The notes below the pieces were generated by a model. It made no database searches. It was given only the letters and a program-made list of their open reading frames with translations, and was not told where the DNA came from. A stretch of DNA of 64,000 bases, taken from a virus. Positions 1 through 64,000 of this stretch are shown here, piece after piece. Every line of letters begins with the position of its first letter. Position 1 is the stretch's first letter. Made by a program: the position numbers and the translations under genes. The stretch is taken from IMG/VR virus record IMGVR_UViG_3300032046_003126, positions 23,182-87,181 of that record; one strand, 5' to 3'.

Positions 1-1059
1 TTAGCTGGAAGTAAAGCGGCAAAGTTTTTTACTTTTGAACCAATTCCTAGATTTAAAAAACGACCTGGAGATTTTGTCTTGCAAGGCAAAAATAATTCTT
101 TAATTATTTTAGGAACTGACAGAATAAATTCCATAACCTCTTCTTTGGGTGTAACTCAAGCAGGATGTATTGATATGGTCGCAGGACGTTCCAGAGTATT
201 ACCAGAGGGCGACGGGCCAAGTCAAAGTGTAACTTCACCAAATGGAACTTCTCCGTGGATTACACGCAATTCTAGAGGCCATCGCGAAGTTAATAAGTCT
301 CCATATGTTTATGAAGGAGACCAAGATGCACAAAACGAGGGCAATCCTGATTTAATTAATGATGCAGCAAGACTTCTTGTTACAATGCAATCTAATGCAG
401 ATATTAATTTTGGAATAGTAAATAATCCAAATGTAACATACGCAACAGATACATTGCCAATTATACAACCAAATCCAACTTTATCAGGTACGTTTGGAAA
501 GTCTTATGTAATTGGAAAAGCAGACAATATAAGATTTATAGCAAGAAACAATACTGATTTAAATATTTCTGGTTCTTTATTGTTAATGAGAGAAGGAACT
601 ACTGAGGATGACATTGGATATTTCTTTATTAATAACGAAGCAAATATTCAAATAATGGCTCCAAAAATTTATTTTGGTAAAGCAACAGGACAATCAACCA
701 ATAACGAACCTCCCGAACCTTATATTAAATGGACTGAATTTAAAAAAACCGTTGATCACTTGCAAAAAGAAATTGAAGATGTAAGAGCTGCTTTGCAATC
801 ACAATTAAATGCTATAAATCAAAATTTTACAATACTAGCGAATACATTAAATGGTGCATTTATGGCATCCGTGGCCGTACCTTTTACTCCAATTTCTAGT
901 TTAACAGCAGCAGCTTCAGCGGTGACACCCACAGCTACATCCATAAGTACTGCGGTTACAACAGGTGATTCGCAAGCCCAACAAGCAGTTAGTAACGGTA
1001 AATCAAATACAGATACTTCTGTAGAAGAATCTAAGTCTGAAAGGATATTCGGAGAATGA
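1..1059 (+). CDS. Baseplate spike/hub-like structural protein (5' partial)
   Basis: Frame 1 is open from base 1 (LAGSKAAKFFTFEPIPRFKKRPGDFVLQGKNNSLIILG), so the gene starts before the window; lies just upstream of gp25-like and gp6-like genes, where spike/hub genes usually sit. Confidence 0.5.
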   Translation, partial: LAGSKAAKFFTFEPIPRFKKRPGDFVLQGKNNSLIILGTDRINSITSSLGVTQAGCIDMVAGRSRVLPEGDGPSQSVTSPNGTSPWITRNSRGHREVNKSPYVYEGDQDAQNEGNPDLINDAARLLVTMQSNADINFGIVNNPNVTYATDTLPIIQPNPTLSGTFGKSYVIGKADNIRFIARNNTDLNISGSLLLMREGTTEDDIGYFFINNEANIQIMAPKIYFGKATGQSTNNEPPEPYIKWTEFKKTVDHLQKEIEDVRAALQSQLNAINQNFTILANTLNGAFMASVAVPFTPISSLTAAASAVTPTATSISTAVTTGDSQAQQAVSNGKSNTDTSVEESKSERIFGE

Positions 1060-1283
1060 GTGATATTTTAACAAATGAATTACGCGACGCATTAATTAAA
1101 GTTGCTAAAGACACTAATGATAGAGCTGAATTATTATTGAAGGCAAAAACACCCGCAAAGGCATTAGCAGAAGCATTAATAAAATTCCAATCAGAACAAA
1201 CCGCTTCAGCCATTGCTTCCTATGTAGGAAAAAAGATTTTAAATTCAATGCAAACAAATTCTCTTCAAATTAAAAAAGTTTAA
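1056..1283 (+). CDS. Hypothetical small protein in baseplate operon
   Basis: ATGA overlap with the upstream stop; helical 75-aa ORF. Confidence 0.5.
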   Translation: MSDILTNELRDALIKVAKDTNDRAELLLKAKTPAKALAEALIKFQSEQTASAIASYVGKKILNSMQTNSLQIKKV

Positions 1284-1295
1284 TATTTAAAAAAT

Positions 1296-1769
1296 ATGTC
1301 AAAGTTAAGTTTTAAAAATGTAGGGATTAAGAAATTCTCAGTAGAAGATACTAGTTTACCTGTCAGACTTACAAAACCAATAGGAATTAAAACTCCTTTA
1401 GAATTAGATTATGACGGGCAGGGTCTCTTGGTTATGCATACAAATATTGCGGATCAGATTGATGATAACTTTAGAAATTTAATTTTAACAAATTGGGGAG
1501 AAAGAATAGGAAAGTATAATTTTGGAGCAAATTTAAGACCAATACTTTGTGATTTTTCTCACAAAGAAAATTTTGACAACGAGGCAATGATTAGAATTAA
1601 CACAGCATTAACAAAATGGATGCCATTTATCAGTCCCGATAACTATGTATCTACTATATTACACTCTGAGAAAACCACAACAGCTAGAGTGAACCTGCTA
1701 ATTGAATATAGTATACCTTCTTTACAAATTACCAATAGAAATATAGAAGTAACATTATTTACTATATAA
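1296..1769 (+). CDS. Baseplate wedge protein, GPW/gp25 family
   Basis: QIDDNFRNLILTNWGERIGKYNFGANL...ALTKWMPFI fits the gp25 pattern (N..LLT..GER...P.FG..L; ...W.P.I). Confidence 0.85.
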   Translation: MSKLSFKNVGIKKFSVEDTSLPVRLTKPIGIKTPLELDYDGQGLLVMHTNIADQIDDNFRNLILTNWGERIGKYNFGANLRPILCDFSHKENFDNEAMIRINTALTKWMPFISPDNYVSTILHSEKTTTARVNLLIEYSIPSLQITNRNIEVTLFTI

Positions 1770-1779
1770 GGAATAAATT

Positions 1780-3624
1780 ATGTCATTCGATTCAAAAAAA
1801 GATTTAATAAAATCTATTAAACAAAGAAAATTCTTAAATAAAGATTTTGAAGGATTTAAAAATGATCTTTTTGAATATGCAAGAATTCATTTTCCAGATA
1901 GAATTCAAGATTTCTCTGATGCTTCAATGGGTGGATTATTATTAGAATTAGCCGCATATGTTGGAGACGTTCAATCTTTCTACCTAGATCATCAATTTCA
2001 TGAATTGGACCCAACATCAGCCACAGAAATTAAAAACATTGAAAGGCATCTGAAAAATTCTGATATAGAAATTACTGGAATGTCACCTGCTGTAGTTGAT
2101 TTAGAATTATCTATTCAAGTACCTGCGGATTACTCTGTATCACCACCTATTCCTTTACATGAGTGTCTCCCAATTGTTCAGGCAGGCAGTGTATTTAAAT
2201 CAAATAGTGGTATAGGATTTGAATTATTAGAAAATTTAGATTTCTCGGAATTTGATAGTAATAATAACTACATTGCTTCTGTTAGAATTGGTTCAAAAGA
2301 TCCCAATAACTTGCCAACTTCTTTTATTTTGGCCAGACAAGGCACCGCTATATCGGGAAAAAGAGAAACAGAAAGTTTTAATGTTGAATCTTTTGAAAAG
2401 TTTAAAAAGTTCACACTATCAAGACCTGATTTAACGCAGATTATATCAGTAATTGATTCTAGTGGGAATGAATATTATGAAGTAAAATATCTCACACAAG
2501 ACACAGTTTACAAACCAATATTAAATTTTGGCAAAGATAATGTTCTTGTTAGAGATAATTTAATTGTAATGTCTGCTCCTTATAGATTCATAAAACAAAT
2601 GAGTATAAATACCAAATTAACAACTTTAACTTTTGGTGGCGGAAACGCAAAAGCTTTAAATGATGATATTATACCAGATCCATCCGAATATGCGCTTCCT
2701 TTATATGGTAAAAAAACCTTTTCAAGATTTTCAATAAATCCAGGTAATTTATTGGATTCTCAAACTCTTGGAGTAATTACACCAAATTCTACAATAACTG
2801 TACAATTTAGATATGGTGGTGGATTACAGCACAATGTATCCGAAAATACAATTAGAGGATTAGATTCTGTTGGAATGTCATTTCCAAATTCTCCTAGTGC
2901 TGCAAATTCACAATACGTTAGAAGATCATTAAATGTGACAAATCCTCAAAAAGCTCAAGGGGGAGAAGATGCTTTGAGTATAAACGAAATGAAGGCATTA
3001 ATACCAGCTTCTAAGGCTTCTCAAAGCAGAATAGTTACAAAAGAAGACCTTATTGCCAGAGTTTATACAATGCCAGCAAATTTTGGAAGAGTTTATAGGG
3101 CTAGTGTTCGCTCTAATTCAAACAATCCTTTAGCTACACAACTATACATAGTATCAAGAAACGCAAACAAACAACTTGTTATTTCACCAGATACTTTAAA
3201 ACAAAACATGGAAGTTTATTTAAATAATTATAGAATGATATCTGATGCAATCGATATATTAGATGCACAAATAATAAATATTAAAGTGGAATTTTCAATA
3301 GTACCACACCCAGATTATAACGCAAATTTAGTAATACAAAATATTTTATCTAGGTTAAAGAGTTTTTTTCAAACAAAAAATTTCAACATAGACCAGCCAT
3401 TAATAATATCTGATTTACACAATCTTATATATAATAATTTGGGAGTAATTTCAGTCAATTCAGTTAAAATAAAAAATATTTCAAATAATATCGGCCAAAG
3501 AAATTATAGTGATATACAGTTTGACGTGGAATCAAATATTACTAAAGGAATATTGGTTGGCCCCCCAGGTTCAATATTTGAATTACGATATCCTGATTTC
3601 GACATTGAAGGCGGGGTTATATAA
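1780..3624 (+). CDS. Baseplate wedge subunit, T4 gp6/baseplate J-like
   Basis: FLNKDFEGFK, DFSDASMGGLLLELAAYVGDVQSFYLD, LTFGGG, YRYGGG-like, NPQKAQGGEDALS, QSRIVTKED motifs. Confidence 0.85.
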   Translation: MSFDSKKDLIKSIKQRKFLNKDFEGFKNDLFEYARIHFPDRIQDFSDASMGGLLLELAAYVGDVQSFYLDHQFHELDPTSATEIKNIERHLKNSDIEITGMSPAVVDLELSIQVPADYSVSPPIPLHECLPIVQAGSVFKSNSGIGFELLENLDFSEFDSNNNYIASVRIGSKDPNNLPTSFILARQGTAISGKRETESFNVESFEKFKKFTLSRPDLTQIISVIDSSGNEYYEVKYLTQDTVYKPILNFGKDNVLVRDNLIVMSAPYRFIKQMSINTKLTTLTFGGGNAKALNDDIIPDPSEYALPLYGKKTFSRFSINPGNLLDSQTLGVITPNSTITVQFRYGGGLQHNVSENTIRGLDSVGMSFPNSPSAANSQYVRRSLNVTNPQKAQGGEDALSINEMKALIPASKASQSRIVTKEDLIARVYTMPANFGRVYRASVRSNSNNPLATQLYIVSRNANKQLVISPDTLKQNMEVYLNNYRMISDAIDILDAQIINIKVEFSIVPHPDYNANLVIQNILSRLKSFFQTKNFNIDQPLIISDLHNLIYNNLGVISVNSVKIKNISNNIGQRNYSDIQFDVESNITKGILVGPPGSIFELRYPDFDIEGGVI

Positions 3625-3631
3625 ATAAATT

Positions 3632-5215
3632 ATGTATAGAATATTAAAATGTTTAAAAGATACGTATATAACAAATAAAGTTATTAAAAACAGCAGAAGC
3701 TTAGATTCAAATGTTGGTTCCGCTGGAACTTTAGATTTATTTAAACTTTATAATGAAAGTAATTTTTTATCTGGAACTTCTGATTTAACAGAATTAAGTA
3801 GAATTTTAATAAAGTTTGATTTAGAGCCTTTGCATCAATTGACTTCTTCAATTTTTAATCCAAGTGGTTCTAATTTTAAAACTTATATTAATTTAAAAAA
3901 TATTTATGGAGGACAAACAACTCCAACTCACTTTAATTTAAAAGTTTATCCACTGGCCAAAGACTTCAATGAGGGAACTGGTCTAGATGTCGTAGCATAC
4001 AGAGATCTCGACGCTGCAAATTGGATAACCGCGTCACATACTAGCGGAATAATTGTTCCATGGATAAGCGGAGGAGCATCTTGTTCAGGCTCTATAGGTT
4101 CAAATGTAGACTATTACACATCAGGTAATATAGGACTTGGTTCACAAAGCTTAGGGGTTACTAGTTTTTTTGAATCTGGCGATGAAGACTTGTTTATAGA
4201 CGTAACAAGTTTAGTATCAGCTTCGATATTTTCAAATATAACAAATAATGGATTTAGAATTTCATTCGCCGAATCAGAAGAAAATGATGAATATACTAGA
4301 TTTGTTAAAAGATTTGGTTCCAGGCATACAAATAATAAAAATCTGCATCCAAAATTGATAGTAAAATGGGATGGTGACACAATATCTGACGACTCTAGTT
4401 TGGCACTATTCGATCAACCAAACAAATTTTATATTTATAATACTCCGCGTTCAATTTTAACTAATTTTAATTCTTCTTCACAAGAAGTTACAGGAGCAAA
4501 TTCATTAGTTTTTGAACTTTTCGCAAGCAAATCTATTTCAATTTTAACTACATCTTATAGTCCAACTCATTTACAAAACATAACATATAAAACATCAATT
4601 TTAAGTCATTATAGCGCATCTTTCTCGGGTAGTCAACTGTCTTTCGGTAGTTTAAAACAAAACGGAATTTATTATACCGATGTAGAACTGTTAACAACAA
4701 ACCCAACGTTGTTAGATTTTATAGACGATGTAGGATATTCAGTAACTTTTCAAACCGTATGGAAGTCTTTAGATAATTCTATAGTATATTCATCTGGTTC
4801 AAATATCAAGTTCAATAAATACTCTGTATCAGATTCTTCGTTTGATTTAAAAAATTATGTTGTTAACATAATAAATTTAAAAGAATATTATAATACAAAA
4901 GAACATTCAAAATTACGTGTTTTTATTCAAGATTATAATTTTGAAGTTTTTGCATTAAAATTGCCGCGACCTTCAAAATCAAGAATATTTGAAAATATGT
5001 TTTGGAGATTAATAGATCCTTACACTAAAGATATAATAATTCCTTTCGATGACATTGGAACAAAAATGTCATCTGATGGCGAGGGAATGTATTTTGATTT
5101 TTGGTTCGAGGATTTAGATATAAATAAAGTTTATGAATTTGAATTTAAAATAATCGAAGATGATAATGTACATTTTGTGTCAAATGAAGGATTTATATTT
5201 AAGGCAACAAAATGA
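3632..5215 (+). CDS. Virion structural protein (baseplate-associated)
   Basis: KDTYITN, SRILIKFD, DLFIDVT, NNGF, PKLIVKWD motifs typical of huge-phage baseplate proteins; operon context. Confidence 0.6.
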   Translation: MYRILKCLKDTYITNKVIKNSRSLDSNVGSAGTLDLFKLYNESNFLSGTSDLTELSRILIKFDLEPLHQLTSSIFNPSGSNFKTYINLKNIYGGQTTPTHFNLKVYPLAKDFNEGTGLDVVAYRDLDAANWITASHTSGIIVPWISGGASCSGSIGSNVDYYTSGNIGLGSQSLGVTSFFESGDEDLFIDVTSLVSASIFSNITNNGFRISFAESEENDEYTRFVKRFGSRHTNNKNLHPKLIVKWDGDTISDDSSLALFDQPNKFYIYNTPRSILTNFNSSSQEVTGANSLVFELFASKSISILTTSYSPTHLQNITYKTSILSHYSASFSGSQLSFGSLKQNGIYYTDVELLTTNPTLLDFIDDVGYSVTFQTVWKSLDNSIVYSSGSNIKFNKYSVSDSSFDLKNYVVNIINLKEYYNTKEHSKLRVFIQDYNFEVFALKLPRPSKSRIFENMFWRLIDPYTKDIIIPFDDIGTKMSSDGEGMYFDFWFEDLDINKVYEFEFKIIEDDNVHFVSNEGFIFKATK

Positions 5216-8200
5216 GCAATGACGTAACAGATAATCTAAGAAACAATGTTCCTGCATTGTTTTCCCCAATGGTAATAAGAAATGCATTATCACCAGATAA
5301 AGGTTCTATTATTTTAACAACAAATAATTTAAATGATTATTCTAATACCGAATTAGGAAATTCTTCATCTTACAAATATGATTTATTTGGAACAGGATTA
5401 AAATCAACACAACAATTAAAAATTGATTGGAGTAAATTTGAGGAACATACCTTTTTTAACTCCGCTCAAGTAAAAACAAATATTTCATTTGATAAGATTT
5501 TCAATCAATTTCCTTTTGATGGGACAAAAAAAGAGCATGAAGCATTTCTTGATAGTTTGACTGGGTTTGAAAAATATGTTTTTGATAATTTTCCAAAACA
5601 CAAAGGTTATGCTTTCTTTTCTGGTTCTGCTGTAAATGAATCAAATGGAGGAACCTGGATTACTGTAAAAGACATTGAGGGAGTTCAATATCCAGAGCTA
5701 TCTAGAGAAATCTCAGGTAAATCAATTTTAAATGTTGGTCTTGATTCAATGACGATTGAAATGTATTTGTTTTTGCCTCCTGAACAAAATTTTGGGCAAA
5801 CGATATTGACAAAACTAAGCCAGTCAAGTGTTGGTTATGAAGGATTTAATTTAGTTGCCAGCTCTACATTAAACTCGTCTACTGCTTCTTTGTGGTTTAA
5901 TGTATCAAGTGGTTCCAAAACAAAATCAATCAATTTTGATTTTCCAAAAGGAAATTTTCATCATTTGTCTTTAATTTGGGACAGAAATCCTGTTGTAAAT
6001 AAAGTTTTTACTTATGTTGATCAAAATTTAATAGCAAGTTCTTCTGGTTTTGAATTCAAGTCAACATATTGGGATGGAATAGATTTTGTTATAGGCTCTG
6101 GTTCGTCTTTTAATACAAATGAATATTCACATACTGAACAAACTACATTGTCTGGTGCTATTGATGAATTGAGAATTTGGCATTCTATTCGTTCTGATGC
6201 TCAAAGACTCGAATATCAAAATAAAGTGGTATATACTTCTGATGATTTAAAACTTTATTTTAAGTTTAATGAGCCGCCAAATTGTGAATCTCTTGTAACA
6301 ATTGACAGTAGTGGAAAATCTCTACATGGAAAACTTAATATTTTAGGTAATTCATTAGGAGTTAGGGAGTTTCCAACTTCTTCAATTGCTGGTAGTTCTC
6401 CAATGGCATATGAAAAAGAAGAAACTTGCCCTGTTTTGTTTGGACAAATTGCCGAAGTAGAAACATTTAGAACAAATCTATTAATAAGCGCATCTAATTT
6501 TGATGAGCAAAACCCAGATTTAATTACAAAATTAATACCAAAGCATTATTTTCTAGAAGGTCAAGTACAAGATGCTTTAGAGTCTGAGGACGGTAGTATT
6601 TTAACCGAACTTGATTCGACAACCGAACCAAGAACAACAAAACTTGGTAATACACAAATTCTAATGTCACTTCTTTATGTGTGGGCCAAATATTTTGATG
6701 AATTAAAATTATTTATAGAAGCGTTCGGTAATTTAAACTATGTAGATTATGACGAAAAAAACACAATACCTGATGAGTTTTTACAATTTTTAGCAAATCA
6801 ATATGGGATAAATTTGCCCTCTCTGTTCTCAGGAGCCTCGATTGAACAATTTATAGAAAAAGAAAATATTCAAGATTCAATTTCAACAAATCAATTAAGT
6901 TTGCAAAATATACAAAATCAAATTTGGAGAAGAATTTTAACAAATTTGCAGGATATTTTAAAATCAAAAGGCACTTTGTATTCAATAAAATCTTTCATAA
7001 GAACACTTGGAATTGAACCAGATAATAATTTTAGAATTAGAGAATATGGTGGTCCAACAAAATCTAAGTTAAATTGGGTTAGAGAAAACAAATCCGAAAT
7101 AAGTACAATGATCAACTTCTTTTCAGGAGGTTTAGTAACCTCGCCTTACTTGGTCGCTCCAAGAGTAGAACCTGGATATCCTGAGCCAGAGGGTACTGTA
7201 AATGATACACTTTTAACATCTGGTTCTTTCACTATAGAAACTTGGGTGCAATTTCCTAAAAATAGAGCTTATCATGCTTCACAAAGTTTAATAAAAACAT
7301 TCATCACTGGGAATCCAGCAAGTTTACCAAATCAAACTGAAACTCTTGTGTCAAACATAGTTGCTGTACAAAATGGAAATATTTCCTTTTATTTTTCTCC
7401 TAATAATTCTTTTAATGTTCTTTCAATGAGCGGCATTGATTTGTTTGATGGTGATAAGTGGTATATGTCCTATGGTCGCCAAAGAAATGATGATAATTTA
7501 AATTCATCTGTTTCTTCATCGTATTTTTTACGAATAGGAAAGCCCATAAATGATAATAATTTTATTTTATATAAAACAAGTTCTTTTATTTTAGATACTG
7601 GAAATCAATTTTCATCTTTTCAAACACAGAATGATTCTGGTTCTTATATAGTTGTTGGTTCAAAAAGTATAGATTACAATGTTTCTTATACTAGTGTAAA
7701 TTATTTAAACAATCAATCTTTAAGTTCTACTTGCAGGGCTTCTGAATTTGAGGGAAGATTTGGTCATCTTAGATTTTGGTCAAAATATTTAGATGAATCT
7801 GAAAGCGTTGAACACATTAAGAATTTTAAATCTCTTGGAGTTCGAGACCCAAGAAATAACTTTAATTTTGTTAATTCTATGTCTGGTTCTTGGCAAAGAT
7901 TGCGCGCAGATATTTCAACAGATCAAATTGTTACTCAATCTAATATAACAGGTAATATTTTATTAACAGATTTTTCTCAAAACAATTTTGTTTTCTCGGG
8001 TTCTAATTTTTCTATAACAAGTTCTATAGTAGAACCAGAAAAATTCTTTTACTCATTGATTTCTCCAAAATTCGATGAATCCAGCACAACAAATAAAGTA
8101 AGGGCAAGAAGCTTCCAGGATTTCGATTTGGTCAATTCTAGTTCATATGCTGCCCAAGCACCTCTTTATGAATTAAGCCCCAGCGAACGCCCCACAGATA

Positions 8201-8625
8201 GCACTAAATTAACAATAGACTTCTCTGTGGTAGATGCCCTTGATCAAGATATAGTTAATATGTTTTCTACTTTAGATATTTTAGATAATATTATAGGAAA
8301 TCCTGAATTGTTATTTTCTTCTGATTATCCACAATTAGAAGTGTTACGGGATGTTTATTTTAATCGTTTAAGTGATAAAATAAATCTTAAATTGTTTTTT
8401 GAATTTTATAAATGGTTTGACACAAACATTGGTTATTTTATTTATCAATTAATTCCAAGAAAAACAAAATTTTTAGGTGTCAATTATGTTATTGAATCTC
8501 ACATGCTTGAAAGACCAAAAATGGAATATAATTTATCTGATATTTATTTAGGTGACAATAACAGACATGGATTAAAAGGTAATATAAAATTACAACTTAT
8601 CAATGGAAACTTCACAAGATATTAA
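5212..8625 (+). CDS. Large baseplate wedge/tail protein with LamG-like (concanavalin A-like) domains
   Basis: SGAIDELRIW, LKLYFKFNE, FTIETWV, GHLRFW LamG motifs; IPDEFLQFLANQYG and ILKSKGTLYSIKSFIRTLGI resemble the tail protein I/gp7 wedge module. Confidence 0.7.
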   Translation: MSNDVTDNLRNNVPALFSPMVIRNALSPDKGSIILTTNNLNDYSNTELGNSSSYKYDLFGTGLKSTQQLKIDWSKFEEHTFFNSAQVKTNISFDKIFNQFPFDGTKKEHEAFLDSLTGFEKYVFDNFPKHKGYAFFSGSAVNESNGGTWITVKDIEGVQYPELSREISGKSILNVGLDSMTIEMYLFLPPEQNFGQTILTKLSQSSVGYEGFNLVASSTLNSSTASLWFNVSSGSKTKSINFDFPKGNFHHLSLIWDRNPVVNKVFTYVDQNLIASSSGFEFKSTYWDGIDFVIGSGSSFNTNEYSHTEQTTLSGAIDELRIWHSIRSDAQRLEYQNKVVYTSDDLKLYFKFNEPPNCESLVTIDSSGKSLHGKLNILGNSLGVREFPTSSIAGSSPMAYEKEETCPVLFGQIAEVETFRTNLLISASNFDEQNPDLITKLIPKHYFLEGQVQDALESEDGSILTELDSTTEPRTTKLGNTQILMSLLYVWAKYFDELKLFIEAFGNLNYVDYDEKNTIPDEFLQFLANQYGINLPSLFSGASIEQFIEKENIQDSISTNQLSLQNIQNQIWRRILTNLQDILKSKGTLYSIKSFIRTLGIEPDNNFRIREYGGPTKSKLNWVRENKSEISTMINFFSGGLVTSPYLVAPRVEPGYPEPEGTVNDTLLTSGSFTIETWVQFPKNRAYHASQSLIKTFITGNPASLPNQTETLVSNIVAVQNGNISFYFSPNNSFNVLSMSGIDLFDGDKWYMSYGRQRNDDNLNSSVSSSYFLRIGKPINDNNFILYKTSSFILDTGNQFSSFQTQNDSGSYIVVGSKSIDYNVSYTSVNYLNNQSLSSTCRASEFEGRFGHLRFWSKYLDESESVEHIKNFKSLGVRDPRNNFNFVNSMSGSWQRLRADISTDQIVTQSNITGNILLTDFSQNNFVFSGSNFSITSSIVEPEKFFYSLISPKFDESSTTNKVRARSFQDFDLVNSSSYAAQAPLYELSPSERPTDSTKLTIDFSVVDALDQDIVNMFSTLDILDNIIGNPELLFSSDYPQLEVLRDVYFNRLSDKINLKLFFEFYKWFDTNIGYFIYQLIPRKTKFLGVNYVIESHMLERPKMEYNLSDIYLGDNNRHGLKGNIKLQLINGNFTRY

Positions 8626-8682
8626 TTTTATAAAAAATTAATGTAAAAATTTATATTGTTTGTATTTACTATAAGGTACATT

Positions 8683-9543
8683 ATGGGAATTTCTACAGAA
8701 TACGGTATCATAGGAACAGAATTTACGCCATTTAATGATTTATTGCCAAATAATTACATTCCTGCCCCATTTGATGCAGGTGGTATAAATACAAGAGAAG
8801 TAGATGCCTATCGTCAAGGCGTAGAAATAATAACTGCAAGACATAGATTTGCTGGTATGCAGCCAAAAATTTGGGCAGGAAATATTAAACATTATGTAAA
8901 TGTTAATGTACTTGGTCAAGCAAGAAGTTTTACAGAATTTGAAAACGATCCAGCATTTAAAGATTTACCAATTTTTGATCCTGTTTCTTTTATAGAATTA
9001 GGAATTGATTATCCGTTTCCAATAGTATTCAATAAAGGCCCACAACAAGAAGAAGAAGCTATTATAGAACCAATTACAATACCGTTTAGAAAAAATTCAA
9101 ATGAAGGAAAAAACATAGCACACAGAGTTCATGGTTCATTGGAAGATGGTAATAATTTTCAAGATTTTAATAGAAGCGCAAACAGAATACAACAATTTAT
9201 ATCATACAAAGAATTAGAATTTAGATTTTTTCTAGATGATGGCGGGAGTTATTTTGGTACCGGCCCAATAACAGATGGAATTATTATTCCGCAATATGTT
9301 TCTACTCACGAAGGAGAACCAGAATTTTTTGATGAAACTTCTGTTGATGATTTAGTAGAGTCTATAAATACTAATGATGTTTATTTTACAAACATTTTAA
9401 AACAAATGGATTATAATATAGACGAAGACCTGAGACCAAATCAGAGCAAATCTGCAAATGCTGGTTTTTTTGTTTATGGAGGAAATTCTGCACAATATGG
9501 CACAGATTCTATAGCATATGTTGGTAGATTTAGAGGAGTTTAA
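8683..9543 (+). CDS. Hypothetical structural protein
   Basis: Long ORF in structural operon; ATG at 8683 preceded by AAGG is preferred over the TTG at 8656. Confidence 0.5.
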   Translation: MGISTEYGIIGTEFTPFNDLLPNNYIPAPFDAGGINTREVDAYRQGVEIITARHRFAGMQPKIWAGNIKHYVNVNVLGQARSFTEFENDPAFKDLPIFDPVSFIELGIDYPFPIVFNKGPQQEEEAIIEPITIPFRKNSNEGKNIAHRVHGSLEDGNNFQDFNRSANRIQQFISYKELEFRFFLDDGGSYFGTGPITDGIIIPQYVSTHEGEPEFFDETSVDDLVESINTNDVYFTNILKQMDYNIDEDLRPNQSKSANAGFFVYGGNSAQYGTDSIAYVGRFRGV

Positions 9544-12065
9544 TGTCTAGAGTAAATAAAAAAACACAAATAAAAAAACTTCCACCTATTTTACAATTGC
9601 AATTAAAGGATTCATTAACAGGAAGTTTTCCAACCGTTGTGAGATTTTCATCAGATGGAAGAACTGGTAGTTATAAAACATTTTACAATGATACAAATAC
9701 TTTAAATTTCATAGATTATTCTTTTTCTAATCCAAATCTTAAAAATTATTTATATTCTTATTATCCAATATCGGGAAGTACTATTGGTGTTGCACCTGAT
9801 AATGTTTTTCCACCTGAATATGGACTTGTTGCGTCTCTTCCTACTGGGAGTCAAGAAAATAATAAATTAATTTTTTCTTCAAATGCAATCATTTATGATA
9901 ATGACTTACCACATTTATATCATGGATATAAAAATTATTCTTTAAGGTTTATGGATGATTCGGCTTTTTTAACAACTGGTGCTAGTGATTTATATGATTT
10001 TTCTCCACATAAACCTTTTTCTATAAGTTTGTGGATAAAATATAACATAGAAAATTCCGCAAGTAATCAAGATATTCTGGCCTTCAGAACAGACAACGCA
10101 ACAAAAACAGATTATGTATTTGCAGCGGATCAAGATTTTGCTACCGTATTTATGTCACCAGGTTATCCACCGAAATTTGTTCAAAAAATATTTACCTTCC
10201 CTGATAGTAGAAATGATTTGGCTTGGCATCACTTGGTATTTACCTATAATGGACAAATAGTAAGTGGTACAAGTAGTGATTATGAAATGTTTAAAGTGTA
10301 TTATGACACACAAATAACATCAGGTACATTTCTTCAAAATTCTCTACTGTTGGAAGAAAATTTAATGGCTGGCGGCCCAATGGATTATTCTATTGGAAAT
10401 ATGGGTACTGATACTCTTGTAACTCAACATTGTATTTGGAATAAAGAATTATCTCAATTAGAAATAAACAAAATATATAATGATCAAACAAATTATTTAA
10501 TAATTGACCCTCCAACTGATATAAATCTTGGTTTGGGACTTGAAAAAGGAAATAAATTTTTAGATTCCGAAATAACTTCAAGTATTTATGGACCCGGCAG
10601 GATAATATCTGGTATCGGTGATTCTCTTATTCACTTCACTCCTGGACAAGAAGGAACAATATATAATGATAGTGGGCAGTTGGCATCTGATGGCAAAAGT
10701 TCTAATAATTCATTTTATGCTACTGGTTCATCGAATATTAATTTTGATGAACCACTATGGGCTAAACAGAAAATAGAAATAGATCTAACCCCAAACAACT
10801 CACAATCAATTGAATTAATAGATTCGGATAATTTTTTTGGTTCTATTGTTTATTGGAACAATAATTTAAAAAAATGGGAAAAAATAGGTTCTGGTGTAGA
10901 ACCAAGTACATATAGTACAGATACAGTAACTTTTGTTCAACAAACATGTTTAGCAACAACGCCATCACTACATTTTAAAAACGAAGAAGTAACAACCCAA
11001 ACTAAAAATGACGGTAATTTAATAACTAATTTTGGATTTCCTCAAAGTGACAAATATCACGCTACTTCATCCCAACAAATAAATTTATCAAATTATATTC
11101 AACAACCATTTTTAGTAGAAAAAGTAGTTTTGGTTTTTAATGGTGGAATAGAAATAATTGATTCTGGTAGTTTTTTTGGAGATTTTTCCAATTCATCAAT
11201 GACTACGTTTCTTTTAATAAATCAAAGAAATGTAGCTGACAAACAATCAATAACATTTAATACAAGTTGTTTTAATAGAAGCACAAGCGGATTCTTTCCT
11301 TCATATATTACAAATATTTCAACTGGTTCCTTTGAAACGACTTTTTCTACTATTTCATCTAGCAAAGATATAATTGGAAAAATTAATATTTTTGGTTCAA
11401 CAGACTCAACTAAAACAAGCATTACTGACGCAAATTATATTTTTACAGACAAAAATTGGACTACAGATAGTTCGATTAATATTTCTTGTTCTTTAACATC
11501 TGAACAAGATGATTCATATCCTGGTATTTTTTCTCATGTTGGTGTAACAGGTAGTGGAATAATTTCTACTATAGATGTAGGTTTTGGCAATACAATAGTG
11601 GGTGCATCAACTATTGCCACAATGAACGAAATAAATAAAACTAATAAAATCTTTAATCCAAGAAGAAATAATTTTATTGTTCCTGAAAAAGAATCTACAA
11701 GTGATTTTTTCTCAATATATGATTATATTGGTTCTTATGGAAATGAAGATATTAAAATAAATTCAAATAAACCAAATTCTATAAAGAATTCATATTTATT
11801 AATGCCAGGAGATAATTTAGTCTTCGGTTGGTGTCTTCCATATCCAGATAGATTTAATGGAAAAACCGTTTATGGTTCCATGATAAATCAATATTCTAAT
11901 ATAACAATAAATTCAGTACAACCTTTAAGATCAATAATGAATTTCAACAATCAAAGCCCATCAAAAATTATTATATACGGCTCATATATAACCGAAGGAA
12001 AAGAAAATAATAATTCAATAAACCAATTACTTTCTTCCGAAACCATTCATGAGGTTATCGAATGA
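9543..12065 (+). CDS. Structural protein with LamG-like domain
   Basis: FSISLWIK, WHHLVFTYNG, IWNKELSQLEINKIYN LamG signature. Confidence 0.65.
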   Translation: MSRVNKKTQIKKLPPILQLQLKDSLTGSFPTVVRFSSDGRTGSYKTFYNDTNTLNFIDYSFSNPNLKNYLYSYYPISGSTIGVAPDNVFPPEYGLVASLPTGSQENNKLIFSSNAIIYDNDLPHLYHGYKNYSLRFMDDSAFLTTGASDLYDFSPHKPFSISLWIKYNIENSASNQDILAFRTDNATKTDYVFAADQDFATVFMSPGYPPKFVQKIFTFPDSRNDLAWHHLVFTYNGQIVSGTSSDYEMFKVYYDTQITSGTFLQNSLLLEENLMAGGPMDYSIGNMGTDTLVTQHCIWNKELSQLEINKIYNDQTNYLIIDPPTDINLGLGLEKGNKFLDSEITSSIYGPGRIISGIGDSLIHFTPGQEGTIYNDSGQLASDGKSSNNSFYATGSSNINFDEPLWAKQKIEIDLTPNNSQSIELIDSDNFFGSIVYWNNNLKKWEKIGSGVEPSTYSTDTVTFVQQTCLATTPSLHFKNEEVTTQTKNDGNLITNFGFPQSDKYHATSSQQINLSNYIQQPFLVEKVVLVFNGGIEIIDSGSFFGDFSNSSMTTFLLINQRNVADKQSITFNTSCFNRSTSGFFPSYITNISTGSFETTFSTISSSKDIIGKINIFGSTDSTKTSITDANYIFTDKNWTTDSSINISCSLTSEQDDSYPGIFSHVGVTGSGIISTIDVGFGNTIVGASTIATMNEINKTNKIFNPRRNNFIVPEKESTSDFFSIYDYIGSYGNEDIKINSNKPNSIKNSYLLMPGDNLVFGWCLPYPDRFNGKTVYGSMINQYSNITINSVQPLRSIMNFNNQSPSKIIIYGSYITEGKENNNSINQLLSSETIHEVIE

Positions 12066-13693
12066 TTTATGATCAATATGAATTAGAATTTAATAGTGCC
12101 TATACTGGTTCTTATGTTAATGACATTTTTGTTCCTCCAACAAATAACACGTATGGCAATATTACACTTACAAATACCTTTCAAATAATTAATGGAAAAA
12201 CTGTTTTTAATTATAATACTTTATTTAAAGCCTTAACTGGTAGTTTGTCTCATGGTTTAACAGATAGAAATCCTTATTATACTCAAACACATGTTCCTGG
12301 TAATATTCTAGTTATAAAAGGATATAATTTAAGCGGAACATTATCAGGTCCACCAGTAACTAATTTTAATAATTCTTTTGTTTCTAATAGCAATATGTTA
12401 ACATGGGGCGATTGTTATAATTTTTTAGATAAAAATTTTAGCCCTTCTCCAAAAAGATTTCTGAAATTATTTTGTCCTGAAGAAACATTTTTTGATTCTG
12501 TAATGCCAGATCCAGAAGAAATTTATGTTTTAGGTGTAGTTGATCCAGTTAGAACTGCTCCTGTAATTTTTAAAAAACCTGGTATTCATTTTATATCAAG
12601 TTCTTATATGATGCTTGGATATAATGTGGTACCTTCTAGTTTGGCATATGTTGATTTTTATGGAATTTTCCCCCCCACCCCAATAACAAGTGTTAATCCT
12701 TTATCTGACCAGATATATTTAGGAAATTATAAGTGGCCATTACAATTTCCATTTGAAAAACAATATAAAAACATTGCAAGAAACATAATAAAACCACATG
12801 AAATTAAACACCTGACTTCATCTTTAATGCTTTTTGATTCCCTTCAATCAGGGATTGTTTTTGGAACAGATTTTTTTTATGATCCTGGTTTGAGTGTAAA
12901 TATTAGAGATTTTTTAAAAATTGAATTGCCTCCTTCTAATTTTAAAAAAACTGGAATTGGTGGAACGGTTGGGTTTCCACTTGGAATATCGTATTTAGGC
13001 ACTAATGAAAAAGACACAAAAGATATAGACTCATATGGTATTGATCCAAGTAGAACTCATTTCACAAAATCTTTAACTTCTGTTGTTGACATTAAGTTTC
13101 GTGGTGATACGATAGATTATACATATAATGATTTTATTCCACCAGATACTAAGACTTTATTATTTCATTTTTTTGGATTTGGAGACTATCTTGGTAAGTT
13201 TGTAAATGGACTCGAAACAGCTATTATGCCATCTGGTTCTTCACCTTCAATTTTAGTTAAAGAATGGAGTAATGGTTGTAGAGTGAAACATTGGAATTAT
13301 CCTGGTTACGGACATCTTATAGCAGACTCAGTTGCTAATGAATATTTCGATCCATACCAATATGAACTAGTTACTGGTTCGCTGTTGGGTTATAATTGTA
13401 GAGGATATAAATACGGTGTTTATAAACCAATACCGGAATCAACAAATATAATTTTTAGAAGAAATAAATTTGGTCAACCAAGAGACATGTTAGAACAACG
13501 TTTGTTTACAAATTTTTACAGTTTTGACACCAATACAAACCAAGGTTCAATTGTTGATATAAATTTTTCAACAACAAGTTCTTATGGTATAACTGCATCT
13601 AATCCTTTGTTGAATCCAAAAGATAGCGGCATTTATGATTTACAATATAAATGCGGACAACCATTTTTTGATGATGACTTAAGGATAATATAA
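12062..13693 (+). CDS. Hypothetical structural protein
   Basis: 543-aa ORF translationally coupled on both sides; FRRNKFGQPRDMLEQR segment. Confidence 0.5.
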   Translation: MIYDQYELEFNSAYTGSYVNDIFVPPTNNTYGNITLTNTFQIINGKTVFNYNTLFKALTGSLSHGLTDRNPYYTQTHVPGNILVIKGYNLSGTLSGPPVTNFNNSFVSNSNMLTWGDCYNFLDKNFSPSPKRFLKLFCPEETFFDSVMPDPEEIYVLGVVDPVRTAPVIFKKPGIHFISSSYMMLGYNVVPSSLAYVDFYGIFPPTPITSVNPLSDQIYLGNYKWPLQFPFEKQYKNIARNIIKPHEIKHLTSSLMLFDSLQSGIVFGTDFFYDPGLSVNIRDFLKIELPPSNFKKTGIGGTVGFPLGISYLGTNEKDTKDIDSYGIDPSRTHFTKSLTSVVDIKFRGDTIDYTYNDFIPPDTKTLLFHFFGFGDYLGKFVNGLETAIMPSGSSPSILVKEWSNGCRVKHWNYPGYGHLIADSVANEYFDPYQYELVTGSLLGYNCRGYKYGVYKPIPESTNIIFRRNKFGQPRDMLEQRLFTNFYSFDTNTNQGSIVDINFSTTSSYGITASNPLLNPKDSGIYDLQYKCGQPFFDDDLRII

Positions 13694-14643
13694 TGGCAGG
13701 AATATTAAATTCAAAAGAAAGAATTCTTGATACACTTTTAACAGAAGAAGGTCGGCGGCAATTAGCAGCGGGTAATTTTCAAGCTGTATATTATAGTTTT
13801 TCTGATGGTTTATCCATATATCAGACTGATACTATCGTTTCTTCAAGTATATCTTCTGTGCCTGTTTTAGATGAAACATATCGTCTCTGTTTTGAGGCGA
13901 CTTCTTTACCACAAGACCAGGTTACATTTGAAGCCGATGATTCAGGTAAATTATTTAATCCAAAAAATTCTCCAATTGATGTTATGTCGGGACAAATTTT
14001 TTCTGGTTCTATTTTGGTTACAAGTTCACAATTCGCAAGTACAGCAGGTACATTGTTGAGTTCTTCACTAGAAAGTTTTAAAAATTTAAGAATACTATCA
14101 AGTCCTAATAATTTTCAAAATCCAAACATGGAATTTTTATTAAGTAATAAAAATATAAAATTTAATATAACAAATAATAAACCAATTCATAGCGAAGATA
14201 CACAAAAGATATCCATAGACAAAGTGGAAAGTTTTTTCATGGATAAAAGACTTTCTCATATTCCAAATTTTTCATTCTTACCACCAGTAAATTCGGCACA
14301 AACTGGCAGAACAACTTCATCCCTTGGTGATTTCAAGAATATTAATCAAGAATCTTTTGAATCATATAGTGATCTTGAAAAAGAATTAGAATATTTTTCT
14401 AAAAATGGGTTTGAAGAAATAATTGAATTTACCGAGACTACTACTCAAAATAATATATTTGCTCAGTTTTTTGAATTATCAGATAATTCTGTTGTAAAAC
14501 TTGATGTTATCGACTTTGGACAATTCACAGTTTCTAATCAAAAAGAATTTTTTATAAAACATGTATTTTTTGCGGGTAAGATATTTATAGATAATTTCGG
14601 AGCGACTACTTTTATTAATATGTTTACTTTAGTTTTTGAATAA
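13693..14643 (+). CDS. Tail-collar-like structural protein (paralogue of 23291..24004)
   Basis: N-terminus ILDTLLTEEGRRQLA...YYSFSDG resembles ILDAVLTSTGREFLS...KFAVSDD of 23291 and the N-terminus of tail-collar fibre domains. Confidence 0.55.
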   Translation: MAGILNSKERILDTLLTEEGRRQLAAGNFQAVYYSFSDGLSIYQTDTIVSSSISSVPVLDETYRLCFEATSLPQDQVTFEADDSGKLFNPKNSPIDVMSGQIFSGSILVTSSQFASTAGTLLSSSLESFKNLRILSSPNNFQNPNMEFLLSNKNIKFNITNNKPIHSEDTQKISIDKVESFFMDKRLSHIPNFSFLPPVNSAQTGRTTSSLGDFKNINQESFESYSDLEKELEYFSKNGFEEIIEFTETTTQNNIFAQFFELSDNSVVKLDVIDFGQFTVSNQKEFFIKHVFFAGKIFIDNFGATTFINMFTLVFE

Positions 14644-14646
14644 AAT

Positions 14647-17022
14647 ATGAAAGCCATAATAAAAAAATATACAGATATATTGGATACCAATTCCTGTGAG
14701 GCGTTTTTATTAAAAACAACACAAGAAGAAGGTTATAATTATGAAATTTCATATAATATAGATGCAAATAAAGCATTAATACACAATGTTAATATTGTTG
14801 AAATATTAATATCTAAAAATTCATTAAGTGAAAATAATAGTCAAAATATTTTTGAAGGAAATTCAATCGAACAAATAACTCAAGAATTATTATATAAAAT
14901 TTCTAAAGAAAAAGATTTAAGTAGAACAATTGAATCAAGTGTTTTTTTAAGAATAAAGTCAGATATAACAAAAAAAATTCCTAATGATCAAATTAAATCT
15001 TTGAAAAATAACACTTCAACAACAAAAACAACTTCGCTTAATTTATTTTCATCTAACGATTTAAAAAATAAAAATATAACATATCCAATATTTGAAACAA
15101 ACATTTTTTCTAAACCCGAATATGCGGCAGATATTAAAAAAATATCAAATAATTTAATAAATGAAGCGATAGATCCGGCCCAAATTTTCGGCACGCCAAC
15201 AAATAACATAATTTCTGCAAGAAAATCCATTGCTGGCTTGGGATTGTCGGGCAAAAAAACATCTTTATATGATTTTATTTTATTATCAAACAATCCCTCA
15301 ACCAATGTTAATGTAAACAATAATTCTTTAATAAATGTCAAAACAGAACAACAATTTAAAAATTTAACATTAAAAGAAATATTTACTATACCATTTAATA
15401 CAATTACTGATTCATTTTATGTAACATATAAAGTAAAAAACAAAAATGGTATTGAGTTACAAAGAAAAAGTCTTTTAGTTCCACATTCAAAATTAATAGA
15501 ACAAGAAAATTTAATTTCACAACCTCCAATAGTTAATGTAGTAAAAGCAACACAAGCAGGTAAAAATGTTCTTTATATAAAACAAAAAGACCCAATGGCA
15601 ACAGGTATTTCTGTTTATAAGAAAAATTTAAATCTTACTTTAAAAGAATTTGAAAAAAATTATAATTTTATAGGAGATTTGGAACTTTCATACGGAGAAG
15701 ACTTTAAATCATTTATTGATTTAACAGCTAATTCAAGTGATTCAATCTATAGATGCATTCCGTATAATAATGAAAAAAAATTATCATGTGAATTTACCAG
15801 TGTTGGAGTCAAAACAAATAGCAAAATTTTAAAAAATAAAAATTTATTTAAAAACGACAATACTACAATTGTTACTACATTACAATTAGATAACATAAAA
15901 ATAGAAATTACTGACATTCCTGTTGATGCTATTAATATAGAATTGCATAGACGTAATTTAACTATAAAACAAAAAGAGTCTGATTTAATCAATACGTTCT
16001 TTATTTCAAGTGAAGGTTCAAACAAATTAACTTTTAAAGACACAACTGTTTCACAGAATCATTCTTATGAATATTTTATAAAAATATTATATAAAACTGG
16101 AACAAAAAACAAAGCTAAAACAAGTTCTTTTATTACATTTGTTAAAACTAAAAATAATATTGTAGAAACAATTATAGAAAGTCCCAATGTTATTTTTGAT
16201 ACAAATGGAATAGATGTTAAATTTAATATAGCATCAACATTTTTAGTATCAACACAAGATAAAATAAGACAATTTTTACAAGAACAGGGAATTTTAGATT
16301 TTTATTTAGATGAGATTTCTCAAGAAAAAGATAAATTTCAAAATTTAATAGCTTATGATGTAAGCAGAACAAATATTACAAATGGCGAAGTTGAAAACTT
16401 TGGAATCATTAATTCCGTAATTTTTTCAGATATAGAAGAAGGAAGAATAAAAAACGTATCACCATTAAAGAACGGAATGGAATATAAATACTCAGTAACT
16501 ACATATTTTAGAATAACAGAAACAATGTTGAAATATTTTACAAAACAAGTAACTGATAAAAACAATAGGACATATACTTTATATCCTTATAAATGGAGAC
16601 ATCCAGTTACTTTAAAAGAAGGAAATATAGTTAGTGATAATAGCCTAAAAAGAAACCACTCAGAAAATCAATTTACTTTTGGAGAAATAGCTAATTTTGT
16701 AGAAACACAAATATCTTTATCAGGTGTCATCCCTTCTATAAAAGAAGCAAGTGCTATAAAATTATCAGATAAAAAAGTTCTTGTTAAGTGGACAATACAA
16801 GGAAATTCTAATAAATTTGATCATTTTTTAATCATACTAGAAATACTTGGAATGCGAAAAATAATAGGAAAAAGCCATAATGTTACAAATTCAAATTTTT
16901 TTCAATTCGTTGATAATTTGACAGACAATGAAAAAGGAAAATTTAAATATTATGTTGTGCCTATATATTATGATTTTTCAAAAGGAACTGAAATTGAAAC
17001 AAACGAGGTAAAAGTTCAGTGA
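14647..17022 (+). CDS. Structural protein with probable FN3/Ig-like domains
   Basis: FKDTTVSQNHSYEYFI, NGMEYKYSV, VLVKW...KFKYYVVP beta-sandwich patterns. Confidence 0.45.
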   Translation: MKAIIKKYTDILDTNSCEAFLLKTTQEEGYNYEISYNIDANKALIHNVNIVEILISKNSLSENNSQNIFEGNSIEQITQELLYKISKEKDLSRTIESSVFLRIKSDITKKIPNDQIKSLKNNTSTTKTTSLNLFSSNDLKNKNITYPIFETNIFSKPEYAADIKKISNNLINEAIDPAQIFGTPTNNIISARKSIAGLGLSGKKTSLYDFILLSNNPSTNVNVNNNSLINVKTEQQFKNLTLKEIFTIPFNTITDSFYVTYKVKNKNGIELQRKSLLVPHSKLIEQENLISQPPIVNVVKATQAGKNVLYIKQKDPMATGISVYKKNLNLTLKEFEKNYNFIGDLELSYGEDFKSFIDLTANSSDSIYRCIPYNNEKKLSCEFTSVGVKTNSKILKNKNLFKNDNTTIVTTLQLDNIKIEITDIPVDAINIELHRRNLTIKQKESDLINTFFISSEGSNKLTFKDTTVSQNHSYEYFIKILYKTGTKNKAKTSSFITFVKTKNNIVETIIESPNVIFDTNGIDVKFNIASTFLVSTQDKIRQFLQEQGILDFYLDEISQEKDKFQNLIAYDVSRTNITNGEVENFGIINSVIFSDIEEGRIKNVSPLKNGMEYKYSVTTYFRITETMLKYFTKQVTDKNNRTYTLYPYKWRHPVTLKEGNIVSDNSLKRNHSENQFTFGEIANFVETQISLSGVIPSIKEASAIKLSDKKVLVKWTIQGNSNKFDHFLIILEILGMRKIIGKSHNVTNSNFFQFVDNLTDNEKGKFKYYVVPIYYDFSKGTEIETNEVKVQ

Positions 17023-20000
17023 ATTCATTAAAAAATAGATTATTTAAAATAAGACAACGATTAGGTGCAACAGCTGTACATGTTCGTCCTCAATTTAACA
17101 GAACTGAAACACCAATCGGAACCAATGTTAATACCATAGCAAATACAACACTGGTAATAGCCACGCCCGAGATAAGAACTTTAAACCAAAACACTCTTGA
17201 CTTGACTAATCTTGCTGTGACAAACAATTCATTTGATATTGTTGAAAAAAATGGAATTTCTGTTTATAGACCAGAAATAATAAGTATAAATGAATTTAAT
17301 TCTGTTTTTGAACAAGAAACTAATAATTTAAAAGATACAGTGTCTGATACGAATCAAATTTTAGAATTGATTAATTATCAAATTCAAACAAATTCACTTA
17401 GAGAAGACACTCTTAAAAAAATGTTAACTGAGATGAATTCTTCATCTACAAATTTCAAACTTAATAAAATAAGTTCTGAGTTTAATTCAAAGTTGCTTAC
17501 CTTGCAAAAGGTAGCAACATTTTATGGATATTTAATACAACAAACAAATATAGTTAAAAATTCTCTGGAAATAAAAGATATACCTAATAGCCTATATGGA
17601 CCAGGAAATTTAAGTATAAAAGAATTCTATAACAGATATATGCAATTTTCCGAAGGAGAATATAACTCTTTCACAGAGACAAAAGTATTCAATCAATTAA
17701 TCTCAGATATGAGAAATGTTCTTGAAAGTTTCTCATATTCTTTATTTGATACTGTTGATAGTGATAGAAACGAAAATCACGAACCTTTTAAAATAGATAA
17801 AAGTTACACATTACCTAATAATTTTTCTTTCAAACCATCAATGTTAACATCAAACGGAACTGAAATAAAAAATGCATCAAACAATGCAACTTTAACAAGT
17901 TTCTTGAGTTCATTACCTCCTGAACCGTCAGATAGAATTAAAGTTCTTTGTAATTTTTTGTCTAAAGAACTTAGAGTTTCAAAGGCCCTTGGAAGACCTG
18001 ATATTAGAAATATTTTGTCAAGTAAATTTAATCAATCTGATACCAACAATCCATTTGATAATATTATAGGAGAAGTAGGAGATACAATTTTTGAAAAACC
18101 ATTAGGAGAAAATTCTTTGGCTTCTTTTTCATATGTGAGAACTGGAGATAAAGTTGTTTTGCCTTTCGAAAATACATATATAGATTCCACAGATTTAAAT
18201 ACTAGTAACATCTATATACCGGGTTCTTCTTACTTTGGTGATTCTATTTTAAATGTATCAAGTAATATTAATAATAATACTTTCAACTATGAGCCCTTTT
18301 CTAATTATGCCAACAATTTTAATGATAAATTAACTAGCGCACTCAGTGTTCTAAATAAAATGTTTGAATTTGATAATATAAATTCAAGTTTAACTCAAGA
18401 ATCAATTATAGATTTATTTTTAGTTTCATTCAAACAAGCAATAGAAAAGATGGTTGATAACACACATCCAAATAGAGATCAAATGTTTGTTCTTTCTTTG
18501 TTTAAATTAGCATCAACTAATACTAAATTAAAAAATCATTTATTTGATTTTTGTATTTTAATATTACTAGCAATATCAACGCCCGACAATGAAAGAAAAA
18601 TATTTGAACATATTAAAAGAGATATTCCTACAATAAATTCTTTATTTTCTTTTAAAGATAAAACAACAATAGTTAATTTAGAATCGGGTATTTCTTTTTT
18701 GTATCCTTATGTTATGGAATTAGCAGAAATAATAGAAGATAATGTTTTTGAAATATTATATAATAATCCAAATTTTAGAAATACAAGATTAAATGGAACA
18801 CTAGATACAAGCTCGGTATCATTTACCGGGACAACTTTTTTTCGTAATGATAGTAATAATCATATCTTACGATTCATTTATGGAGACATTAAAGATACTT
18901 TAATAAAGTTATTAAATACATCAGGTTTAGCATCAGTGTCTTTGGTGCAAGTATTTTCTGAGATTATGACCAAATTAGATGTTGCTGCCTCAGAAGGTTC
19001 AAATTCTTTATATCTTATAGAAGACAACACATATAGAACAAGATATAATTTCTTAGGGACATCCTCTATAATGTTGGTTGTTTTTGAAATTTTATGTTCT
19101 TTTACAAAATTCTTAGATATTAATTATTTTAAATCAACCGATGTATTGAATGGAAATATTAATACCAATACAACAACAAATTTAGCGATTTTTAATCATA
19201 TAAGTTTAATTTTAAGTGAAAATTCTAGAAATACAACAAATAGTATAACAACCACAAATGCCAATATTATTATACCAGGAAACTCATCAGCAACATCTTC
19301 TCTAATAACAACAGGCACTTTTAATGGAACTGTTGTATCAGTTTTAACAGGCATAGCTCCAAATGTCTCCATTACTGTTATAAGAGAAAAGCTTAAATCA
19401 GAAGATCTTTATATTAAAAATGCACTCAATATATTAAGTGTAATCAATACAAGATTAAAGGATGCATTGTCATCGGTAATTGTTTCGTTTTCAAATGAAC
19501 ACACAAGAAACTTTATTGTAGAAAATAACATTAGACCTGAAGAATTAAAGATATTAACCAATCCTTCTCAACTTAGAACCTCGTTTTGGATTTTAAATAA
19601 ATATCAAAATGCAGTATTAGACGCTAATACAAAAAATTTAGATAAAATATTAATATCTGATTCGATAAAAAAATCTGTTAAAAATGCTATGTTGTTGTTG
19701 TTAAAAGAAAGCAAGTTTCTCAAAGGAACAAAAGATATAAAACTTTTTTCAATAGGAATCCCCTCTGGATTTACCAATCAAATGGTTAATAGAATTGACA
19801 GAAACAATATAAATAATTCAACTTTTCTTTCTAAGGAATTTGATGTAATAAAGGTAAAACTTTATAAAAGAGATTTAAGATATGATGATATTATCTTTAT
19901 ACCAAAAATATTTTATTTTGATTTATCTTTATATCCAATGAATTTTTACGATATTGTTAAAATAAACGAAGTTCAAGAAATAACGTGGTCTATTTTTTCA

Positions 20001-20651
20001 AGGAATTTGTTTTTAAAAGATTATGAAAATATAAATTCGGTTAAAAATATAAACATTAACAATATAATTTCTAATGAAAAATATTCGTTTTTAACAAATG
20101 AACAAAAAATTGAAATGTTTAATAATCACTTGGAGAGTATGTTTTTAAAAATTTATGTTAATTTAACATCTGGATTTAAATTAGACGAAGATACATTTTC
20201 GAATGAAGTTGTTGATATATTGGGCAATATGAATCAAGAAGTATATGATTTGATATATGAATATATTACTAATGTAAAAAATTTACAAATGACAAAGACC
20301 GATAATTTTAAAACATTATTAAATGACCTAAATGTATCACAAATAGCAAAAGATATGATTACAACAATGTCTTTCGGTAATCTACTATTTCAGTCAGATT
20401 CAATACGAAAAAAAGTTTTATCTCAAAAAATGTTTGATCGTGTCTTTACTTTAGCAGTTGATGCAGGTAGTTTTGAAATAGATTTTAATAAAACTCTTTT
20501 AACACAATCTGGTAAATCAGCATTTACAAAAGCAAATTTGCAAAATGCAATAACAGTAAAAAATAACAGATATTATATGAAACAAAAAAACGAAACTGAT
20601 TTTATATTTGAAGATTATTTTTTAACAATTGAAAATAATTTCAATGGATAA
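17019..20651 (+). CDS. Large hypothetical virion protein
   Basis: 1210-aa ORF coupled within the structural operon; no recognised motif. Confidence 0.45.
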   Translation: MNSLKNRLFKIRQRLGATAVHVRPQFNRTETPIGTNVNTIANTTLVIATPEIRTLNQNTLDLTNLAVTNNSFDIVEKNGISVYRPEIISINEFNSVFEQETNNLKDTVSDTNQILELINYQIQTNSLREDTLKKMLTEMNSSSTNFKLNKISSEFNSKLLTLQKVATFYGYLIQQTNIVKNSLEIKDIPNSLYGPGNLSIKEFYNRYMQFSEGEYNSFTETKVFNQLISDMRNVLESFSYSLFDTVDSDRNENHEPFKIDKSYTLPNNFSFKPSMLTSNGTEIKNASNNATLTSFLSSLPPEPSDRIKVLCNFLSKELRVSKALGRPDIRNILSSKFNQSDTNNPFDNIIGEVGDTIFEKPLGENSLASFSYVRTGDKVVLPFENTYIDSTDLNTSNIYIPGSSYFGDSILNVSSNINNNTFNYEPFSNYANNFNDKLTSALSVLNKMFEFDNINSSLTQESIIDLFLVSFKQAIEKMVDNTHPNRDQMFVLSLFKLASTNTKLKNHLFDFCILILLAISTPDNERKIFEHIKRDIPTINSLFSFKDKTTIVNLESGISFLYPYVMELAEIIEDNVFEILYNNPNFRNTRLNGTLDTSSVSFTGTTFFRNDSNNHILRFIYGDIKDTLIKLLNTSGLASVSLVQVFSEIMTKLDVAASEGSNSLYLIEDNTYRTRYNFLGTSSIMLVVFEILCSFTKFLDINYFKSTDVLNGNINTNTTTNLAIFNHISLILSENSRNTTNSITTTNANIIIPGNSSATSSLITTGTFNGTVVSVLTGIAPNVSITVIREKLKSEDLYIKNALNILSVINTRLKDALSSVIVSFSNEHTRNFIVENNIRPEELKILTNPSQLRTSFWILNKYQNAVLDANTKNLDKILISDSIKKSVKNAMLLLLKESKFLKGTKDIKLFSIGIPSGFTNQMVNRIDRNNINNSTFLSKEFDVIKVKLYKRDLRYDDIIFIPKIFYFDLSLYPMNFYDIVKINEVQEITWSIFSRNLFLKDYENINSVKNININNIISNEKYSFLTNEQKIEMFNNHLESMFLKIYVNLTSGFKLDEDTFSNEVVDILGNMNQEVYDLIYEYITNVKNLQMTKTDNFKTLLNDLNVSQIAKDMITTMSFGNLLFQSDSIRKKVLSQKMFDRVFTLAVDAGSFEIDFNKTLLTQSGKSAFTKANLQNAITVKNNRYYMKQKNETDFIFEDYFLTIENNFNG

Positions 20652-20660
20652 ATATATTAT

Positions 20661-22475
20661 ATGGCAATTTCACTACCCTCAAAAAAAATATTAATAGCAG
20701 ACGTACCAGAAGTAGAAAATTTTAACTCTGAGTTTTCGTATAATTTTTTTATTGAGGACGAACAAACAAACGACACTGGAAAATCCCCTTTTTCATTTAT
20801 TGAAAACATAAATGATAATACTAGTGATTCTAAATTTATTAATAGTAAAAATTTTCAAAACAAAATACCAAGGGCAATTAAATTTACCTGGAAACCCATT
20901 GTGTTAAACACTGATTCTAATGTTGTGACAAAATATTATAACGATATTAAAGTAGCAAATAAAGTATCAATAAAAAATAATTTATCAAAAATAAAATATG
21001 AAAATGAATTTATTCAAAAAAGCTTCACTTCTATAGAAACACAAGATATTGAAAAAGATAAGAAATTAAATTTCTTTATTGAAAGAGCTTTAAGCGAATT
21101 TAAAATTAGAAACAATGGTTCTTTGTTGGATGTTTCAAAAGAGTTAAATGAAAAATTATCCACCGATGTATCAAGTGATTATATATCTAATATTTTAAAT
21201 AATTTAAGTAATAATGGAATAAATTTTACAAATACTAATAAAAAAGAAATAGTCTCCAAAACCATTATAGATAAAATAAAAAATATTAAATTAAACAATG
21301 TGATAAATAATAAAGTTTTAACTCATTTAATAAATTCTTCAATTGAAAATATAACAAATGTTTATCAAACTGACACTTCACAATTTATTGAAAGAATCAA
21401 CCAGATACAAAATCATGCCATCAAAACGGATTATTCTTCTCTAATCTCGGAAGGAGAATATGATTTATTTATTGATGATTATTTGGTTGTAAAAAAAGTA
21501 GATAATAATTTTGATTCTATTATGATTCCAATTGGATATGTAATTGAAAAATATGAAATATTAAAAGATAATTCCAAAATAAAAAAAGAATCTATAATAA
21601 TAGAAAATCCAGCTACTTCTGTAGCTTATGATACTCAAATAAAATATGGATCAAAATATTCATATAATATAAAAACAATTTGTTATATCGAAACATCTGC
21701 AATAGAACAAGAAACCGGGGAAATAATATCTTTATCGTTTTTGTTATCTTCAAAAAATTCAGAAGAAAAAAGTGTTATTTGTACTGAAATGGTGGCTCCT
21801 CCTAGTCCTGCTGATTTTGTATGTCATTGGGATTATGTAAAACAAAACTTAACAATAATGTGGAGTTTTCCACCAAATCAACAAAGAGATATAAAATATT
21901 TTCAAGTATTTCGCAGACGAACAATAACTGAACCATTTGAACTTATCAAAATGTATGATTTTGATAATAGTGAAATTTTATCAACTAAATTTGAAACTCC
22001 TGAAAAATACTTAGTAGAAAAACTTACTAATCCAAAAACATATTATACAGATTTAGATTTTAAAAAAGAATCCAAATTTATATATTCTATTTGTTCTTTA
22101 GATGCCCACGGCTTGACTTCGAATTATTCAATTCAATATGAAATTTCTTTTGATAAATTCAAAAATAAAATAAACAAAAAACTAGTCTCATTATCAGGAG
22201 CACCAAAATCATATCCTAATATGTATCTAAATCAAGATACTTTTGTTGATGTTATTAAAGATTCAAATCACAAAAGATTAAAAATATATTTTAACCCAGA
22301 ATACTTAGAGGTAATTGATAACAATTATAATGATTTAAAATTACTAAGAACAAAAACAGATGCTTTATATAAATTACAAATTATCAATATAGATTTACAA
22401 CAAGAACAAGATGTTATTATAAAATTAGAAGACAGAAGAACGACAAGGGAAACTGATATACTTAAAATAATATGA
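20661..22475 (+). CDS. Structural protein with FN3-like domains
   Basis: YDTQIKYGSKYSYNIK; PPSPADF..HWDY...MWSFPPNQQRDIKYFQVFRR; YSICSLDAHGLTSNYS. Confidence 0.5.
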   Translation: MAISLPSKKILIADVPEVENFNSEFSYNFFIEDEQTNDTGKSPFSFIENINDNTSDSKFINSKNFQNKIPRAIKFTWKPIVLNTDSNVVTKYYNDIKVANKVSIKNNLSKIKYENEFIQKSFTSIETQDIEKDKKLNFFIERALSEFKIRNNGSLLDVSKELNEKLSTDVSSDYISNILNNLSNNGINFTNTNKKEIVSKTIIDKIKNIKLNNVINNKVLTHLINSSIENITNVYQTDTSQFIERINQIQNHAIKTDYSSLISEGEYDLFIDDYLVVKKVDNNFDSIMIPIGYVIEKYEILKDNSKIKKESIIIENPATSVAYDTQIKYGSKYSYNIKTICYIETSAIEQETGEIISLSFLLSSKNSEEKSVICTEMVAPPSPADFVCHWDYVKQNLTIMWSFPPNQQRDIKYFQVFRRRTITEPFELIKMYDFDNSEILSTKFETPEKYLVEKLTNPKTYYTDLDFKKESKFIYSICSLDAHGLTSNYSIQYEISFDKFKNKINKKLVSLSGAPKSYPNMYLNQDTFVDVIKDSNHKRLKIYFNPEYLEVIDNNYNDLKLLRTKTDALYKLQIINIDLQQEQDVIIKLEDRRTTRETDILKII

Positions 22476-23266
22476 CTATATTAAAAATAAAAAAAGGTAA
22501 CAATGGTGGAAAAATTTTTTTATTAACTTGTAATAATTGTTTAAAACATTTTGAAAGAAAATATAAAAAAACAATTAACAAACAATATCATTATTGCAAT
22601 GTTTCTTGTTCAATTAAAGCCAGGCATCAAATTTTTAAACAAAACAATATTAGTTTAATTGAAAAAGCTCATAAAACATATTTAGAAATGTGTATCTCTG
22701 ATCCTACTTTAAGGAAAAAAGTAACAAAAAAAGCTTTGAAAACTGTAAATGAAAAATATAAAGTATCAAATGTTTCTTTGCTTGATGACGTAAAGAATAA
22801 AAAAATATCTTCTTATAGAAAAAACTTTGGCGTTGATCATCCGATGTATTTGGATATAATAAAATCTAAAGTATATGATACTATGAAAAAAAACGGAACT
22901 TATAAAAAAATATCAAAACCAGAAATGTTGTTTAAATTATACATTGAAGAAAATTATGGACAACATAATATTGAATGTCAAAAACGTATAAACAATTGGA
23001 ACATAGATTTTTATATTAATACTCTAAATACATACATTCAAATAGACGGTATTTATTGGCACGGCATTGGAAAATCAGACGAAGAAATTACAAACAATTT
23101 TAATAAAAGAAATAAATCTATACTAAATACAAAAAATATTGATAAAAAACAAAATTTTTGGTTTGAAAAAAATAATTTGAGATTAATTAGAATAACAGAT
23201 GTTGGGTTATTACAAAATATCAAGCAAGGGTGTTTTAACAAGATATCTAAAACTCTAGAAACGTGA
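22472..23266 (+). CDS. Free-standing Vsr/DUF559-like (PD-(D/E)xK) homing endonuclease
   Basis: N-terminal CNNC..YCNVSC zinc module, KYKV/NFGVDHP repeats, SKPE...IDFYI...IQIDGIYWHG...LIRI nuclease core. Confidence 0.75.
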   Translation: MTILKIKKGNNGGKIFLLTCNNCLKHFERKYKKTINKQYHYCNVSCSIKARHQIFKQNNISLIEKAHKTYLEMCISDPTLRKKVTKKALKTVNEKYKVSNVSLLDDVKNKKISSYRKNFGVDHPMYLDIIKSKVYDTMKKNGTYKKISKPEMLFKLYIEENYGQHNIECQKRINNWNIDFYINTLNTYIQIDGIYWHGIGKSDEEITNNFNKRNKSILNTKNIDKKQNFWFEKNNLRLIRITDVGLLQNIKQGCFNKISKTLET

Positions 23267-23290
23267 AAAATAGGCTGAAAAAGGTGAAAA

Positions 23291-24004
23291 ATGGGATTCC
23301 TACAGAATGATTCAAATAATATTATACTCGACGCAGTGTTAACAAGCACTGGCAGAGAATTTTTATCTAGAAATGATGGAAGTTTTAGTATTATAAAATT
23401 TGCAGTATCCGATGATGAAATTGATTATGGTATTATAAAAAAATTCGGTAGAACGGTTGGGCAAGAAAAAATTGAAAAGAATACACCAATTTTTGAAGCT
23501 CTAACTAATGGAAATTTGGCTCAAAAATACAGATGTTTGTCTGTATCTAATCCTAATTTAATTAGATTACCAAGTATGTCTTTGGTTGGTGAAGGTGTTG
23601 ATAGTAATAACAATATTGTAGCTATAGGAAACACGACAATTAAAAGGCGCACCCTCAACGTATCACAAACCATACAAGACGAACAAACCATAGATGTAGA
23701 ACTTAGAGATCAGGCTTTTGTTGTAGAGATGTCAAATCTATTTTTACAGGTGCTAGGATCGGCACCAGACAACATTGATGCTCAACAGAGAGCAACATAT
23801 ATCCTAATAAGAGATGCCTCGGAAACGTCTCTGGGTGGCTCTAAAGTAACCTTTACAATTTCTACAAAAGCAATCAGTTTAAAAGAATTTCAAATATATG
23901 GCACAACTTACAATAAAAGTCTTATTAGTACATTTGTAAAAATATATGGAATTCAATCTGGTACAGTTACAGAATTTGAAGTACAAATAAATAAAGATTC
24001 GTGA
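23291..24004 (+). CDS. Conserved tail-collar-like structural protein
   Basis: MGFLQNDSNNIILDAVLTSTGREFLSRNDGSFSIIKFAVSDDEIDY...PIFEA. Confidence 0.6.
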   Translation: MGFLQNDSNNIILDAVLTSTGREFLSRNDGSFSIIKFAVSDDEIDYGIIKKFGRTVGQEKIEKNTPIFEALTNGNLAQKYRCLSVSNPNLIRLPSMSLVGEGVDSNNNIVAIGNTTIKRRTLNVSQTIQDEQTIDVELRDQAFVVEMSNLFLQVLGSAPDNIDAQQRATYILIRDASETSLGGSKVTFTISTKAISLKEFQIYGTTYNKSLISTFVKIYGIQSGTVTEFEVQINKDS

Positions 24005-24050
24005 TAATTACAAAAACATAAAAATACAAAAGGCATAACGGTATAAGAAC

Positions 24051-25247
24051 ATGGCAATATTTAAAGAGTTTTCTGGAGAAGATATTAAAAGCAATAGGTC
24101 GTTTTTAAATCAGTTAGTCGATATAGTGAATGACGATATTTCTGGTTCCAACACAAGAAAACAATATCAGGTGTATGTAACCGGAGGGGTCGGTCCTGGT
24201 GTTACATCTTCTTTGTTCCAAACTACATTCGATCAGGACTTTACACTACAAACAGCAAATCCAGTGTTTGATATGACATTTGGATTCTTTAGTGCTTCAA
24301 ATATTGTCACTAACTTAAATCCAACAATTGATTTAAATGGTAAATATATTTTTCCTTCTCAGTCGTTAATGATGAGAGAAAAAATGGATATTTATAGATT
24401 GTTTGCACAAAATTTACTTGGTAGTGCCGATAAATCATTTGAATATACTTCAACTACAAACAAAATAGACAATGCTTTATTTATTTCTTTCAAGAGATTA
24501 TTTGCCAGAGATCAAATAAAAAGAGAAACCTTTGCTATAAAATTATCACCATCTGCCGCTTATGCAAAATATAATCTTGAAGTTAATTCTACAGGTCCAC
24601 CTAAAATTTTATCTGATATAGGTTCGACTGCAAATATTGGATATTCTTTTGGCGGCCAGGTTTCGTCAATTGTTGATTCCTCAAATACCTCAAACGAATT
24701 AGGGCTTTTATATATTGATAAAGGAATCGCAGTTCTAGATATAGATAAAGTTTTTGATCAAGTTACAAAAATCTCTGGTACGATTAAAGCTATGTCTCCA
24801 AGTGGATATAATTTTGTAAGTGCATCATTTAATGAGTTTCTCACGTCAGCATCAATAGATCAAGCCCTTGATCATATTTGTAGTACAAGATTTACAGGTT
24901 CTTCTGCAACATCAATCACATTCCAAAATACAACAAATATTAATTCTACATTGTTTTTCTGTAGATTAGGAGCAGATGAGTTCAATTATTCTTCTAATCC
25001 AACATTTACAGATGAAAATAACAGAATTGTTGTTATTGATCAAGGACAAGAAACAACACAAAGAACATTTACATTCGTATCAACAATTGGTTTATATGAT
25101 GCGAACGATAATTTGCTTGGTGTTGGTAAGTTGTCTAGGCCAGTGCTAAAAGACGACGAGCGCGATTTAACTCTAAAAGTTCGAATCGATTATATCTCAC
25201 ATAGTACTACATCAATAAATAATAAAAAGAAAATTAAAATATCTTAG
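24051..25247 (+). CDS. Conserved structural protein with tail-collar-like C-terminus
   Basis: EFNYSSNPTF...STIGLYDANDNLLGVGKLSRPVLKD...KVRIDY. Confidence 0.6.
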   Translation: MAIFKEFSGEDIKSNRSFLNQLVDIVNDDISGSNTRKQYQVYVTGGVGPGVTSSLFQTTFDQDFTLQTANPVFDMTFGFFSASNIVTNLNPTIDLNGKYIFPSQSLMMREKMDIYRLFAQNLLGSADKSFEYTSTTNKIDNALFISFKRLFARDQIKRETFAIKLSPSAAYAKYNLEVNSTGPPKILSDIGSTANIGYSFGGQVSSIVDSSNTSNELGLLYIDKGIAVLDIDKVFDQVTKISGTIKAMSPSGYNFVSASFNEFLTSASIDQALDHICSTRFTGSSATSITFQNTTNINSTLFFCRLGADEFNYSSNPTFTDENNRIVVIDQGQETTQRTFTFVSTIGLYDANDNLLGVGKLSRPVLKDDERDLTLKVRIDYISHSTTSINNKKKIKIS

Positions 25248-25269
25248 TTTAAACATTAAATCTTTATTG

Positions 25270-25299
25270 TTATCCTTGTAGTTAATTCTATAAGGATAA
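25270..25299 (+). promoter_or_regulatory. 12-bp hairpin sequestering an AAGGA Shine-Dalgarno
   Basis: TTATCCTTGTAG-ttaatt-CTATAAGGATAA (one G-U pair); next ATG at 25308. Confidence 0.5.
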
Positions 25300-25401
25300 T
25301 TTGTTTTATGAAAGAAAATAATATAAAATTTGAGATATGGAAAAAGGATGAGGTTCAAAATTATTATAAACAATTCTATAATAGTAATATAGGTTTAAAA
25401 A

Positions 25402-25740
25402 ATGAATAATTATCCAATAAAAATAGGTGGAAAAAAATATAAATTATCTTTAACCGATCACAAAACTGATGAAATTTTTAAAGACAATGAAGAAGCTAAT
25501 GGGTATATAAAATACGATTTAAGCGAAATAAACATTCGTTCATCTAATTCTAGTGATGTAATTAAAGAATCTATTATACACGAGTTGTTGCACGCTCTTT
25601 TAGATGATTCTGGTGTTGATGATTTAAACACAGAAAAACTAGTTAAAATACTAACACCTAGACTTAATGCTTTATTAGAAGATAATCCTGAATTTATTAT
25701 GAAGTTTATTAAAAATGATTTTACATTTGATCATATTTAA
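25402..25740 (+). CDS. Small zincin-like metallopeptidase (HExxH)
   Basis: GYIKYDLSEINI...ESIIHELLHALL...EKLV. Confidence 0.7.
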   Translation: MNNYPIKIGGKKYKLSLTDHKTDEIFKDNEEANGYIKYDLSEINIRSSNSSDVIKESIIHELLHALLDDSGVDDLNTEKLVKILTPRLNALLEDNPEFIMKFIKNDFTFDHI

Positions 25741-25769
25741 CATAAAATGTTAGTAGAGTATTATTGTAA

Positions 25770-28097
25770 ATGTCATTATTCAAAATAAACGAAGACGATA
25801 GAGATTTCTTTACATTAGAGACGCATCCCAAAAGGAGTTATTTAAGTTCCTCTTCAGGAATTACTGGTTCTGTTTATATCTATGCCCGTCACTCTGCACT
25901 AGAGAAAGAAGCTCAACCTCTTTCTATGTTTAGTTCATCATTATTTAATGATGTGAATTTAAATGAATTATTAAATAATTGTAAATTATATTCTGTTGTT
26001 TCTGGAAATAACTACGGACAAGTCTCAGGGTATTTATCTAAAGTATTTGAACAACAACCATCGGCCCGAAAACAACAAAAATTAGATATAATAAGATTCA
26101 CTCCTCCATTTGTGTATAATACAAATACAGGTAGAAAATTAGCTACAATAAATTCTTTGATGCCTTTTTATCGTTCGCAAAATTCAAATTATAATTACAA
26201 TGTGTCAAATTATTTTTGTTTGAATTTTTTTACTTCAAGTGATAATCATAATGATGCAGTTTTATTGTATCCAAATCAACCAACGACCCAATATCCTTAT
26301 GGACAATATTGCCCAAATAATGGATGGTCTTTTGATTTTAGAATAAATCCAAAATATACTACCGATACAGTAAATTCGGATTTTAAAACAGGCACAATCT
26401 TTCATTTATCTGGGGTATATGCAGTTTCTCTTTTAACTGGTTCTTCAAGAGATTTAAACGGATATCCAGATGCATTTAGAATAATGCTTCAGGTTTCTTC
26501 TAGTGCAAACATTAAACCAAGTGAAGCAACACCTGACGAATTCACATTTTTATCAGATGACAATTCTATTAAAAGAAATGAATGGAGCCAAGTAACAATA
26601 AGACATGGTGGAAATTCCCCAGTTTATGATTTCGGAACAGGGTCTTTTGTTATAAACGATATCGAAAAAGGAATTTTTGTTTTAACTACAAGTTTAGCTA
26701 CAGGCTCTTTTGGTGCGACTTCAGGACCACAAGTATTGGCTGTGGGGAATTATTATGAAGGAGACAATACCGGAACTTCTCAAATGGTTTATTTTTTCGC
26801 AAACAATACCACAATAAGAGAAGGATTATTTGAGTTGAATTCGGCTATAGTTGACAATCCTGCGGAATTTTTATTTGATCATCCTTTAAATGCTGAGGTT
26901 CATGAACTTAAAATATTTAACAAATATCTTACAGATTATGATCTATCTCTTTTAAGAAACGAATCTCCATCTTCTATAAAAGATTTATTATTTTACTTAC
27001 CTCCATATTTTACTTATGAATCTCCATCCAGATCTTTTCATTTGGGCGCAGGCGGAATACCAGTTACACCATTCCAAACAAAAGATGGATCAACTAACGA
27101 CTTGTTTAATGTAACAATGTCTTTTAGTATAGGTGGACAATTCATTAATTTAGAAAATTACACAAAAGACTTTGCAACAAATAATTTTCCAAAATTATTA
27201 AATCTAACGTCATCTATAATAAATGAAACAACTGATGTTTTATCTGCTAATGAGTTTATATTTGCGACAGCTTCAAATCGTTATAGACAATACATTGTCA
27301 TGCCATGTGATGATGGAAATTTTTATCCAAATTACATTTTTCTTTCAACCGGGTCATTAGATAAATTTAAAAATGATCTAGGAAATACTAGTGTAAATAA
27401 AGTGACATTGAGAAATTTGGTTGGTGGTTTTGATAAAGCATCTGCGTTAACAAGATTATCTGGGTCATTAACAGATGAATTTATTGGTCCATCTCCAGAT
27501 AATGTGTCTGGTTCTTATACAGATTCTTTGGCAATTTATCATAGAACAAGAGATAATAGTTCAAATCAATGTGTTATTTTTGACATATCCAATATATTTT
27601 ATGGACAAAATATAACCCCAGGAAGTGTTGTGTTAACAGATACAAGCTTGTCAGGTTCGGGAAATAAAATCTCAACAACCCTAAAAGACGATGGAATGGG
27701 TGGTTTATATAGAGCAGATTGTTTCTCTAAACAAGCTACTTGGTCTAATATAGGAAATGTATTTTATAATGAAGGTATAATTTTAATAAAATCCCCCCAG
27801 CTTTTCTTTTTCGGGGAACAGGCTTTTGAGTTAGAATTCAAGGGCGAACAAAACATATATGTTATGAAGCTAAATTTAACTGTATTTCCAAAAACGGCCA
27901 CATCTTCTTCAAATCCATCTTATATTTCAACTCCTGCATCTTCTTTAGCGAATGATACCGATAAAGACTTTGTTTGGTTAACCACTTTATATATTCATGA
28001 TGAAAATATGAACGTTATTGCAAAAACAAACTTAGCACAACCTGTAATGAAACGAGACGGAGATAAAATTAAATTTAATTGGAAAATGGATTTTTAA
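25770..28097 (+). CDS. Structural protein with LamG-like region and tail-collar-like C-terminus
   Basis: AEVHELKIF; IGNVFYNEGII; SSSNPSY...TTLYIHDENMNVIAKTNLAQPVMKR...KMDF is paralogous to the 24051 C-terminus. Confidence 0.6.
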   Translation: MSLFKINEDDRDFFTLETHPKRSYLSSSSGITGSVYIYARHSALEKEAQPLSMFSSSLFNDVNLNELLNNCKLYSVVSGNNYGQVSGYLSKVFEQQPSARKQQKLDIIRFTPPFVYNTNTGRKLATINSLMPFYRSQNSNYNYNVSNYFCLNFFTSSDNHNDAVLLYPNQPTTQYPYGQYCPNNGWSFDFRINPKYTTDTVNSDFKTGTIFHLSGVYAVSLLTGSSRDLNGYPDAFRIMLQVSSSANIKPSEATPDEFTFLSDDNSIKRNEWSQVTIRHGGNSPVYDFGTGSFVINDIEKGIFVLTTSLATGSFGATSGPQVLAVGNYYEGDNTGTSQMVYFFANNTTIREGLFELNSAIVDNPAEFLFDHPLNAEVHELKIFNKYLTDYDLSLLRNESPSSIKDLLFYLPPYFTYESPSRSFHLGAGGIPVTPFQTKDGSTNDLFNVTMSFSIGGQFINLENYTKDFATNNFPKLLNLTSSIINETTDVLSANEFIFATASNRYRQYIVMPCDDGNFYPNYIFLSTGSLDKFKNDLGNTSVNKVTLRNLVGGFDKASALTRLSGSLTDEFIGPSPDNVSGSYTDSLAIYHRTRDNSSNQCVIFDISNIFYGQNITPGSVVLTDTSLSGSGNKISTTLKDDGMGGLYRADCFSKQATWSNIGNVFYNEGIILIKSPQLFFFGEQAFELEFKGEQNIYVMKLNLTVFPKTATSSSNPSYISTPASSLANDTDKDFVWLTTLYIHDENMNVIAKTNLAQPVMKRDGDKIKFNWKMDF

Positions 28098-28157
28098 TAA
28101 TTTTATACAATTAAAATGTTCTTATTCTATTTATCTTATGGTCATCTTCCACAAAAA

Positions 28158-28682
28158 ATGAATAAAATAAAAAAATTTACAAAACCCAGAGTAAGAAAAA
28201 AATCAAGATATAAAACTGGGATTCATGTTAGTGCGAAAAGCAATTTGCCAATCAAGTATCGTTCTGGTTGGGAAATGTTTGTTTGTTTATATTTTGATCA
28301 AGAACCCAGTATAATAAAATATTATTACGAACAAATAAAAATACCTTATGTGGCTAATATCAAAACCGGGAAAGTAAGAACGTATTATCCAGATTTTTTA
28401 GTTATTTATTCTGATGGCACTAAAAAGTTAATAGAGGTTAAAAGGCAAAATCTACTTGATAATATAAAAGTTCAAAAGAAAGCCGAAGCTGCTAAAACAT
28501 GGTGCGAAAAAAATCAAATAATTTACGAGTTTCTAACGGACGCAAAAGTAAAGGAAATTCAAAAAATGTTCAAACACCTGATGCCAGTTGCGAAAAAGAA
28601 AAAGAAAAAAACAACAACAGCAAAGAAAACATTGTTGGCTCCAACAACAACAACGACGGCGGCAGACCTAAAAAAGAAGTAG
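28158..28682 (+). CDS. Head-completion nuclease, T4 gp4/TnsA-like PD-(D/E)xK
   Basis: YRSGWE...YYYEQIKIPY...RTYYPDFLV...LIEVK...KAEAAKTWC; start uncertain (28116 or 28158). Confidence 0.8.
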   Translation: MNKIKKFTKPRVRKKSRYKTGIHVSAKSNLPIKYRSGWEMFVCLYFDQEPSIIKYYYEQIKIPYVANIKTGKVRTYYPDFLVIYSDGTKKLIEVKRQNLLDNIKVQKKAEAAKTWCEKNQIIYEFLTDAKVKEIQKMFKHLMPVAKKKKKKTTTAKKTLLAPTTTTTAADLKKK

Positions 28683-29227
28683 ATGTTGGTTTAGATATTT
28701 CTTCTAGTTGTATTGGAGTTTGCATTCTTGAACACAAGAAAGACGTTTTAGTAGAAATCTTCAAAATAAAACTAACAAGTACAAAGTTTGAAGATTTAAT
28801 CGATAAAGCAGTTGAAGTAAAAAAGCATTTTTCCAGGCTCTCTAAATACTCTATAAAAAACGTTTACGTAGAAGACATAGCCTTGAAGTTTACTAGCGGT
28901 AAAAGCTCTGCACACACCATTGTAACGCTGGCAAAAATGAATGCGCTGACTTGTTACGAAATGTACTCTCAGTATAATATAAAACCAGAATTTGTTAATG
29001 TCAGAACTTGTAGAAAAAAATTAGGCATTAGTATAAACACAAAAGATAAAACTAAATCAACAAAAGAAAAAGTTTTTGATATAGTTCGTGTTATGAAAAA
29101 AGATTTTCCTTGGGAAACACACTTAGCTAAAACAGGGAAGTATAAAGATCAACTTGTATATGATAAGACAAATCAGGATATGGCTGATGCTTACATTGTT
29201 TGCGCTAGTGGCCAACTTATTAAATGA
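28499..29227 (+). CDS. ruvC: RuvC-like Holliday junction resolvase (true start unclear)
   Basis: VGLDISSSCIG, VYVEDI, DMADAY acidic catalytic motifs; the first ~60 codons overlap gp4 and are low-complexity. Confidence 0.75.
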   Translation: MVRKKSNNLRVSNGRKSKGNSKNVQTPDASCEKEKEKNNNSKENIVGSNNNNDGGRPKKEVDVGLDISSSCIGVCILEHKKDVLVEIFKIKLTSTKFEDLIDKAVEVKKHFSRLSKYSIKNVYVEDIALKFTSGKSSAHTIVTLAKMNALTCYEMYSQYNIKPEFVNVRTCRKKLGISINTKDKTKSTKEKVFDIVRVMKKDFPWETHLAKTGKYKDQLVYDKTNQDMADAYIVCASGQLIK

Positions 29228-30228
29228 TTTTTACTCAAGGACAATTTATTGATTTTATAGAAACCGTATTTGGTAAAGGTATTTTATCAAATGGAGGGAA
29301 AAATATATCTGTTGTTTGTCCGGTTTGTACCAGAGAAAAAGGAACACAGTATAATAAAAAAAAGTTAGTCATTAGAACAGACAATGGAATTAATCATTGT
29401 TGGGTTTGTTCTTATAAATCTAAAAATCTATTAGCATTAATAAAAATAACTAATCCTGAATTTCTTGAAGAATACAAAACAACATTTAACAATATCACCA
29501 CAAACAGTAGATGTTTTATTTTAGATATAGATGATGTTGAAAGAACAACAACTTCAACGGATTTTGAAGACATTCTTTTTTTGCCTAAAAAAACAATGCT
29601 TTTAGCAGACAATTATAAAACATATCATGGAAATAAATATTTTAACTACCTTAGAAAAAGGGGAATTACAGAGATAGAAGACTTATGGTATTGGAAGTTT
29701 TTATATACGGTATTTGACGAAGACTATAAAGATAGAATAATAATACCTTCTTTTGATTCGACGGGCACATTGAATTATTTTACAGCAAGAAGTTTGTTTG
29801 ATGGGGCTTATGTTAAAAGATATAAAAATCCTATAAAATCAAGAGAATCAATTATATTCAATGATATAAATATAGATTGGCAAAATCCACTTACTCTAGT
29901 TGAAGGTCCGTTTGATTTAGTTAAATGCAATCAAAATGCAACATGTCTATTGGGTTCAGTTATTAATATAAAATATGAATTATTTCAAAATATTATAATA
30001 AATAATACTCCAATAATACTTGGGTTGGATGAAGACGCAACAAACAAGGCTATAAAAATAGCAGAAAATTTATTACGGTACGATATTGATGTCAGTATGA
30101 TTACGCCTCCAACAAATAAAGATGTTGGAGATTTATCCAAAGAAGAGTTTAATGATTTATATCAACAAACTCATGTTTTAACAAAAAAAGATTTACTTCT
30201 TTACAAAATAAGGAATATTCAATTATAA
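29224..30228 (+). CDS. DNA primase (zinc finger plus TOPRIM)
   Basis: CPVC...HCWVC; YLRKRGI; RIIIPSFD...YFTARS; RYKNP; LVEGPFD; LGLDEDA; KDVGD. Confidence 0.9.
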   Translation: MIFTQGQFIDFIETVFGKGILSNGGKNISVVCPVCTREKGTQYNKKKLVIRTDNGINHCWVCSYKSKNLLALIKITNPEFLEEYKTTFNNITTNSRCFILDIDDVERTTTSTDFEDILFLPKKTMLLADNYKTYHGNKYFNYLRKRGITEIEDLWYWKFLYTVFDEDYKDRIIIPSFDSTGTLNYFTARSLFDGAYVKRYKNPIKSRESIIFNDINIDWQNPLTLVEGPFDLVKCNQNATCLLGSVINIKYELFQNIIINNTPIILGLDEDATNKAIKIAENLLRYDIDVSMITPPTNKDVGDLSKEEFNDLYQQTHVLTKKDLLLYKIRNIQL

Positions 30229-33200
30229 TGAAAAAAGAAATTAAAATAATACAAATAAGTGATTTACACTGGCGCGGAAATACACGTCATGAAGAATATA
30301 CAAAATCTTTTGAGTTGTTGTTTGAACAGTTAAAAGAAATTAAACCAGATTTTATTGTTTGTACAGGAGATGTATTTCATACTAAAACCCAAGGACTCAC
30401 AAATGAGGTTGTTGAACGTATGGCATGGATGTTTAGAAGCTTGGACAAGATAGCTCCCGTTAGGACAATACTTGGAAATCACGACGGAAACCTTAAGAAC
30501 GAACAAAGACAAGACGCTGTTACGCCTATTTTTGAAGCAATTGGTTCTGAACCAAGAAATATTTTATATAAAAAATCTGGAAACTATATCGAGCAATTCG
30601 ATGATAGAATTAATTGGTGTGTATTTTCTTGTTTTGACAAAGAAAATTGGAATTTGGTATCTCCACAAAAAGACAAAATCAATATAGCACTATACCACGG
30701 AAGTATTTCGGGTTGCGTTGTAGGAAGCAATCACTCTTTAGAACATGGAGAAGAAAGTATTTCCAAGTTTACCAAATATGATTTTGGTTTATTTGGGGAT
30801 ATTCACAAAACTCAATTTCTTTCTTACAGAAAAGACAAAAACAAAAAAGATAAACCATGGGCCGGGTATCCTGGTTCTTTAATTCAACAAAATCATGGAG
30901 AAGAAGAACAAAAGGGATTTCTTTTATGGACAATAAGAGATACCAAAGATTGGGATGTGAACTTCATTGAAGTAGAGAATGAACGACCATTTTTTACATC
31001 TGAATGGAACACCTCAGTAAAAGGTACTGTTGATTTAATTTTAGAAAAAAGAAAGATAATTAAACAAAATTCTAGAATAAGAATTTTTTCTAATAAAAAA
31101 ATATCGGCTATAGAAGTAAAACAATTAACCGAAATATTAAAAAAAGATTATCAAGCCGAAGAAGTATCTTTTAAAATAGATACAAAGGAAAAAATAGATA
31201 AAATAAAAACAGGAAACGTAGAAGCATCAAAAGATAATTTGAGAACAAACACCGAGGTCATTGTTGATTTATATAGAGAATTTGTTGATAAAAATAAAAA
31301 GAAAAATTCATTATCTGAAGAAAATATGCTAATAGCCGAAGAAACAATCAAGGCTTATATTAAAAAAATCGAAGAGGACAACCCAGACGAATCGGCCAAA
31401 AATGTTGTTTGGGATTTGAAAAAAATTGAATTTGATAATGTTTTTAGATATGGCGAAGGTAATTGTATAAATTTCGATAACTTAAGTGGGATTGTTGGTA
31501 TTTTTGGTCCTAATAGAATAGGTAAGAGTTCAATACCAGGAGCTTTAATGTATGGATTGTTCAATACAACCGATCGTGGCCCAATGAAAAATGGCCACAT
31601 GATTAAAGAAGGAACCAGAGAGTGTAAAGCAAAAGTACAATTCCAAGTAAATGAAGAAATGTTTTTCGTAGAACGATCTTCGGCATTAGAAGAATCAAAA
31701 AAGAAAACAATAGATGATTCATATAAAACAAGTACAGATTTAAATTTTTATAAAATTGACAAGGAAGACAATATTGTTTCTCTTAATTTAGACGATCGTG
31801 ACAATACAGATAAAAACATAAGAAAAACAATAGGAACAGCAGAAGATTTTCTCATGACATCTTTTTCATCTCAAGGTGACATTAATAGATTTATCAATGA
31901 AGGTTCTACAAAAAGAAAAGAATTGTTGTCAAAATTTCTAAATTTAGATATTTTCAAAACTCTATCGGTTATTGCCAAAGAAGATTTAAATTCTTACAAT
32001 GCAATAGCTAAAAAATATATTAGTATAAATTTCGACCAAGATATTAAAGATTTAGGAAATCAAATAAGTGAAAATAATTCTTTATTAGAATTATATGAGA
32101 ATAAAATTCTTGAAACAGAAAACAAATTACAAGATATAAAAACACAATTGTTAATTTATGAACAAAAATTTGATTTTGATTCCTTAAGAACTCTTGAAAG
32201 AGATTTGGAACAAAAAGAAAAAGAATATCAAACAATAAAAAATCTAAAAGAAGAAACTGAAACTAATATAACCAATGTTAGAAAACAAGAAATAAATCTA
32301 AAAAAACAACTGGATTCTTTAGATATACAAAGCCTGGAAGAGAAGATTGAGAAGATGCAGTCTTTAAGGGCTCTAGCAGCCGACATACAGGCTTCTTTTA
32401 AGATAGAGACTAATACATTAGAGCAACAAGAGAAAACGCTTAAAAAGCTAACTGTGGTGCCTTGTGGTGATTCATATCCAACTTGCACCTATATCAAGGA
32501 TGCACATGAAAATAAAACACTGATCGTAGAACAACAAAGCAAAGTCTCGGAGTTAAAAAATAAGTTAAAAGACTTTGAGTTAATAGCAAAAGAATTTATA
32601 GAACAAAAAATTGCAGAAAAATATAAAGAAAGTAAATTGTTAACAGAACAATTAACACAGTTTAAAAATAAATCAGATGTTTTAAATGAAAGATTTAATA
32701 ATATTAATTTATCTAAAATAATAGAAGAAAAAAATAAAATTAATGATAAATTAAATAAAACAAAACAAAAAATAAATTCTGATGATTTAGGAAAAAAAGA
32801 AGATTTGCAAGAATCACACAAGGTTTTATCTTCACAAATGAGAGAATTTATTAATAATAAAAACGAATCTCTAATTTCTGTAGGTTCTTTGAATCAAAAA
32901 ATGCAGACTGCCGTTCTTCAAAAGAAAGAATTGGCAGATTTAATAGAAAAAACAAATATCCAACAAACTGTATATAATGCGTTTTCTAAAACAGGTATAC
33001 CAACCATGGTCCTAGAATCACAACTTCCTGCTATAAATCAAGAATTGCAAAAAATTCTAGCAGGAGTATCTGATTTTCAAATTGAAATAGTGGCTTCATC
33101 TACTTCAAATGCAATGGATGTTTATATTATCAACGGAACATCAAGAAGAATAATCGAAACTGCATCAGGGATGGAAAAAATGTTATGCTCTCTTGCTCTA

Positions 33201-33434
33201 CGTGTTGCCTTGAATAACTTATCTTCTATGCCTAAATCAAATATATTTATCATAGATGAAGGATTTGGAGTATTAGATGAACAAAATATTAGCTTATGTT
33301 TACAAATGTTAAATACTTTAAAAACTTATTATAAAACAATTTTAATCATAACTCATATATCTGAAGTAAAAGAAATTGTGGATAACATTATCGAAATTAA
33401 AGATTTCAACGGAGAATCTTATGTCTATATCTGA
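30228..33434 (+). CDS. Fused Mre11/SbcD nuclease - Rad50/SbcC ATPase (gp47-gp46-like)
   Basis: SDLHW, TGDVFH, GNHD, YHG, GDIH, YPGS phosphoesterase motifs; Walker A GPNRIGKSS, Q-loop SSQG, coiled coil, ASGMEK signature, IIDEGFG, ITH in one ORF. Confidence 0.9.
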   Translation: MKKEIKIIQISDLHWRGNTRHEEYTKSFELLFEQLKEIKPDFIVCTGDVFHTKTQGLTNEVVERMAWMFRSLDKIAPVRTILGNHDGNLKNEQRQDAVTPIFEAIGSEPRNILYKKSGNYIEQFDDRINWCVFSCFDKENWNLVSPQKDKINIALYHGSISGCVVGSNHSLEHGEESISKFTKYDFGLFGDIHKTQFLSYRKDKNKKDKPWAGYPGSLIQQNHGEEEQKGFLLWTIRDTKDWDVNFIEVENERPFFTSEWNTSVKGTVDLILEKRKIIKQNSRIRIFSNKKISAIEVKQLTEILKKDYQAEEVSFKIDTKEKIDKIKTGNVEASKDNLRTNTEVIVDLYREFVDKNKKKNSLSEENMLIAEETIKAYIKKIEEDNPDESAKNVVWDLKKIEFDNVFRYGEGNCINFDNLSGIVGIFGPNRIGKSSIPGALMYGLFNTTDRGPMKNGHMIKEGTRECKAKVQFQVNEEMFFVERSSALEESKKKTIDDSYKTSTDLNFYKIDKEDNIVSLNLDDRDNTDKNIRKTIGTAEDFLMTSFSSQGDINRFINEGSTKRKELLSKFLNLDIFKTLSVIAKEDLNSYNAIAKKYISINFDQDIKDLGNQISENNSLLELYENKILETENKLQDIKTQLLIYEQKFDFDSLRTLERDLEQKEKEYQTIKNLKEETETNITNVRKQEINLKKQLDSLDIQSLEEKIEKMQSLRALAADIQASFKIETNTLEQQEKTLKKLTVVPCGDSYPTCTYIKDAHENKTLIVEQQSKVSELKNKLKDFELIAKEFIEQKIAEKYKESKLLTEQLTQFKNKSDVLNERFNNINLSKIIEEKNKINDKLNKTKQKINSDDLGKKEDLQESHKVLSSQMREFINNKNESLISVGSLNQKMQTAVLQKKELADLIEKTNIQQTVYNAFSKTGIPTMVLESQLPAINQELQKILAGVSDFQIEIVASSTSNAMDVYIINGTSRRIIETASGMEKMLCSLALRVALNNLSSMPKSNIFIIDEGFGVLDEQNISLCLQMLNTLKTYYKTILIITHISEVKEIVDNIIEIKDFNGESYVYI

Positions 33435-33723
33435 AAATAAAATAAAAACACTATGTGGTGGAAAAATCGTAGTAATAATTCCTGAGACCCAAGACCAAAC
33501 AGTCCCTTTGTTTTGTGACCTGTGTTTATTTCCTATGAAAACACTAGAAGATTCACTTTCTTATAAAAAAAACAAGTGTTGTTCTATTTGTGAAATGAAG
33601 TGGTCTAAAACAATTTTTGGTAATTGGGACGAAGGTTGGAGGCCAACAAAAGAAGTACAAGGTTGGAATGAATATTTAGAAGAAAGAAAATTACTTAATA
33701 GACCAGTATTTAATTTAAGGTAA
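33421..33723 (+). CDS. Hypothetical zinc-finger protein
   Basis: CDLC...CCSIC...WDEGWRP; ATG at 33421 after GGAG. Confidence 0.55.
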   Translation: MSISENKIKTLCGGKIVVIIPETQDQTVPLFCDLCLFPMKTLEDSLSYKKNKCCSICEMKWSKTIFGNWDEGWRPTKEVQGWNEYLEERKLLNRPVFNLR

Positions 33724-33730
33724 AATAAAA

Positions 33731-34132
33731 ATGACTGTAAAAAATTACAACAAGTATCTAGAACTTTCAAAAGTATTCAACGAAACCTTTGGAGCAAAAA
33801 ATAAAATGGATAATACCGTATTCACAGATATGGTAAGAACAAGACTTATTGATGAAACAAAAGTTAGTGTCATGTACATCACTGTTGTAAATCTTCAAAG
33901 AGAAGACCAGTGGCTCGAATTATCAAATAAATTCACCAGTGATGCCGTAGAAATAATAAGAAATTATCTTAAAAAAGCAACAGAGGAATATAAAAAAAAT
34001 ACGGATGATAAAATTAAGTTTACAATAGATTCAAAGTCTGTTAAGTTCGATGTAGAGTTTCTAAACTACAATATATTAAGGACAAACAGGAATGCATACT
34101 TCAGAGTTTATTGCGACGCCGAAATCGACTAA
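33731..34132 (+). CDS. Hypothetical protein
   Basis: 133-aa ORF in operon. Confidence 0.5.
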   Translation: MTVKNYNKYLELSKVFNETFGAKNKMDNTVFTDMVRTRLIDETKVSVMYITVVNLQREDQWLELSNKFTSDAVEIIRNYLKKATEEYKKNTDDKIKFTIDSKSVKFDVEFLNYNILRTNRNAYFRVYCDAEID

Positions 34133-34796
34133 AGAAATAATTTTATTGTCTGTTTTGAACGAATATCCTTTTAATCCTCTTGAAAAAGATAAAGAATATT
34201 TAGGATTAAATTATTGCCAAAAAACAATATTTGAATTAGATTTTAAAAAAGAAAAAATAATTTTTTTAAAAGAAAGACAAAAAGGTTGTACGGTCGCTCT
34301 GTTAGCTCATGCGGTGGAATCGTTAAAACAAAATAAAAATTATTCTATTTTGTTTTTAACAGAATCATCAATGATTGAGTTATATAAGACTTATTGTTTG
34401 TTTCTCATGGGCGACAAGAATAACACAAAACACATAAAAAATAAAATAAAAATAAATAATTCTTCTATTGAATTTAGTAGTGGAAAACATATCAATAATA
34501 ATTTCTTTCATGGCAAAACATATGATCTTGTTGTTTGGGATGAAATTCGTATAAAAGAATTTTTACTTCTTAAATCAAATTTTAATAAAAATTTCATTGG
34601 AACAAGTACCATCTTAGATAATAATATTAAAATTATCCCTGACAGATATTGTAATTTACATATTTTTAAAGATTTATGGAATATAAATGAACCAAATTTA
34701 AACGTTTTGCCTGTATATTTACAATTACTACCAGATCTAACACAAGAATCTGAATTCGTAGGTAAAAGTTTAATAGAAAATTATGGCAGATTCTAA
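34092..34796 (+). CDS. Degenerate terminase-ATPase-like protein
   Basis: YCQ..., IIFLKERQKGCT (cf. KSRQLGLST), NNSSIEF (cf. NGSKIK), HGKTYDLVVWDE (cf. Walker B). Confidence 0.6.
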   Translation: MHTSEFIATPKSTKEIILLSVLNEYPFNPLEKDKEYLGLNYCQKTIFELDFKKEKIIFLKERQKGCTVALLAHAVESLKQNKNYSILFLTESSMIELYKTYCLFLMGDKNNTKHIKNKIKINNSSIEFSSGKHINNNFFHGKTYDLVVWDEIRIKEFLLLKSNFNKNFIGTSTILDNNIKIIPDRYCNLHIFKDLWNINEPNLNVLPVYLQLLPDLTQESEFVGKSLIENYGRF

Positions 34797-35379
34797 TAAA
34801 AAAATTCAACGTAAACAAGATCAAATTGAAGAAATAATAAAATGCGGAAAAGAACCTTCTTATTTTATTAAAAACTATGTTAAAATACCTCATCCAATGA
34901 GAGGACTTGTTCCTTTTGAGACATTCCCATATCAGGACGATTGTTTGGAAATGTTTCAATCTCACAGACTCGTTATCACTAATAAGTCTCGTCAGTTAGG
35001 GTTATCCACAATATCTGCCGCATATGCCCTGTGGATGTCTTTGTTTTATAAAGAAAAAAACATAATAGTAATTGCAACAAAATTGGAAACAGCAAAAGAA
35101 TTTATCGTTAAAGTTAAAACAATGCTTGATTCCCTACCACCATGGTTAGTTCTACCAAAACTAACAGGAGAGTCTGTTAGATATCTTAATTTTTCTAATG
35201 GTTCTAAAATAAAAGCAATGTCTACATCAAAAGACGCAGGCCGTTCTCAGGCCGCATCCATAATTATTATAGATGAGTGTTTGGATGCTACTAGTAAGAT
35301 AACTCTACGAAATAAACTGACAGGCGAAATGAAAGAAATTTCAATTGTCGATTTGTTTAATGAAGAAATATATGAATAA
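34783..35379 (+). CDS. terL: Terminase large subunit, N-terminal fragment fused to split-intein N half
   Basis: EIIKC..P.YFIKNYVKI.HP.RG, FPYQ, KSRQLGLST (Walker A region), GRSQAASIIIIDE (Walker B), then C-initiated intein fragment and stop. Confidence 0.92.
   Translation: MADSNKKIQRKQDQIEEIIKCGKEPSYFIKNYVKIPHPMRGLVPFETFPYQDDCLEMFQSHRLVITNKSRQLGLSTISAAYALWMSLFYKEKNIIVIATKLETAKEFIVKVKTMLDSLPPWLVLPKLTGESVRYLNFSNGSKIKAMSTSKDAGRSQAASIIIIDECLDATSKITLRNKLTGEMKEISIVDLFNEEIYE
35278..35376 (+). mobile_element. Split intein N-fragment (IntN, 33 aa)
   Basis: CLDATSKITLRNKLTGEMKEISIVDLF = intein block A directly after Walker B DE; ORF stops after 33 aa. Confidence 0.88.
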
Positions 35380-35464
35380 AAAAATATATGTCTGTATGTT
35401 CTTTATAAGAAATTTTGTTATGTTAACATTCTCACATGAATATTAAAATTATAGATGGAGAATT

Positions 35465-37429
35465 ATGACCAAACAAAGAGAAATTTTATCAAACGGAATT
35501 CTTTTTAATTGTGAGTTATGTGATAAAAAAGATATGAAATCAACAGGGTTTTCGAATCATGTTAATAGTATGCATGTGAAAAAAGAAAATATTTCTTCTT
35601 TAGAAGAATATTATAAGTTATATATAAATTTAAAATGGGGCAATTCAAATAATTTATGTAAATTTTGTAATAAAGAAACAAAGTTTATGTCAATTTTCGA
35701 AGGATACTCAGAGTTTTGCTCGCATCAGTGTTCGGTGTCTACTACTGAACATAAAGAATTAATTAAAGTAAATTATAAAATTTCTATGTTGGAAAAATAC
35801 GGAGTAGAACATTCAAGTAAACTTTCTGGATTTGGTGATAAGGTTAAAGCTACTAAGCTAAAAAAACATGGGGATGAAAATTTTAACAATATTGAAAAAG
35901 CAAAATTAACTAATCTGGGTCGCTATGGTGTAGAAAATTATGCTAAATCTAATGAATATGTTGAAAAAACAAAAGCAACATCACTGGAAAAATATGGTGT
36001 AGAACACTTTACACAAAACGAAGAAGTTAAAAACAAAACAAAACTAACTAATTTAGATCGTTATGGTTTTGAAAATCCAATGAAAAACGTTGAAATATAT
36101 AATAAATCAAAAGAAACTAATTTAAAAAGATATGGCGTAAAACATGCTACTCAATATGAATTTTTTAGAAATAAAACAAAAAAAACTTTAATGGAAAAAT
36201 ATGGAGTTGACAGTCCTTTAAAATTATTTCATACAAGATTAAAATCAAAAACATCTATAAGAAAAAAGTTTGAAGATAATTTTAATTTTTTAGAACAAAC
36301 TAAATTAAAACTATTAGATTCAAATGAATTAAAATTTAAATGTCTTGTTTGTAACAATGATTTTATTTTTGAACCCGAAGGGGAATATAAATATTTATCT
36401 TCTAATTCTTCTACACCTTCAAGGTTTCCTCATTGTAAAATATGCAATCCCGTTGGAGCACGAGATGGTTCATCAATTCAAAAAGAAATTTATTCTTATA
36501 TTTGTTCTTTTTTTGATAAAGAGAAAATTAAAATAAACGATAAAAGTATATTAAAAAACATAAACAAACAAGTTGATATTTATATAGAAAATAAAAATAT
36601 TTCTTTTGAAATAAATGGTTTATATTGGCATTCTGAGATTGGCGGCAACAAAGGAAAAACATATCATGTTAATAAAACAAATTTATCAGAAGCAAAAAAT
36701 ATTAAATTAATTCATATTTTTGAAGATGAAATTAATGATAAAAATAAAATAATTAAATCAAAATTAGATTATCTATTAAATAATACAAAAAATTCTAAAT
36801 CAATAGGCGCAAGAAAATGTGTTATTAAAAAAACAAATAAAAAAGAATACTTTGATTTTTATGAAAACAATCACTTACAAGGGAAAGTTATAGGAGGAAA
36901 TATTTCATATGGTGCATTTTATAATAATGAACTTGTTGCCTGTATGACGTTTGGCCAAGAAAGAATTTCTTTAGGCAGCAAGAATCATACAAACAAAAAC
37001 GAGTTTGAGTTGCTTAGATTTTGTACAAAAATAGGATATGTAATTCCTGGTGTAGCGAGCAGGTTATTTAGTCGTTTTATAAAAGAAAATAATCCCAATA
37101 AAATCATATCTTATGCTGATAGAAGATGGAGTAGTTCTATTAATAAAGACACCGTTTATCAAAAACTTGGTTTTACAGAGGTTCATAAATCTGAACCAAA
37201 TTACTTTTATTTGCTTAAAGAAGATAATTATAGGAAAAGACATAACAGATATAAATTTAGAAAATCAGAACTAAATAGGTTATTATCTATATACGACCCA
37301 GCGTTATCAGAGTGGGAAAATATGAAAAATAATGGACACGATAGAATCTGGGATTGTGGGACAATAAAATATGAGTGGAAAAACAAAACCGTACAAGAAA
37401 ATATCGAATTGGGAAGTTCTAACTCCTAA
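35465..37429 (+). CDS. Homing endonuclease between the split-intein halves (Vsr-like nuclease plus Hef/GNAT-like C-terminal domain)
   Basis: C2H2 and CxxC zinc modules, seven (K/R)(Y/H)G repeats, VDIYI...FEINGLYWHSE...LIHIFEDE, then ARKC...NHLQG...ELLRFC...ASRL...SYADRRWS...RIWDCG. Confidence 0.8.
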   Translation: MTKQREILSNGILFNCELCDKKDMKSTGFSNHVNSMHVKKENISSLEEYYKLYINLKWGNSNNLCKFCNKETKFMSIFEGYSEFCSHQCSVSTTEHKELIKVNYKISMLEKYGVEHSSKLSGFGDKVKATKLKKHGDENFNNIEKAKLTNLGRYGVENYAKSNEYVEKTKATSLEKYGVEHFTQNEEVKNKTKLTNLDRYGFENPMKNVEIYNKSKETNLKRYGVKHATQYEFFRNKTKKTLMEKYGVDSPLKLFHTRLKSKTSIRKKFEDNFNFLEQTKLKLLDSNELKFKCLVCNNDFIFEPEGEYKYLSSNSSTPSRFPHCKICNPVGARDGSSIQKEIYSYICSFFDKEKIKINDKSILKNINKQVDIYIENKNISFEINGLYWHSEIGGNKGKTYHVNKTNLSEAKNIKLIHIFEDEINDKNKIIKSKLDYLLNNTKNSKSIGARKCVIKKTNKKEYFDFYENNHLQGKVIGGNISYGAFYNNELVACMTFGQERISLGSKNHTNKNEFELLRFCTKIGYVIPGVASRLFSRFIKENNPNKIISYADRRWSSSINKDTVYQKLGFTEVHKSEPNYFYLLKEDNYRKRHNRYKFRKSELNRLLSIYDPALSEWENMKNNGHDRIWDCGTIKYEWKNKTVQENIELGSSNS

Positions 37430-37748
37430 AGGCTTTAAGTCATTTTCGGGTATTAAAAAAGTAAACAAAGAATATTCTTTAAAATTCACAACAGAATTTG
37501 ACAAAGAAATAACCTGTTCTGGTGGTCATCAACTTTATGTAAAAAGAGAACTAGAAGGTCAAGAGTCTGAGGAAATGTTTTGTTTTGCTGATATGATTGA
37601 GCCTTATACAGATAAAATAAAAAACAAAGTTGGAGAATATGAAACTGTTATTGAGATAGAAAAAACAGAAAAAGAAATTGATTTATTTGATCTTGTTGAT
37701 GTAGAAGATGGATATGAGTATTACGCCAATGATTTATTAAGTCATAAT
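37371..37748 (+). mobile_element. Split intein C-fragment (IntC, 126 aa)
   Basis: EVLTPKGFKSFSGI, block B ITCSGGH, block F/G DLFDLVDVEDGYEYYANDLLSHN followed by Cys+1. Confidence 0.88.
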
Positions 37749-39719
37749 TGTGCTCACATTGAGAACTTTTCTGAGTTGTGGACCGGCCTTCAGCCCACAA
37801 TATCTTGTGTGACTGGTGATACATTAATATTAACAGATAATGGATTTGAAAAAATAGAAGATTTTCATAAAACACATAATGTTGGAGATTATTTTAAACT
37901 AGAAATACCAATTTATGGAAAAAATGGAATGGAAAAAACGTCTCACGGATATGTTTCACCTGAATCAGATACCATTATTATAAGAACCAAACATGGACAT
38001 GAAATAGAATGTACTCTAAAACATCCATTGTTTGTGTATCAAAATGGTAAAAATGATGGAGTGATGATCGAATCTCGAAATATTACGATAGGTAATAAGT
38101 TGAGAATTCAAACAGGAATGAAGTGTTATGGAACCAATACTAAAAACATAACATTATTGGAGGCCAAAAACACAGCATTAAAATATTCCAAGTCATTAAT
38201 TTTTGATGAAAATTTGGATTTAGATAGTGATATCTTGACCGCAAATGAAATATTTGTAAAAAATTATTTAAAAGAACTTATCAAAATCTGTTGTGTGGAA
38301 ACAATAGAAACCATAAATAAAAAAATATTTAAAATAGAAATTAAAAGTAAAGGTTTTATAAAAAAACTTAATTTACTTTTTCATAACGATGGATATAAAT
38401 CATATATTTTAAAAGAAAAAGAAAAAATCTTTCTTTGTGTTCCATTTGAAGAAACGAAAGATAATTTTTATTGGGATGAAATTGTTTCTATTGATAAATC
38501 TAAAAATAAAACATATGATTTTACAGTTCCAAAAACACATACTTTTTTACAAAACGGAATTTTAGGAAGCAACACAGGAGGCTCTGCTATTTTAATTTCT
38601 ACTCCTTTGGGAATTGGAAATCAATTCCATAGCATATGGGCAAAAGCAACAGATAAAAACTTTGACCCGGCCAATATTAAAACAAACGAAGAGGGTTCAA
38701 ATAAGTTTTATGCGATAGAATTACCATGGACAGTACATCCCGAAAGAGATCAAGAATGGTATGAATCGCAGTGTTCCGAGTTGGGAAATGATCCTCGTCG
38801 TATTTCCCAGGAACTTTTATGTGCTTTTAATTCATCTGGTAACAATTTCATTGACAGTAAAATATTAGAATATTTAAAAACACAACTTAAAACTCCAATT
38901 GCGAGATATGGCAATGGCAACGATATGAATATATGGGAATATGCAAAACCAGGCCATAAATATATAATCTCAGCTGACGTAGCTCGTGGAGATTCGGAAG
39001 ATTTTTCAACAGCTTGGATTATAGATGCAGACACTAATATCTGTGTAGCTGATTTTAAAAGCAAAATACCTCCTGATAGATTTGCAGAATTTTTAGTTGA
39101 TATTGGAGAAAAATACAACAAAGCATTTATTGTCAACGAGATTAATAGTGTCGGGGTAGCTACTTCTTTTGCGTTGAAGACATTAAAATATCAAAATTTA
39201 TATTTTGAAAAACTCTTTAATGGTTCAATTGAAAACAACTATACACAAGATATGATAGGAGACTTAATCCCAGGATTTAATACTAATGTTAAATCCAGAG
39301 TAGAAATAATGACAAAATTTGAGGCTGCAATAAGAAATAAAGAAATACAAGTATATTCTGATAGGCTTATTAAAGAACTCGAAACATTTATTTGGGATGG
39401 GAAAAAAGCAAAGGCTTTAAAAGGCTACAATGACGACTTAATAATGGCGTTAGCAATAGGAGTTAACTTTATCAATTGGGGGGCCGCTAGAAGCACGTAT
39501 GACGATGGTGCAAGTATAATGGCTATGATTCAAGGAATGTCAAAGAACTCTAGAACTCTAGAACAATTAACCAAACAACAATCAGAGCCCAATACAGTAG
39601 ATTGGGGTAATATTGGCTTTGATCTGCCATCCAAGGGAAGTATTTATTCTAATTCTAATACTAAAAATAATATTTTTGTAGGAGGAACAAGAATTCCAAG
39701 TTGGATTAAACAAAGTTAA
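37371..39719 (+). CDS. terL: Terminase large subunit, C-terminal fragment (IntC + 19-aa extein + second intein + motif III and nuclease domain)
   Basis: After removing inteins: CAHIENFSELWTGLQPTIS-TGGSAILISTPLG, LPWTVHPERD, QELLCAF, YIISADVARG...DFS, VNEINSVG, GYNDDLIMALAI. Confidence 0.92.
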   Translation: MSGKTKPYKKISNWEVLTPKGFKSFSGIKKVNKEYSLKFTTEFDKEITCSGGHQLYVKRELEGQESEEMFCFADMIEPYTDKIKNKVGEYETVIEIEKTEKEIDLFDLVDVEDGYEYYANDLLSHNCAHIENFSELWTGLQPTISCVTGDTLILTDNGFEKIEDFHKTHNVGDYFKLEIPIYGKNGMEKTSHGYVSPESDTIIIRTKHGHEIECTLKHPLFVYQNGKNDGVMIESRNITIGNKLRIQTGMKCYGTNTKNITLLEAKNTALKYSKSLIFDENLDLDSDILTANEIFVKNYLKELIKICCVETIETINKKIFKIEIKSKGFIKKLNLLFHNDGYKSYILKEKEKIFLCVPFEETKDNFYWDEIVSIDKSKNKTYDFTVPKTHTFLQNGILGSNTGGSAILISTPLGIGNQFHSIWAKATDKNFDPANIKTNEEGSNKFYAIELPWTVHPERDQEWYESQCSELGNDPRRISQELLCAFNSSGNNFIDSKILEYLKTQLKTPIARYGNGNDMNIWEYAKPGHKYIISADVARGDSEDFSTAWIIDADTNICVADFKSKIPPDRFAEFLVDIGEKYNKAFIVNEINSVGVATSFALKTLKYQNLYFEKLFNGSIENNYTQDMIGDLIPGFNTNVKSRVEIMTKFEAAIRNKEIQVYSDRLIKELETFIWDGKKAKALKGYNDDLIMALAIGVNFINWGAARSTYDDGASIMAMIQGMSKNSRTLEQLTKQQSEPNTVDWGNIGFDLPSKGSIYSNSNTKNNIFVGGTRIPSWIKQS
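37806..38573 (+). mobile_element. Contiguous intein (256 aa) with eroded LAGLIDADG region
   Basis: CVTGDTLILTDNG (block A), IECTLKHPLF (block B), WDEIVSI...TYDFTVPKTHTFLQNGILGSN|T (blocks F/G). Confidence 0.9.
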
Positions 39720-39749
39720 AAACAAACATGGTCTTGTAAAAGATTTTCG

Positions 39750-39778
39750 TTTACAACCTTGTGTTGGCGTGTTATACT
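39750..39778 (+). promoter_or_regulatory. Sigma70-like promoter with extended -10
   Basis: TTTACA-17 nt-TATACT with TG one base before the -10; ATG 7 nt downstream. Confidence 0.6.
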
Positions 39779-39784
39779 TTGGAT

Positions 39785-40627
39785 ATGAAAAATCCAGTCA
39801 TTTTAATGAGAGCTTCACTCGCAGAAGAAAAAGAATTACTCATAGCAAAAAAATATTTTGATGTGTATGAAAATCGATGTTCAATACCAGAAAATTCTCT
39901 AGTAATTCCTAGATTTTCATATCTTCCATTTCCAAAAGAATTTGAAGAAGACATGAAATATAAAAATTGTGATGTTATAAACACATACAGACAACATCGT
40001 TATATAGCAGATTTATCTAACTGGTATCAAGACCTTGAAGACATAACTCCAAAAACATGGTTTAGATTTGAAGATGTGCCCAAACACTGTGGGCCTGTTG
40101 TTTTAAAGGGAGAAACAAATAGTAAAAAGTATTTTTGGCATACTCACATGTATGCTGAGAATTGGGATGCTGCAAATAAAGTATTTAGTAATTTAATGAT
40201 GGATAGTTTAATTGGAGCACAGAATATCTACATTAGAGAGTATGTGCCACTAAAAACATTTGATTATGATGTGACCGGCATTCCTATCACAGAAGAATAT
40301 AGATTTTTCATATTAGATGGAAAAGTTGTAACGTCAGGATTTTATTGGTCTTCACATTGTGAATTATTAGAAAATAAGGAACTGAATATAAATCCTGATA
40401 ATGTTCCGAAAGAATTCATTCGGGATATTATCGACAGAGTTGGAAAAAATTCAAGATTTTTCGTTGTTGATGTAGCCAGAGCACAAACTCCTTATAATCC
40501 TTTATATAATCAACATGGTTTAGGAGAATGGATTGTTGTGGAGTTAAACGACGGCATGATGTCAGGAATATCAGAAAATGATCCAAATGTGTTGTATTCA
40601 AACATGAAAGATGTTTTAACAAAATGA
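39785..40627 (+). CDS. ATP-grasp domain protein (R2K/DUF4343-like)
   Basis: ITPKTW, VVLKGETNSKK, IREYV, EEYRFFILDG, VVDVAR, IVVELNDGMMSG. Confidence 0.8.
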   Translation: MKNPVILMRASLAEEKELLIAKKYFDVYENRCSIPENSLVIPRFSYLPFPKEFEEDMKYKNCDVINTYRQHRYIADLSNWYQDLEDITPKTWFRFEDVPKHCGPVVLKGETNSKKYFWHTHMYAENWDAANKVFSNLMMDSLIGAQNIYIREYVPLKTFDYDVTGIPITEEYRFFILDGKVVTSGFYWSSHCELLENKELNINPDNVPKEFIRDIIDRVGKNSRFFVVDVARAQTPYNPLYNQHGLGEWIVVELNDGMMSGISENDPNVLYSNMKDVLTK

Positions 40628-40869
40628 TAGGAAAAACACTAGATAAAGTTAATATAAAAGATATTCAAATTGGAATGAAAATAAAAGAAATAAAAACAAA
40701 TAGAAAAGGTCTTATAACAAATAAAATAAGACCTTGTGATAGTTTTTGTGGAGGATGGGAAATAGGAATTGTGTTTGAATATGAACCCGAGAAACCCAAG
40801 AAGATTAAATCAATAGGTTTTTTCTATGACGAAAAAAATAAATTAAAGAATTTTATTTTAATTAAATAA
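40624..40869 (+). CDS. Hypothetical protein
   Basis: ATGA-coupled 81-aa ORF. Confidence 0.45.
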   Translation: MIGKTLDKVNIKDIQIGMKIKEIKTNRKGLITNKIRPCDSFCGGWEIGIVFEYEPEKPKKIKSIGFFYDEKNKLKNFILIK

Positions 40870-40883
40870 AACAAGGAAATAAC

Positions 40884-41396
40884 ATGAAAATTAAAGCTAT
40901 AATAACAGCTTGTGGATATGTTGAAACTAATAGAATAGCTTCAAATTTATGGTGTCCATATGCTGATTCCGAAGAAATGACTGTAAATGACGCTATAACA
41001 AAATTAGCTTTTGATTTCTTAAGAACATATCAAGAATCAGCCACATTTGATTATTTCTCAGAAGATGATTTTAAACAATATATTATTAATTCTTGTTATG
41101 GTGAAATAAACGATTGTTTTTGGATTGATGATGAGCACACTACTTTTACTCCATATAATAGTTTTACTGAATTGTTTTTTATAGAAAAATTTGAGACAAT
41201 TTTTATTGATTCGGATTTTGAGAAAATAATTCTTTCATTTATTAACGAAGAGATGTTAAAGGCTGTTTTTGGCACAGATATAAAATATGATTTAAATGAA
41301 TTTAACTACACAAATTCTAAATGTATAATTTACAATCAAGATGATGAGTATTTTAAAATAGAATTTGATTATAAGAAATTGTATGAAAAAAAATGA
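40884..41396 (+). CDS. Hypothetical acidic protein
   Basis: AAGGA SD; 170-aa ORF. Confidence 0.5.
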   Translation: MKIKAIITACGYVETNRIASNLWCPYADSEEMTVNDAITKLAFDFLRTYQESATFDYFSEDDFKQYIINSCYGEINDCFWIDDEHTTFTPYNSFTELFFIEKFETIFIDSDFEKIILSFINEEMLKAVFGTDIKYDLNEFNYTNSKCIIYNQDDEYFKIEFDYKKLYEKK

Positions 41397-42151
41397 AAGT
41401 ATTTGCACAAAAAAACAAAGATGGCGAATGGGCTAGTGTGCCTGTTTCTAATTCTGTTAGAGGTTTTGATTTCAAGGGATATGAAATAATTCCATATCTA
41501 TACGAAAACATTGACTCTATTGGTATAGAAAAAGAAGATATTATAGTCGGAGGAATTCCATGTGTGAGAGCAATATTAAATAAATTTGATTTTCAGGTTC
41601 CAAATTTATCAATTCCTCATGATGGCCTACTTCAGTTTTGTGAAAGAAAGTTTAACTTAATAACAATTAGAGAATTAAACAATATAGTAAATAAAGAAAA
41701 ATTTGATAAGTTTTTTATCAAGCCATATAAAGAGCATAAACTTTTCACTGGACATATTGTTAGCTCGTTTAAAGATTTATTCAAATCAATGCATGTACCC
41801 GAAGACACTGAAATAGTATCATCAGACTATGTTGAATTTATAAGCGAATATAGAATATTTGTAACAAATGGAGAAATAAGAGGAATGAGTCATTATGGTG
41901 GCGATTTTCTTGTGTTTCCAAACAAATTTGTTATAAAAATGTTAGTTAAAAAAGCATATGAAATATATGGTTTAAATGGATTTTCTGTAGACATAGGGAT
42001 TACACGAGATAATAAAACTTTATTGGTTGAGTTGAATGATGGTTTTTCTCTGGGTTGTTATGGTCTAAACTATCTTGAGTATACCAATTTAATAGAAGCA
42101 AGATGGAAACAATTAAATGAAACAAGTATTAATAATAAGAAAAGATCTTAA
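41393..42151 (+). CDS. ATP-grasp domain protein (R2K/DUF4343-like)
   Basis: FFIKPYKEHKLFTG, SEYRIFV, SVDIG, LVELNDGFSLGCYG. Confidence 0.82.
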   Translation: MKVFAQKNKDGEWASVPVSNSVRGFDFKGYEIIPYLYENIDSIGIEKEDIIVGGIPCVRAILNKFDFQVPNLSIPHDGLLQFCERKFNLITIRELNNIVNKEKFDKFFIKPYKEHKLFTGHIVSSFKDLFKSMHVPEDTEIVSSDYVEFISEYRIFVTNGEIRGMSHYGGDFLVFPNKFVIKMLVKKAYEIYGLNGFSVDIGITRDNKTLLVELNDGFSLGCYGLNYLEYTNLIEARWKQLNETSINNKKRS

Positions 42152-42458
42152 TATGAGAAAAGGAAAAATGTGCGCGATGGCTAGCCACGCTGCCATTGAT
42201 GCATATTTGAATTCATCTAAAGAAGATATCGAAGCCTGGAATCTAGATGGGCATAAAAAGATTTGTGTGTCATGTGATTCAGAACAAGAACTTATTGATT
42301 TGTATCAAAAGGCCAAAGATGAAAATTTACCTTGTTCTATTGTTGTTGATATGGGACTTACTGAATTTCATGGTATTCCAACAAAAACAGCGGTAGCAAT
42401 AGGACCAGCAATACATGAGTCAATTGATAAAATTACAGGACATTTAAAGTTATTATGA
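42117..42458 (+). CDS. pth2: Peptidyl-tRNA hydrolase type 2
   Basis: MKQVLIIRKDLNMRKGKMCAMASHAA...KKICV...DMGLTEF.G.PTKTAVAIGP...IDKITGHLKLL. Confidence 0.92.
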   Translation: MKQVLIIRKDLNMRKGKMCAMASHAAIDAYLNSSKEDIEAWNLDGHKKICVSCDSEQELIDLYQKAKDENLPCSIVVDMGLTEFHGIPTKTAVAIGPAIHESIDKITGHLKLL

Positions 42459-43282
42459 ATAAAAATAAATATATAGTTTTCGACACCGAAACAACTGGTT
42501 TAAATGTAGAAACCGATAGAATTGTAGAATTTGCTAGCATAACAAAATCATTAGTTGATAACGAGTTTCATGAAGAAATTAATCATTTCTTAGACCCTGA
42601 GATGGTAATTTCTGAGGGTGCTACAAAAAAACATAATATAAAAAATGAAGATGTTGCTGGCAAACAAAAGTTTAGAGATATATCAAAACAATTAGTTGAT
42701 GTTTTTAACAGTCATATTAAAGATAATGATTGTTATTATTTGGGTTATAATGTTTTACAATATGATATTCCTTTATTAGAAAGCGAATTCTCAAGAAATG
42801 GTTTTGACGGTTTTAAGATAGATGAGGCAAGAACAATAGATTTGTTGATTTTTGTTCAGTATTATTTTAGAAATTTCGAATCAAATAGATTGGATGATGT
42901 CTACAAGTCATTATTTGAAAAAGAACCCGAAAATGCACATCAAGCACTTGATGATACAAAAACAACATGGCAAATATTTTCCGCTTTAATTGACACAGAA
43001 CTATTGCCTCGTAATGTTAATAAACTATTAAAACAACAAGAACTTTTTAAAGAGTTTCTTAGCCGTGAAAGAAAAACTTATGGATATTGGCTTTATTGTG
43101 ACAGACAAGATAAAAATATTCTAAGAATAGGTGCCGGTAAACATCGAGGCGCACTTTTAAGCGAAGTACCAACTTCATATTTAAAATATATTTACGAAGA
43201 TCCAAAATTTAATTTAACCTCGAAAACAAAAAAAGAATTTGAAAATATTATATTCAAAACCAAGAATTTGGTTGACAATTAA
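42455..43282 (+). CDS. DEDDh 3'-5' exonuclease (DnaQ-like) with C-terminal GKHRG domain
   Basis: VFDTETTG, YNVLQYD, AHQALDD; GAGKHRGALLSEVPTSYLKYI. Confidence 0.88.
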   Translation: MNKNKYIVFDTETTGLNVETDRIVEFASITKSLVDNEFHEEINHFLDPEMVISEGATKKHNIKNEDVAGKQKFRDISKQLVDVFNSHIKDNDCYYLGYNVLQYDIPLLESEFSRNGFDGFKIDEARTIDLLIFVQYYFRNFESNRLDDVYKSLFEKEPENAHQALDDTKTTWQIFSALIDTELLPRNVNKLLKQQELFKEFLSRERKTYGYWLYCDRQDKNILRIGAGKHRGALLSEVPTSYLKYIYEDPKFNLTSKTKKEFENIIFKTKNLVDN

Positions 43283-43300
43283 ATTATTATAACGTATAGT
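43272..43300 (+). promoter_or_regulatory. Near-consensus sigma70 promoter driving the tRNA locus
   Basis: TTGACA-17 nt-TATAGT. Confidence 0.75.
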
Positions 43301-43310
43301 TAATATACTC

Positions 43311-43355
43311 GCGGTTATAACTCAATTGTTACGGGTTAGAGCCCCGTTAACCGCT
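43311..43355 (+). ncRNA. tRNA(Gly)-like minihelix / internally deleted tRNA
   Basis: GCGGTTA/TAACCGC acceptor stem, TAACTCAATTG D-arm start, ACGGG-TTAGAGC-CCCGT T-arm, T discriminator; no anticodon arm. Confidence 0.65.
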
Positions 43356-43359
43356 TATT

Positions 43360-43435
43360 GCTAACATAGCTCAATTGGCAGAGCAAAACTCTTGTAAGGT
43401 TTAGGTTTTCGGTTCGATTCCGAATGTTAGCTCCA
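43360..43435 (+). tRNA. tRNA-Thr(UGU)
   Basis: GCTAACA/TGTTAGC acceptor, anticodon loop CT-TGT-AA, TTCGATT T-loop, encoded CCA. Confidence 0.92.
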
Positions 43436-43439
43436 TTTT

Positions 43440-43754
43440 ATGACAAAAATTGTTAATTTATACAAGGAAAAATATGATGTATATATTGGTCGCCCTGGAA
43501 AGGGAAGAAGCGGCTACTATGGAAATCCTATAAATAAATCCGAACAGTGTTGTGTGTGTAATAATATTCATAATGAAAGCGGTTCCACTTTAGAATGTTA
43601 TAAGACATATTTTCATTTTAGATTAGAAAATGATGAAGAATTCAAAAAAAATATTTTATCTTTAAAAGGAAAAGTATTAGGTTGTTTTTGTAAGCCCAAA
43701 CCATGCCACGGAGATATAATTGTTGAATTTTTAGAAGGAAAAGTAATACAGTGA
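43440..43754 (+). CDS. DUF4326-like protein
   Basis: YDVYIGRP...GNP...LKGKVLGCFCKPKPCHGDII. Confidence 0.85.
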   Translation: MTKIVNLYKEKYDVYIGRPGKGRSGYYGNPINKSEQCCVCNNIHNESGSTLECYKTYFHFRLENDEEFKKNILSLKGKVLGCFCKPKPCHGDIIVEFLEGKVIQ

Positions 43755-43887
43755 AACGTATTTTTATTAAAAATGGCCACAGCAGATGCTTATGGAATGG
43801 AGGTTTGGGTTATTTCTACAATTTATTATGATTTTAAATTTAGGTTCACAAAATATACAAAACTCTATTTATAATAGAGTATATACT

Positions 43888-44556
43888 ATGCGAGCAGAAA
43901 AGATAAGTAAATTACCTGTTATACATTTCTCAGCCGACACACAAAAAGAATTGACGACTGCGTTTGTTAGAGTATCAGAATTTTATGAATCCCCCTATGG
44001 AGAGATTCATGGAAAATATTTTGATTTAAAAGAATATAAAAAACTTTATGCTAAAGATCATGAAGGTAGATTTACCTATTATAGTGATTGGACTGGATTT
44101 AATATACCATCTAGCTCTTTTAAAAAATTCTGTGAGTTATTTTCTGATTCATTTACGAAAAAAGAACAATATGTTTTTAATGAAGTTGAAAAAATAATAG
44201 GAGATGTTTTTACTCGTAAAAAATATTATTTAATAGGAACTTATAAAGGTCCAAGTCAAAGGTCAACTTTTGAGCATGAAATCGCACATTCTCTATATTC
44301 TTTAAAAAGAAATTATAAAAAAGTTTGTGACGAAACCTATAAAAAAATACCAGAAAAAACTATTGAAAAAATAGTATTGGCCCTAAAAGGATTAGGTTAC
44401 GATGAAGAATCATTGCGTGATGAAATTCAAGCTTATTCTTCTACTGATAGTTTGGCCATTTTCAAAGATAGATTTTCATTAGATTTCAATGAAATTCCAA
44501 TTGAAGCAATTTATGATTACCAAAACAATTTTTATAAATTTCATAAGTTAGAATAG
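43888..44556 (+). CDS. Hypothetical protein with HExxH zincin motif
   Basis: RVSEFYES, WTGFNIP, FEHEIAHSLY, DEIQAY; start probably MRAEK at 43888. Confidence 0.55.
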   Translation: MRAEKISKLPVIHFSADTQKELTTAFVRVSEFYESPYGEIHGKYFDLKEYKKLYAKDHEGRFTYYSDWTGFNIPSSSFKKFCELFSDSFTKKEQYVFNEVEKIIGDVFTRKKYYLIGTYKGPSQRSTFEHEIAHSLYSLKRNYKKVCDETYKKIPEKTIEKIVLALKGLGYDEESLRDEIQAYSSTDSLAIFKDRFSLDFNEIPIEAIYDYQNNFYKFHKLE

Positions 44557-44604
44557 TAATTCTTTTCTGTTTATCCTCATATTTAGTAAAATATGAGGTG
44601 ATAC

Positions 44605-45270
44605 ATGAATGCTACAGGATTAATCATTGATGGAAAAGTTGTTGCTTGTTCAAAGCCAGTATATAACTGGAATGACCATGGGATGAAATTTAATGTTCCA
44701 AAAGGTGCTAGACCTAGAACAAAAAAAATAAACTTAATTGCTTTACATTGGACTGCTGGTACTGGTGATGGCAAAGCGGTCTATAATGTTTTAACACAGA
44801 GAAAATTAGGTATAGATTTTCATATACATAGTGATGGTACAATATATCAATTTAGTGATCCAACAGTAAATGTTACTTTTGGACAAGGTGCCATAAATGA
44901 TTTTTCTGTAGGTATTGAATGTACAAATTTTGGATTTTTGAGTGATGGTCAAAAAAACCCTGATACAAAAAGAAAAATTGTCGAACAAATAATAAAAAGA
45001 AGAAAAATAAAAGTAGCTTCGTTTTATCCAGAACAATTAAGTTCTATATTAGCCGTATGTGATTCTTTGTGCGTTGCCTTACAAATACCCAAAACAGTCC
45101 CAGGCGATAATGGAATGTTTTATTCAAATCAACTAACAGATAAACAAATTTTGGAACATAAAGGAGTTTGCGGACATTTAAATGTACCAAAAACTACAAA
45201 AGTCGATCCTGGCAATGAACCATTTGAATTTCTAATTAAAAATGGCTTTGGACTACAACAGATTAAATAA
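44605..45270 (+). CDS. N-acetylmuramoyl-L-alanine amidase (Amidase_2), probable endolysin
   Basis: IALHWTAG, FHIHSDGTIYQ, NDFSVGIE, VCGH, KVDPG. Confidence 0.85.
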   Translation: MNATGLIIDGKVVACSKPVYNWNDHGMKFNVPKGARPRTKKINLIALHWTAGTGDGKAVYNVLTQRKLGIDFHIHSDGTIYQFSDPTVNVTFGQGAINDFSVGIECTNFGFLSDGQKNPDTKRKIVEQIIKRRKIKVASFYPEQLSSILAVCDSLCVALQIPKTVPGDNGMFYSNQLTDKQILEHKGVCGHLNVPKTTKVDPGNEPFEFLIKNGFGLQQIK

Positions 45271-45465
45271 AAATCTCATTTTATAGGTAATGTTCGTGGT
45301 TGACTAGGTTGTGGTTCCTGATACACTCTGGATATGTCTCGAACACATCACTAGATTGTGTCAGAAATTAAATTTTAGCATCTTTGTATTTTGTCTTAGT
45401 TTGCGTTTCTTCCTTATGTGCCGTTGTTGTTGTTGTTTGCCAAACTAAGATAAAATACATTTTTT

Positions 45466-45541
45466 TCGGGAGTAGATTAATTGGTAGATCATCTGACTTT
45501 GAATCAGATCGTTGTAGGTTCGAGCCCTACCTCCCGATCCA
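45466..45541 (+). tRNA. tRNA-Gln(UUG)
   Basis: TCGGGAG/CTCCCGA acceptor, TCTGA-CTTTGAA-TCAGA anticodon arm, GTAGG-TTCGAGC-CCTAC T-arm, CCA. Confidence 0.92.
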
Positions 45542-45558
45542 ATTTTTAAGCAAAAAAT

Positions 45559-46389
45559 ATGAAACAATACCATCATTTATTAAAAAACATATTAGAGAAT
45601 GGAATAAAAACGCCAGATAGAACTGGCACTGGGATTTTGTTTTGTGACAATGCTCCAGTGATGGAATTTGATTTACAAGATGGATTTCCTTTAGTTACAA
45701 CAAAAAAAATGTTTACAACAGGAATAATAGACGAACTTCTATGGTTTATTAAAGGTTCAACAAATGCTTTAGAATTACCAGAACGTACACAAAAATGGTG
45801 GACGCCTTGGATGAAACCAGACGGAGAACTTGGTCCTATCTATGGTAAACAACTAAGAAATCAAGAGAAGATATTTAAAGACGGAACAGTTAAAATTGTT
45901 GATCAACTTCAAAATATAATTGATTCAATAAAGAACGATCCATGGTCGCGAAGGCATATAATATCTTTGTGGAGTTCTCTTGACTTAGAAGAACAACAAT
46001 TGCCTTGTTGTCATGGTAGTATAATTCAGTTTTTTGTTAAGCCGGACGAAAACGGTAATCCAAAATTTTTATCTTGTAAAATGTATCAACGATCAGGTGA
46101 TGTGTTTATAGGAGTACCTGTTAATATCGCTTCTTATTCTATGTTTCTAATGATGATTGCCCAAGTAACAAATTTAATACCCGAAAAGTATATTCACGTT
46201 CTTGGCAATGCTCACATATATTCAAATCATATCGAACAAGTAAAAATACAATTATTAAGAGAACAGATGCCACTACCAAAAATGATTTTAAATTCAAATA
46301 TTAAAAATATAAATGAATTTACTTTTGAAGATTTTAAATTGGAAAATTACAATTCACACCCTGTTATAAAAGGAGATTTGGCTATATGA
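45559..46389 (+). CDS. thyA: Thymidylate synthase
   Basis: DRTGTG, FPLVTTKK, ELLWF, GPIYG, SRR, LPCCH, YQRSGD, VPVNIASY, HIYSNH. Confidence 0.95.
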   Translation: MKQYHHLLKNILENGIKTPDRTGTGILFCDNAPVMEFDLQDGFPLVTTKKMFTTGIIDELLWFIKGSTNALELPERTQKWWTPWMKPDGELGPIYGKQLRNQEKIFKDGTVKIVDQLQNIIDSIKNDPWSRRHIISLWSSLDLEEQQLPCCHGSIIQFFVKPDENGNPKFLSCKMYQRSGDVFIGVPVNIASYSMFLMMIAQVTNLIPEKYIHVLGNAHIYSNHIEQVKIQLLREQMPLPKMILNSNIKNINEFTFEDFKLENYNSHPVIKGDLAI

Positions 46390-46694
46390 ATAATGACAAC
46401 AAAGAAGAAGATGTGAGTGAATTTTTCACATGCGAATGTCATTCTTTAGAACACAGTTTTGTTTTTTCTGATATGTGTGACTATCATGGTTCTTATGACG
46501 AATCAGGGCCATATATTCATATCTTTTTAAAAGAAGCTGTTTGGTACAAAAGAATTTTTCCTGCCATTAAATATATTTTTGGTTTTAAGACAAAATATGG
46601 ACACTATGATGAAATCATATTAAAACCAAAAGATATCATTAGATTGAAAAACTTACTAGAAACATCTGCAAAAAATAGAAAAATAAATGAATAA
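46386..46694 (+). CDS. Hypothetical protein
   Basis: CECHSLEH...WYKRIFPAIKYIFG; coupled between thyA and folA. Confidence 0.55.
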   Translation: MNNDNKEEDVSEFFTCECHSLEHSFVFSDMCDYHGSYDESGPYIHIFLKEAVWYKRIFPAIKYIFGFKTKYGHYDEIILKPKDIIRLKNLLETSAKNRKINE

Positions 46695-47193
46695 AAATCT
46701 CAATTATATAGTTGCCATGTCTAACAATGGAGTTATTGGCCATGACAACAAACTATTGTGGAATTATTCCGAGGATATGAAGTTTTTTAAAGCAACGACT
46801 AGCGGTCATGCAATAATAATGGGAAGAAAAACTTATGAATCTATTGGTAGATCATTGCCCAATAGAACAAATATTATCTTGACACGAGAATCAGGCTTTA
46901 AGGCAAGTGGATGTGTTGTGGTTGCATCAACCCAAGGAGCTTTGGAAGAAGCCTATAAGGTAGACCAAGAGCCGTTTATAATAGGTGGTGGAGTAGTGTA
47001 CGAGATGTACAAACACCTAGCAACTAAAATATTTGTTACACTTGTTGACAAGCCATATCAGGGCGATATTAAATTCCCTAAATCTTGGCTAGATAGTGAC
47101 TGGACCTGTATAAAAGGAACACAATCTTTAAATAGCGAAACACCAGAACTATGGTTCCTTGAATATATTAAAAATACGGAGAATAAAAAATGA
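46687..47193 (+). CDS. folA: Dihydrofolate reductase
   Basis: IVAMSNNGVIG...LLW...EDMKFFK...IMGRKTYESIGRSLPNRTNIILT...IIGGG. Confidence 0.95.
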   Translation: MNKNLNYIVAMSNNGVIGHDNKLLWNYSEDMKFFKATTSGHAIIMGRKTYESIGRSLPNRTNIILTRESGFKASGCVVVASTQGALEEAYKVDQEPFIIGGGVVYEMYKHLATKIFVTLVDKPYQGDIKFPKSWLDSDWTCIKGTQSLNSETPELWFLEYIKNTENKK

Positions 47194-47378
47194 ATCCAAT
47201 TATGAATTGTAAAAACTGTCAAAAATACGTAGGTAAAATAAACGAAGAACATTTCTTATATTGTTGTGTTGAATGCAAAGTACAACATACGGCTGATATA
47301 AAAGCAAGATTATTTGCATCCAGAGAAACACACGAATTATATAATTACAGCAGAAGAAAACAAGATAAAGATACTTGA
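47190..47378 (+). CDS. Small zinc-finger protein
   Basis: CKNC...YCCVEC; ATGA-coupled. Confidence 0.45.
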   Translation: MNPIMNCKNCQKYVGKINEEHFLYCCVECKVQHTADIKARLFASRETHELYNYSRRKQDKDT

Positions 47379-47405
47379 AAAGGTATTGATAACTCCAAAG
47401 AAAAA

Positions 47406-47741
47406 TTATAATTCTGTTGTATTTAGGTGACTTATTTTTCTTATCTCTTCATCTAAAATAGAATAAAGAACAATATAATTCTTACTATTTTTTGTTTTCT
47501 GACAGGCAATTTCGTAAATTACTATTGGTCCTTCAATCCTAATACGTTCAATAATTCCATCAATGTAACCACGAAGAATATCTTCTTCCAAGAGACGACA
47601 AAAAGTATATTGAACTTCTGATTGTATTCCAAATTCTCTAGGAGTCTTAAGATAAAATCTAACATTGTCTCCAGGTAAAATTTCTTTTATTGGGGTTGGT
47701 TTTTTTTTAAATTTAAATAATGTTTTTAATTTTTGAAACAT
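47406..47741 (-). CDS. Hypothetical protein
   Basis: 111-aa ORF filling the gap, divergent from 47780. Confidence 0.5.
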   Translation of the reverse strand: MFQKLKTLFKFKKKPTPIKEILPGDNVRFYLKTPREFGIQSEVQYTFCRLLEEDILRGYIDGIIERIRIEGPIVIYEIACQKTKNSKNYIVLYSILDEEIRKISHLNTTEL

Positions 47742-47779
47742 TGGATTGATTAATTATAGTATAAGATAAAGAGGAAAAT

Positions 47780-48619
47780 ATGACTGACTATTCGAAATTA
47801 AATGAAATTGGTGTGTGGCTCGATGATGCTTTTTCAAAAGTAAATTCTGATTATATTGCTTTGTTAAAAAAGGCAAACATTAACAGTGTTTCTATTATGG
47901 CAAATAAAAGTAATACAAAACCAGAAGATAAATTGTGGGAACTTAGATATAAAAAAGAAGATTTTCAAAAATTATCAAAAACGTTAAATGATGCTGGTAT
48001 TAAAGTTGGTTTAACTTGTTGGCCACAGCCTTCTAAAACACAAATAGATTTAATGATGAAAGATATGGCTGTATTATTAGATATAACAGGAGCTAGTAAT
48101 TTTATGGTTGATACTGAAAGCAACTGGCATCCAAACTTTTTGAAAAAAGAAGAGTTAAAAACAATGCAAGATGCTTCAAAATATTTAGTTGATAACATGA
48201 AAGATGCAGGAGTTAAACATAAAGTTAAAATAGAACTGACTACTTTTCCATATCATAAAGAAAATAGCAAAGATGCTTTGGTAGCACCACACATGGATGC
48301 ATTATTTCCACAAGCATATAGTGTGGCCAACAGAGACAACGGGGTTATTCCATGGGATGACCGTTTAGGGCCTGGTAAAATGCAAGAACTCTCGTTAAAA
48401 AGAACAAAACAAATTAAAGATTTTAAAGGAGAATTTGCAATTGGCTTAGCTGCATATGACCAAGTTTTTGATGGTCATACTGGTCAAGAAGCCATGAAAA
48501 AATCTCTAGACAAGTCAATAGAACTCGGTGTGACTAAAGTTTTTTATTGGAGTTCAAAATGGGTAGTCGGTTCAGTAAAGACAAAATATGGTATAGATTT
48601 CTTAAGTAAATTAAAATAA
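47780..48619 (+). CDS. Putative TIM-barrel glycoside hydrolase-like protein
   Basis: GVW..., FMVDTE, FPQAYS, GLAAY, VFYWS pattern; GAGG SD. Confidence 0.45.
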   Translation: MTDYSKLNEIGVWLDDAFSKVNSDYIALLKKANINSVSIMANKSNTKPEDKLWELRYKKEDFQKLSKTLNDAGIKVGLTCWPQPSKTQIDLMMKDMAVLLDITGASNFMVDTESNWHPNFLKKEELKTMQDASKYLVDNMKDAGVKHKVKIELTTFPYHKENSKDALVAPHMDALFPQAYSVANRDNGVIPWDDRLGPGKMQELSLKRTKQIKDFKGEFAIGLAAYDQVFDGHTGQEAMKKSLDKSIELGVTKVFYWSSKWVVGSVKTKYGIDFLSKLK

Positions 48620-48642
48620 ACTTATAATACCTATTTAAGTTT

Positions 48643-49488
48643 ATGTCAAAAGAACTTATTAAACAATTAATAAAGGAGTTATTAAAAGAAACTCCAATAG
48701 AAGATATTACTAGAATAGGCGACTTTAGTAAAAGACATTCAATTGTTAATCCAGTAGACAGAGCTTTGTTGTCTTCTCCAAAAGCAGAAGTTAAAATAAG
48801 AAAAATTTGGGAAAATACACCTGGAATATTTAATCTTGTTTTCATAAACGATCCAAGAGTAAAAGGTGAAGAGTTTAAAGAAGTTGGAGAAGTTTCGGAA
48901 AATTTCATTAGAACCAAGATGAAAATATCTGAAGAAGAACTTCACATAGACCCTGAAGCTTGTACCATCATATACACTAATAATCGTGGAGATGAAAGAG
49001 TAATGGCAACTGGATGGATTTTAGCACATAGACTTTCTCATAGCCTTTCTAGGGGAAATCCAAGTTATTGGTCAAGTTTCTCAACTCACTTAACAAACAT
49101 TTTTAAAAATTTACTTAATGATGTTTACGGCATACAAATGAGTACAAGCTCCATTGTTCCAAGAGATGAACAACTTTTAATGAAGTTGGCAGCACAACAA
49201 ATAGGAACAATGAAGTCGGCGAGAGATTCTAATTTAAGAAATTGGTATGAATTTGGTCACGAATTGTTTGCTCAATATTTACTCACAGGTTCGATTAAAT
49301 TTAACAAATTGCCTGACTCCTTGGTTACTGATGTACAGGCGTTTGGAAGAAAAAGAAACACTAAAGTATTCGATACAGATACACAAGAAACTTACAATAG
49401 ACATGACCTTGAATATTTCGCTAGTATTATAGAATCAGAGATTGAGTCTATTGTTGAATCTATTCAAGGTAAAATATTTGTGATGTAG
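48643..49488 (+). CDS. Leader-bearing protein with zincin-like HRxxH motif
   Basis: N-terminal LIKQLIKELLKE; WILAHRLSH...EFGHELFAQY. Confidence 0.55.
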   Translation: MSKELIKQLIKELLKETPIEDITRIGDFSKRHSIVNPVDRALLSSPKAEVKIRKIWENTPGIFNLVFINDPRVKGEEFKEVGEVSENFIRTKMKISEEELHIDPEACTIIYTNNRGDERVMATGWILAHRLSHSLSRGNPSYWSSFSTHLTNIFKNLLNDVYGIQMSTSSIVPRDEQLLMKLAAQQIGTMKSARDSNLRNWYEFGHELFAQYLLTGSIKFNKLPDSLVTDVQAFGRKRNTKVFDTDTQETYNRHDLEYFASIIESEIESIVESIQGKIFVM

Positions 49489-49511
49489 TTTTTTAATTAA
49501 TTCTGAATTAC

Positions 49512-49530
49512 ACAAATATTTAATATTTGT
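49512..49530. promoter_or_regulatory. Palindrome ACAAATATT-T-AATATTTGT upstream of a leader-family gene
   Basis: Perfect 9-bp arms; centre 35 nt before ATG 49556; repeated at 50747-50775. Confidence 0.65.
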
Positions 49531-49555
49531 AAAAAGGTTTTTAGAGAGAAATTTT

Positions 49556-49942
49556 ATGAAAATTACAGTTAAACAACTTAGAAAAATTATTAAAGAAGAA
49601 TTATCAAAACATTCATTTAATTCTATTGATGACATATCAGATGAAAACGACATAAACCAACAAAGTGATTTTGAGAAATCCTTAAACGTAGAAGATTTCT
49701 CAGTATACGACACAATTTTATCAAAAATACGAAAATCACCAGAAATGAAACAAAGATTTTTATCTAAACAACCAGCAGAGATTGCGCGTGAATATAAGCT
49801 TGATACAAGTCAACGTTTGCTTTACCTTATTTCTAATTTACAGCAACAAGTAATAGAAGATGATTTTGATTCAGACAACCCCTACAGACACCCTGAAGGG
49901 ACTTATCGTCTGTCTAAAGATGACGAATGGGTAGAAGTCTAA
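49556..49942 (+). CDS. Leader-bearing acidic hypothetical protein
   Basis: MKITVKQLRKIIKEELSK N-terminus. Confidence 0.65.
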   Translation: MKITVKQLRKIIKEELSKHSFNSIDDISDENDINQQSDFEKSLNVEDFSVYDTILSKIRKSPEMKQRFLSKQPAEIAREYKLDTSQRLLYLISNLQQQVIEDDFDSDNPYRHPEGTYRLSKDDEWVEV

Positions 49943-50038
49943 TAGACTGTCTATTTTAGCTACTATTGGTAGGTGTTTATGATTACAATCACAATAGGTA
50001 CTCACCTAAAAGAATATTACGTTTTAATAGATTAAAAC

Positions 50039-50074
50039 AAAAAAAGATTCCCTTTTTAAGAGGAATCTTTTTTT
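50039..50074. terminator. Bidirectional intrinsic terminator
   Basis: A7-GATTCC...GGAATC-T7 hairpin between convergent genes. Confidence 0.75.
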
Positions 50075-50217
50075 ATTATATTTTTTCCTAAAGTAGTTTT
50101 AGGCTGCCATTGCATATTCTTGCCCTGCCGGGATCCAATTGTCAAAATTAATTATATCTTAACAAACTAAAAGTTTAAACTGTTGAGTTAAAATTATTTA
50201 TATATTAACCAGAAATT

Positions 50218-50727
50218 TTATCTAATTTTTCTTACTGCTTGTAAATATTCTTGCTCGGAATATTCTTCCCCATTCAAAAACCAATATTTTTTGCCATTGC
50301 TATGTTCAAGTGCTGGACCATCAAGCCTATGACGTTTTCCATTCAACCACCACTGTTTTGTTCCATTATCATAAATTGCCGGGCCGTCTTCTCTGTGCAG
50401 TTTTCCATTCAAATACCATTGGTTATTTCCATCTGCCCATTCTCTTGCTGGACCATCTTCTCTGTGATATTTGTCATTCAAATACCACTCTTTATATCCA
50501 TTTGCCCATTCAACAGCCGGACCATCTTCTCTGTGAAGTTTTCCATTTAAATACCACTGTTTTGTTCCATCTGCCCATTCAATTGCCGGACCATCTTCTC
50601 TGTGAAGTTTGTTATTCAAATACCATCCTGTGACTAAAGCACCATTTCCATCACGAGTTGGTTTCTGAATTGGTTTTGATAATTCTTCTTTAATAATCTG
50701 TCTAAGTTGTGACTTTGTAATTTTCAT
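50218..50727 (-). CDS. Leader-bearing protein with WYLNGKLHREDGPA repeats
   Basis: MKITKSQLRQIIKEELSK then five ~23-aa W.LNG..HR.DGPA repeats; ATG at 50727 preferred. Confidence 0.8.
   Translation of the reverse strand: MKITKSQLRQIIKEELSKPIQKPTRDGNGALVTGWYLNNKLHREDGPAIEWADGTKQWYLNGKLHREDGPAVEWANGYKEWYLNDKYHREDGPAREWADGNNQWYLNGKLHREDGPAIYDNGTKQWWLNGKRHRLDGPALEHSNGKKYWFLNGEEYSEQEYLQAVRKIR
50270..50630 (-). repeat. Coding tandem repeat, ~69-bp period
   Basis: Recurring ggaccatcttctctgtg...ttcaaatacca units. Confidence 0.8.
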
Positions 50728-50746
50728 AATTTTTTTTCCAGGCAAT

Positions 50747-50775
50747 ATTTCACAAATATTAAATATTTGTGAAAT
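50747..50775. promoter_or_regulatory. Palindrome ATTTCACAAATATT-A-AATATTTGTGAAAT between divergent leader-family genes
   Basis: Perfect 14-bp arms; centre 34 nt before ATG 50727 on the minus strand. Confidence 0.7.
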
Positions 50776-50820
50776 TTAGAATTATCATTTTTTATTAACA
50801 TCGTAAATATAGTTACTTTT

Positions 50821-51261
50821 ATGTTAATAAAAGAATATATAAAGTTGTTAATAAAAGAAGAACTTAACAAAACAGATAAGACAGAAAAAGATTTAGAATT
50901 GTTTTTAAAAACTGTTGTACCTAATTTAATACAACACTGTATGATTAGAACAAATTCTGTAAAAGTCTGTGGATATATTTCGGAAGATTTTAACAAACTT
51001 GCATTAGATGCCGGGTTTGATAGTAGAGTAATGTCAAATTCTAGACATTTTACTAATTTAGTAAGATTAGTAGATGGCGACTATGAAGTTGACCTATCTA
51101 ATATTCAATTCCAATTCTCTGAGGATAATGTAGAAAAATACAACGACGAAGCCGGGAAAGATATATATTCGTATCACGGCGAAACAATGGAGACTCAGAG
51201 ACTTTTGGATATTGTTAAAACCGATCCATTTAAAGCAATAAAAGTAACCAAGTTAGTTTAA
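50821..51261 (+). CDS. Leader-bearing protein with papain/transglutaminase-like Cys-His-Asp motif
   Basis: MLIKEYIKLLIKEELNK; CGYISEDF...HFTNLV...EVDLSNIQF. Confidence 0.55.
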   Translation: MLIKEYIKLLIKEELNKTDKTEKDLELFLKTVVPNLIQHCMIRTNSVKVCGYISEDFNKLALDAGFDSRVMSNSRHFTNLVRLVDGDYEVDLSNIQFQFSEDNVEKYNDEAGKDIYSYHGETMETQRLLDIVKTDPFKAIKVTKLV

Positions 51262-51341
51262 ATTTCTTTTTTGCAAATTTGACAGCTTTATATTATGATG
51301 TGAACATAGTTCAACATTTATTACAAACTATATTTATACTC

Positions 51342-51965
51342 ATGAAAATAAAAATAAACAAAAAAGAAGAAGGCGCAGTAATGATGATCGTTGTGTTGTT
51401 GTTGATGATTGTAACTGCATCTGGGGTTTATGCCGTTCACGCGACAACCTCAGAGCTTCGTGGATCTGGTGCAACAAGAAATGCATATCAAGCTGAAATC
51501 GCCGCTTCATCAATAACAGAAGCCGCAATTGATTTGACAAACAGGATTGGTCCTGGCAATCTATATAGACGAGCAATTAATAATTCCCCCTTGAATCTCT
51601 CAGGAGTAGAAAATCCATCAAGTCTGTCTTCGGGAATGATTGGAACCCGATTATATGAAACAGATATCAATAATAATTTACCAATTAATATTATTGGTTC
51701 AAATAGCTTAAACAATGGTGTACCACAAACTATTCAAGGAGTTGTTGATGTTTATGATATGTATAGGTTTACTGGTTCTATTGCTGGAAATAGGTCCGAT
51801 GGGCAAGGTCATCTTTCTTATTTAAAAGCAACATATACGGGCCGCACAAGAGTTACCTTGCCAATTCTAGAAGGAAACTCTGTTTCTCCACAAGAAATTC
51901 GAGAACAACAGACTACAACATCTACGACTAGACTCATAGCAACATCTGGTCCATTCAATTTTTAA
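51342..51965 (+). CDS. pilX: Type IV pilus minor pilin, PilX-like
   Basis: KKEEG|AVMMIVVLLLMIVTASGVYA prepilin-type leader and hydrophobic helix, then SELRGSG..R...QAEIAA PilX-like N-terminus; adjacent to PilY1. Confidence 0.75.
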   Translation: MKIKINKKEEGAVMMIVVLLLMIVTASGVYAVHATTSELRGSGATRNAYQAEIAASSITEAAIDLTNRIGPGNLYRRAINNSPLNLSGVENPSSLSSGMIGTRLYETDINNNLPINIIGSNSLNNGVPQTIQGVVDVYDMYRFTGSIAGNRSDGQGHLSYLKATYTGRTRVTLPILEGNSVSPQEIREQQTTTSTTRLIATSGPFNF

Positions 51966-51998
51966 TTCTCTTTATATGTAACACAAGGTTCCACTATT

Positions 51999-54900
51999 AT
52001 GAAAAACAATTCCGCCATTAATATAATTTTCTATTCATTTCTTTTATTTGTTTTATCATTGACGGCAATCAACAAAGCACAAGGACAAATAACAACACCT
52101 GATGCTAGAAATATTGCTCCTGCTGTTATGTTATTATTGGATAGTTCTGGTTCTATGGAACGAGTGAACAATTGCATTTGTACGACGAGTAATTGTAACG
52201 AATGCTTGCCTACTTGCTCAAATACAAATACTGGAGTCAATCAACAGAATCGTTGGTCTGTTATTGTTCAGGCACTTGGTGGAGATTATTCACCTTTCAA
52301 ATGTTTACAAACCACTCGTCCTCTTTCTACTCCAGATTTTGGTTATAATATTCCATTTTATTCTTTTACTGGTTCCCAATCAGTTACTAATGGAATTTTA
52401 GATACATATGGAATAAGAGTTAGGTTTGGTTTAATGACATTTGATAATACACCAATGGTTGTTGGTGCATCTTCTTTGTATACATCTTCAAATTATCTTG
52501 CAAATAATACTACGACAAATTGGCAAGGAGACTTTTCTTATGGGCCAAATCGAGTTTTTTCTTTACCTGGAATCATGTTTGCATACATGATTAATAATGG
52601 TGCAAGAAGTGAAAATGCCTTAAATCCAACTTATGGAAGATTGTTTTCTACAGGCTCAAATTCTACAACCTCTCAATCAAGAGCTGCACTTGTAAAAGCA
52701 GAACTTCCTCTTATTCGTCCATATGGCGGTAGACCAATTGCCGCAATGTTACATGATTATGAATATTATCTAAATAATCATGTAGATGTTGTTGATGACC
52801 CATATAATGATTGTAGACAACAAATCGCAATTCTTATTGTTAATGGATATCCGAATAGTGATATGCGTGGAAGTCCTTATTTTTGTGAAGATACATCTTC
52901 AGGTGGCGTTTGTCCATATGATGAACCTGAGATAATCGCTGCAAGAATTTCTAATTCATCTAATAGAAAAGTTTATGTTATTGGACTTGGAAATGAAGTT
53001 GTTTCTGACCCAACACTTGTTTCAAAATTAAACTTTATTGCTCAATACAGCGGTACAAACAATGCATTGTTTGCAAACAATGCCTCTACACTAAGAACAC
53101 AAATAGCCTATATATTAGATATAACCGCCACAGGAACAACATCTCGTTCCATTCCAACAATTAGTTCTACAGCGGCTTTGATAAACAATAGTTCACCTGT
53201 TCAATCTCAATATAATTCAGGATTTACTCTTGGAACAAATGGTGGACCATATAACGGCATTCTCGAAAGACACAGAACACATTGTGTTAATACAACTCCC
53301 ATTGCTCAAACAATTGATAATACTGATAGATTTCATATGATTTTGAATCAAAGAATTTCTAGTAGAACACTTTATACAATTGTACCACGAAGTGCAACAA
53401 ACACAACAGGATATCTAATCGGCATAGGAAATGCCATTCCGCCTCTTAGTTCTACTTCTGGTGGTGGTGGTAATAGCTCAAATCAAACACATGGAAATGG
53501 TGGAAGTAGTTGCAGAACTCCAGGACCAGGAAATACTAATCAAAATAATTCTTCTGTTAGTCCAACTGCTTCTGAAAGTGGCCTAGTTTTAACAGCATTT
53601 AATTCAAACAATGTTACTGCTGCGCATCTTGGATTAACTTCTGGTTCTTCTGCTGTAAGAAATGCTGAAAGGGATAGAATTGTAAATTGGATTCATGGAG
53701 CAAACAATATTAGAGGCACTCTTGTTTCAAGACTTGGAGACATATATCACTCTTCTCCAATTGTTGTTGGCAGACCTCAGTTTAGTATTCCAGATGAATC
53801 ATATAATGAATTCAAACAATTGCCGGTTGTAGCAAACAGACCTTCTGTTTTATATGTTGCATCAAATGATGGAGTTTTACATGCATTTATAGCAGAAACT
53901 ATTACTGTAACTGCTGGTCCATATGCCGGTAGGACATTCACAGCCGGTGAAGAATTATGGGGATTTATTCCACCATATGTTTTACCAAAACTTCAAAGTG
54001 CAACATCGGTACATACTTGGACAGTAGACGGAACTCCATATGTCAGAGAAGTATTTTACAGAAAACTTCCTGGGCAAGCTGCCGATGCAAACATATATCA
54101 TACTGTTTTAATTGTTCCTTTGGGAAAAGGCGGTGGAGCATATATTGCTCTTGATATAACTAATCCATTAGTCCCAATATTTTTATGGCAATTTACTTCT
54201 AATAACATGGGTACAACTATGGGAGCACCTGCAATCGCTCAAGTGTTAATTTCCGTTAACGGAAATCTTGAAGAAAGAGCTATGGCAATATTGCCTTCTG
54301 GATATAAAGATCCTATTGACCCAAATACTTGTGGTCCAACAATTAATGGAGATTCTTGGAGTCAGCCACTTGGTTGTAGTTCAAACGGAATTGGTACACC
54401 TCCTCTAAATGCCGGAACACAAAACGCTGTGAATCATCATAGATGTTGGAACGTTGATGGAAGACAGGTATACTTTATTGATCCTTCAACTGGTCAACTT
54501 ATTAAGTCAATTGGAGATACTGTTTTCAATGCTCCAATGACTGGTGGTATTGGTTTATATTCAGGAGATACAGGAACTATTACCACAAGAGCATTTATGA
54601 CAGATGCAGATGGGTTCCTTTGGAGATTTGATTTGTCTAGTTCTAATCCTTCCAATTGGTCTGCTCTGCAATTTGCTGATCTGTTTGTTGATTTGCATAA
54701 TCAATATCCGAATGTTGGACAACCAAGTTATTTTGCTCCAGTAATAAGTACAAATGCTGCTGGTGAACTTGTTGTTATTCAAGGAACTGGAAATATTGAT
54801 TATCTTGATGGAACTGCTCCAAATAGAATTGGTTCATTTACAGAAACAATGAATGGTAATACTGTTGGAATTAGAACAAATTGGACTATTGCTTTACCTT

Positions 54901-55376
54901 CAGGCGAACAAATGACCGGACCAATTCAACTTTATGACAGTACAGCTTATTTTACAACCTTTTCTTCTACTGGAACTTCTACAAATACTTGTCAATTAGG
55001 TACAAGTTATATTTGGGGAGTTGACTTCACAGAAGCTTCTAGTGGTTCACCAACACCACGATTACAAACATCTGCATCAACATACGCTCAAAAGGTTTCA
55101 GCGGGGAATAACGTGCTTCTTGGAGCAGCACTTGCACAAGAACTTAGTTGCACAACAACAACTCCTATTGTTACCTATGATTCATACGTTGGAGGAAATA
55201 TATCTGGATATAATATAACTGGTTCTGGTGGAGGAGGCTATAGAATGTTTGGATTAGTTGGAGGCATTTCTTCTTCAGCTATTACAAATGGAAGTTCTAT
55301 TGGTGAATTTAATAGAACTTTAGAGAGTCCAGCAAACTATACGAGAATAGATGGATATGTTGGCAGGGCCGAATAA
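51999..55376 (+). CDS. pilY1: Type IV pilus tip adhesin, PilY1/PilC-like (vWA plus beta-propeller)
   Basis: Sec signal peptide; LLLDSSGSM, RFGLMTFD vWA; LGDIYHSSP, YVASNDGVLHAF, GEELWGFIP, VDGTP, ALDITNP, LWQF, DADGFLWRFD PilC propeller motifs. Confidence 0.88.
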   Translation: MKNNSAINIIFYSFLLFVLSLTAINKAQGQITTPDARNIAPAVMLLLDSSGSMERVNNCICTTSNCNECLPTCSNTNTGVNQQNRWSVIVQALGGDYSPFKCLQTTRPLSTPDFGYNIPFYSFTGSQSVTNGILDTYGIRVRFGLMTFDNTPMVVGASSLYTSSNYLANNTTTNWQGDFSYGPNRVFSLPGIMFAYMINNGARSENALNPTYGRLFSTGSNSTTSQSRAALVKAELPLIRPYGGRPIAAMLHDYEYYLNNHVDVVDDPYNDCRQQIAILIVNGYPNSDMRGSPYFCEDTSSGGVCPYDEPEIIAARISNSSNRKVYVIGLGNEVVSDPTLVSKLNFIAQYSGTNNALFANNASTLRTQIAYILDITATGTTSRSIPTISSTAALINNSSPVQSQYNSGFTLGTNGGPYNGILERHRTHCVNTTPIAQTIDNTDRFHMILNQRISSRTLYTIVPRSATNTTGYLIGIGNAIPPLSSTSGGGGNSSNQTHGNGGSSCRTPGPGNTNQNNSSVSPTASESGLVLTAFNSNNVTAAHLGLTSGSSAVRNAERDRIVNWIHGANNIRGTLVSRLGDIYHSSPIVVGRPQFSIPDESYNEFKQLPVVANRPSVLYVASNDGVLHAFIAETITVTAGPYAGRTFTAGEELWGFIPPYVLPKLQSATSVHTWTVDGTPYVREVFYRKLPGQAADANIYHTVLIVPLGKGGGAYIALDITNPLVPIFLWQFTSNNMGTTMGAPAIAQVLISVNGNLEERAMAILPSGYKDPIDPNTCGPTINGDSWSQPLGCSSNGIGTPPLNAGTQNAVNHHRCWNVDGRQVYFIDPSTGQLIKSIGDTVFNAPMTGGIGLYSGDTGTITTRAFMTDADGFLWRFDLSSSNPSNWSALQFADLFVDLHNQYPNVGQPSYFAPVISTNAAGELVVIQGTGNIDYLDGTAPNRIGSFTETMNGNTVGIRTNWTIALPSGEQMTGPIQLYDSTAYFTTFSSTGTSTNTCQLGTSYIWGVDFTEASSGSPTPRLQTSASTYAQKVSAGNNVLLGAALAQELSCTTTTPIVTYDSYVGGNISGYNITGSGGGGYRMFGLVGGISSSAITNGSSIGEFNRTLESPANYTRIDGYVGRAE

Positions 55377-55407
55377 TTGTTCTTGCGTCTACTATTGGTA
55401 TAGAATA

Positions 55408-56796
55408 TTATTTGTTTCTAGGTTTTTTCTTTTTTGTGCCAAGTTTTTTCTGTCCTGGTGCTGTACTCATACCAAGTGGTAAAGTATATCCAACAATTGC
55501 ACCGCCGCCGACAGCACTAAATTCTTTTAGTTCTTCTTCAACCATTTCTTCAATTATTTGTTTTAAAGCTTTCTTTGATTCATCAATCATACCAAGACCC
55601 ATCATTGGCTTATCTTGATTAAGATTATCTGCCACTTTTTTAACAACTTTTTTAGAATGTTCTGTGTTGGGGTCGTTTTTATCAATATACACTTTATCTA
55701 AGCCTGGTAATGCATTTTTTCTTATTTTATTTGTTGCCAGAGTATGACCAAGTTTGTCTGCTATGTTTTTTTCGCTCATAATTTCTCTTTCTAGTGATTC
55801 GTTTTTAAAAGACTTGTCAGTCCATTCTTCTTGTTCTTCGGCTTTTTCTGGGTCTATTTGACTTTGTATTGATAAATACGTTGCAGGTATTGTTCCTTGA
55901 TAACCCAGTGAATCATATGTGGATAATACTGAGGTATAAAAATTTGGAACTTCTGTGTCTACATATCCATAAGAAATAGAACCATCATACTCGTTACGCA
56001 AAACATCTTCGTCTATTACTAATTTCGAGTAATCTTTTAATGCCGAGCCTTCTACTTTAATCACAATAGTTCTTTCTTCAAAACGATTTGCTAATTCATC
56101 TGCTATTTGTTCGGCATAAGATAAATTTGATGTCAAATAGACAGCATTTCTTAACTTAAGATTAAATTGTGTCCACCCTTCACCTTGTTCTTGTTTTGCT
56201 TCTTTGGAAGGTAATAAGCCTTTAGTTTTTATTGAGGACCAGTTGGAATATCTAGTAGCATGGTACCATGGCATTTGAGTTATAGGTTTTAAGACTTTAA
56301 CTTTGAAAGACTCGTATTCATCAACACCCGAAGTTCTTTCTTTTTTAAATTTGCCTTTAACATTTTTGACATTTTTAATCAAGTTGTTTGCTTGGCCAAT
56401 TGGTTCATATGTTTTTTCCCAAGAATTTTCATCAGTATTTTCAATAACTACTGTTGCATTTAATAATTCAGGTATTTGTTCAATGGCAGATTGAATAGAA
56501 ATTGCTGTTCTTGGGTCAAGTAAAGAACGCTCATTTGGCAAAATTATTGTATGATTTGTTTTATCATAAACAAATAAAGCATCTTTAAAATTAATACTCT
56601 GTGAAGGATCAAAACCACCAACAGTCTTATTTCCTTTTTCTGGCACAAGACTATTTGGATTATACTTGATATAAGGTGTATTGTTTTTTTTCAAATAACT
56701 ATAAAATAATTCTTTAGAATATTCGGGATGTAATTTATAATCTATAGTAGATTTAATTTCCTCAAGAATAAGTTCTTTTAGTTTTAATAATTTCAT
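55408..56796 (-). CDS. Leader-bearing protein with ADP-ribosyltransferase/Tpt1-like domain
   Basis: MKLLKLKELILEEI; WYHAT...SIKTKGLLP...AVYLTSNLSYA...IVIKV; GTIP; second leader-like segment LKQIIEEMVEEELKE near the C-terminus. Confidence 0.6.
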   Translation of the reverse strand: MKLLKLKELILEEIKSTIDYKLHPEYSKELFYSYLKKNNTPYIKYNPNSLVPEKGNKTVGGFDPSQSINFKDALFVYDKTNHTIILPNERSLLDPRTAISIQSAIEQIPELLNATVVIENTDENSWEKTYEPIGQANNLIKNVKNVKGKFKKERTSGVDEYESFKVKVLKPITQMPWYHATRYSNWSSIKTKGLLPSKEAKQEQGEGWTQFNLKLRNAVYLTSNLSYAEQIADELANRFEERTIVIKVEGSALKDYSKLVIDEDVLRNEYDGSISYGYVDTEVPNFYTSVLSTYDSLGYQGTIPATYLSIQSQIDPEKAEEQEEWTDKSFKNESLEREIMSEKNIADKLGHTLATNKIRKNALPGLDKVYIDKNDPNTEHSKKVVKKVADNLNQDKPMMGLGMIDESKKALKQIIEEMVEEELKEFSAVGGGAIVGYTLPLGMSTAPGQKKLGTKKKKPRNK

Positions 56797-56797
56797 A

Positions 56798-57493
56798 TCA
56801 ACTATTATTTCTTTGAGAATTAATATTCGTTATTACTTTTTGTAATTCTTGTAATGAAGTTGTTGCACTTGTATGTAAAATTCCAATTCCACCAGCATTT
56901 ATAAATGGATTAACATATTTTTCTCTATCATCAATTAAAACTGCACCAGGTTTAGCATATTGGCTTTTATTTTTAGTACAATGGAAAGAAGAAAATTTTC
57001 CTGCAAAGTTATTATTCATCCATTGAAGTTTTTCTTTTTCACATATTTCCATGCTGCCATCAATTGGCGCAGTTAATATACCTGGCAAATTACCAGTCAT
57101 TGAAATAACTCCGTCAACAAGTTGTGAAGCATCAGGCATTTGCTGTAGATTAAGAAAAAAACCAGGTTCTCCCGCAACTAGATATTTTTTTGACTTAAAT
57201 TCATTCCATGAATTTTTTAATGCTTTTAATCCTGGGTCTGTTTGAACGCCAGCTAGTGATTTTTTTATTTGTTCATCAGAAAGATTTTTGAACTCTTCAT
57301 TAGAAGACAAGATTTTTTCATATTCTTCTTTATTTTTCTTTAATTGAGCATTATCATAAAAAGAAGTTTCTATATCTGCCAATACACCATCCATGTCAAG
57401 ATATACAACTATTTTTGGAGGATTAGGATATTGAACATTATACAGTTCATTTTCTACTAATATTTTTATATAATTTTTTAATTGCTGTGTCAT
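56798..57493 (-). CDS. Leader-bearing HAD 5'(3')-deoxyribonucleotidase-like protein
   Basis: LKNYIKILVENEL; VYLDMDGVLAD, FFLNL, ILTAP, EKLQW, VLIDD, AGGIGILH. Confidence 0.8.
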   Translation of the reverse strand: MTQQLKNYIKILVENELYNVQYPNPPKIVVYLDMDGVLADIETSFYDNAQLKKNKEEYEKILSSNEEFKNLSDEQIKKSLAGVQTDPGLKALKNSWNEFKSKKYLVAGEPGFFLNLQQMPDASQLVDGVISMTGNLPGILTAPIDGSMEICEKEKLQWMNNNFAGKFSSFHCTKNKSQYAKPGAVLIDDREKYVNPFINAGGIGILHTSATTSLQELQKVITNINSQRNNS

Positions 57494-57527
57494 TAGACTC
57501 TTTCAAATATAGATTAAATATTACTCT

Positions 57528-59459
57528 TCATTCATATAAAACTTTTTGTTTTATATTGTTTTTTCTTTCAACAGACTCCAACATTTTCATTTCAATGGAA
57601 TCATTAGCGATCAAGTGATGAACATGTGTCTCGTTTTTTTGCCCAATTCTAGATATTCTGGCAATACGTTGTTTTGTTTGAGCAGGATTCCAGCCAACTT
57701 CTAAAAGAATGGCTATGTTGCTTGCTTGCTGCAAACCGTCCAAGCCAACTCCACCCGCACCAGATAGAAAGATTATTTTACAATCTGGATTATTTGTGAA
57801 CTCTGATACTGCCTTTACTCTTTGTTTTGCGTTCTGTTCACCAGTAAATAAAACCGAATTTATATTATGTTTTTTAACAGTTTCTTCTTGAAAAATTTTC
57901 AAGACTTCAACAAAATCAGAAAAAACAACAATTTTTTTATTTTCTTCAACACAGTACTTGTCAACAAGTTCTATAAATCTATCTAGTTTAGCTGAAGAAC
58001 CTGTGTAGTAGTCATCAAACAATTTTCTAGAAATTGTGCTTTGTCTTGCCTTCAACATAAATGCTTGTAGTTTTATTTTTTCTATTGGGCTTAGAGGCTT
58101 TGACATTCCCTTTGATTGTAATATTTTTGCTTGCTCATAATTGTCATCATGAATAGCTTTTTCTTCTTTTGTTAATTCAACCATTTCGTCATGTTCTATT
58201 AGTGGAGGCAGCGAAAGATTATCGAAAGAAAATATACTACATTTCAATTTATCTTTTAATTTATCTACGTTTTTAACGCCGCCATATATTATGTGGTGTT
58301 CATTAAATGTTAAGATATTTTGAAATTGTGAATCAAATTTCCATTTTGGACCAAGAAATTTTGGATTAATAATGTTCATCACATTGTATAAGTCATCTAG
58401 TTTGTTTTCTATTATTGTACCACTTAATCCAAGCATATATTCTGTTTTAAGCTTAGATATTGCTTTCCATGCAAGTGTTTGTTTGTTTTTAACATATTGC
58501 ATTTCATCACAAATAATCATATCATATTGAATATGTTTTATTGAATCCACTGATTTTGCTAGAAGCTGATATGTTATTATTCCTATGTTTGGTTTAGAGG
58601 AAGTATAATCGACTATATCTTTTTGATTATCTAACAACACACTATCTCTGTTAGTTCTCACAGCAAATTCTTTTTTCCATTGCGCTTTCAGTGACTTTGG
58701 GCAAATGATCAATAATTTTAGATCTTTTTCTAGGATTTTGGTAAGACTTTCATAAGAAGCTATGGCACAAATCGTCTTCCCAGCCCCCATCTGCATGGAC
58801 ATAATTGCTTTTTTTGCCGCAATCATTTTTTTAAAAATGTCTTCTTGGTAGTCATATAAATTTGTATTGATTAATAATCCATTAGAATTAATGCCTAAAT
58901 CTATCAAGGCATCTAATCTTTCTTTATATTCTTCTTCGAAATTTTTATTTTTATAATGATTTATATTTATTGATTCTTTTACAGAGTCACCTTCGCCAAC
59001 AACAATAAGTTTTTGATTTTTTGGGTCAAATATTTTTAGTTTGTTACCGACATATTCTTCTATTGTTTCCGGTAGGAGTAATCTTTTAGAAGAGAATAAA
59101 TCAATCCATGTTTTGTTAAGAGTTTTTATTTCATTGTCTCTTAATATTCTATTAAACACAGCTACATGATCACAATAGTTTAGTTGAGAATCATTAAATA
59201 AAGAACAACTACAAACAATAAGAGACATTTTTTTTGTAAAGATCTGAACTACATTTCTTTTTTTTGCACCATCTACTATTTGTATTTCTAAAAAACTCTT
59301 TTCGGATTCGTTTATTTTTAATTCATATTTTTTATTAAATGAATAATACAAATATTTTCTTAATTCCAACTGAACAGGATTATTTATTACAGGGAAAACT
59401 TCCTTTATAATCTTGTTTGTTTTTTCTTTAGAAGTTTCATTTAATTTTAGGACAGTCAT
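57528..59459 (-). CDS. SNF2-family helicase with SWIM zinc finger
   Basis: CSC...CDH SWIM; LYDYQ, MGAGKT, ICPKSL..QW..E, CDEMQ, LSGT, GGVGLD, WNP...QRIARISRIGQ. Confidence 0.88.
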   Translation of the reverse strand: MTVLKLNETSKEKTNKIIKEVFPVINNPVQLELRKYLYYSFNKKYELKINESEKSFLEIQIVDGAKKRNVVQIFTKKMSLIVCSCSLFNDSQLNYCDHVAVFNRILRDNEIKTLNKTWIDLFSSKRLLLPETIEEYVGNKLKIFDPKNQKLIVVGEGDSVKESININHYKNKNFEEEYKERLDALIDLGINSNGLLINTNLYDYQEDIFKKMIAAKKAIMSMQMGAGKTICAIASYESLTKILEKDLKLLIICPKSLKAQWKKEFAVRTNRDSVLLDNQKDIVDYTSSKPNIGIITYQLLAKSVDSIKHIQYDMIICDEMQYVKNKQTLAWKAISKLKTEYMLGLSGTIIENKLDDLYNVMNIINPKFLGPKWKFDSQFQNILTFNEHHIIYGGVKNVDKLKDKLKCSIFSFDNLSLPPLIEHDEMVELTKEEKAIHDDNYEQAKILQSKGMSKPLSPIEKIKLQAFMLKARQSTISRKLFDDYYTGSSAKLDRFIELVDKYCVEENKKIVVFSDFVEVLKIFQEETVKKHNINSVLFTGEQNAKQRVKAVSEFTNNPDCKIIFLSGAGGVGLDGLQQASNIAILLEVGWNPAQTKQRIARISRIGQKNETHVHHLIANDSIEMKMLESVERKNNIKQKVLYE

Positions 59460-59522
59460 TAATATAATTTATCATAAATTAAGCAGTTTTAAACAGGTTT
59501 GAATGTTCTTTAAAATTTTCGT

Positions 59523-59550
59523 TTGAAAGTTGTTTTGAGTGTGCTATAGT
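59523..59550 (+). promoter_or_regulatory. Sigma70-like promoter with extended -10
   Basis: TTGAAA-16 nt-TATAGT with TG one base before the -10; upstream of infA. Confidence 0.55.
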
Positions 59551-59635
59551 AGTAACTGAGCAACAAAGTTAATTATATTATACGGATAAATTATATTTGT
59601 GTTGATTTAATACATTATATTAAAAAGGAGAAATA

Positions 59636-59854
59636 ATGTCAAAAGAAGAAATGAAACATGTTGAAATGATTGGTGTTGTTGTAGAATCTAATTCTGGTAT
59701 TTTTAAAGTAAAACTAGAAGGCGGCAATATAATTACTGCGAGGCCATGTGGTAAGATTAGAAAAAATAAAATAAACGTGGTTGTAGGAGATAGAGTAAAA
59801 GTTTCTTTGTCGCCGTATGATCTAACTAATGGAATGATTAAAGTTAGATTATAA
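59636..59854 (+). CDS. infA: Translation initiation factor IF-1
   Basis: MSKEE..EM.G.V.E...FKVKL.GG..I.A...GKIRKNKI.VVVGDRVKV.LSPYDLT.G.I..R; AAGGAG SD. Confidence 0.93.
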   Translation: MSKEEMKHVEMIGVVVESNSGIFKVKLEGGNIITARPCGKIRKNKINVVVGDRVKVSLSPYDLTNGMIKVRL

Positions 59855-59863
59855 ATAAATTTA

Positions 59864-59954
59864 GGAAAATTGTGTGAGTGGTCCAAACAATCTGTTTGCT
59901 AAACAGAAGGTCGTTTAAAAAAACGACCCAAAGGTTCGAATCCTTTATTTTCCG
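59864..59954 (+). tRNA. tRNA-Ser(GCU)
   Basis: GGAAAAT/ATTTTCC acceptor, TCTGT-TTGCTAA-ACAGA, long variable arm GGTCGTTT...AAACGACC, TTCGAAT T-loop; CCA not encoded. Confidence 0.9.
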
Positions 59955-59979
59955 CAATAATTAAGTCGTAAGGTTTTTC

Positions 59980-60237
59980 ATGATAAAAATAAATTCAAAT
60001 AGTTCATTTAAAAGAAAATTCTCCAAAGGAGAGGTTCTTAATATAAAGCCTGGTTATTATTATTCTTGGATAACTTGGATGTTGGAAAAAGGACTTAGTA
60101 ATCAACAAAAACCATTACTTGTTAATGAAAAAACATTATGCAAGTTTGTTAAAAACAGCCCTGAAGGACCATCTTTTAAGATTGTGGAACTTCCTACTGG
60201 AGAACAAATAGAAGTGCCCACAGCGCATATCAAATAA
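59980..60237 (+). CDS. Hypothetical protein
   Basis: 85-aa ORF with AAGG SD. Confidence 0.45.
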   Translation: MIKINSNSSFKRKFSKGEVLNIKPGYYYSWITWMLEKGLSNQQKPLLVNEKTLCKFVKNSPEGPSFKIVELPTGEQIEVPTAHIK

Positions 60238-60268
60238 TTAAAATATACTTACTGATAAGAGGTCTAAA

Positions 60269-60622
60269 ATGTCAGTAAAGTATTTTAAGGAAGGAACTAG
60301 ATGTTTTGTGGTTTATGACAACAATGTAATAGACATTACAGATATTATTGAAGAAGAAATCCAAACTAGAGAAAATGTTAATAAATTATTAAAAGAATAT
60401 TTTAAAGATTTTTCTAATGAACAGATGCATGATTTCTATACCTTAAAAGTTAGACATAATACAATGAAAAAATATTATGTTGATATTATTAATAAATCAG
60501 AAAAATTTTCTAATGAATGGTTTAAAGGTTCCAATTGTCATGGTTCTGCTTTGACATTAAAAAATAGTTTGATTATATCTAAAAAATGGTTAGAACAATT
60601 AGATAAAGAACAAAAAAAATAA
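60269..60622 (+). CDS. Hypothetical protein
   Basis: 117-aa ORF with GAGG SD. Confidence 0.5.
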   Translation: MSVKYFKEGTRCFVVYDNNVIDITDIIEEEIQTRENVNKLLKEYFKDFSNEQMHDFYTLKVRHNTMKKYYVDIINKSEKFSNEWFKGSNCHGSALTLKNSLIISKKWLEQLDKEQKK

Positions 60623-60657
60623 ACATTTTTATAAATTAAATTTAATAATATTAAAAG

Positions 60658-61056
60658 ATGAATATAAAAGATAACTGCAATGAGTACGCATCTGATATTA
60701 TTGACGATATTAAGTTAAGAATTTTTACATATAAAAAAATAGTTGATGAGATTAATAAAATATTAAATTCTTCATCAACAATAGATAATATAAAAGACGA
60801 AGACAATCTTATTGCTATTGCTCCTTATATTAACAATGAATATAAAATATTAAATCAAGAAAAAGAAGAACATAATTTCTTGTATGTTCTTGAACAATAT
60901 GAAGAATGGCTTAATGTAATTTGTTTTTGTGTTGTAACAAATCAAAAAGATATTTCTATTAATAAAAAACTAAAACAACACTGGATCTCGAACTGCGAGA
61001 TTTGTTTGACAATTTATAAACCAATACTTGAGTTTTTCAAACAAAAACAAAATTAG
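60658..61056 (+). CDS. Hypothetical protein
   Basis: 132-aa ORF. Confidence 0.45.
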   Translation: MNIKDNCNEYASDIIDDIKLRIFTYKKIVDEINKILNSSSTIDNIKDEDNLIAIAPYINNEYKILNQEKEEHNFLYVLEQYEEWLNVICFCVVTNQKDISINKKLKQHWISNCEICLTIYKPILEFFKQKQN

Positions 61057-61060
61057 TTCA

Positions 61061-61489
61061 TCATCCTAGACCAGAGCCACTACCTGGAGTGCTAGGTAAT
61101 CCATAGGAAAGCTCTAGAGAGCCACTAGCAGCCGAGCCGGTGAGTGTTGGATATGAGACGTATTCAATTCCAGTCAGGCCCGCTAGCAAACTGTAAGCAG
61201 CTGTTCCGCCTACCCCCATAACAAATAATTTATTTGTTTTTATATTTATATCAATAGCCTTGGTTGTTGGCAACTCATATCTATTTGTTCCCAGTGTTCC
61301 ATTTCTTGTAAATCCAAATACTAATGTATTTCCGCTGTTATTTTGCAAATATATATGCGAAGTAACATAAGGAAAACTTATTAATTGTGGTGTTGTGATT
61401 GGCGCAACAGAAGCAGTAACCCAAGGCCAACCTGCTGCTTGATACTCTGCTACATTTCCTATTCCTGATTTACTGTTGTTGAAGGTCAT
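61061..61489 (-). CDS. Probable small virion structural protein
   Basis: GIGNVAEYQAAGWPWVTAS...ISFPYVT...LAGLTGI...LTGS; beta-rich with S/T-G/A-S motifs like the structural operon. Confidence 0.5.
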   Translation of the reverse strand: MTFNNSKSGIGNVAEYQAAGWPWVTASVAPITTPQLISFPYVTSHIYLQNNSGNTLVFGFTRNGTLGTNRYELPTTKAIDINIKTNKLFVMGVGGTAAYSLLAGLTGIEYVSYPTLTGSAASGSLELSYGLPSTPGSGSGLG

Positions 61490-61504
61490 TTATAAACTCC
61501 GATA

Positions 61505-61521
61505 ATACTTATGTTAAGTAT
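61505..61521. promoter_or_regulatory. Inverted ATACTTA pair (candidate divergent late promoters)
   Basis: ATACTTA-tgt-TAAGTAT between divergent genes starting at 61489 (-) and 61542 (+). Confidence 0.45.
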
Positions 61522-61541
61522 CACCGTAAGGCAAAAAATAT

Positions 61542-62060
61542 ATGTTAGAAATCACAAACAACATTCAAACTGATAGATTGTTTAATAATTTAAGAGATTT
61601 GTTTCAATCAAGCAAATATAGCGAACTAGGTATAATCTTATCTTCAATACATGGTTTATCACTACTTCACCATAGCCATCACTGGAAAACAAAAGGAACT
61701 ATATTTTTTTCCGATCATCTTTTATTTGAAAGATTATATACTTCTGTTGAAGAAGATTTTGATGGAATTGCAGAGCGTATCCTTGGGCTTGATGACCAAG
61801 GAGGCACTGATATAGTTGATATGACAAAAATTCTCTCCGGTGCTTATAAATTCAATAAGCTTATAAGAGAATATGCTTTTAGTGATGAATATGCTGTTGT
61901 TTCCTTAGAAGCAGAGAAATTCTTCTTAGACTGCTTGGAAGTTTGTATGGACAGTCTTGAACAAAAAGGTTTATTAAGTCGTGGATTAGAGCAAATGTTG
62001 GGAAACATTGCTGATAAACATGAAGGACTAATTTATTTGTTAAAACAAAGAATCAAATGA
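61542..62060 (+). CDS. Dps/ferritin-like protein
   Basis: HHWKTKG..FFSDHLLFERLY...D.IAERI ferroxidase pattern. Confidence 0.8.
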   Translation: MLEITNNIQTDRLFNNLRDLFQSSKYSELGIILSSIHGLSLLHHSHHWKTKGTIFFSDHLLFERLYTSVEEDFDGIAERILGLDDQGGTDIVDMTKILSGAYKFNKLIREYAFSDEYAVVSLEAEKFFLDCLEVCMDSLEQKGLLSRGLEQMLGNIADKHEGLIYLLKQRIK

Positions 62061-62424
62061 TTTTTAGTGCGTCGCCTAATAACCATGCGGTTCCTTGATA
62101 TTGGTCAAGTTGTACCGGATATACATTAATTAAATCTGTTCCAAGTGGCGCAGGCATGTCTTTGTATTCAACAAATTGAACACGATTTCCTCTAACCGAT
62201 GGTCCTATCATTGTGCCGGTAGAACCAGATTTTACTCCTCCTACACGTTCAAATAATGCTCCACCATTTGACTCTAATATAAATTGTCCATGTTGGTCTG
62301 TTTTTGGTCTATATACAATAATCATATCTTGACCGTGATGTTGTTCAAACAACGTGCTTCCATTTACTGGTTTTACTAAAATTCTCTGATTAATCATTAT
62401 TATTCCTCGTTTGTTATTACGCAA
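62053..62424 (-). CDS. Hypothetical protein
   Basis: ~115-123-aa ORF directly downstream of GroEL. Confidence 0.5.
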   Translation of the reverse strand: MRNNKRGIIMINQRILVKPVNGSTLFEQHHGQDMIIVYRPKTDQHGQFILESNGGALFERVGGVKSGSTGTMIGPSVRGNRVQFVEYKDMPAPLGTDLINVYPVQLDQYQGTAWLLGDALKII

Positions 62425-64000
62425 TTACATGTTAACATAAGACCAACAACAGAAACAGCGTGTTCCAAGGCTAGTCTTGTGACTTTTACCGGATCAATAA
62501 CGCCTGTCTGAATGAGATTTTCATAAACATGACTATAAGCGTTATATCCTATTATTTTTCTAAAATAATGTTCTTTGGAAAATGGATTTTCCCAATGAAA
62601 AGATTTACCTTTAAAATCAGAAAATTTCATTTTAACAAAAGTTTCCTTATATGTTTTACTATTTTCTAAATTTAAATAATTTATAACAACATCTGATGAT
62701 TTACCTGTATTGTTTATAATTGTTTTAAGTGGTTGAGCACATGCATCAATTACGATTTGTATTCCTGCAACTTGATCTTGTGTAAGTTGATTAAAATAAT
62801 TTTTCTTTAATAACTCGGTCAAGTGATATGAAGCAAAATACAAAGCAGTTCCTCCACCTGGAACTATTCCTTCTTGTATAGCAGCAATAGTAGCATTTAA
62901 AGCATCATCTACTCGATCTTTTTTTTCTAAAATTTCTACCTCGGTACTGCCACCAACTTTTATAACAGCTATTCCTCCGCTTAATTTTGCTAATCTTTCT
63001 CTATAACGATTAATGTGTAATTCATCTAATGTTTTATCGTTTTCTAATAAACTTCTTAGATTATCAATTTTACTATTAACAGCATTGTTTTTTTCACTGT
63101 CCTTGTTGCCAATGATTGTTGTGCTGTTTCTTCCTATTATAACCTTTTTACAAGAACCAATATGATTTGGTTTTAAACTTTTAAGGGAGGCGTCTGATGA
63201 TGAGCCAATTACTTCTCCACCAGTTATTGTACATATATCTTGTAAAATATCAACCCTATGTTCTCCATAACTTGGAGCTTTTATTACACAAACATTTACA
63301 ACACCTTTCATTTTATTTACTATACAAGTATGAAGTGCCTCTGCTTCAATATCATCGCAAATAATTAATAATGGTTTATTTGCTTTTTGTGATATTTCGA
63401 GAGCAGGAACTATGTCTGAGATTGATGTTACCTTTTGAGTTGTTAGTAACACAAAAGGATCTAGATATTCACAAGTTAACTTTTCGCCATTTGTTACAAA
63501 ATAAGGAGAAACGTAGCCACTAGAAAGTTGCATTCCTTCCATTATTTCAAGAGATGTCTTAACGCTTTTTGCTGGTTCAACTGTTATAATGCCATCTTTG
63601 CCGACAGCTTGAATTGCTTTATTTATCAATTCTCCTATCTCTTTATCTCCGTTTGAAGATATTGTTCCGATATTAATAATATCTTCGTTTTTTTCAATAG
63701 GCACACATCCTTTTTTTAAAAAGGATAAAACCATTTCTTTGGCTAAATCCATGCCATATTTTATTTCTATAGCAGAACGACCAGTCATAATCATCTTAAT
63801 GCCGCTACTAAGCAATTCGTAACCTAATACGGTAGCCGTAGTTGTACCGTCTCCCGCTAATTCGTTTGTTTTACTAGCTACTTCTTTTATTAATTCTGCG
63901 CCAACAGCAGGAAGTTTTTCTCTTAAATTAATAGAACGAGCAACTGTTACCCCGTCTTTTGTTATGATTGGCGAACTTTGCCCAGAGTCTATTATTACAT
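62400..64000 (-). CDS. groL: Chaperonin GroEL (5' partial, starts beyond the window)
   Basis: Frame open to the window edge: ITKDGVTVAR, AGDGTTTATVL, GYVSPYF, ERLAKLSGG, EKKDRVDDAL, VPGGG, IDPVKV. Confidence 0.95.
   Translation of the reverse strand, partial: VIIDSGQSSPIITKDGVTVARSINLREKLPAVGAELIKEVASKTNELAGDGTTTATVLGYELLSSGIKMIMTGRSAIEIKYGMDLAKEMVLSFLKKGCVPIEKNEDIINIGTISSNGDKEIGELINKAIQAVGKDGIITVEPAKSVKTSLEIMEGMQLSSGYVSPYFVTNGEKLTCEYLDPFVLLTTQKVTSISDIVPALEISQKANKPLLIICDDIEAEALHTCIVNKMKGVVNVCVIKAPSYGEHRVDILQDICTITGGEVIGSSSDASLKSLKPNHIGSCKKVIIGRNSTTIIGNKDSEKNNAVNSKIDNLRSLLENDKTLDELHINRYRERLAKLSGGIAVIKVGGSTEVEILEKKDRVDDALNATIAAIQEGIVPGGGTALYFASYHLTELLKKNYFNQLTQDQVAGIQIVIDACAQPLKTIINNTGKSSDVVINYLNLENSKTYKETFVKMKFSDFKGKSFHWENPFSKEHYFRKIIGYNAYSHVYENLIQTGVIDPVKVTRLALEHAVSVVGLMLTCNCVITNEE

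What the first reader, a model, noticed from the sequence alone, without database searches (positions are those of the whole stretch)
34783..39719. Fractured terminase gene: atypically split intein, intervening endonuclease and a second intein 19 residues downstream
Seen: TerL-N ends ...IIIIDE|CLDATSKITL... and stops after a 33-aa IntN. A 654-aa endonuclease follows. The next ORF begins with a 126-aa IntC ending SHN|C, then a 19-aa micro-extein (CAHIENFSELWTGLQPTIS), then a 256-aa contiguous intein ending GSN|T. Removing the inteins gives a seamless T4 gp17-type Walker B to motif III (IIIIDECAHIENFSELWTGLQPTISTGGSAILISTPLG) in a 565-aa protein (165+19+381). Known: fractured phage genes with split inteins and Vsr-like endonucleases, and short-IntN TerL inteins (AceL-TerL, GOS-TerL), are described. 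Inference: this packaging ATPase needs one trans- and one cis-splicing event on adjacent sites. That is a possible timing switch for DNA packaging and a new candidate short-IntN protein-ligation tool. IntN is net acidic and the IntC N-terminus is Lys-rich, consistent with electrostatic pairing.
Basis: partly seen in the sequence, partly recalled or inferred. Interest (0 to 1): 0.88.

Follow-up and report, generated by a model that had tools for sequence, protein, structure and literature searches.

The report
Terminase gene split by two inteins
A large environmental phage encodes its DNA-packaging motor in two genes that must be joined by a split intein and then freed of a second intein 19 residues away, but each element is of a known kind and the same layout recurs in many other phages, so it is not a special switch.

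Summary
ORF1 (34783-35379) is 165 aa of TerL plus a 33-aa IntN. ORF2 (35465-37429) is a 654-aa free-standing homing endonuclease. ORF3 (37371-39719) is a 126-aa IntC, a 19-aa micro-extein, a 256-aa intein and 381 aa of TerL. The deduced 565-aa product aligns without junction gaps to intein-free TerL.

The split intein belongs to the known AceL-TerL/GOS-TerL/Cat family of atypically split inteins. The endonuclease is of the EDxHD/Vsr-like type, as in published "fractured genes". Intein 2 is a mini-intein with a decayed LAGLIDADG domain; a 93%-identical relative has the exact empty site.

The layout is not unique. About 20 protein clusters and the cultured Salicola phage SCTP-2 carry IntC, a micro-extein and a second intein. 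Relatives carry up to four intein elements. On a TerL tree the two inteins are gained and lost independently (at least 14 and 15 changes, no association).

The need for one trans- and one cis-splicing event is well supported by homology. The "timing switch" has no support. Verdict: a new member of known kinds, of moderate interest. No splicing was tested, and RNA and read-level checks were unavailable.

The parts
34783..35277 (+). TerL N-extein, 165 aa: ATPase N-terminal part with a deviant Walker A (KSRQLGLST) and Walker B plus catalytic Glu (IIIIDE)
   Evidence: Pfam Terminase_6N 5e-9; phrog_5989 terminase large subunit 4.7e-45; boundary by script; 56% identity to the unsplit TerL P0040
35278..35379 (+). 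IntN of the atypically split intein: 33 aa beginning with Cys1 (CLDATSKITLRNK...), then a stop codon
   Evidence: The phrog_5989 profile runs to residue 194, i.e. through IntN. 34 related N-fragments end in DE|C plus 30-60 aa. IntN aligns to the N-terminal part of the contiguous intein of P0040
35380..35464 (+). 85-nt AT-rich spacer (GC 0.20) with a GGAG Shine-Dalgarno 5 nt before the endonuclease ATG
   Evidence: Sequence read directly; GC content
35465..37429 (+). Free-standing homing endonuclease, 654 aa. It has N-terminal Cys clusters, seven KYG helical repeats (DUF7487, about 35744-36283), an EDxHD/Vsr-like nuclease (about 36473-36784) and a Mom-like GNAT-fold C-terminal domain (about 36797-37384)
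   Evidence: phrog_3339 homing endonuclease 1.7e-118; Pfam DUF7487 3e-26. The family profile hits PDB 3R3P (I-Bth0305I nuclease domain) at E 2.5e-6, with invariant D371, E382, H389. AF2 model pLDDT 83.9. Foldseek top hit 8BV8 phage Mu Mom, E 5e-7. Pfam Mom hits the homolog P0164
37371..37748 (+). IntC of the split intein, 126 aa, ending SHN, with block B (SGGH) and blocks F and G. Its start codon lies inside the endonuclease's last conserved codons
   Evidence: PDB 6DSL_B CatC E 2.4e-8. Pfam Intein_splicing profile positions 54-155 only, E 2.8e-4. The AF2 model's IntC matches 6DSL_B at TM 0.76, 33% identity. It aligns to residues 214-317 of the contiguous intein of P0040
37749..37805 (+). 19-aa micro-extein (CAHIENFSELWTGLQPTIS), the TerL segment between Walker B and the coupling motif. 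GC 0.47 against 0.25-0.29 in the flanking inteins
   Evidence: It is 19/19 identical in P0005 and aligns gap-free to intein-free P0060. pLDDT is below 50 in the unspliced model
37806..38573 (+). Intein 2: a contiguous class-1 mini-intein of 256 aa with Cys1, TLKH block B, C-terminal GSN and +1 Thr, and a decayed LAGLIDADG remnant (helical insert about 262-339 of ORF3)
   Evidence: Pfam Intein_splicing 44.8 bits against a cut-off of 35.8; TIGR01445 and TIGR01443. Alignment to 436-447-aa alleles shows the first LAGLIDADG block deleted and the second replaced. Foldseek 7QSU HE-associated intein 2.4e-14. Exact empty site in P0005
38574..39719 (+). TerL C-extein, 381 aa plus stop: the rest of the ATPase (coupling motif ILISTP) and the RNase H-like nuclease domain
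   Evidence: phrog_2 terminase large subunit 1.5e-17. Foldseek hits T4 gp17 3CPE at 9e-14 and TerL nuclease domains at TM 0.77-0.80. 93% identity to P0005

Best explanation
The essential large terminase gene of a large environmental (sediment) phage has been colonised by two independent selfish elements at neighbouring sites in the ATPase centre. Element 1 (35278-37748) is a mini-intein inserted right after the Walker B catalytic Glu. A free-standing EDxHD/Vsr-like homing endonuclease gene has broken it in an N-terminal loop, leaving a 33-aa IntN on the upstream ORF and a 126-aa IntC on the downstream ORF. Element 2 (37806-38573) is a contiguous mini-intein 19 residues downstream whose LAGLIDADG endonuclease has decayed. 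Inferred mechanism: ORF1 and ORF3 are translated separately. IntN docks on IntC to complete a HINT fold and trans-splices at IDE|CAH. Intein 2 excises itself in cis at TIS|TGG. Together these yield a 565-aa T4-type TerL. The endonuclease presumably cuts intein-less terL alleles during co-infection and spreads the cassette. The pairing of the two inteins is a by-product of an intein hot spot, not a co-adapted device. Shown here: the anatomy, the homologies, the empty-site and unsplit alleles, and the independent distribution. Inferred: the splicing, the endonuclease activity and its target.
For: The anatomy and boundaries are verified. The spliced product is colinear with intein-free TerL, with no junction gaps. 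IntC resembles the characterised Cat/AceL-TerL family by sequence (6DSL_B, E 2.4e-8) and by fold (TM 0.76). A natural unsplit allele, P0040, carries a contiguous intein of about 157 aa at the same IDE|C site. ORF1's IntN aligns to its N-terminal end and ORF3's IntC to its C-terminal end, with a linker of about 27 aa where the window has the endonuclease gene. Cultured, viable phages have the same IDE|C split: Yersinia TG1 with an endonuclease gene between the halves, and Campylobacter PC5 with the halves about 26 kb apart on opposite strands. That arrangement rules out cis RNA splicing there. For intein 2, the curated HMMs are passed, P0005 (93% identical C-extein) has the exact empty site, and the HE domain is decayed relative to the 436-447-aa alleles. 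The endonuclease family profile hits the I-Bth0305I nuclease at E 2.5e-6 (PMC3239194), and the arrangement matches published fractured genes (PMC2677866). Independence: roughly 32 clusters have neither intein, 10 are split only, 25 have the contiguous intein only and 21 have both. On the tree there are at least 14 and 15 changes with no association. Relatives carry three (P0006) or four (P0364) intein elements, with micro-exteins of 19 and 9 aa. Only one Terminase_6N locus is present in the record. No Rfam intron was found. Inteins and HE are more AT-rich (GC 0.25-0.29) than the exteins (0.33-0.34, micro-extein 0.47).
Against: No splicing, cleavage or expression was observed. Intein 2 has Ser, not the usual His, as penultimate residue, although this is invariant in all alleles at this site, including those of unsplit TerLs and a cultured phage. 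The record is only about 19% of the estimated genome, so an intact second terL elsewhere is not excluded. Pfam's intein model matches IntC only below its cut-off, and IntN alone finds no PDB match. The architecture census rests on regular expressions and left 34 of 121 clusters unclassified. The tree is FastTree, with some long branches.
Confidence: 0.85

Rival explanations
1. The two adjacent inteins form a co-adapted regulatory device. Obligatorily ordered or conditional trans- and cis-splicing would delay or gate activation of the packaging ATPase until late infection.
For: Both inteins sit within the catalytic centre (Walker B Glu and 10 residues before the coupling motif), so unspliced forms must be inactive. 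The 19-aa spacing makes steric interplay between the two HINT domains plausible; the micro-extein is unstructured in the model. The layout recurs in about 20 clusters and in jumbo phages.
Against: Presence of the split intein and of intein 2 vary independently on the TerL tree (at least 14 and 15 changes; independent-pairs test p about 1). The nearest relative, P0005 (93% identical), lacks intein 2 altogether. Many close TerLs have no intein. Insertion at catalytic motifs is the general habit of inteins (PMC4760082, PMC5050341). Intein 2 shows endonuclease decay typical of a selfish element in decline.
Confidence: 0.06
2. The interruption 35380-37370 is removed at the RNA level as a group I or II intron carrying the endonuclease ORF, rejoining the reading frames. 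No protein trans-splicing would then be needed.
For: EDxHD endonucleases also occur in group I introns (PMC2677866, PMC3239194). No RNA data could be examined here.
Against: No Rfam intron or other RNA family matches 34000-40500 at E up to 1. The sequences flanking the gap encode conserved intein blocks at the protein level: Cys1 and block A upstream, and blocks B, F and G downstream. They match a structurally solved split intein and a contiguous intein allele. Removing 35380-37370 would still leave an intein to splice. In related cultured phages the halves are tens to hundreds of kb apart or on opposite strands.
Confidence: 0.01
3. The fractured terL is a decaying, non-functional copy, and packaging relies on another terminase encoded elsewhere in the unsampled genome or on the TerL-ATPase-like ORF just upstream.
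For: The record covers only about 19% of the estimated genome. A 234-aa TerL-ATPase-like ORF lies immediately upstream.
Against: All frames are open and all catalytic residues of TerL and of both inteins are intact. Exteins are 93-100% identical to P0005 and IntC 92%. The same organisation is found in viable cultured phages. The upstream ORF lacks a nuclease domain and shows no significant sequence similarity to TerL.
Confidence: 0.05

Closest known systems
AceL-TerL, GOS-TerL and the consensus Cat intein (atypically split TerL inteins; PDB 6DSL; reviewed in PMC11766414)
   Same: The host gene is TerL. IntN is short and IntC long: 33/126 aa here, against 25/104, 37/115 and 30/104. It uses Cys1 and Cys+1. 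IntC is homologous by sequence (E 2.4e-8) and by modelled fold (TM 0.76, 33% identity).
   Different: IntC is 11-22 aa longer, through an insertion between block B and block F. Trans-splicing is untested. Here IntC is followed after 19 residues by a second intein. I did not verify that the insertion site is identical to that of AceL-TerL or GOS-TerL.
Fractured genes (Dassa et al. 2009, PMC2677866)
   Same: One gene is split into two adjacent same-strand ORFs that carry the halves of a split intein. A free-standing Vsr-like endonuclease gene lies between them and overlaps the downstream ORF. The setting is a phage, and terminase is among the listed hosts.
   Different: The endonuclease is much larger, with seven DUF7487 repeats and a Mom-like GNAT domain. 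A further contiguous intein lies 57 bp downstream of the cassette.
I-Bth0305I, prototype of the EDxHD homing endonucleases (PDB 3R3P, PMC3239194)
   Same: It has a Vsr-like nuclease core with conserved Asp, Glu and His (D371, E382, H389 here). DNA-binding modules lie N-terminal to the nuclease.
   Different: I-Bth0305I is intron-encoded, is about 266 aa and has two NUMOD motifs. ORF2 is free-standing, is 654 aa, has KYG/DUF7487 repeats instead of recognisable NUMODs and carries an extra C-terminal Mom-like domain.
Salicola phage SCTP-2 terminase (MF360958, gp224 and two unannotated partners)
   Same: The C-terminal fragment has the same order of parts: IntC, a micro-extein (24 aa), a mini-intein of about 225 aa ending GSN|TGG, then the C-extein. 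The intein at site 2 is an allele of the window's (37% identity).
   Different: That TerL is in three genes scattered over 440 kb. It has an additional P-loop split intein, a split site just before the Walker B Asp-Glu rather than after it, and no endonuclease gene between the pieces.
Multi-intein genes that combine split and contiguous inteins, e.g. Trichodesmium erythraeum dnaE (Liu and Yang 2003, cited in PMC2874743; only the title was seen)
   Same: One essential gene carries both a split intein and contiguous inteins.
   Different: The host protein and intein families differ, and the split is canonical (long IntN). I did not check the spacing there.

Membership tests
Atypically split TerL inteins (AceL-TerL/GOS-TerL/Cat) | Short IntN (about 25-37 aa) on the N-fragment and long IntC (over 100 aa) on the C-fragment of TerL | tested here: met
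   IntN is 33 aa and IntC 126 aa. The known values come from PMC11766414
Atypically split TerL inteins (AceL-TerL/GOS-TerL/Cat) | IntC homologous to the family in sequence and fold | tested here: met
   phmmer hit to 6DSL_B at E 2.4e-8 over residues 11-128. Foldseek of the AF2 model against 6DSL_B: E 1.6e-7, TM 0.76, 33% identity
Atypically split TerL inteins (AceL-TerL/GOS-TerL/Cat) | IntN plus IntC together make one complete HINT domain with Cys1, block B (S/T-x-x-H), terminal His-Asn and a +1 nucleophile | tested here: met
   The motifs are read from the sequence. The two pieces map to the ends of one contiguous intein in P0040. Pfam's intein profile matches IntC only from position 54 on. 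A co-fold could not be run
Atypically split TerL inteins (AceL-TerL/GOS-TerL/Cat) | Protein trans-splicing activity | not testable with these tools
   This needs co-expression and mass spectrometry
Fractured gene (Dassa 2009) | Two adjacent ORFs encode consecutive parts of one protein, each ending or starting with a split-intein half, with a free-standing endonuclease gene between them on the same strand | tested here: met
EDxHD/Vsr-like homing endonucleases | Vsr-like nuclease core with the conserved acidic and His catalytic residues | tested here: met
   A profile of 30 homologs hits 3R3P_A at E 2.5e-6. D371, E382, G385 and H389 are invariant
EDxHD/Vsr-like homing endonucleases | N-terminal NUMOD-type DNA-binding motifs | tested here: inconclusive
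   The N-terminal half is seven KYG helical repeats (Pfam DUF7487). No NUMOD family was reported
EDxHD/Vsr-like homing endonucleases | Site-specific cleavage of the intein-less allele | not testable with these tools
   This needs an in vitro cleavage assay
Contiguous class-1 intein (intein 2) | HINT splicing domain passing curated thresholds, with Cys1, block B TxxH, terminal Asn and +1 Thr | tested here: met
   Pfam PF14890 scores 44.8 bits against a cut-off of 35.8. TIGR01445 scores 44.9 and TIGR01443 28.3 bits, both above cut-off
Contiguous class-1 intein (intein 2) | Penultimate His in block G | tested here: not met
   The intein ends GSN. Every allele at this site ends GSN, including those in unsplit TerLs and in SCTP-2. 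I read this as a family trait, not a defect
Contiguous class-1 intein (intein 2) | Precise in-frame insertion, shown by an empty-site allele | tested here: met
   P0005 reads PTIS|TGGS with identical flanks
LAGLIDADG homing endonuclease domain within intein 2 | Two LAGLIDADG motifs | tested here: not met
   There is no Pfam LAGLIDADG hit. The first block is deleted and the second replaced, compared with P0007, P0009 and P0015
T4 gp17-type large terminase | Terminase_6N ATPase plus RNase H-like nuclease, colinear with intein-free homologs | tested here: met
   Foldseek hits 3CPE at 9e-14 and 5M1F at TM 0.77
Group I or II intron (rival) | Match to an intron covariance model | tested here: not met
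   Rfam finds no match at E up to 1 in 34000-40500

The most novel reading that the evidence does not exclude
With only a 19-residue micro-extein between two HINT domains, the two splicing reactions may be mechanically coupled: one must finish before the other can proceed. Phages of this clade may have co-opted that obligate order as a post-translational delay or checkpoint on activation of the packaging motor. The pair (and the pairs in SCTP-2) would also be a natural source of mutually orthogonal short-IntN inteins for three-piece ligation.
Probability: 0.07. Interest if true: 0.7.

Novelty: new member of a known kind. Interest (0 to 1): 0.4.

Why it matters
The locus adds a natural Cys1/Cys+1 split intein with a 33-aa IntN to a small family that is already used for protein labelling.

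The comparison set also shows something I did not find in the literature searched. The ATPase centre of this TerL clade is an intein hot spot. The states seen are:
- no intein;
- a split intein only;
- a contiguous intein only;
- both, and up to four intein elements in one TerL, with micro-exteins of 9-19 residues.

A cultured jumbo phage needs two trans- and one cis-splicing events to make its TerL. That offers natural material for three questions: how closely spaced inteins tolerate each other, how free-standing endonucleases break mini-inteins (unsplit and split alleles of one intein are both available), and whether split pairs are orthogonal. It does not reveal a new mechanism or a regulatory switch.

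Tried and rejected
- RNA intron reading: the Rfam evalue-mode scan of 34000-40500 found nothing.
- Read-level tests: no RNA holder was listed. So there is no evidence on expression, on RNA joints or on population variants.
Neither the viral-contig scan nor the metagenome-contig scan retrieved them. That the partners lie on the same contig is inferred only from equal contig lengths.
- IntN alone against PDB: no hit.
- Co-folding IntN with IntC was not possible, because joined sequences are not accepted. The natural unsplit allele P0040 served as the control instead.
- The upstream ORF as a TerL paralogue: BLASTP and hhalign are not significant. Only ESM Atlas features and structure support it.
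- The strict regex for the double junction in the 50%-identity representatives found only one. The count of about 20 rests on alignment spans.
- Literature searches for a described split-plus-contiguous TerL pair, or for the SCTP-2 TerL inteins, found none.
- Electrostatic IntN/IntC pairing as a family trait is rejected, because IntN charge varies from -11 to +4.

Full report
**Observation**

The three + strand ORFs exist as described: 34783-35379 (198 aa), 35465-37429 (654 aa) and 37371-39719 (782 aa). A script on the window sequence gave these parts:
- N-extein, 165 aa, ending IIIIDE
- IntN, 33 aa, starting CLDATSK
- IntC, 126 aa, ending SHN
- micro-extein, 19 aa
- intein 2, 256 aa, from CVTGD to GSN
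- C-extein, 381 aa, starting TGGS
- deduced product, 565 aa

Pfam finds Terminase_6N in ORF1 and Intein_splicing at ORF3 153-398. NCBIfam's N- and C-terminal intein models hit the two ends of intein 2. The C-extein hits terminase PHROGs. The deduced product aligns to an intein-free TerL (P0060, 579 aa) at 52% identity over 519 residues, with four gaps and none at either junction.

**The split intein**

IntC matches PDB 6DSL chain B at E 2.4e-8. That entry is the engineered consensus of atypically split TerL inteins. An AlphaFold model of ORF3 (pLDDT 79; IntC residues 8-125 confident, all beta) matches the same chain at TM 0.76 and 33% identity. Pfam's intein profile matches IntC only from profile position 54 on, as expected if IntN supplies the first strands.

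A natural control replaces the co-fold I could not run. P0040 is an unsplit TerL with a contiguous intein of about 157 aa at the same IDE|C site. ORF1 aligns to it through IntN (residues 4-186). ORF3's IntC plus micro-extein aligns to residues 214-336. A linker of about 27 aa in P0040 sits exactly where the window has a stop codon, the endonuclease gene and a start codon.

Thirty-four related N-fragments end in DE|C followed by 30-60 residues, most often 32-33.

The same split occurs in cultured phages:
- In Yersinia phage TG1 an endonuclease gene lies between the halves.
- In Campylobacter phage PC5 the halves are about 26 kb apart on opposite strands.

Together with the absence of any Rfam intron match, this leaves protein trans-splicing as the only reasonable route. 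The family (AceL-TerL 25/104, GOS-TerL 37/115, Cat 30/104) is well known (PMC11766414).

From established knowledge of T4 gp17 (Walker B Asp255, catalytic Glu256, coupling motif Thr285-287), the split lies just after the catalytic Glu.

**The endonuclease**

- ORF2 matches phrog_3339 "homing endonuclease" at 1.7e-118 and has more than 2000 relatives.
- A profile of 30 relatives hits PDB 3R3P at E 2.5e-6, and D371, E382 and H389 are invariant. 3R3P is the nuclease domain of I-Bth0305I, the prototype of the EDxHD/Vsr-like family (PMC3239194).
- The arrangement is that of published "fractured genes", which list terminase among the hosts (PMC2677866).
- The AlphaFold model (pLDDT 84) shows a helical array of seven KYG repeats (DUF7487), the nuclease, and a C-terminal domain. 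That domain's best structural match is phage Mu Mom (8BV8, E 5e-7), followed by GNAT acetyltransferases.
- Pfam's Mom family hits a homolog (P0164) above threshold, but not the window protein.
- The ORF3 start codon lies inside the endonuclease's last conserved codons (KYEW). The 16-residue tail beyond them is unconserved and of low confidence.

**Intein 2**

- Intein 2 passes the curated intein thresholds.
- P0005 is 93% identical in the C-extein, 92% in IntC and 19/19 in the micro-extein. It reads PTIS|TGGS, which is an exact empty site.
- Alleles at the same site in other TerLs are 436-447 aa long and carry LAGLIDADG_3. In the window, the first LAGLIDADG block is deleted and the second replaced.
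- The remnant still gives the model a best match to endonuclease-associated VMA inteins.
- The unusual GSN|T junction is invariant across alleles.
- Intein 2 lies about ten residues before the coupling motif, not in it.

**How common is the pair?**

Among 121 homolog clusters (90% identity), a regex census gave the following counts:

| State | Clusters |
|---|---|
| Split intein plus intein 2 | about 21 |
| Split intein only | about 10 |
| Unsplit with intein 2 | about 25 |
| Neither | about 32 |
| Unclassified | 34 |

In an exhaustive search of representatives at 50% identity, about 20 of the best 150 have one alignment running through IntC, the micro-extein and into a following intein.

Other relatives show further combinations:
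- P0006 has three intein elements.
- P0364 has four, with micro-exteins of 19 and 9 residues.
- The cultured Salicola phage SCTP-2 has its TerL in three scattered genes: a P-loop split, a Walker B split and a contiguous allele of intein 2.

I found no paper describing these architectures. Intein sites in TerL ATPase motifs are known from mycobacteriophages (PMC5050341).

**Are the two inteins coupled?**

On a FastTree of C-exteins (87 rows), the split state needs at least 14 changes and intein 2 at least 15. An independent-pairs test shows no association. The window's sister lacks intein 2, and the next relative (P0006) has a 61%-identical mini-intein. So the simplest history is vertical descent with precise loss in P0005; this is an inference.

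Inteins and the endonuclease are more AT-rich than the exteins. All of this fits independent selfish elements at a hot spot. It argues against a co-adapted timing switch, although order dependence of the two reactions remains untested.

IntN acidity (-3 here) is not conserved among the short IntNs.

**Limits**

- Nothing was shown at the protein or RNA level.
- The record is about 19% of the estimated genome and contains one Terminase_6N locus.
- DNA holders are sediment metagenomes.

**Verdict**

The splicing requirement is well supported by homology. The regulatory reading is unsupported. The locus is a new member of known kinds and sits in a clade with a striking but unexplored density of inteins.

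Noticed in passing
window 34092-34796 (+): A 234-aa ORF overlaps the terL start by 14 nt. It has no Pfam, PHROG or NCBIfam hit, and BLASTP and hhalign to TerL are not significant (E 0.17). ESM Atlas places it with clusters of about 250-aa Terminase_6N proteins (score 0.96, 186 shared features), and its Atlas model aligns to TerL ATPase domains (TM 0.62). It has Walker A-like KERQKGCT and Walker B-like LVVWDE motifs. It may be a stand-alone TerL-ATPase paralogue.
   Followed up: partly
window 36797-37384 (ORF2 residues about 445-640): The homing endonuclease carries a conserved C-terminal domain with a Mom-like GNAT fold. Foldseek's best hit is 8BV8 phage Mu Mom (E 5e-7), and Pfam Mom hits the homolog P0164. 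I did not find an EDxHD nuclease fused to a Mom-like domain described in the literature, and its role (DNA binding or DNA modification) is unknown.
   Followed up: partly
L001 4971-7055; L016 1156-2049; L017 1366-1758 (Salicola phage SCTP-2, MF360958): The TerL of this cultured 440-kb phage is encoded in three widely separated genes. The 130-aa piece ends ARQLGK|C plus a short IntN. The 297-aa piece is IntC, a middle extein and a second IntN. gp224 is IntC, 24 aa, a mini-intein and the C-extein. It therefore needs two trans- and one cis-splicing events. Only gp224 is annotated as terminase in the stretch I viewed; I did not check the annotation of the other two genes.
   Followed up: partly
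proteins P0364 (1654 aa), P0006 (1189 aa), P0414 (1008 aa), P0040 (1130 aa): Metagenomic TerL relatives carry up to four intein elements. P0364 has IntC, then 19 aa, a mini-intein, 9 aa, a LAGLIDADG intein at the coupling motif, and a fourth intein further on. P0040 has a contiguous, unsplit version of the Walker B intein followed after 19 aa by a LAGLIDADG intein.
   Followed up: partly
KX229736.1 Campylobacter phage PC5, 99414-99977 (+) and 72562-73725 (-): In Campylobacter phages the TerL N-fragment with IntN and the C-fragment with IntC lie about 26 kb apart on opposite strands.
   Followed up: no
window 37371-37429: The ORF3 ATG is embedded in the endonuclease's conserved KYEW codons. The 59-nt overlap encodes only an unconserved, low-confidence endonuclease tail. 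The Shine-Dalgarno sequence for ORF3 is weak (GGGA, 9 nt upstream), which hints at translational coupling.
   Followed up: no
window 39761-40627 (+): An ATP-grasp protein (Pfam R2K_3, 4.9e-15) is encoded directly downstream of terL.
   Followed up: no
window 22652-22879 (+): A second, weak DUF7487 match (19.4 bits, below cut-off) lies in a 266-aa ORF. It may be another KYG-repeat endonuclease relative in the same phage.
   Followed up: no

What the first reader, a model, noticed from the sequence alone, without database searches (positions are those of the whole stretch)
51330..55376. Phage-encoded type IV pilus tip module (PilX + PilY1)
Seen: a PilX-like prepilin and a full-length 1125-aa PilY1 (signal peptide, vWA, PilC propeller) form a two-gene unit among phage genes. 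They have AT-biased third positions like the rest of the genome and an ATATTTA motif just before the pilX ATG. No other pilus genes are in the window. Known: PilY1 and minor pilins form the priming/tip complex of type IVa pili, which are common phage receptors. Inference: the phage may replace or poison the host pilus tip (superinfection exclusion, receptor switching, altered motility or adhesion). From recall, the Cys-rich vWA architecture resembles myxobacterial PilY1, which hints at a Myxococcota/deltaproteobacterial host.
Basis: partly seen in the sequence, partly recalled or inferred. Interest (0 to 1): 0.82.

Follow-up and report, generated by a model that had tools for sequence, protein, structure and literature searches.

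The report
Phage-borne pilus tip pair PilX–PilY1
A large AT-rich phage carries intact copies of the two proteins that cap and start bacterial type IV pili, taken long ago from Polyangia myxobacteria, probably to re-cap or block the infected cell's pili; phages were known to carry other pilus parts, not these two.

Summary
Window 51342-51965 encodes a 207-aa PilX/GspK-type minor pilin and 51999-55376 a 1125-aa PilY1. Single-sequence Pfam scores fall below the curated cut-offs. A family profile hits P. aeruginosa PilY1 (3HX6) at E=1.5e-31, and the AF2 model's best Foldseek match is 3HX6.

Both genes have phage-like codon usage (GC3 0.16 and 0.24). Both outer junctions recur in another sediment sample. 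Related contigs keep pilX-pilY1 beside the same phage genes.

The nearest cellular relatives are Polyangia (Myxococcota) fimU-pilV-pilW-pilX-pilY1 operons. PilX and PilY1 share the same nearest bacterial neighbour, so they were captured together.

Several other large-phage contigs carry pilY1 alone, at four separate tree positions (AU p=9e-5). One allele is about 80% identical to a Sandaracinus gene.

The window's clade has lost the vWA MIDAS Asp but keeps the C-terminal peptide that should dock on PilX.

Best reading, untested: an exported PilX·PilY1 dimer joins host PilV-PilW and re-caps or blocks the pilus, as prophage FimU does. The ATATTTA motif is not above chance. The present host is unknown, and no expression data exist.

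The parts
51262..51341 (+). Intergenic region upstream of pilX.
   Evidence: Sequence read. The promoter scan gives 9 of 12 matches, and the number of promoter-like sites in the region is no higher than in shuffles. The motif has 12 matches against 6.8 expected, mostly inside genes or on the other strand. No recurrent upstream 8-mer was found. Function is not shown.
51342..51965 (+). pilX-like gene: a 207-aa PilX/PilK/GspK-type minor pilin. It has Gly at -1 (G11), a hydrophobic N-terminal helix and no Glu at +5.
   Evidence: PilX_N E=6.5e-5, 23.3 bits against a cut-off of 25.5. 20 of 28 aligned family members hit PilX_N. Full-length homologues lie directly upstream of pilY1 in Polyangia loci, with blastp E-values down to 6e-31 (alignment). 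The AF2 model has pLDDT 79.6, with a helix at 7-80 and a 3-4-strand sheet. The six best VIA matches are all pilins or pseudopilins, including GspK 3CI0_K at Z 6.0.
51999..55376 (+). pilY1-like gene: 1125 aa, 16 Cys.
   Evidence: Evidence. A relative with 90% identity (P0001) lies on a 374.5-kb contig.
51999..52085 (+). Sec-type signal peptide, residues 1-29 (MKNNS / hydrophobic core / NKAQG|Q).
   Evidence: Read from the sequence. The n-h-c pattern and the following 'PD.RNI.P' motif are conserved across homologues. In the model, residues 8-21 form a helix at low pLDDT. No signal-peptide predictor was available.
52116..53138 (+). N-terminal vWA-like domain, residues about 40-380. It has an incomplete MIDAS: D48-S50-S52 and T147 are present, but the 'TDG' Asp is replaced by N282. 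A Cys cluster lies at C59, C61, C66, C69 and C73.
   Evidence: MIDAS columns compared. There is a weak CglB hit at residues 33-93, E=5e-5. The model shows an alternating alpha/beta pattern. ESM Atlas part-search gives VWA and PilY1-fragment clusters at scores 0.90-0.93, which is a lead only. The fold was not confirmed by a structure search of the domain alone.
53451..53558 (+). Low-complexity G/N/S-rich linker, residues 485-520.
   Evidence: pLDDT is below 50. Length is variable in the alignment.
53676..55328 (+). PilY1 beta-propeller plus the C-terminal beta domain, residues about 560-1110.
   Evidence: The profile hits 3HX6 at E=1.5e-31. PF05567 matches window 53733-54170 at 21.6 bits. Foldseek gives 3HX6 at E=1.1e-12, TMt 0.56. 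VIA gives 3HX6_B at Z 20.2, rmsd 3.1, 363 residues aligned, 23% identity.
55335..55373 (+). C-terminal peptide (...NYTRIDGYVGRAE), the candidate beta-strand donated to PilX.
   Evidence: The peptide is conserved across the whole family. It is disordered in the monomer model, with pLDDT below 50 at residues 1115-1125. The role is inferred from PMC13533445 and PMC13190605. It was not co-folded here.

Best explanation
The two genes are a phage-resident copy of the top module of the type IVa pilus initiation and tip complex. One is a PilX (PilK/GspK-type) minor pilin. The other is its partner, the PilY1 tip protein.

The pair was captured together from a Polyangia (Myxococcota) fimU-pilV-pilW-pilX-pilY1 operon. 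It has stayed in this AT-rich large-phage lineage long enough to take on phage codon usage.

Inferred mechanism:
1. During infection PilY1 is exported by its Sec signal peptide, and PilX inserts in the inner membrane.
2. The last ~10 residues of PilY1 add a beta-strand to PilX, giving a stable heterodimer.
3. This phage-made dimer is taken up by the host's PilV-PilW pair in place of the host's own PilX·PilY1.
4. Pili of the infected cell then start from, and are capped by, a phage-specified tip, or they are blocked.

The most likely benefit is exclusion of pilus-tip-binding phages, or avoiding loss of progeny on infected cells, as shown for prophage-encoded FimU. The adhesion site of the vWA domain has decayed in this clade, which fits a cap that need not adhere.

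Shown here: gene identity, donor lineage, co-capture, long retention and recurrent exchange in related phages. Inferred: export, dimer formation, docking on host minor pilins and the benefit.
For: Identity.

Conserved cassette:
- A pilX homologue lies directly upstream of pilY1 in nearly all Polyangia loci.
- It is preceded there by GFTLVE-type prepilins, for example L008 6829-9223.

Co-capture:
- The PilY1 trees place the window clade inside Polyangia genes with L009 as nearest bacterial neighbour.
- The PilX tree gives the same neighbour, with clade support 99 and sister support 94.

Retention and constraint:
- Five clade members are intact at 1124-1174 aa despite 40-50% divergence.
- L085 and L101 keep pilX-pilY1 beside homologues of the window's 462-aa and NT5C-like genes.
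- GC3 is 0.16.

Export signature: a signal peptide and 16 Cys.

Docking logic:
- PilK·PilC/PilY1 form a dimer through the last ~10 residues, and PilI-PilJ recognise that dimer (PMC13533445).
- PilX-PilY1 beta-strand complementation is predicted in myxobacteria (PMC13190605).
- The C-terminal peptide is conserved in the phage copies.

Precedent: prophage FimU replaces host FimU and blocks tip-binding phages, and phage PilA-like genes exist (PMC12952977).

Host matching matters:
- Related large-phage contigs carry pilY1 at four separate tree positions. The AU test rejects one clade at p=9e-5.
- L082's allele is 74-81% identical across its three regions to a Sandaracinus MAG gene.
- That same allele is only 43% identical to the allele of the syntenic sister phage L109.
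- L109's flanking genes are 51-84% identical to those of L082.

Tip decay:
- The MIDAS Asp is lost in all five members of the window clade, and DxSxS is also broken in three of them.
- 24 of the 25 other sequences compared keep the Asp; the exception is L103, which has Glu.
- The vWA/propeller identity ratio is 0.73-0.75 within the clade against 0.95-1.08 in the GC-rich comparison pairs.
Against: There are no expression data, because no RNA run holds the stretch. There is no co-fold and no experiment.

The host is unknown. A 30% GC phage on 60-74% GC Polyangia would be an unusually large mismatch. The present host may therefore be another bacterium whose PilV-PilW might not accept this dimer.

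No FimU, PilV or PilW is encoded in the 87-kb fragment. The record is only about 19% of the genome, so more pilus genes could lie elsewhere.

Window and P0001 keep DxSxS and Thr, so the vWA site may still bind metal.

The canonical PilY1 calcium motif is absent. It is also absent from the cellular relatives at the 3HX6-aligned site.

Single-sequence HMM scores are below the curated cut-offs.
Confidence: 0.55

Rival explanations
1. Poison or decoy. The phage PilX·PilY1 dimer binds host PilV-PilW, or the pilus machine, unproductively. No pili are made, which removes the receptor for all pilus-dependent phages and stops motility of the infected cell.
For: The docking logic is the same as in the best explanation. 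The phage PilX branch is very long, with a stem of 0.86. The vWA domain is decaying. Other phages are known to switch pili off, for example Aqs1 (PMC13436744).
Against: A simple blocker would not need a 1125-aa protein kept intact across all domains in five diverged members. The propeller is 56-61% conserved within the clade. Known phage pilus inhibitors are small proteins aimed at the PilB motor.
Confidence: 0.2
2. Pro-pilus accessory gene. The pair gives the infected cell a working alternative tip with new adhesion or surface-sensing specificity. This would change attachment, motility or cell-cell contact in a way that helps phage production or spread. Myxobacteria themselves keep several interchangeable minor-pilin/PilY1 sets.
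For: Myxococcota carry on average two PilY1 homologues per genome, with different N-terminal domains. pilX-pilY1-only units occur in Nannocystales (PMC13190605). The N-terminal domain evolves fast in the phage clade, which could reflect diversification.
Against: MIDAS residues are lost rather than varied, and three of five members also break DxSxS. A benefit to a lytic-type T4-like phage is less direct than exclusion.
Confidence: 0.12
3. Virion or cytoplasmic use. The propeller-vWA protein serves the phage particle, for example as an adhesin, independent of the host pilus.
For: Beta-propeller and vWA domains occur in some viral proteins, but only generic matches were found in BFVD. The gene lies among genes carrying a shared N-terminal leader that another reader suggested is a capsid-loading tag.
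Against: PilY1 has a Sec signal peptide and 16 Cys. PilX has a membrane-type pilin helix. Neither carries the leader. Tailed-phage virions assemble in the cytoplasm. The conserved C-terminal PilX-docking peptide and the pilin partner point to pilus biology.
Confidence: 0.05
4. Passenger DNA or artefact: recently picked-up host genes without function, or an assembly chimera.
For: GC is slightly raised at 0.35-0.37 over 52-56 kb, against about 0.30 elsewhere.
Against: GC3 equals that of the phage genes, so the raised GC reflects amino-acid make-up. Both outer junctions are bridged in another sample. Synteny recurs in L085 and L101. Long intact ORFs persist in an AT-rich genome across five diverged members.
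Confidence: 0.03

Closest known systems
Prophage-encoded FimU (P-FimU) of Pseudomonas aeruginosa F10-like phages, and phage PilA-like proteins (Sztanko et al., Cell Rep 2026, PMC12952977)
   Same: A phage encodes a homologue of a structural component of the host type IV pilus tip. The published function is replacement of the host component to block tip-binding phages.
   Different: Here the components are PilX plus the roughly 125-kDa PilY1, the top two members of the complex, not FimU or PilA. They lie in a T4-like large phage from sediment rather than a temperate Pseudomonas phage. The donors are Polyangia. No function has been tested. Three tblastn queries against 50,697 deposited phage genomes found no true phage pilY1.
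Myxobacterial minor-pilin/PilY1 clusters (Treuner-Lange et al. 2020, PMC7541494; Mahanta et al. 2026, PMC13190605)
   Same: The protein families are the same, and pilX is immediately followed by pilY1. PilY1 has a signal peptide, a Cys-rich vWA-type N-terminus, a propeller and a conserved C-terminal peptide. Length (about 1100-1200 aa) and Cys count (13-22) resemble the paper's Polyangiales-rich class 1.4, though no joint tree was built.
   Different: The genes are encoded by a phage. fimU, pilV and pilW are missing. The codon usage is AT-rich. The MIDAS Asp is lost.
PilK-PilC/PilY1 'licensing' heterodimer of type IV filaments (Ellison et al., PNAS 2026, PMC13533445)
   Same: The phage carries exactly the two partners of that heterodimer, and the C-terminal peptide of PilY1 is conserved.
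   Different: The interaction is inferred and was not modelled or assayed here. The model systems were Neisseria and Acinetobacter.
Small phage inhibitors of type IV pili (Aqs1 of DMS3; PMC13436744)
   Same: Phage-encoded manipulation of the host pilus, with superinfection exclusion as the pay-off.
   Different: The paper describes Aqs1 as a protein inhibitor of T4P function and gives no sign of mimicry. From my own knowledge, such inhibitors are small cytoplasmic proteins that act on the PilB motor. The window encodes exported structural mimics.

Membership tests
PilY1/PilC tip protein (Pfam PF05567 T4P_PilY1) | C-terminal beta-propeller homologous to P. aeruginosa PilY1 (3HX6) | tested here: met
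   The family profile hits 3HX6 at E=1.5e-31. 3HX6 is the top Foldseek hit at E=1.1e-12. VIA gives Z 20.2, 363 residues, 23% identity. Most homologues carry PF05567. Caveat: the single sequence scores 21.6 bits against a cut-off of 28.1.
PilY1/PilC tip protein (Pfam PF05567 T4P_PilY1) | Sec signal peptide (periplasmic or surface protein) | tested here: met
   The n-h-c pattern with AQG|Q is read from the sequence and is conserved in the alignments. No dedicated predictor was run.
PilY1/PilC tip protein (Pfam PF05567 T4P_PilY1) | C-terminal ~10-residue strand that completes the PilX/PilK sheet | not testable with these tools
   The peptide ...TRIDGYVGRAE is conserved family-wide and disordered in the monomer model. 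No multimer prediction was available.
PilY1/PilC tip protein (Pfam PF05567 T4P_PilY1) | Gene linked to minor-pilin genes | tested here: met
   pilX lies 33 nt upstream. Cellular relatives have fimU-pilV-pilW-pilX-pilY1. In the phage only pilX is present.
PilY1/PilC tip protein (Pfam PF05567 T4P_PilY1) | EF-hand-like calcium motif Dx(D/N)xDGxxD in the propeller | tested here: not met
   No motif 1, motif 2 or RGD was found. At the 3HX6-aligned site the family consensus reads ysGdvGtvat. The whole Polyangia subfamily lacks the motif there, so this is a subfamily trait and not a phage change.
PilY1/PilC tip protein (Pfam PF05567 T4P_PilY1) | N-terminal vWA domain with MIDAS (common but not universal) | tested here: inconclusive
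   DxSxS (48-52) and T147 are present, and the 'TDG' Asp is replaced by N282. The Atlas part-search points to VWA and PilY1 clusters, as a lead only. There is no VWA Pfam hit. The domain was not folded alone.
PilX / PilK / GspK-type minor pilin (Pfam PF14341 PilX_N) | Class III signal: Gly at -1 followed by a long hydrophobic helix | tested here: met
   KKEEG|AVMMIVVLLLMIV... G11 is invariant in 28 homologues. The model has a helix at 7-80.
PilX / PilK / GspK-type minor pilin (Pfam PF14341 PilX_N) | No Glu at mature position 5 (a trait of the tip-most pilin, from general knowledge of GspK/PilX) | tested here: met
   The mature N-terminus is A-V-M-M-I. No aligned family member has Glu at position +5.
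PilX / PilK / GspK-type minor pilin (Pfam PF14341 PilX_N) | Match to the PilX_N model | tested here: inconclusive
   E=6.5e-5, 23.3 bits against a cut-off of 25.5. 20 of 28 aligned relatives match at E<=0.01.
PilX / PilK / GspK-type minor pilin (Pfam PF14341 PilX_N) | Pilin fold (N-terminal helix packed on a beta-sheet) | tested here: met
   AF2 pLDDT 79.6. The top six VIA matches are pilins or pseudopilins at Z 5.7-6.2, including GspK. These Z values are moderate, and Foldseek found nothing.
Phage-encoded pilus-component exclusion (P-FimU type) | Phage gene homologous to a host pilus tip component | tested here: met
Phage-encoded pilus-component exclusion (P-FimU type) | Incorporation into the host pilus and block of adsorption by tip-binding phages | not testable with these tools
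   This needs expression in a host and adsorption assays. No RNA holder was listed.

The most novel reading that the evidence does not exclude
A lineage of low-GC large phages infects high-GC Polyangia and keeps a phage-specified pilus cap. Most members carry pilY1 alone and repeatedly swap the allele with the host at one fixed locus, so that it still fits the host PilX. The window's branch escaped this dependence by also carrying its own PilX. That allowed the pair to diverge and the adhesion site of the tip domain to decay. The result would be a 'blind cap' that still licenses pilus assembly but hides the tip receptor from competing phages.
Probability: 0.25. Interest if true: 0.8.

Novelty: new variant of a known kind. 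Interest (0 to 1): 0.62.

Why it matters
Phage-encoded mimics of pilus parts are a very recent discovery (FimU and PilA, 2024-2026). This extends the idea to the tip adhesin itself and its docking pilin, which is exactly the heterodimer now thought to license pilus assembly. It also extends it to large environmental phages.

The finding offers a natural experiment on which parts of PilY1 are needed for assembly and which for adhesion, because the propeller and C-terminal peptide are kept while the MIDAS decays.

It gives a gene-based host link between uncultured large phages and Polyangia/Sandaracinaceae, for which few phages are known.

The repeated host-phage exchange of pilY1 points to an arms race centred on the pilus tip.

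Tried and rejected
The contigs of P0001-P0006, P0008 and P0052 could therefore not be read, and the context of the GC-rich sister sequences stays unknown.
- A single-protein scan of viral contigs found nothing. The alignment scan found three loci.
- hmmscan of PilY1 against Pfam and PHROGs gave no hits.
- Foldseek of the PilX model against PDB gave nothing at E<=0.001.
- phmmer of the vWA region against PDB gave nothing meaningful.
- BFVD gave only generic propellers.
- The ATATTTA / CTATATTTATA motif is not enriched, and no shared upstream 8-mer was found. Promoter-like sites are no more frequent than in shuffles.
- No RNA holder was listed for the stretch.
- Logan contigs are short and shallow. 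No listed piece spans the pilX-pilY1 gap itself.
- The window's SNF2 helicase and baseplate wedge have no match in the records of L082, L083 or L084. Kinship of those phages to the window's phage therefore rests only on the shared N-terminal leader motif.
- The INPHARED hit 'Acinetobacter phage MD-2021a PilY1' is a mislabelled chromosome contig carrying spoT, rpoZ and ribosomal protein genes.
- dN/dS was not attempted. DNA of the 90% relative is unavailable, and the other relatives are saturated.
- The virion-adhesin and chimera readings were considered and set aside for the reasons given under rivals.

Full report
**What is there**

The window is bases 23182-87181 of an 87,181-bp IMG/VR virus record that CheckV rates 19% complete. 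GC is about 30%. It carries a baseplate wedge gene (phrog_219), an SNF2 helicase and an NT5C-type nucleotidase.

Two adjacent + strand ORFs match the finding:
- 51342-51965, 207 aa from the ATG. Homologue alignment supports this start over the upstream TTG.
- 51999-55376, 1125 aa.

**Gene identities**

On its own the small protein hits Pfam PilX_N at E=6.5e-5, 23.3 bits, just under the 25.5-bit cut-off. The large protein gets no hmmscan hit in Pfam or PHROGs. In NCBIfam it gets only weak hits to CglB (5e-5, residues 33-93) and Neisseria PilC (0.043). PF05567 run on the DNA gives 21.6 bits against a cut-off of 28.1.

Family-level evidence is decisive:
- The large protein has 2904 relatives at E<=0.001.
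- Most close relatives carry PF05567.
- A 32-sequence profile hits the P. aeruginosa PilY1 C-terminal domain 3HX6 at E=1.5e-31.
- An AF2 model (pLDDT 80.6, pTM 0.82) has 3HX6 as its top Foldseek hit at E=1.1e-12.
- VIA aligns the model to 3HX6 at Z 20.2 over 363 residues with 23% identity.

The N-terminus reads as a Sec signal peptide. It is followed by an alpha/beta domain with a DxSxS motif at 48-52 and an adjacent five-Cys cluster. An ESM Atlas part-search points to VWA and PilY1-fragment clusters, which is a lead only.

The small protein has these features:
- An invariant Gly at -1, a long hydrophobic helix and no Glu5.
- A pilin-type model with pLDDT 79.6.
- Six best VIA matches that are all pilins or pseudopilins, including GspK, at moderate Z of 5.7-6.2.
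- 20 of 28 relatives hit PilX_N.

**Is it really phage DNA?**

- GC3 is 0.16 for pilY1 and 0.24 for pilX, against 0.16-0.22 for other phage genes. The slightly raised GC of the region comes from amino-acid make-up.
- Contigs from another sediment sample bridge both outer junctions (51027-51603 and 55206-55674) with no differences.
- Independent contig L085 has pilX-pilY1 followed by a 71%-identical homologue of the window's 462-aa neighbour.
- Independent contig L101 has the NT5C-like gene followed by pilX-pilY1.
- A 90%-identical PilY1 lies on a 374.5-kb contig.
- No other pilin is present in the 87-kb record. PF07963 has no match, and the regex scan found only pilX. Only about a fifth of the genome is in hand.
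- The ATATTTA motif is present but not above chance, and no shared upstream motif was found.

**Where the genes came from**

In one genome per GTDB species, 371 relatives were found. The best 80 are labelled almost entirely as Myxococcota or deltaproteobacteria, mostly Polyangia (Sandaracinaceae, Polyangiales), at 30-42% identity.

In nearly all of these loci a full-length homologue of the window's PilX lies directly upstream of pilY1 (blastp down to 6e-31). It is preceded by GFTLVE-type prepilins, which is the canonical fimU-pilV-pilW-pilX-pilY1 order.

In FastTree and IQ-TREE trees the window groups with P0001, P0003 (identical to L101 over the N-terminus read), L085 and P0006 in an AT-rich clade. 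That clade nests inside Polyangia genes, with Polyangiales MAG locus L009 as nearest bacterial neighbour.

The immediate sisters are P0002, P0004, P0005, P0008 and P0052. Their amino-acid make-up is typical of GC-rich genomes, with predicted locus GC of 0.64-0.67.

The PilX tree independently gives a phage clade (support 99) with L009 as sister (support 94). The pair was therefore captured as a unit, host to phage. It was kept through at least 40-50% protein divergence with full codon amelioration.

**Other phages**

- Alignment-based scans found pilY1 on further phage-like contigs with 33-58% GC: L082/L096/L099, L083/L108, L104, L105, L106, L109 and L084.
- None of these has prepilins or pilX next to it.
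- The records of L082, L083 and L084 lack both PF07963 and PilX-family matches. L084's record is 361 kb and 97% complete.
- Several of these contigs share the 'L+.II+EE' N-terminal leader seen on the window's neighbouring genes.
- These phage genes sit at four separate places among bacterial genes. A tree holding them together is rejected (delta lnL 1264, AU p=9e-5). The phage group was named from gene context before any tree was built.

L082, L105 and L109 are collinear phages whose flanking genes are 51-84% identical, yet their PilY1 proteins are only about 43% identical. L082's PilY1 is 74-81% identical across its three regions to that of a Sandaracinus MAG, L017, and its GC3 is 0.52 against 0.92. 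So pilY1 alleles have been exchanged between these phages and Sandaracinaceae at a fixed phage locus.

Three tblastn queries against 50,697 deposited phage genomes found no true phage pilY1. The only hit is a mislabelled Acinetobacter chromosome contig.

**What changed in the window's clade**

- All five members have lost the Asp of the vWA 'TDG' MIDAS position: window N282, P0001 S, the other three G or E.
- Three members also break DxSxS.
- Of the 25 other sequences compared, including the other phage clades, 24 keep the Asp. The exception is L103, which has Glu.
- Within the clade the vWA domain is relatively less conserved than the propeller. The ratio is 0.73-0.75, against 0.95-1.08 in GC-rich comparison pairs of similar divergence, some of unknown context. 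The sample is small.
- The propeller and the C-terminal peptide (...YTRIDGYVGRAE) stay conserved.
- The last 11 residues are disordered in the monomer model.
- The canonical calcium motifs and RGD are absent. The calcium motif is also absent from the cellular relatives at the 3HX6-aligned site.

**How it most likely works**

[quoted passage not shown] Experiments show that the last ~10 residues of PilC/PilY1 add a strand to the PilK/PilX-type pilin. The resulting dimer is then recognised by PilI-PilJ to license fibre assembly (PMC13533445).

The phage carries exactly that dimer. I infer that it is exported in the infected cell, docks on host PilV-PilW, and either re-caps or blocks the pili.

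The best-documented pay-off for such mimicry is exclusion of tip-binding phages, shown for prophage FimU (PMC12952977). The decayed adhesion site fits a cap that need not adhere.

Phages with pilY1 alone must fit the host's PilX, which would explain the repeated allele exchange. A phage that brings its own PilX moves the interface to PilV-PilW. All of this is inference; nothing about expression or function was testable here.

**Open problem**

The donors are 60-74% GC bacteria and this phage is 30% GC. Either such phages tolerate an extreme mismatch, or the present host is a different, perhaps unsampled, lineage. L082's backbone of about 40% GC with a near-host allele argues that the mismatch can be large.

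**Verdict**

This is a new variant of a recently described kind, namely phage-encoded pilus-tip mimics. The evolutionary signal is unusually clear, but there is no functional test.

Noticed in passing
window 48643-51261 and 55408-57493; also L104 8981-9313, 20865-22127; L109 526-1291; L083 4832-5794, 13279-14274; L082 14129-15157, 16594-17436: The N-terminal 'M.IT..QL+.II+EE' leader on the window's genes flanking pilX-pilY1 also heads unrelated proteins on pilY1-bearing phage contigs of 36-58% GC. In every case pilY1 sits among such leader genes, but PilX and PilY1 themselves lack the leader.
   Followed up: partly
window 50218-50745 (-): A 175-aa protein made of MORN-like 'WYLNGKLHREDGPA' repeats behind the same leader. 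It has a weak DUF6745 Pfam hit.
   Followed up: no
L082 1-9967 versus 13424-23417: In this IMG/VR phage contig the 10 kb left of pilY1 is 57-68% GC with few clear ORFs, and the right side is 36-46% GC with phage genes. pilY1 is intermediate. The junction recurs in L096 and L099. This could be a host-derived island or mosaic, and a chimera is not excluded.
   Followed up: partly
L104 13567-13779; L105 931-1212 (-); L109 2869-3126 (-): A small Cys-rich ORF with the motif 'CDAHLA.G.R' lies next to pilY1 in three phage contigs. Function is unknown.
   Followed up: no
L166 (CAKLQH020000003.1 134035-152781): The INPHARED records named 'Acinetobacter phage MD-2021a' are 240-kb contigs. This stretch is ordinary chromosome (spoT, rpoZ, gmk, rpsP, trmD) with a standard pilus minor-pilin operon, so the record appears to be mislabelled as phage.
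   Followed up: yes
L084 (IMGVR_UViG_3300034073_005389, 361,490 bp): A 97%-complete, 33% GC record, classed by IMG/VR as provirus, encodes a distant 1206-aa PilY1-like protein (27% identity). It lies between replication and repair-type genes, including a 1164-aa DNA polymerase III alpha-like ORF and a RecA-like ORF. No pilins were found anywhere in the record.
   Followed up: partly
L050 and L078 (record titles): Two MAG contigs titled Coxiellaceae and Acidimicrobiales carry Polyangia-type pilY1 loci. L050 was placed in the tree, where it nests among Myxococcales genes. These are probably binning or labelling errors.
   Followed up: no
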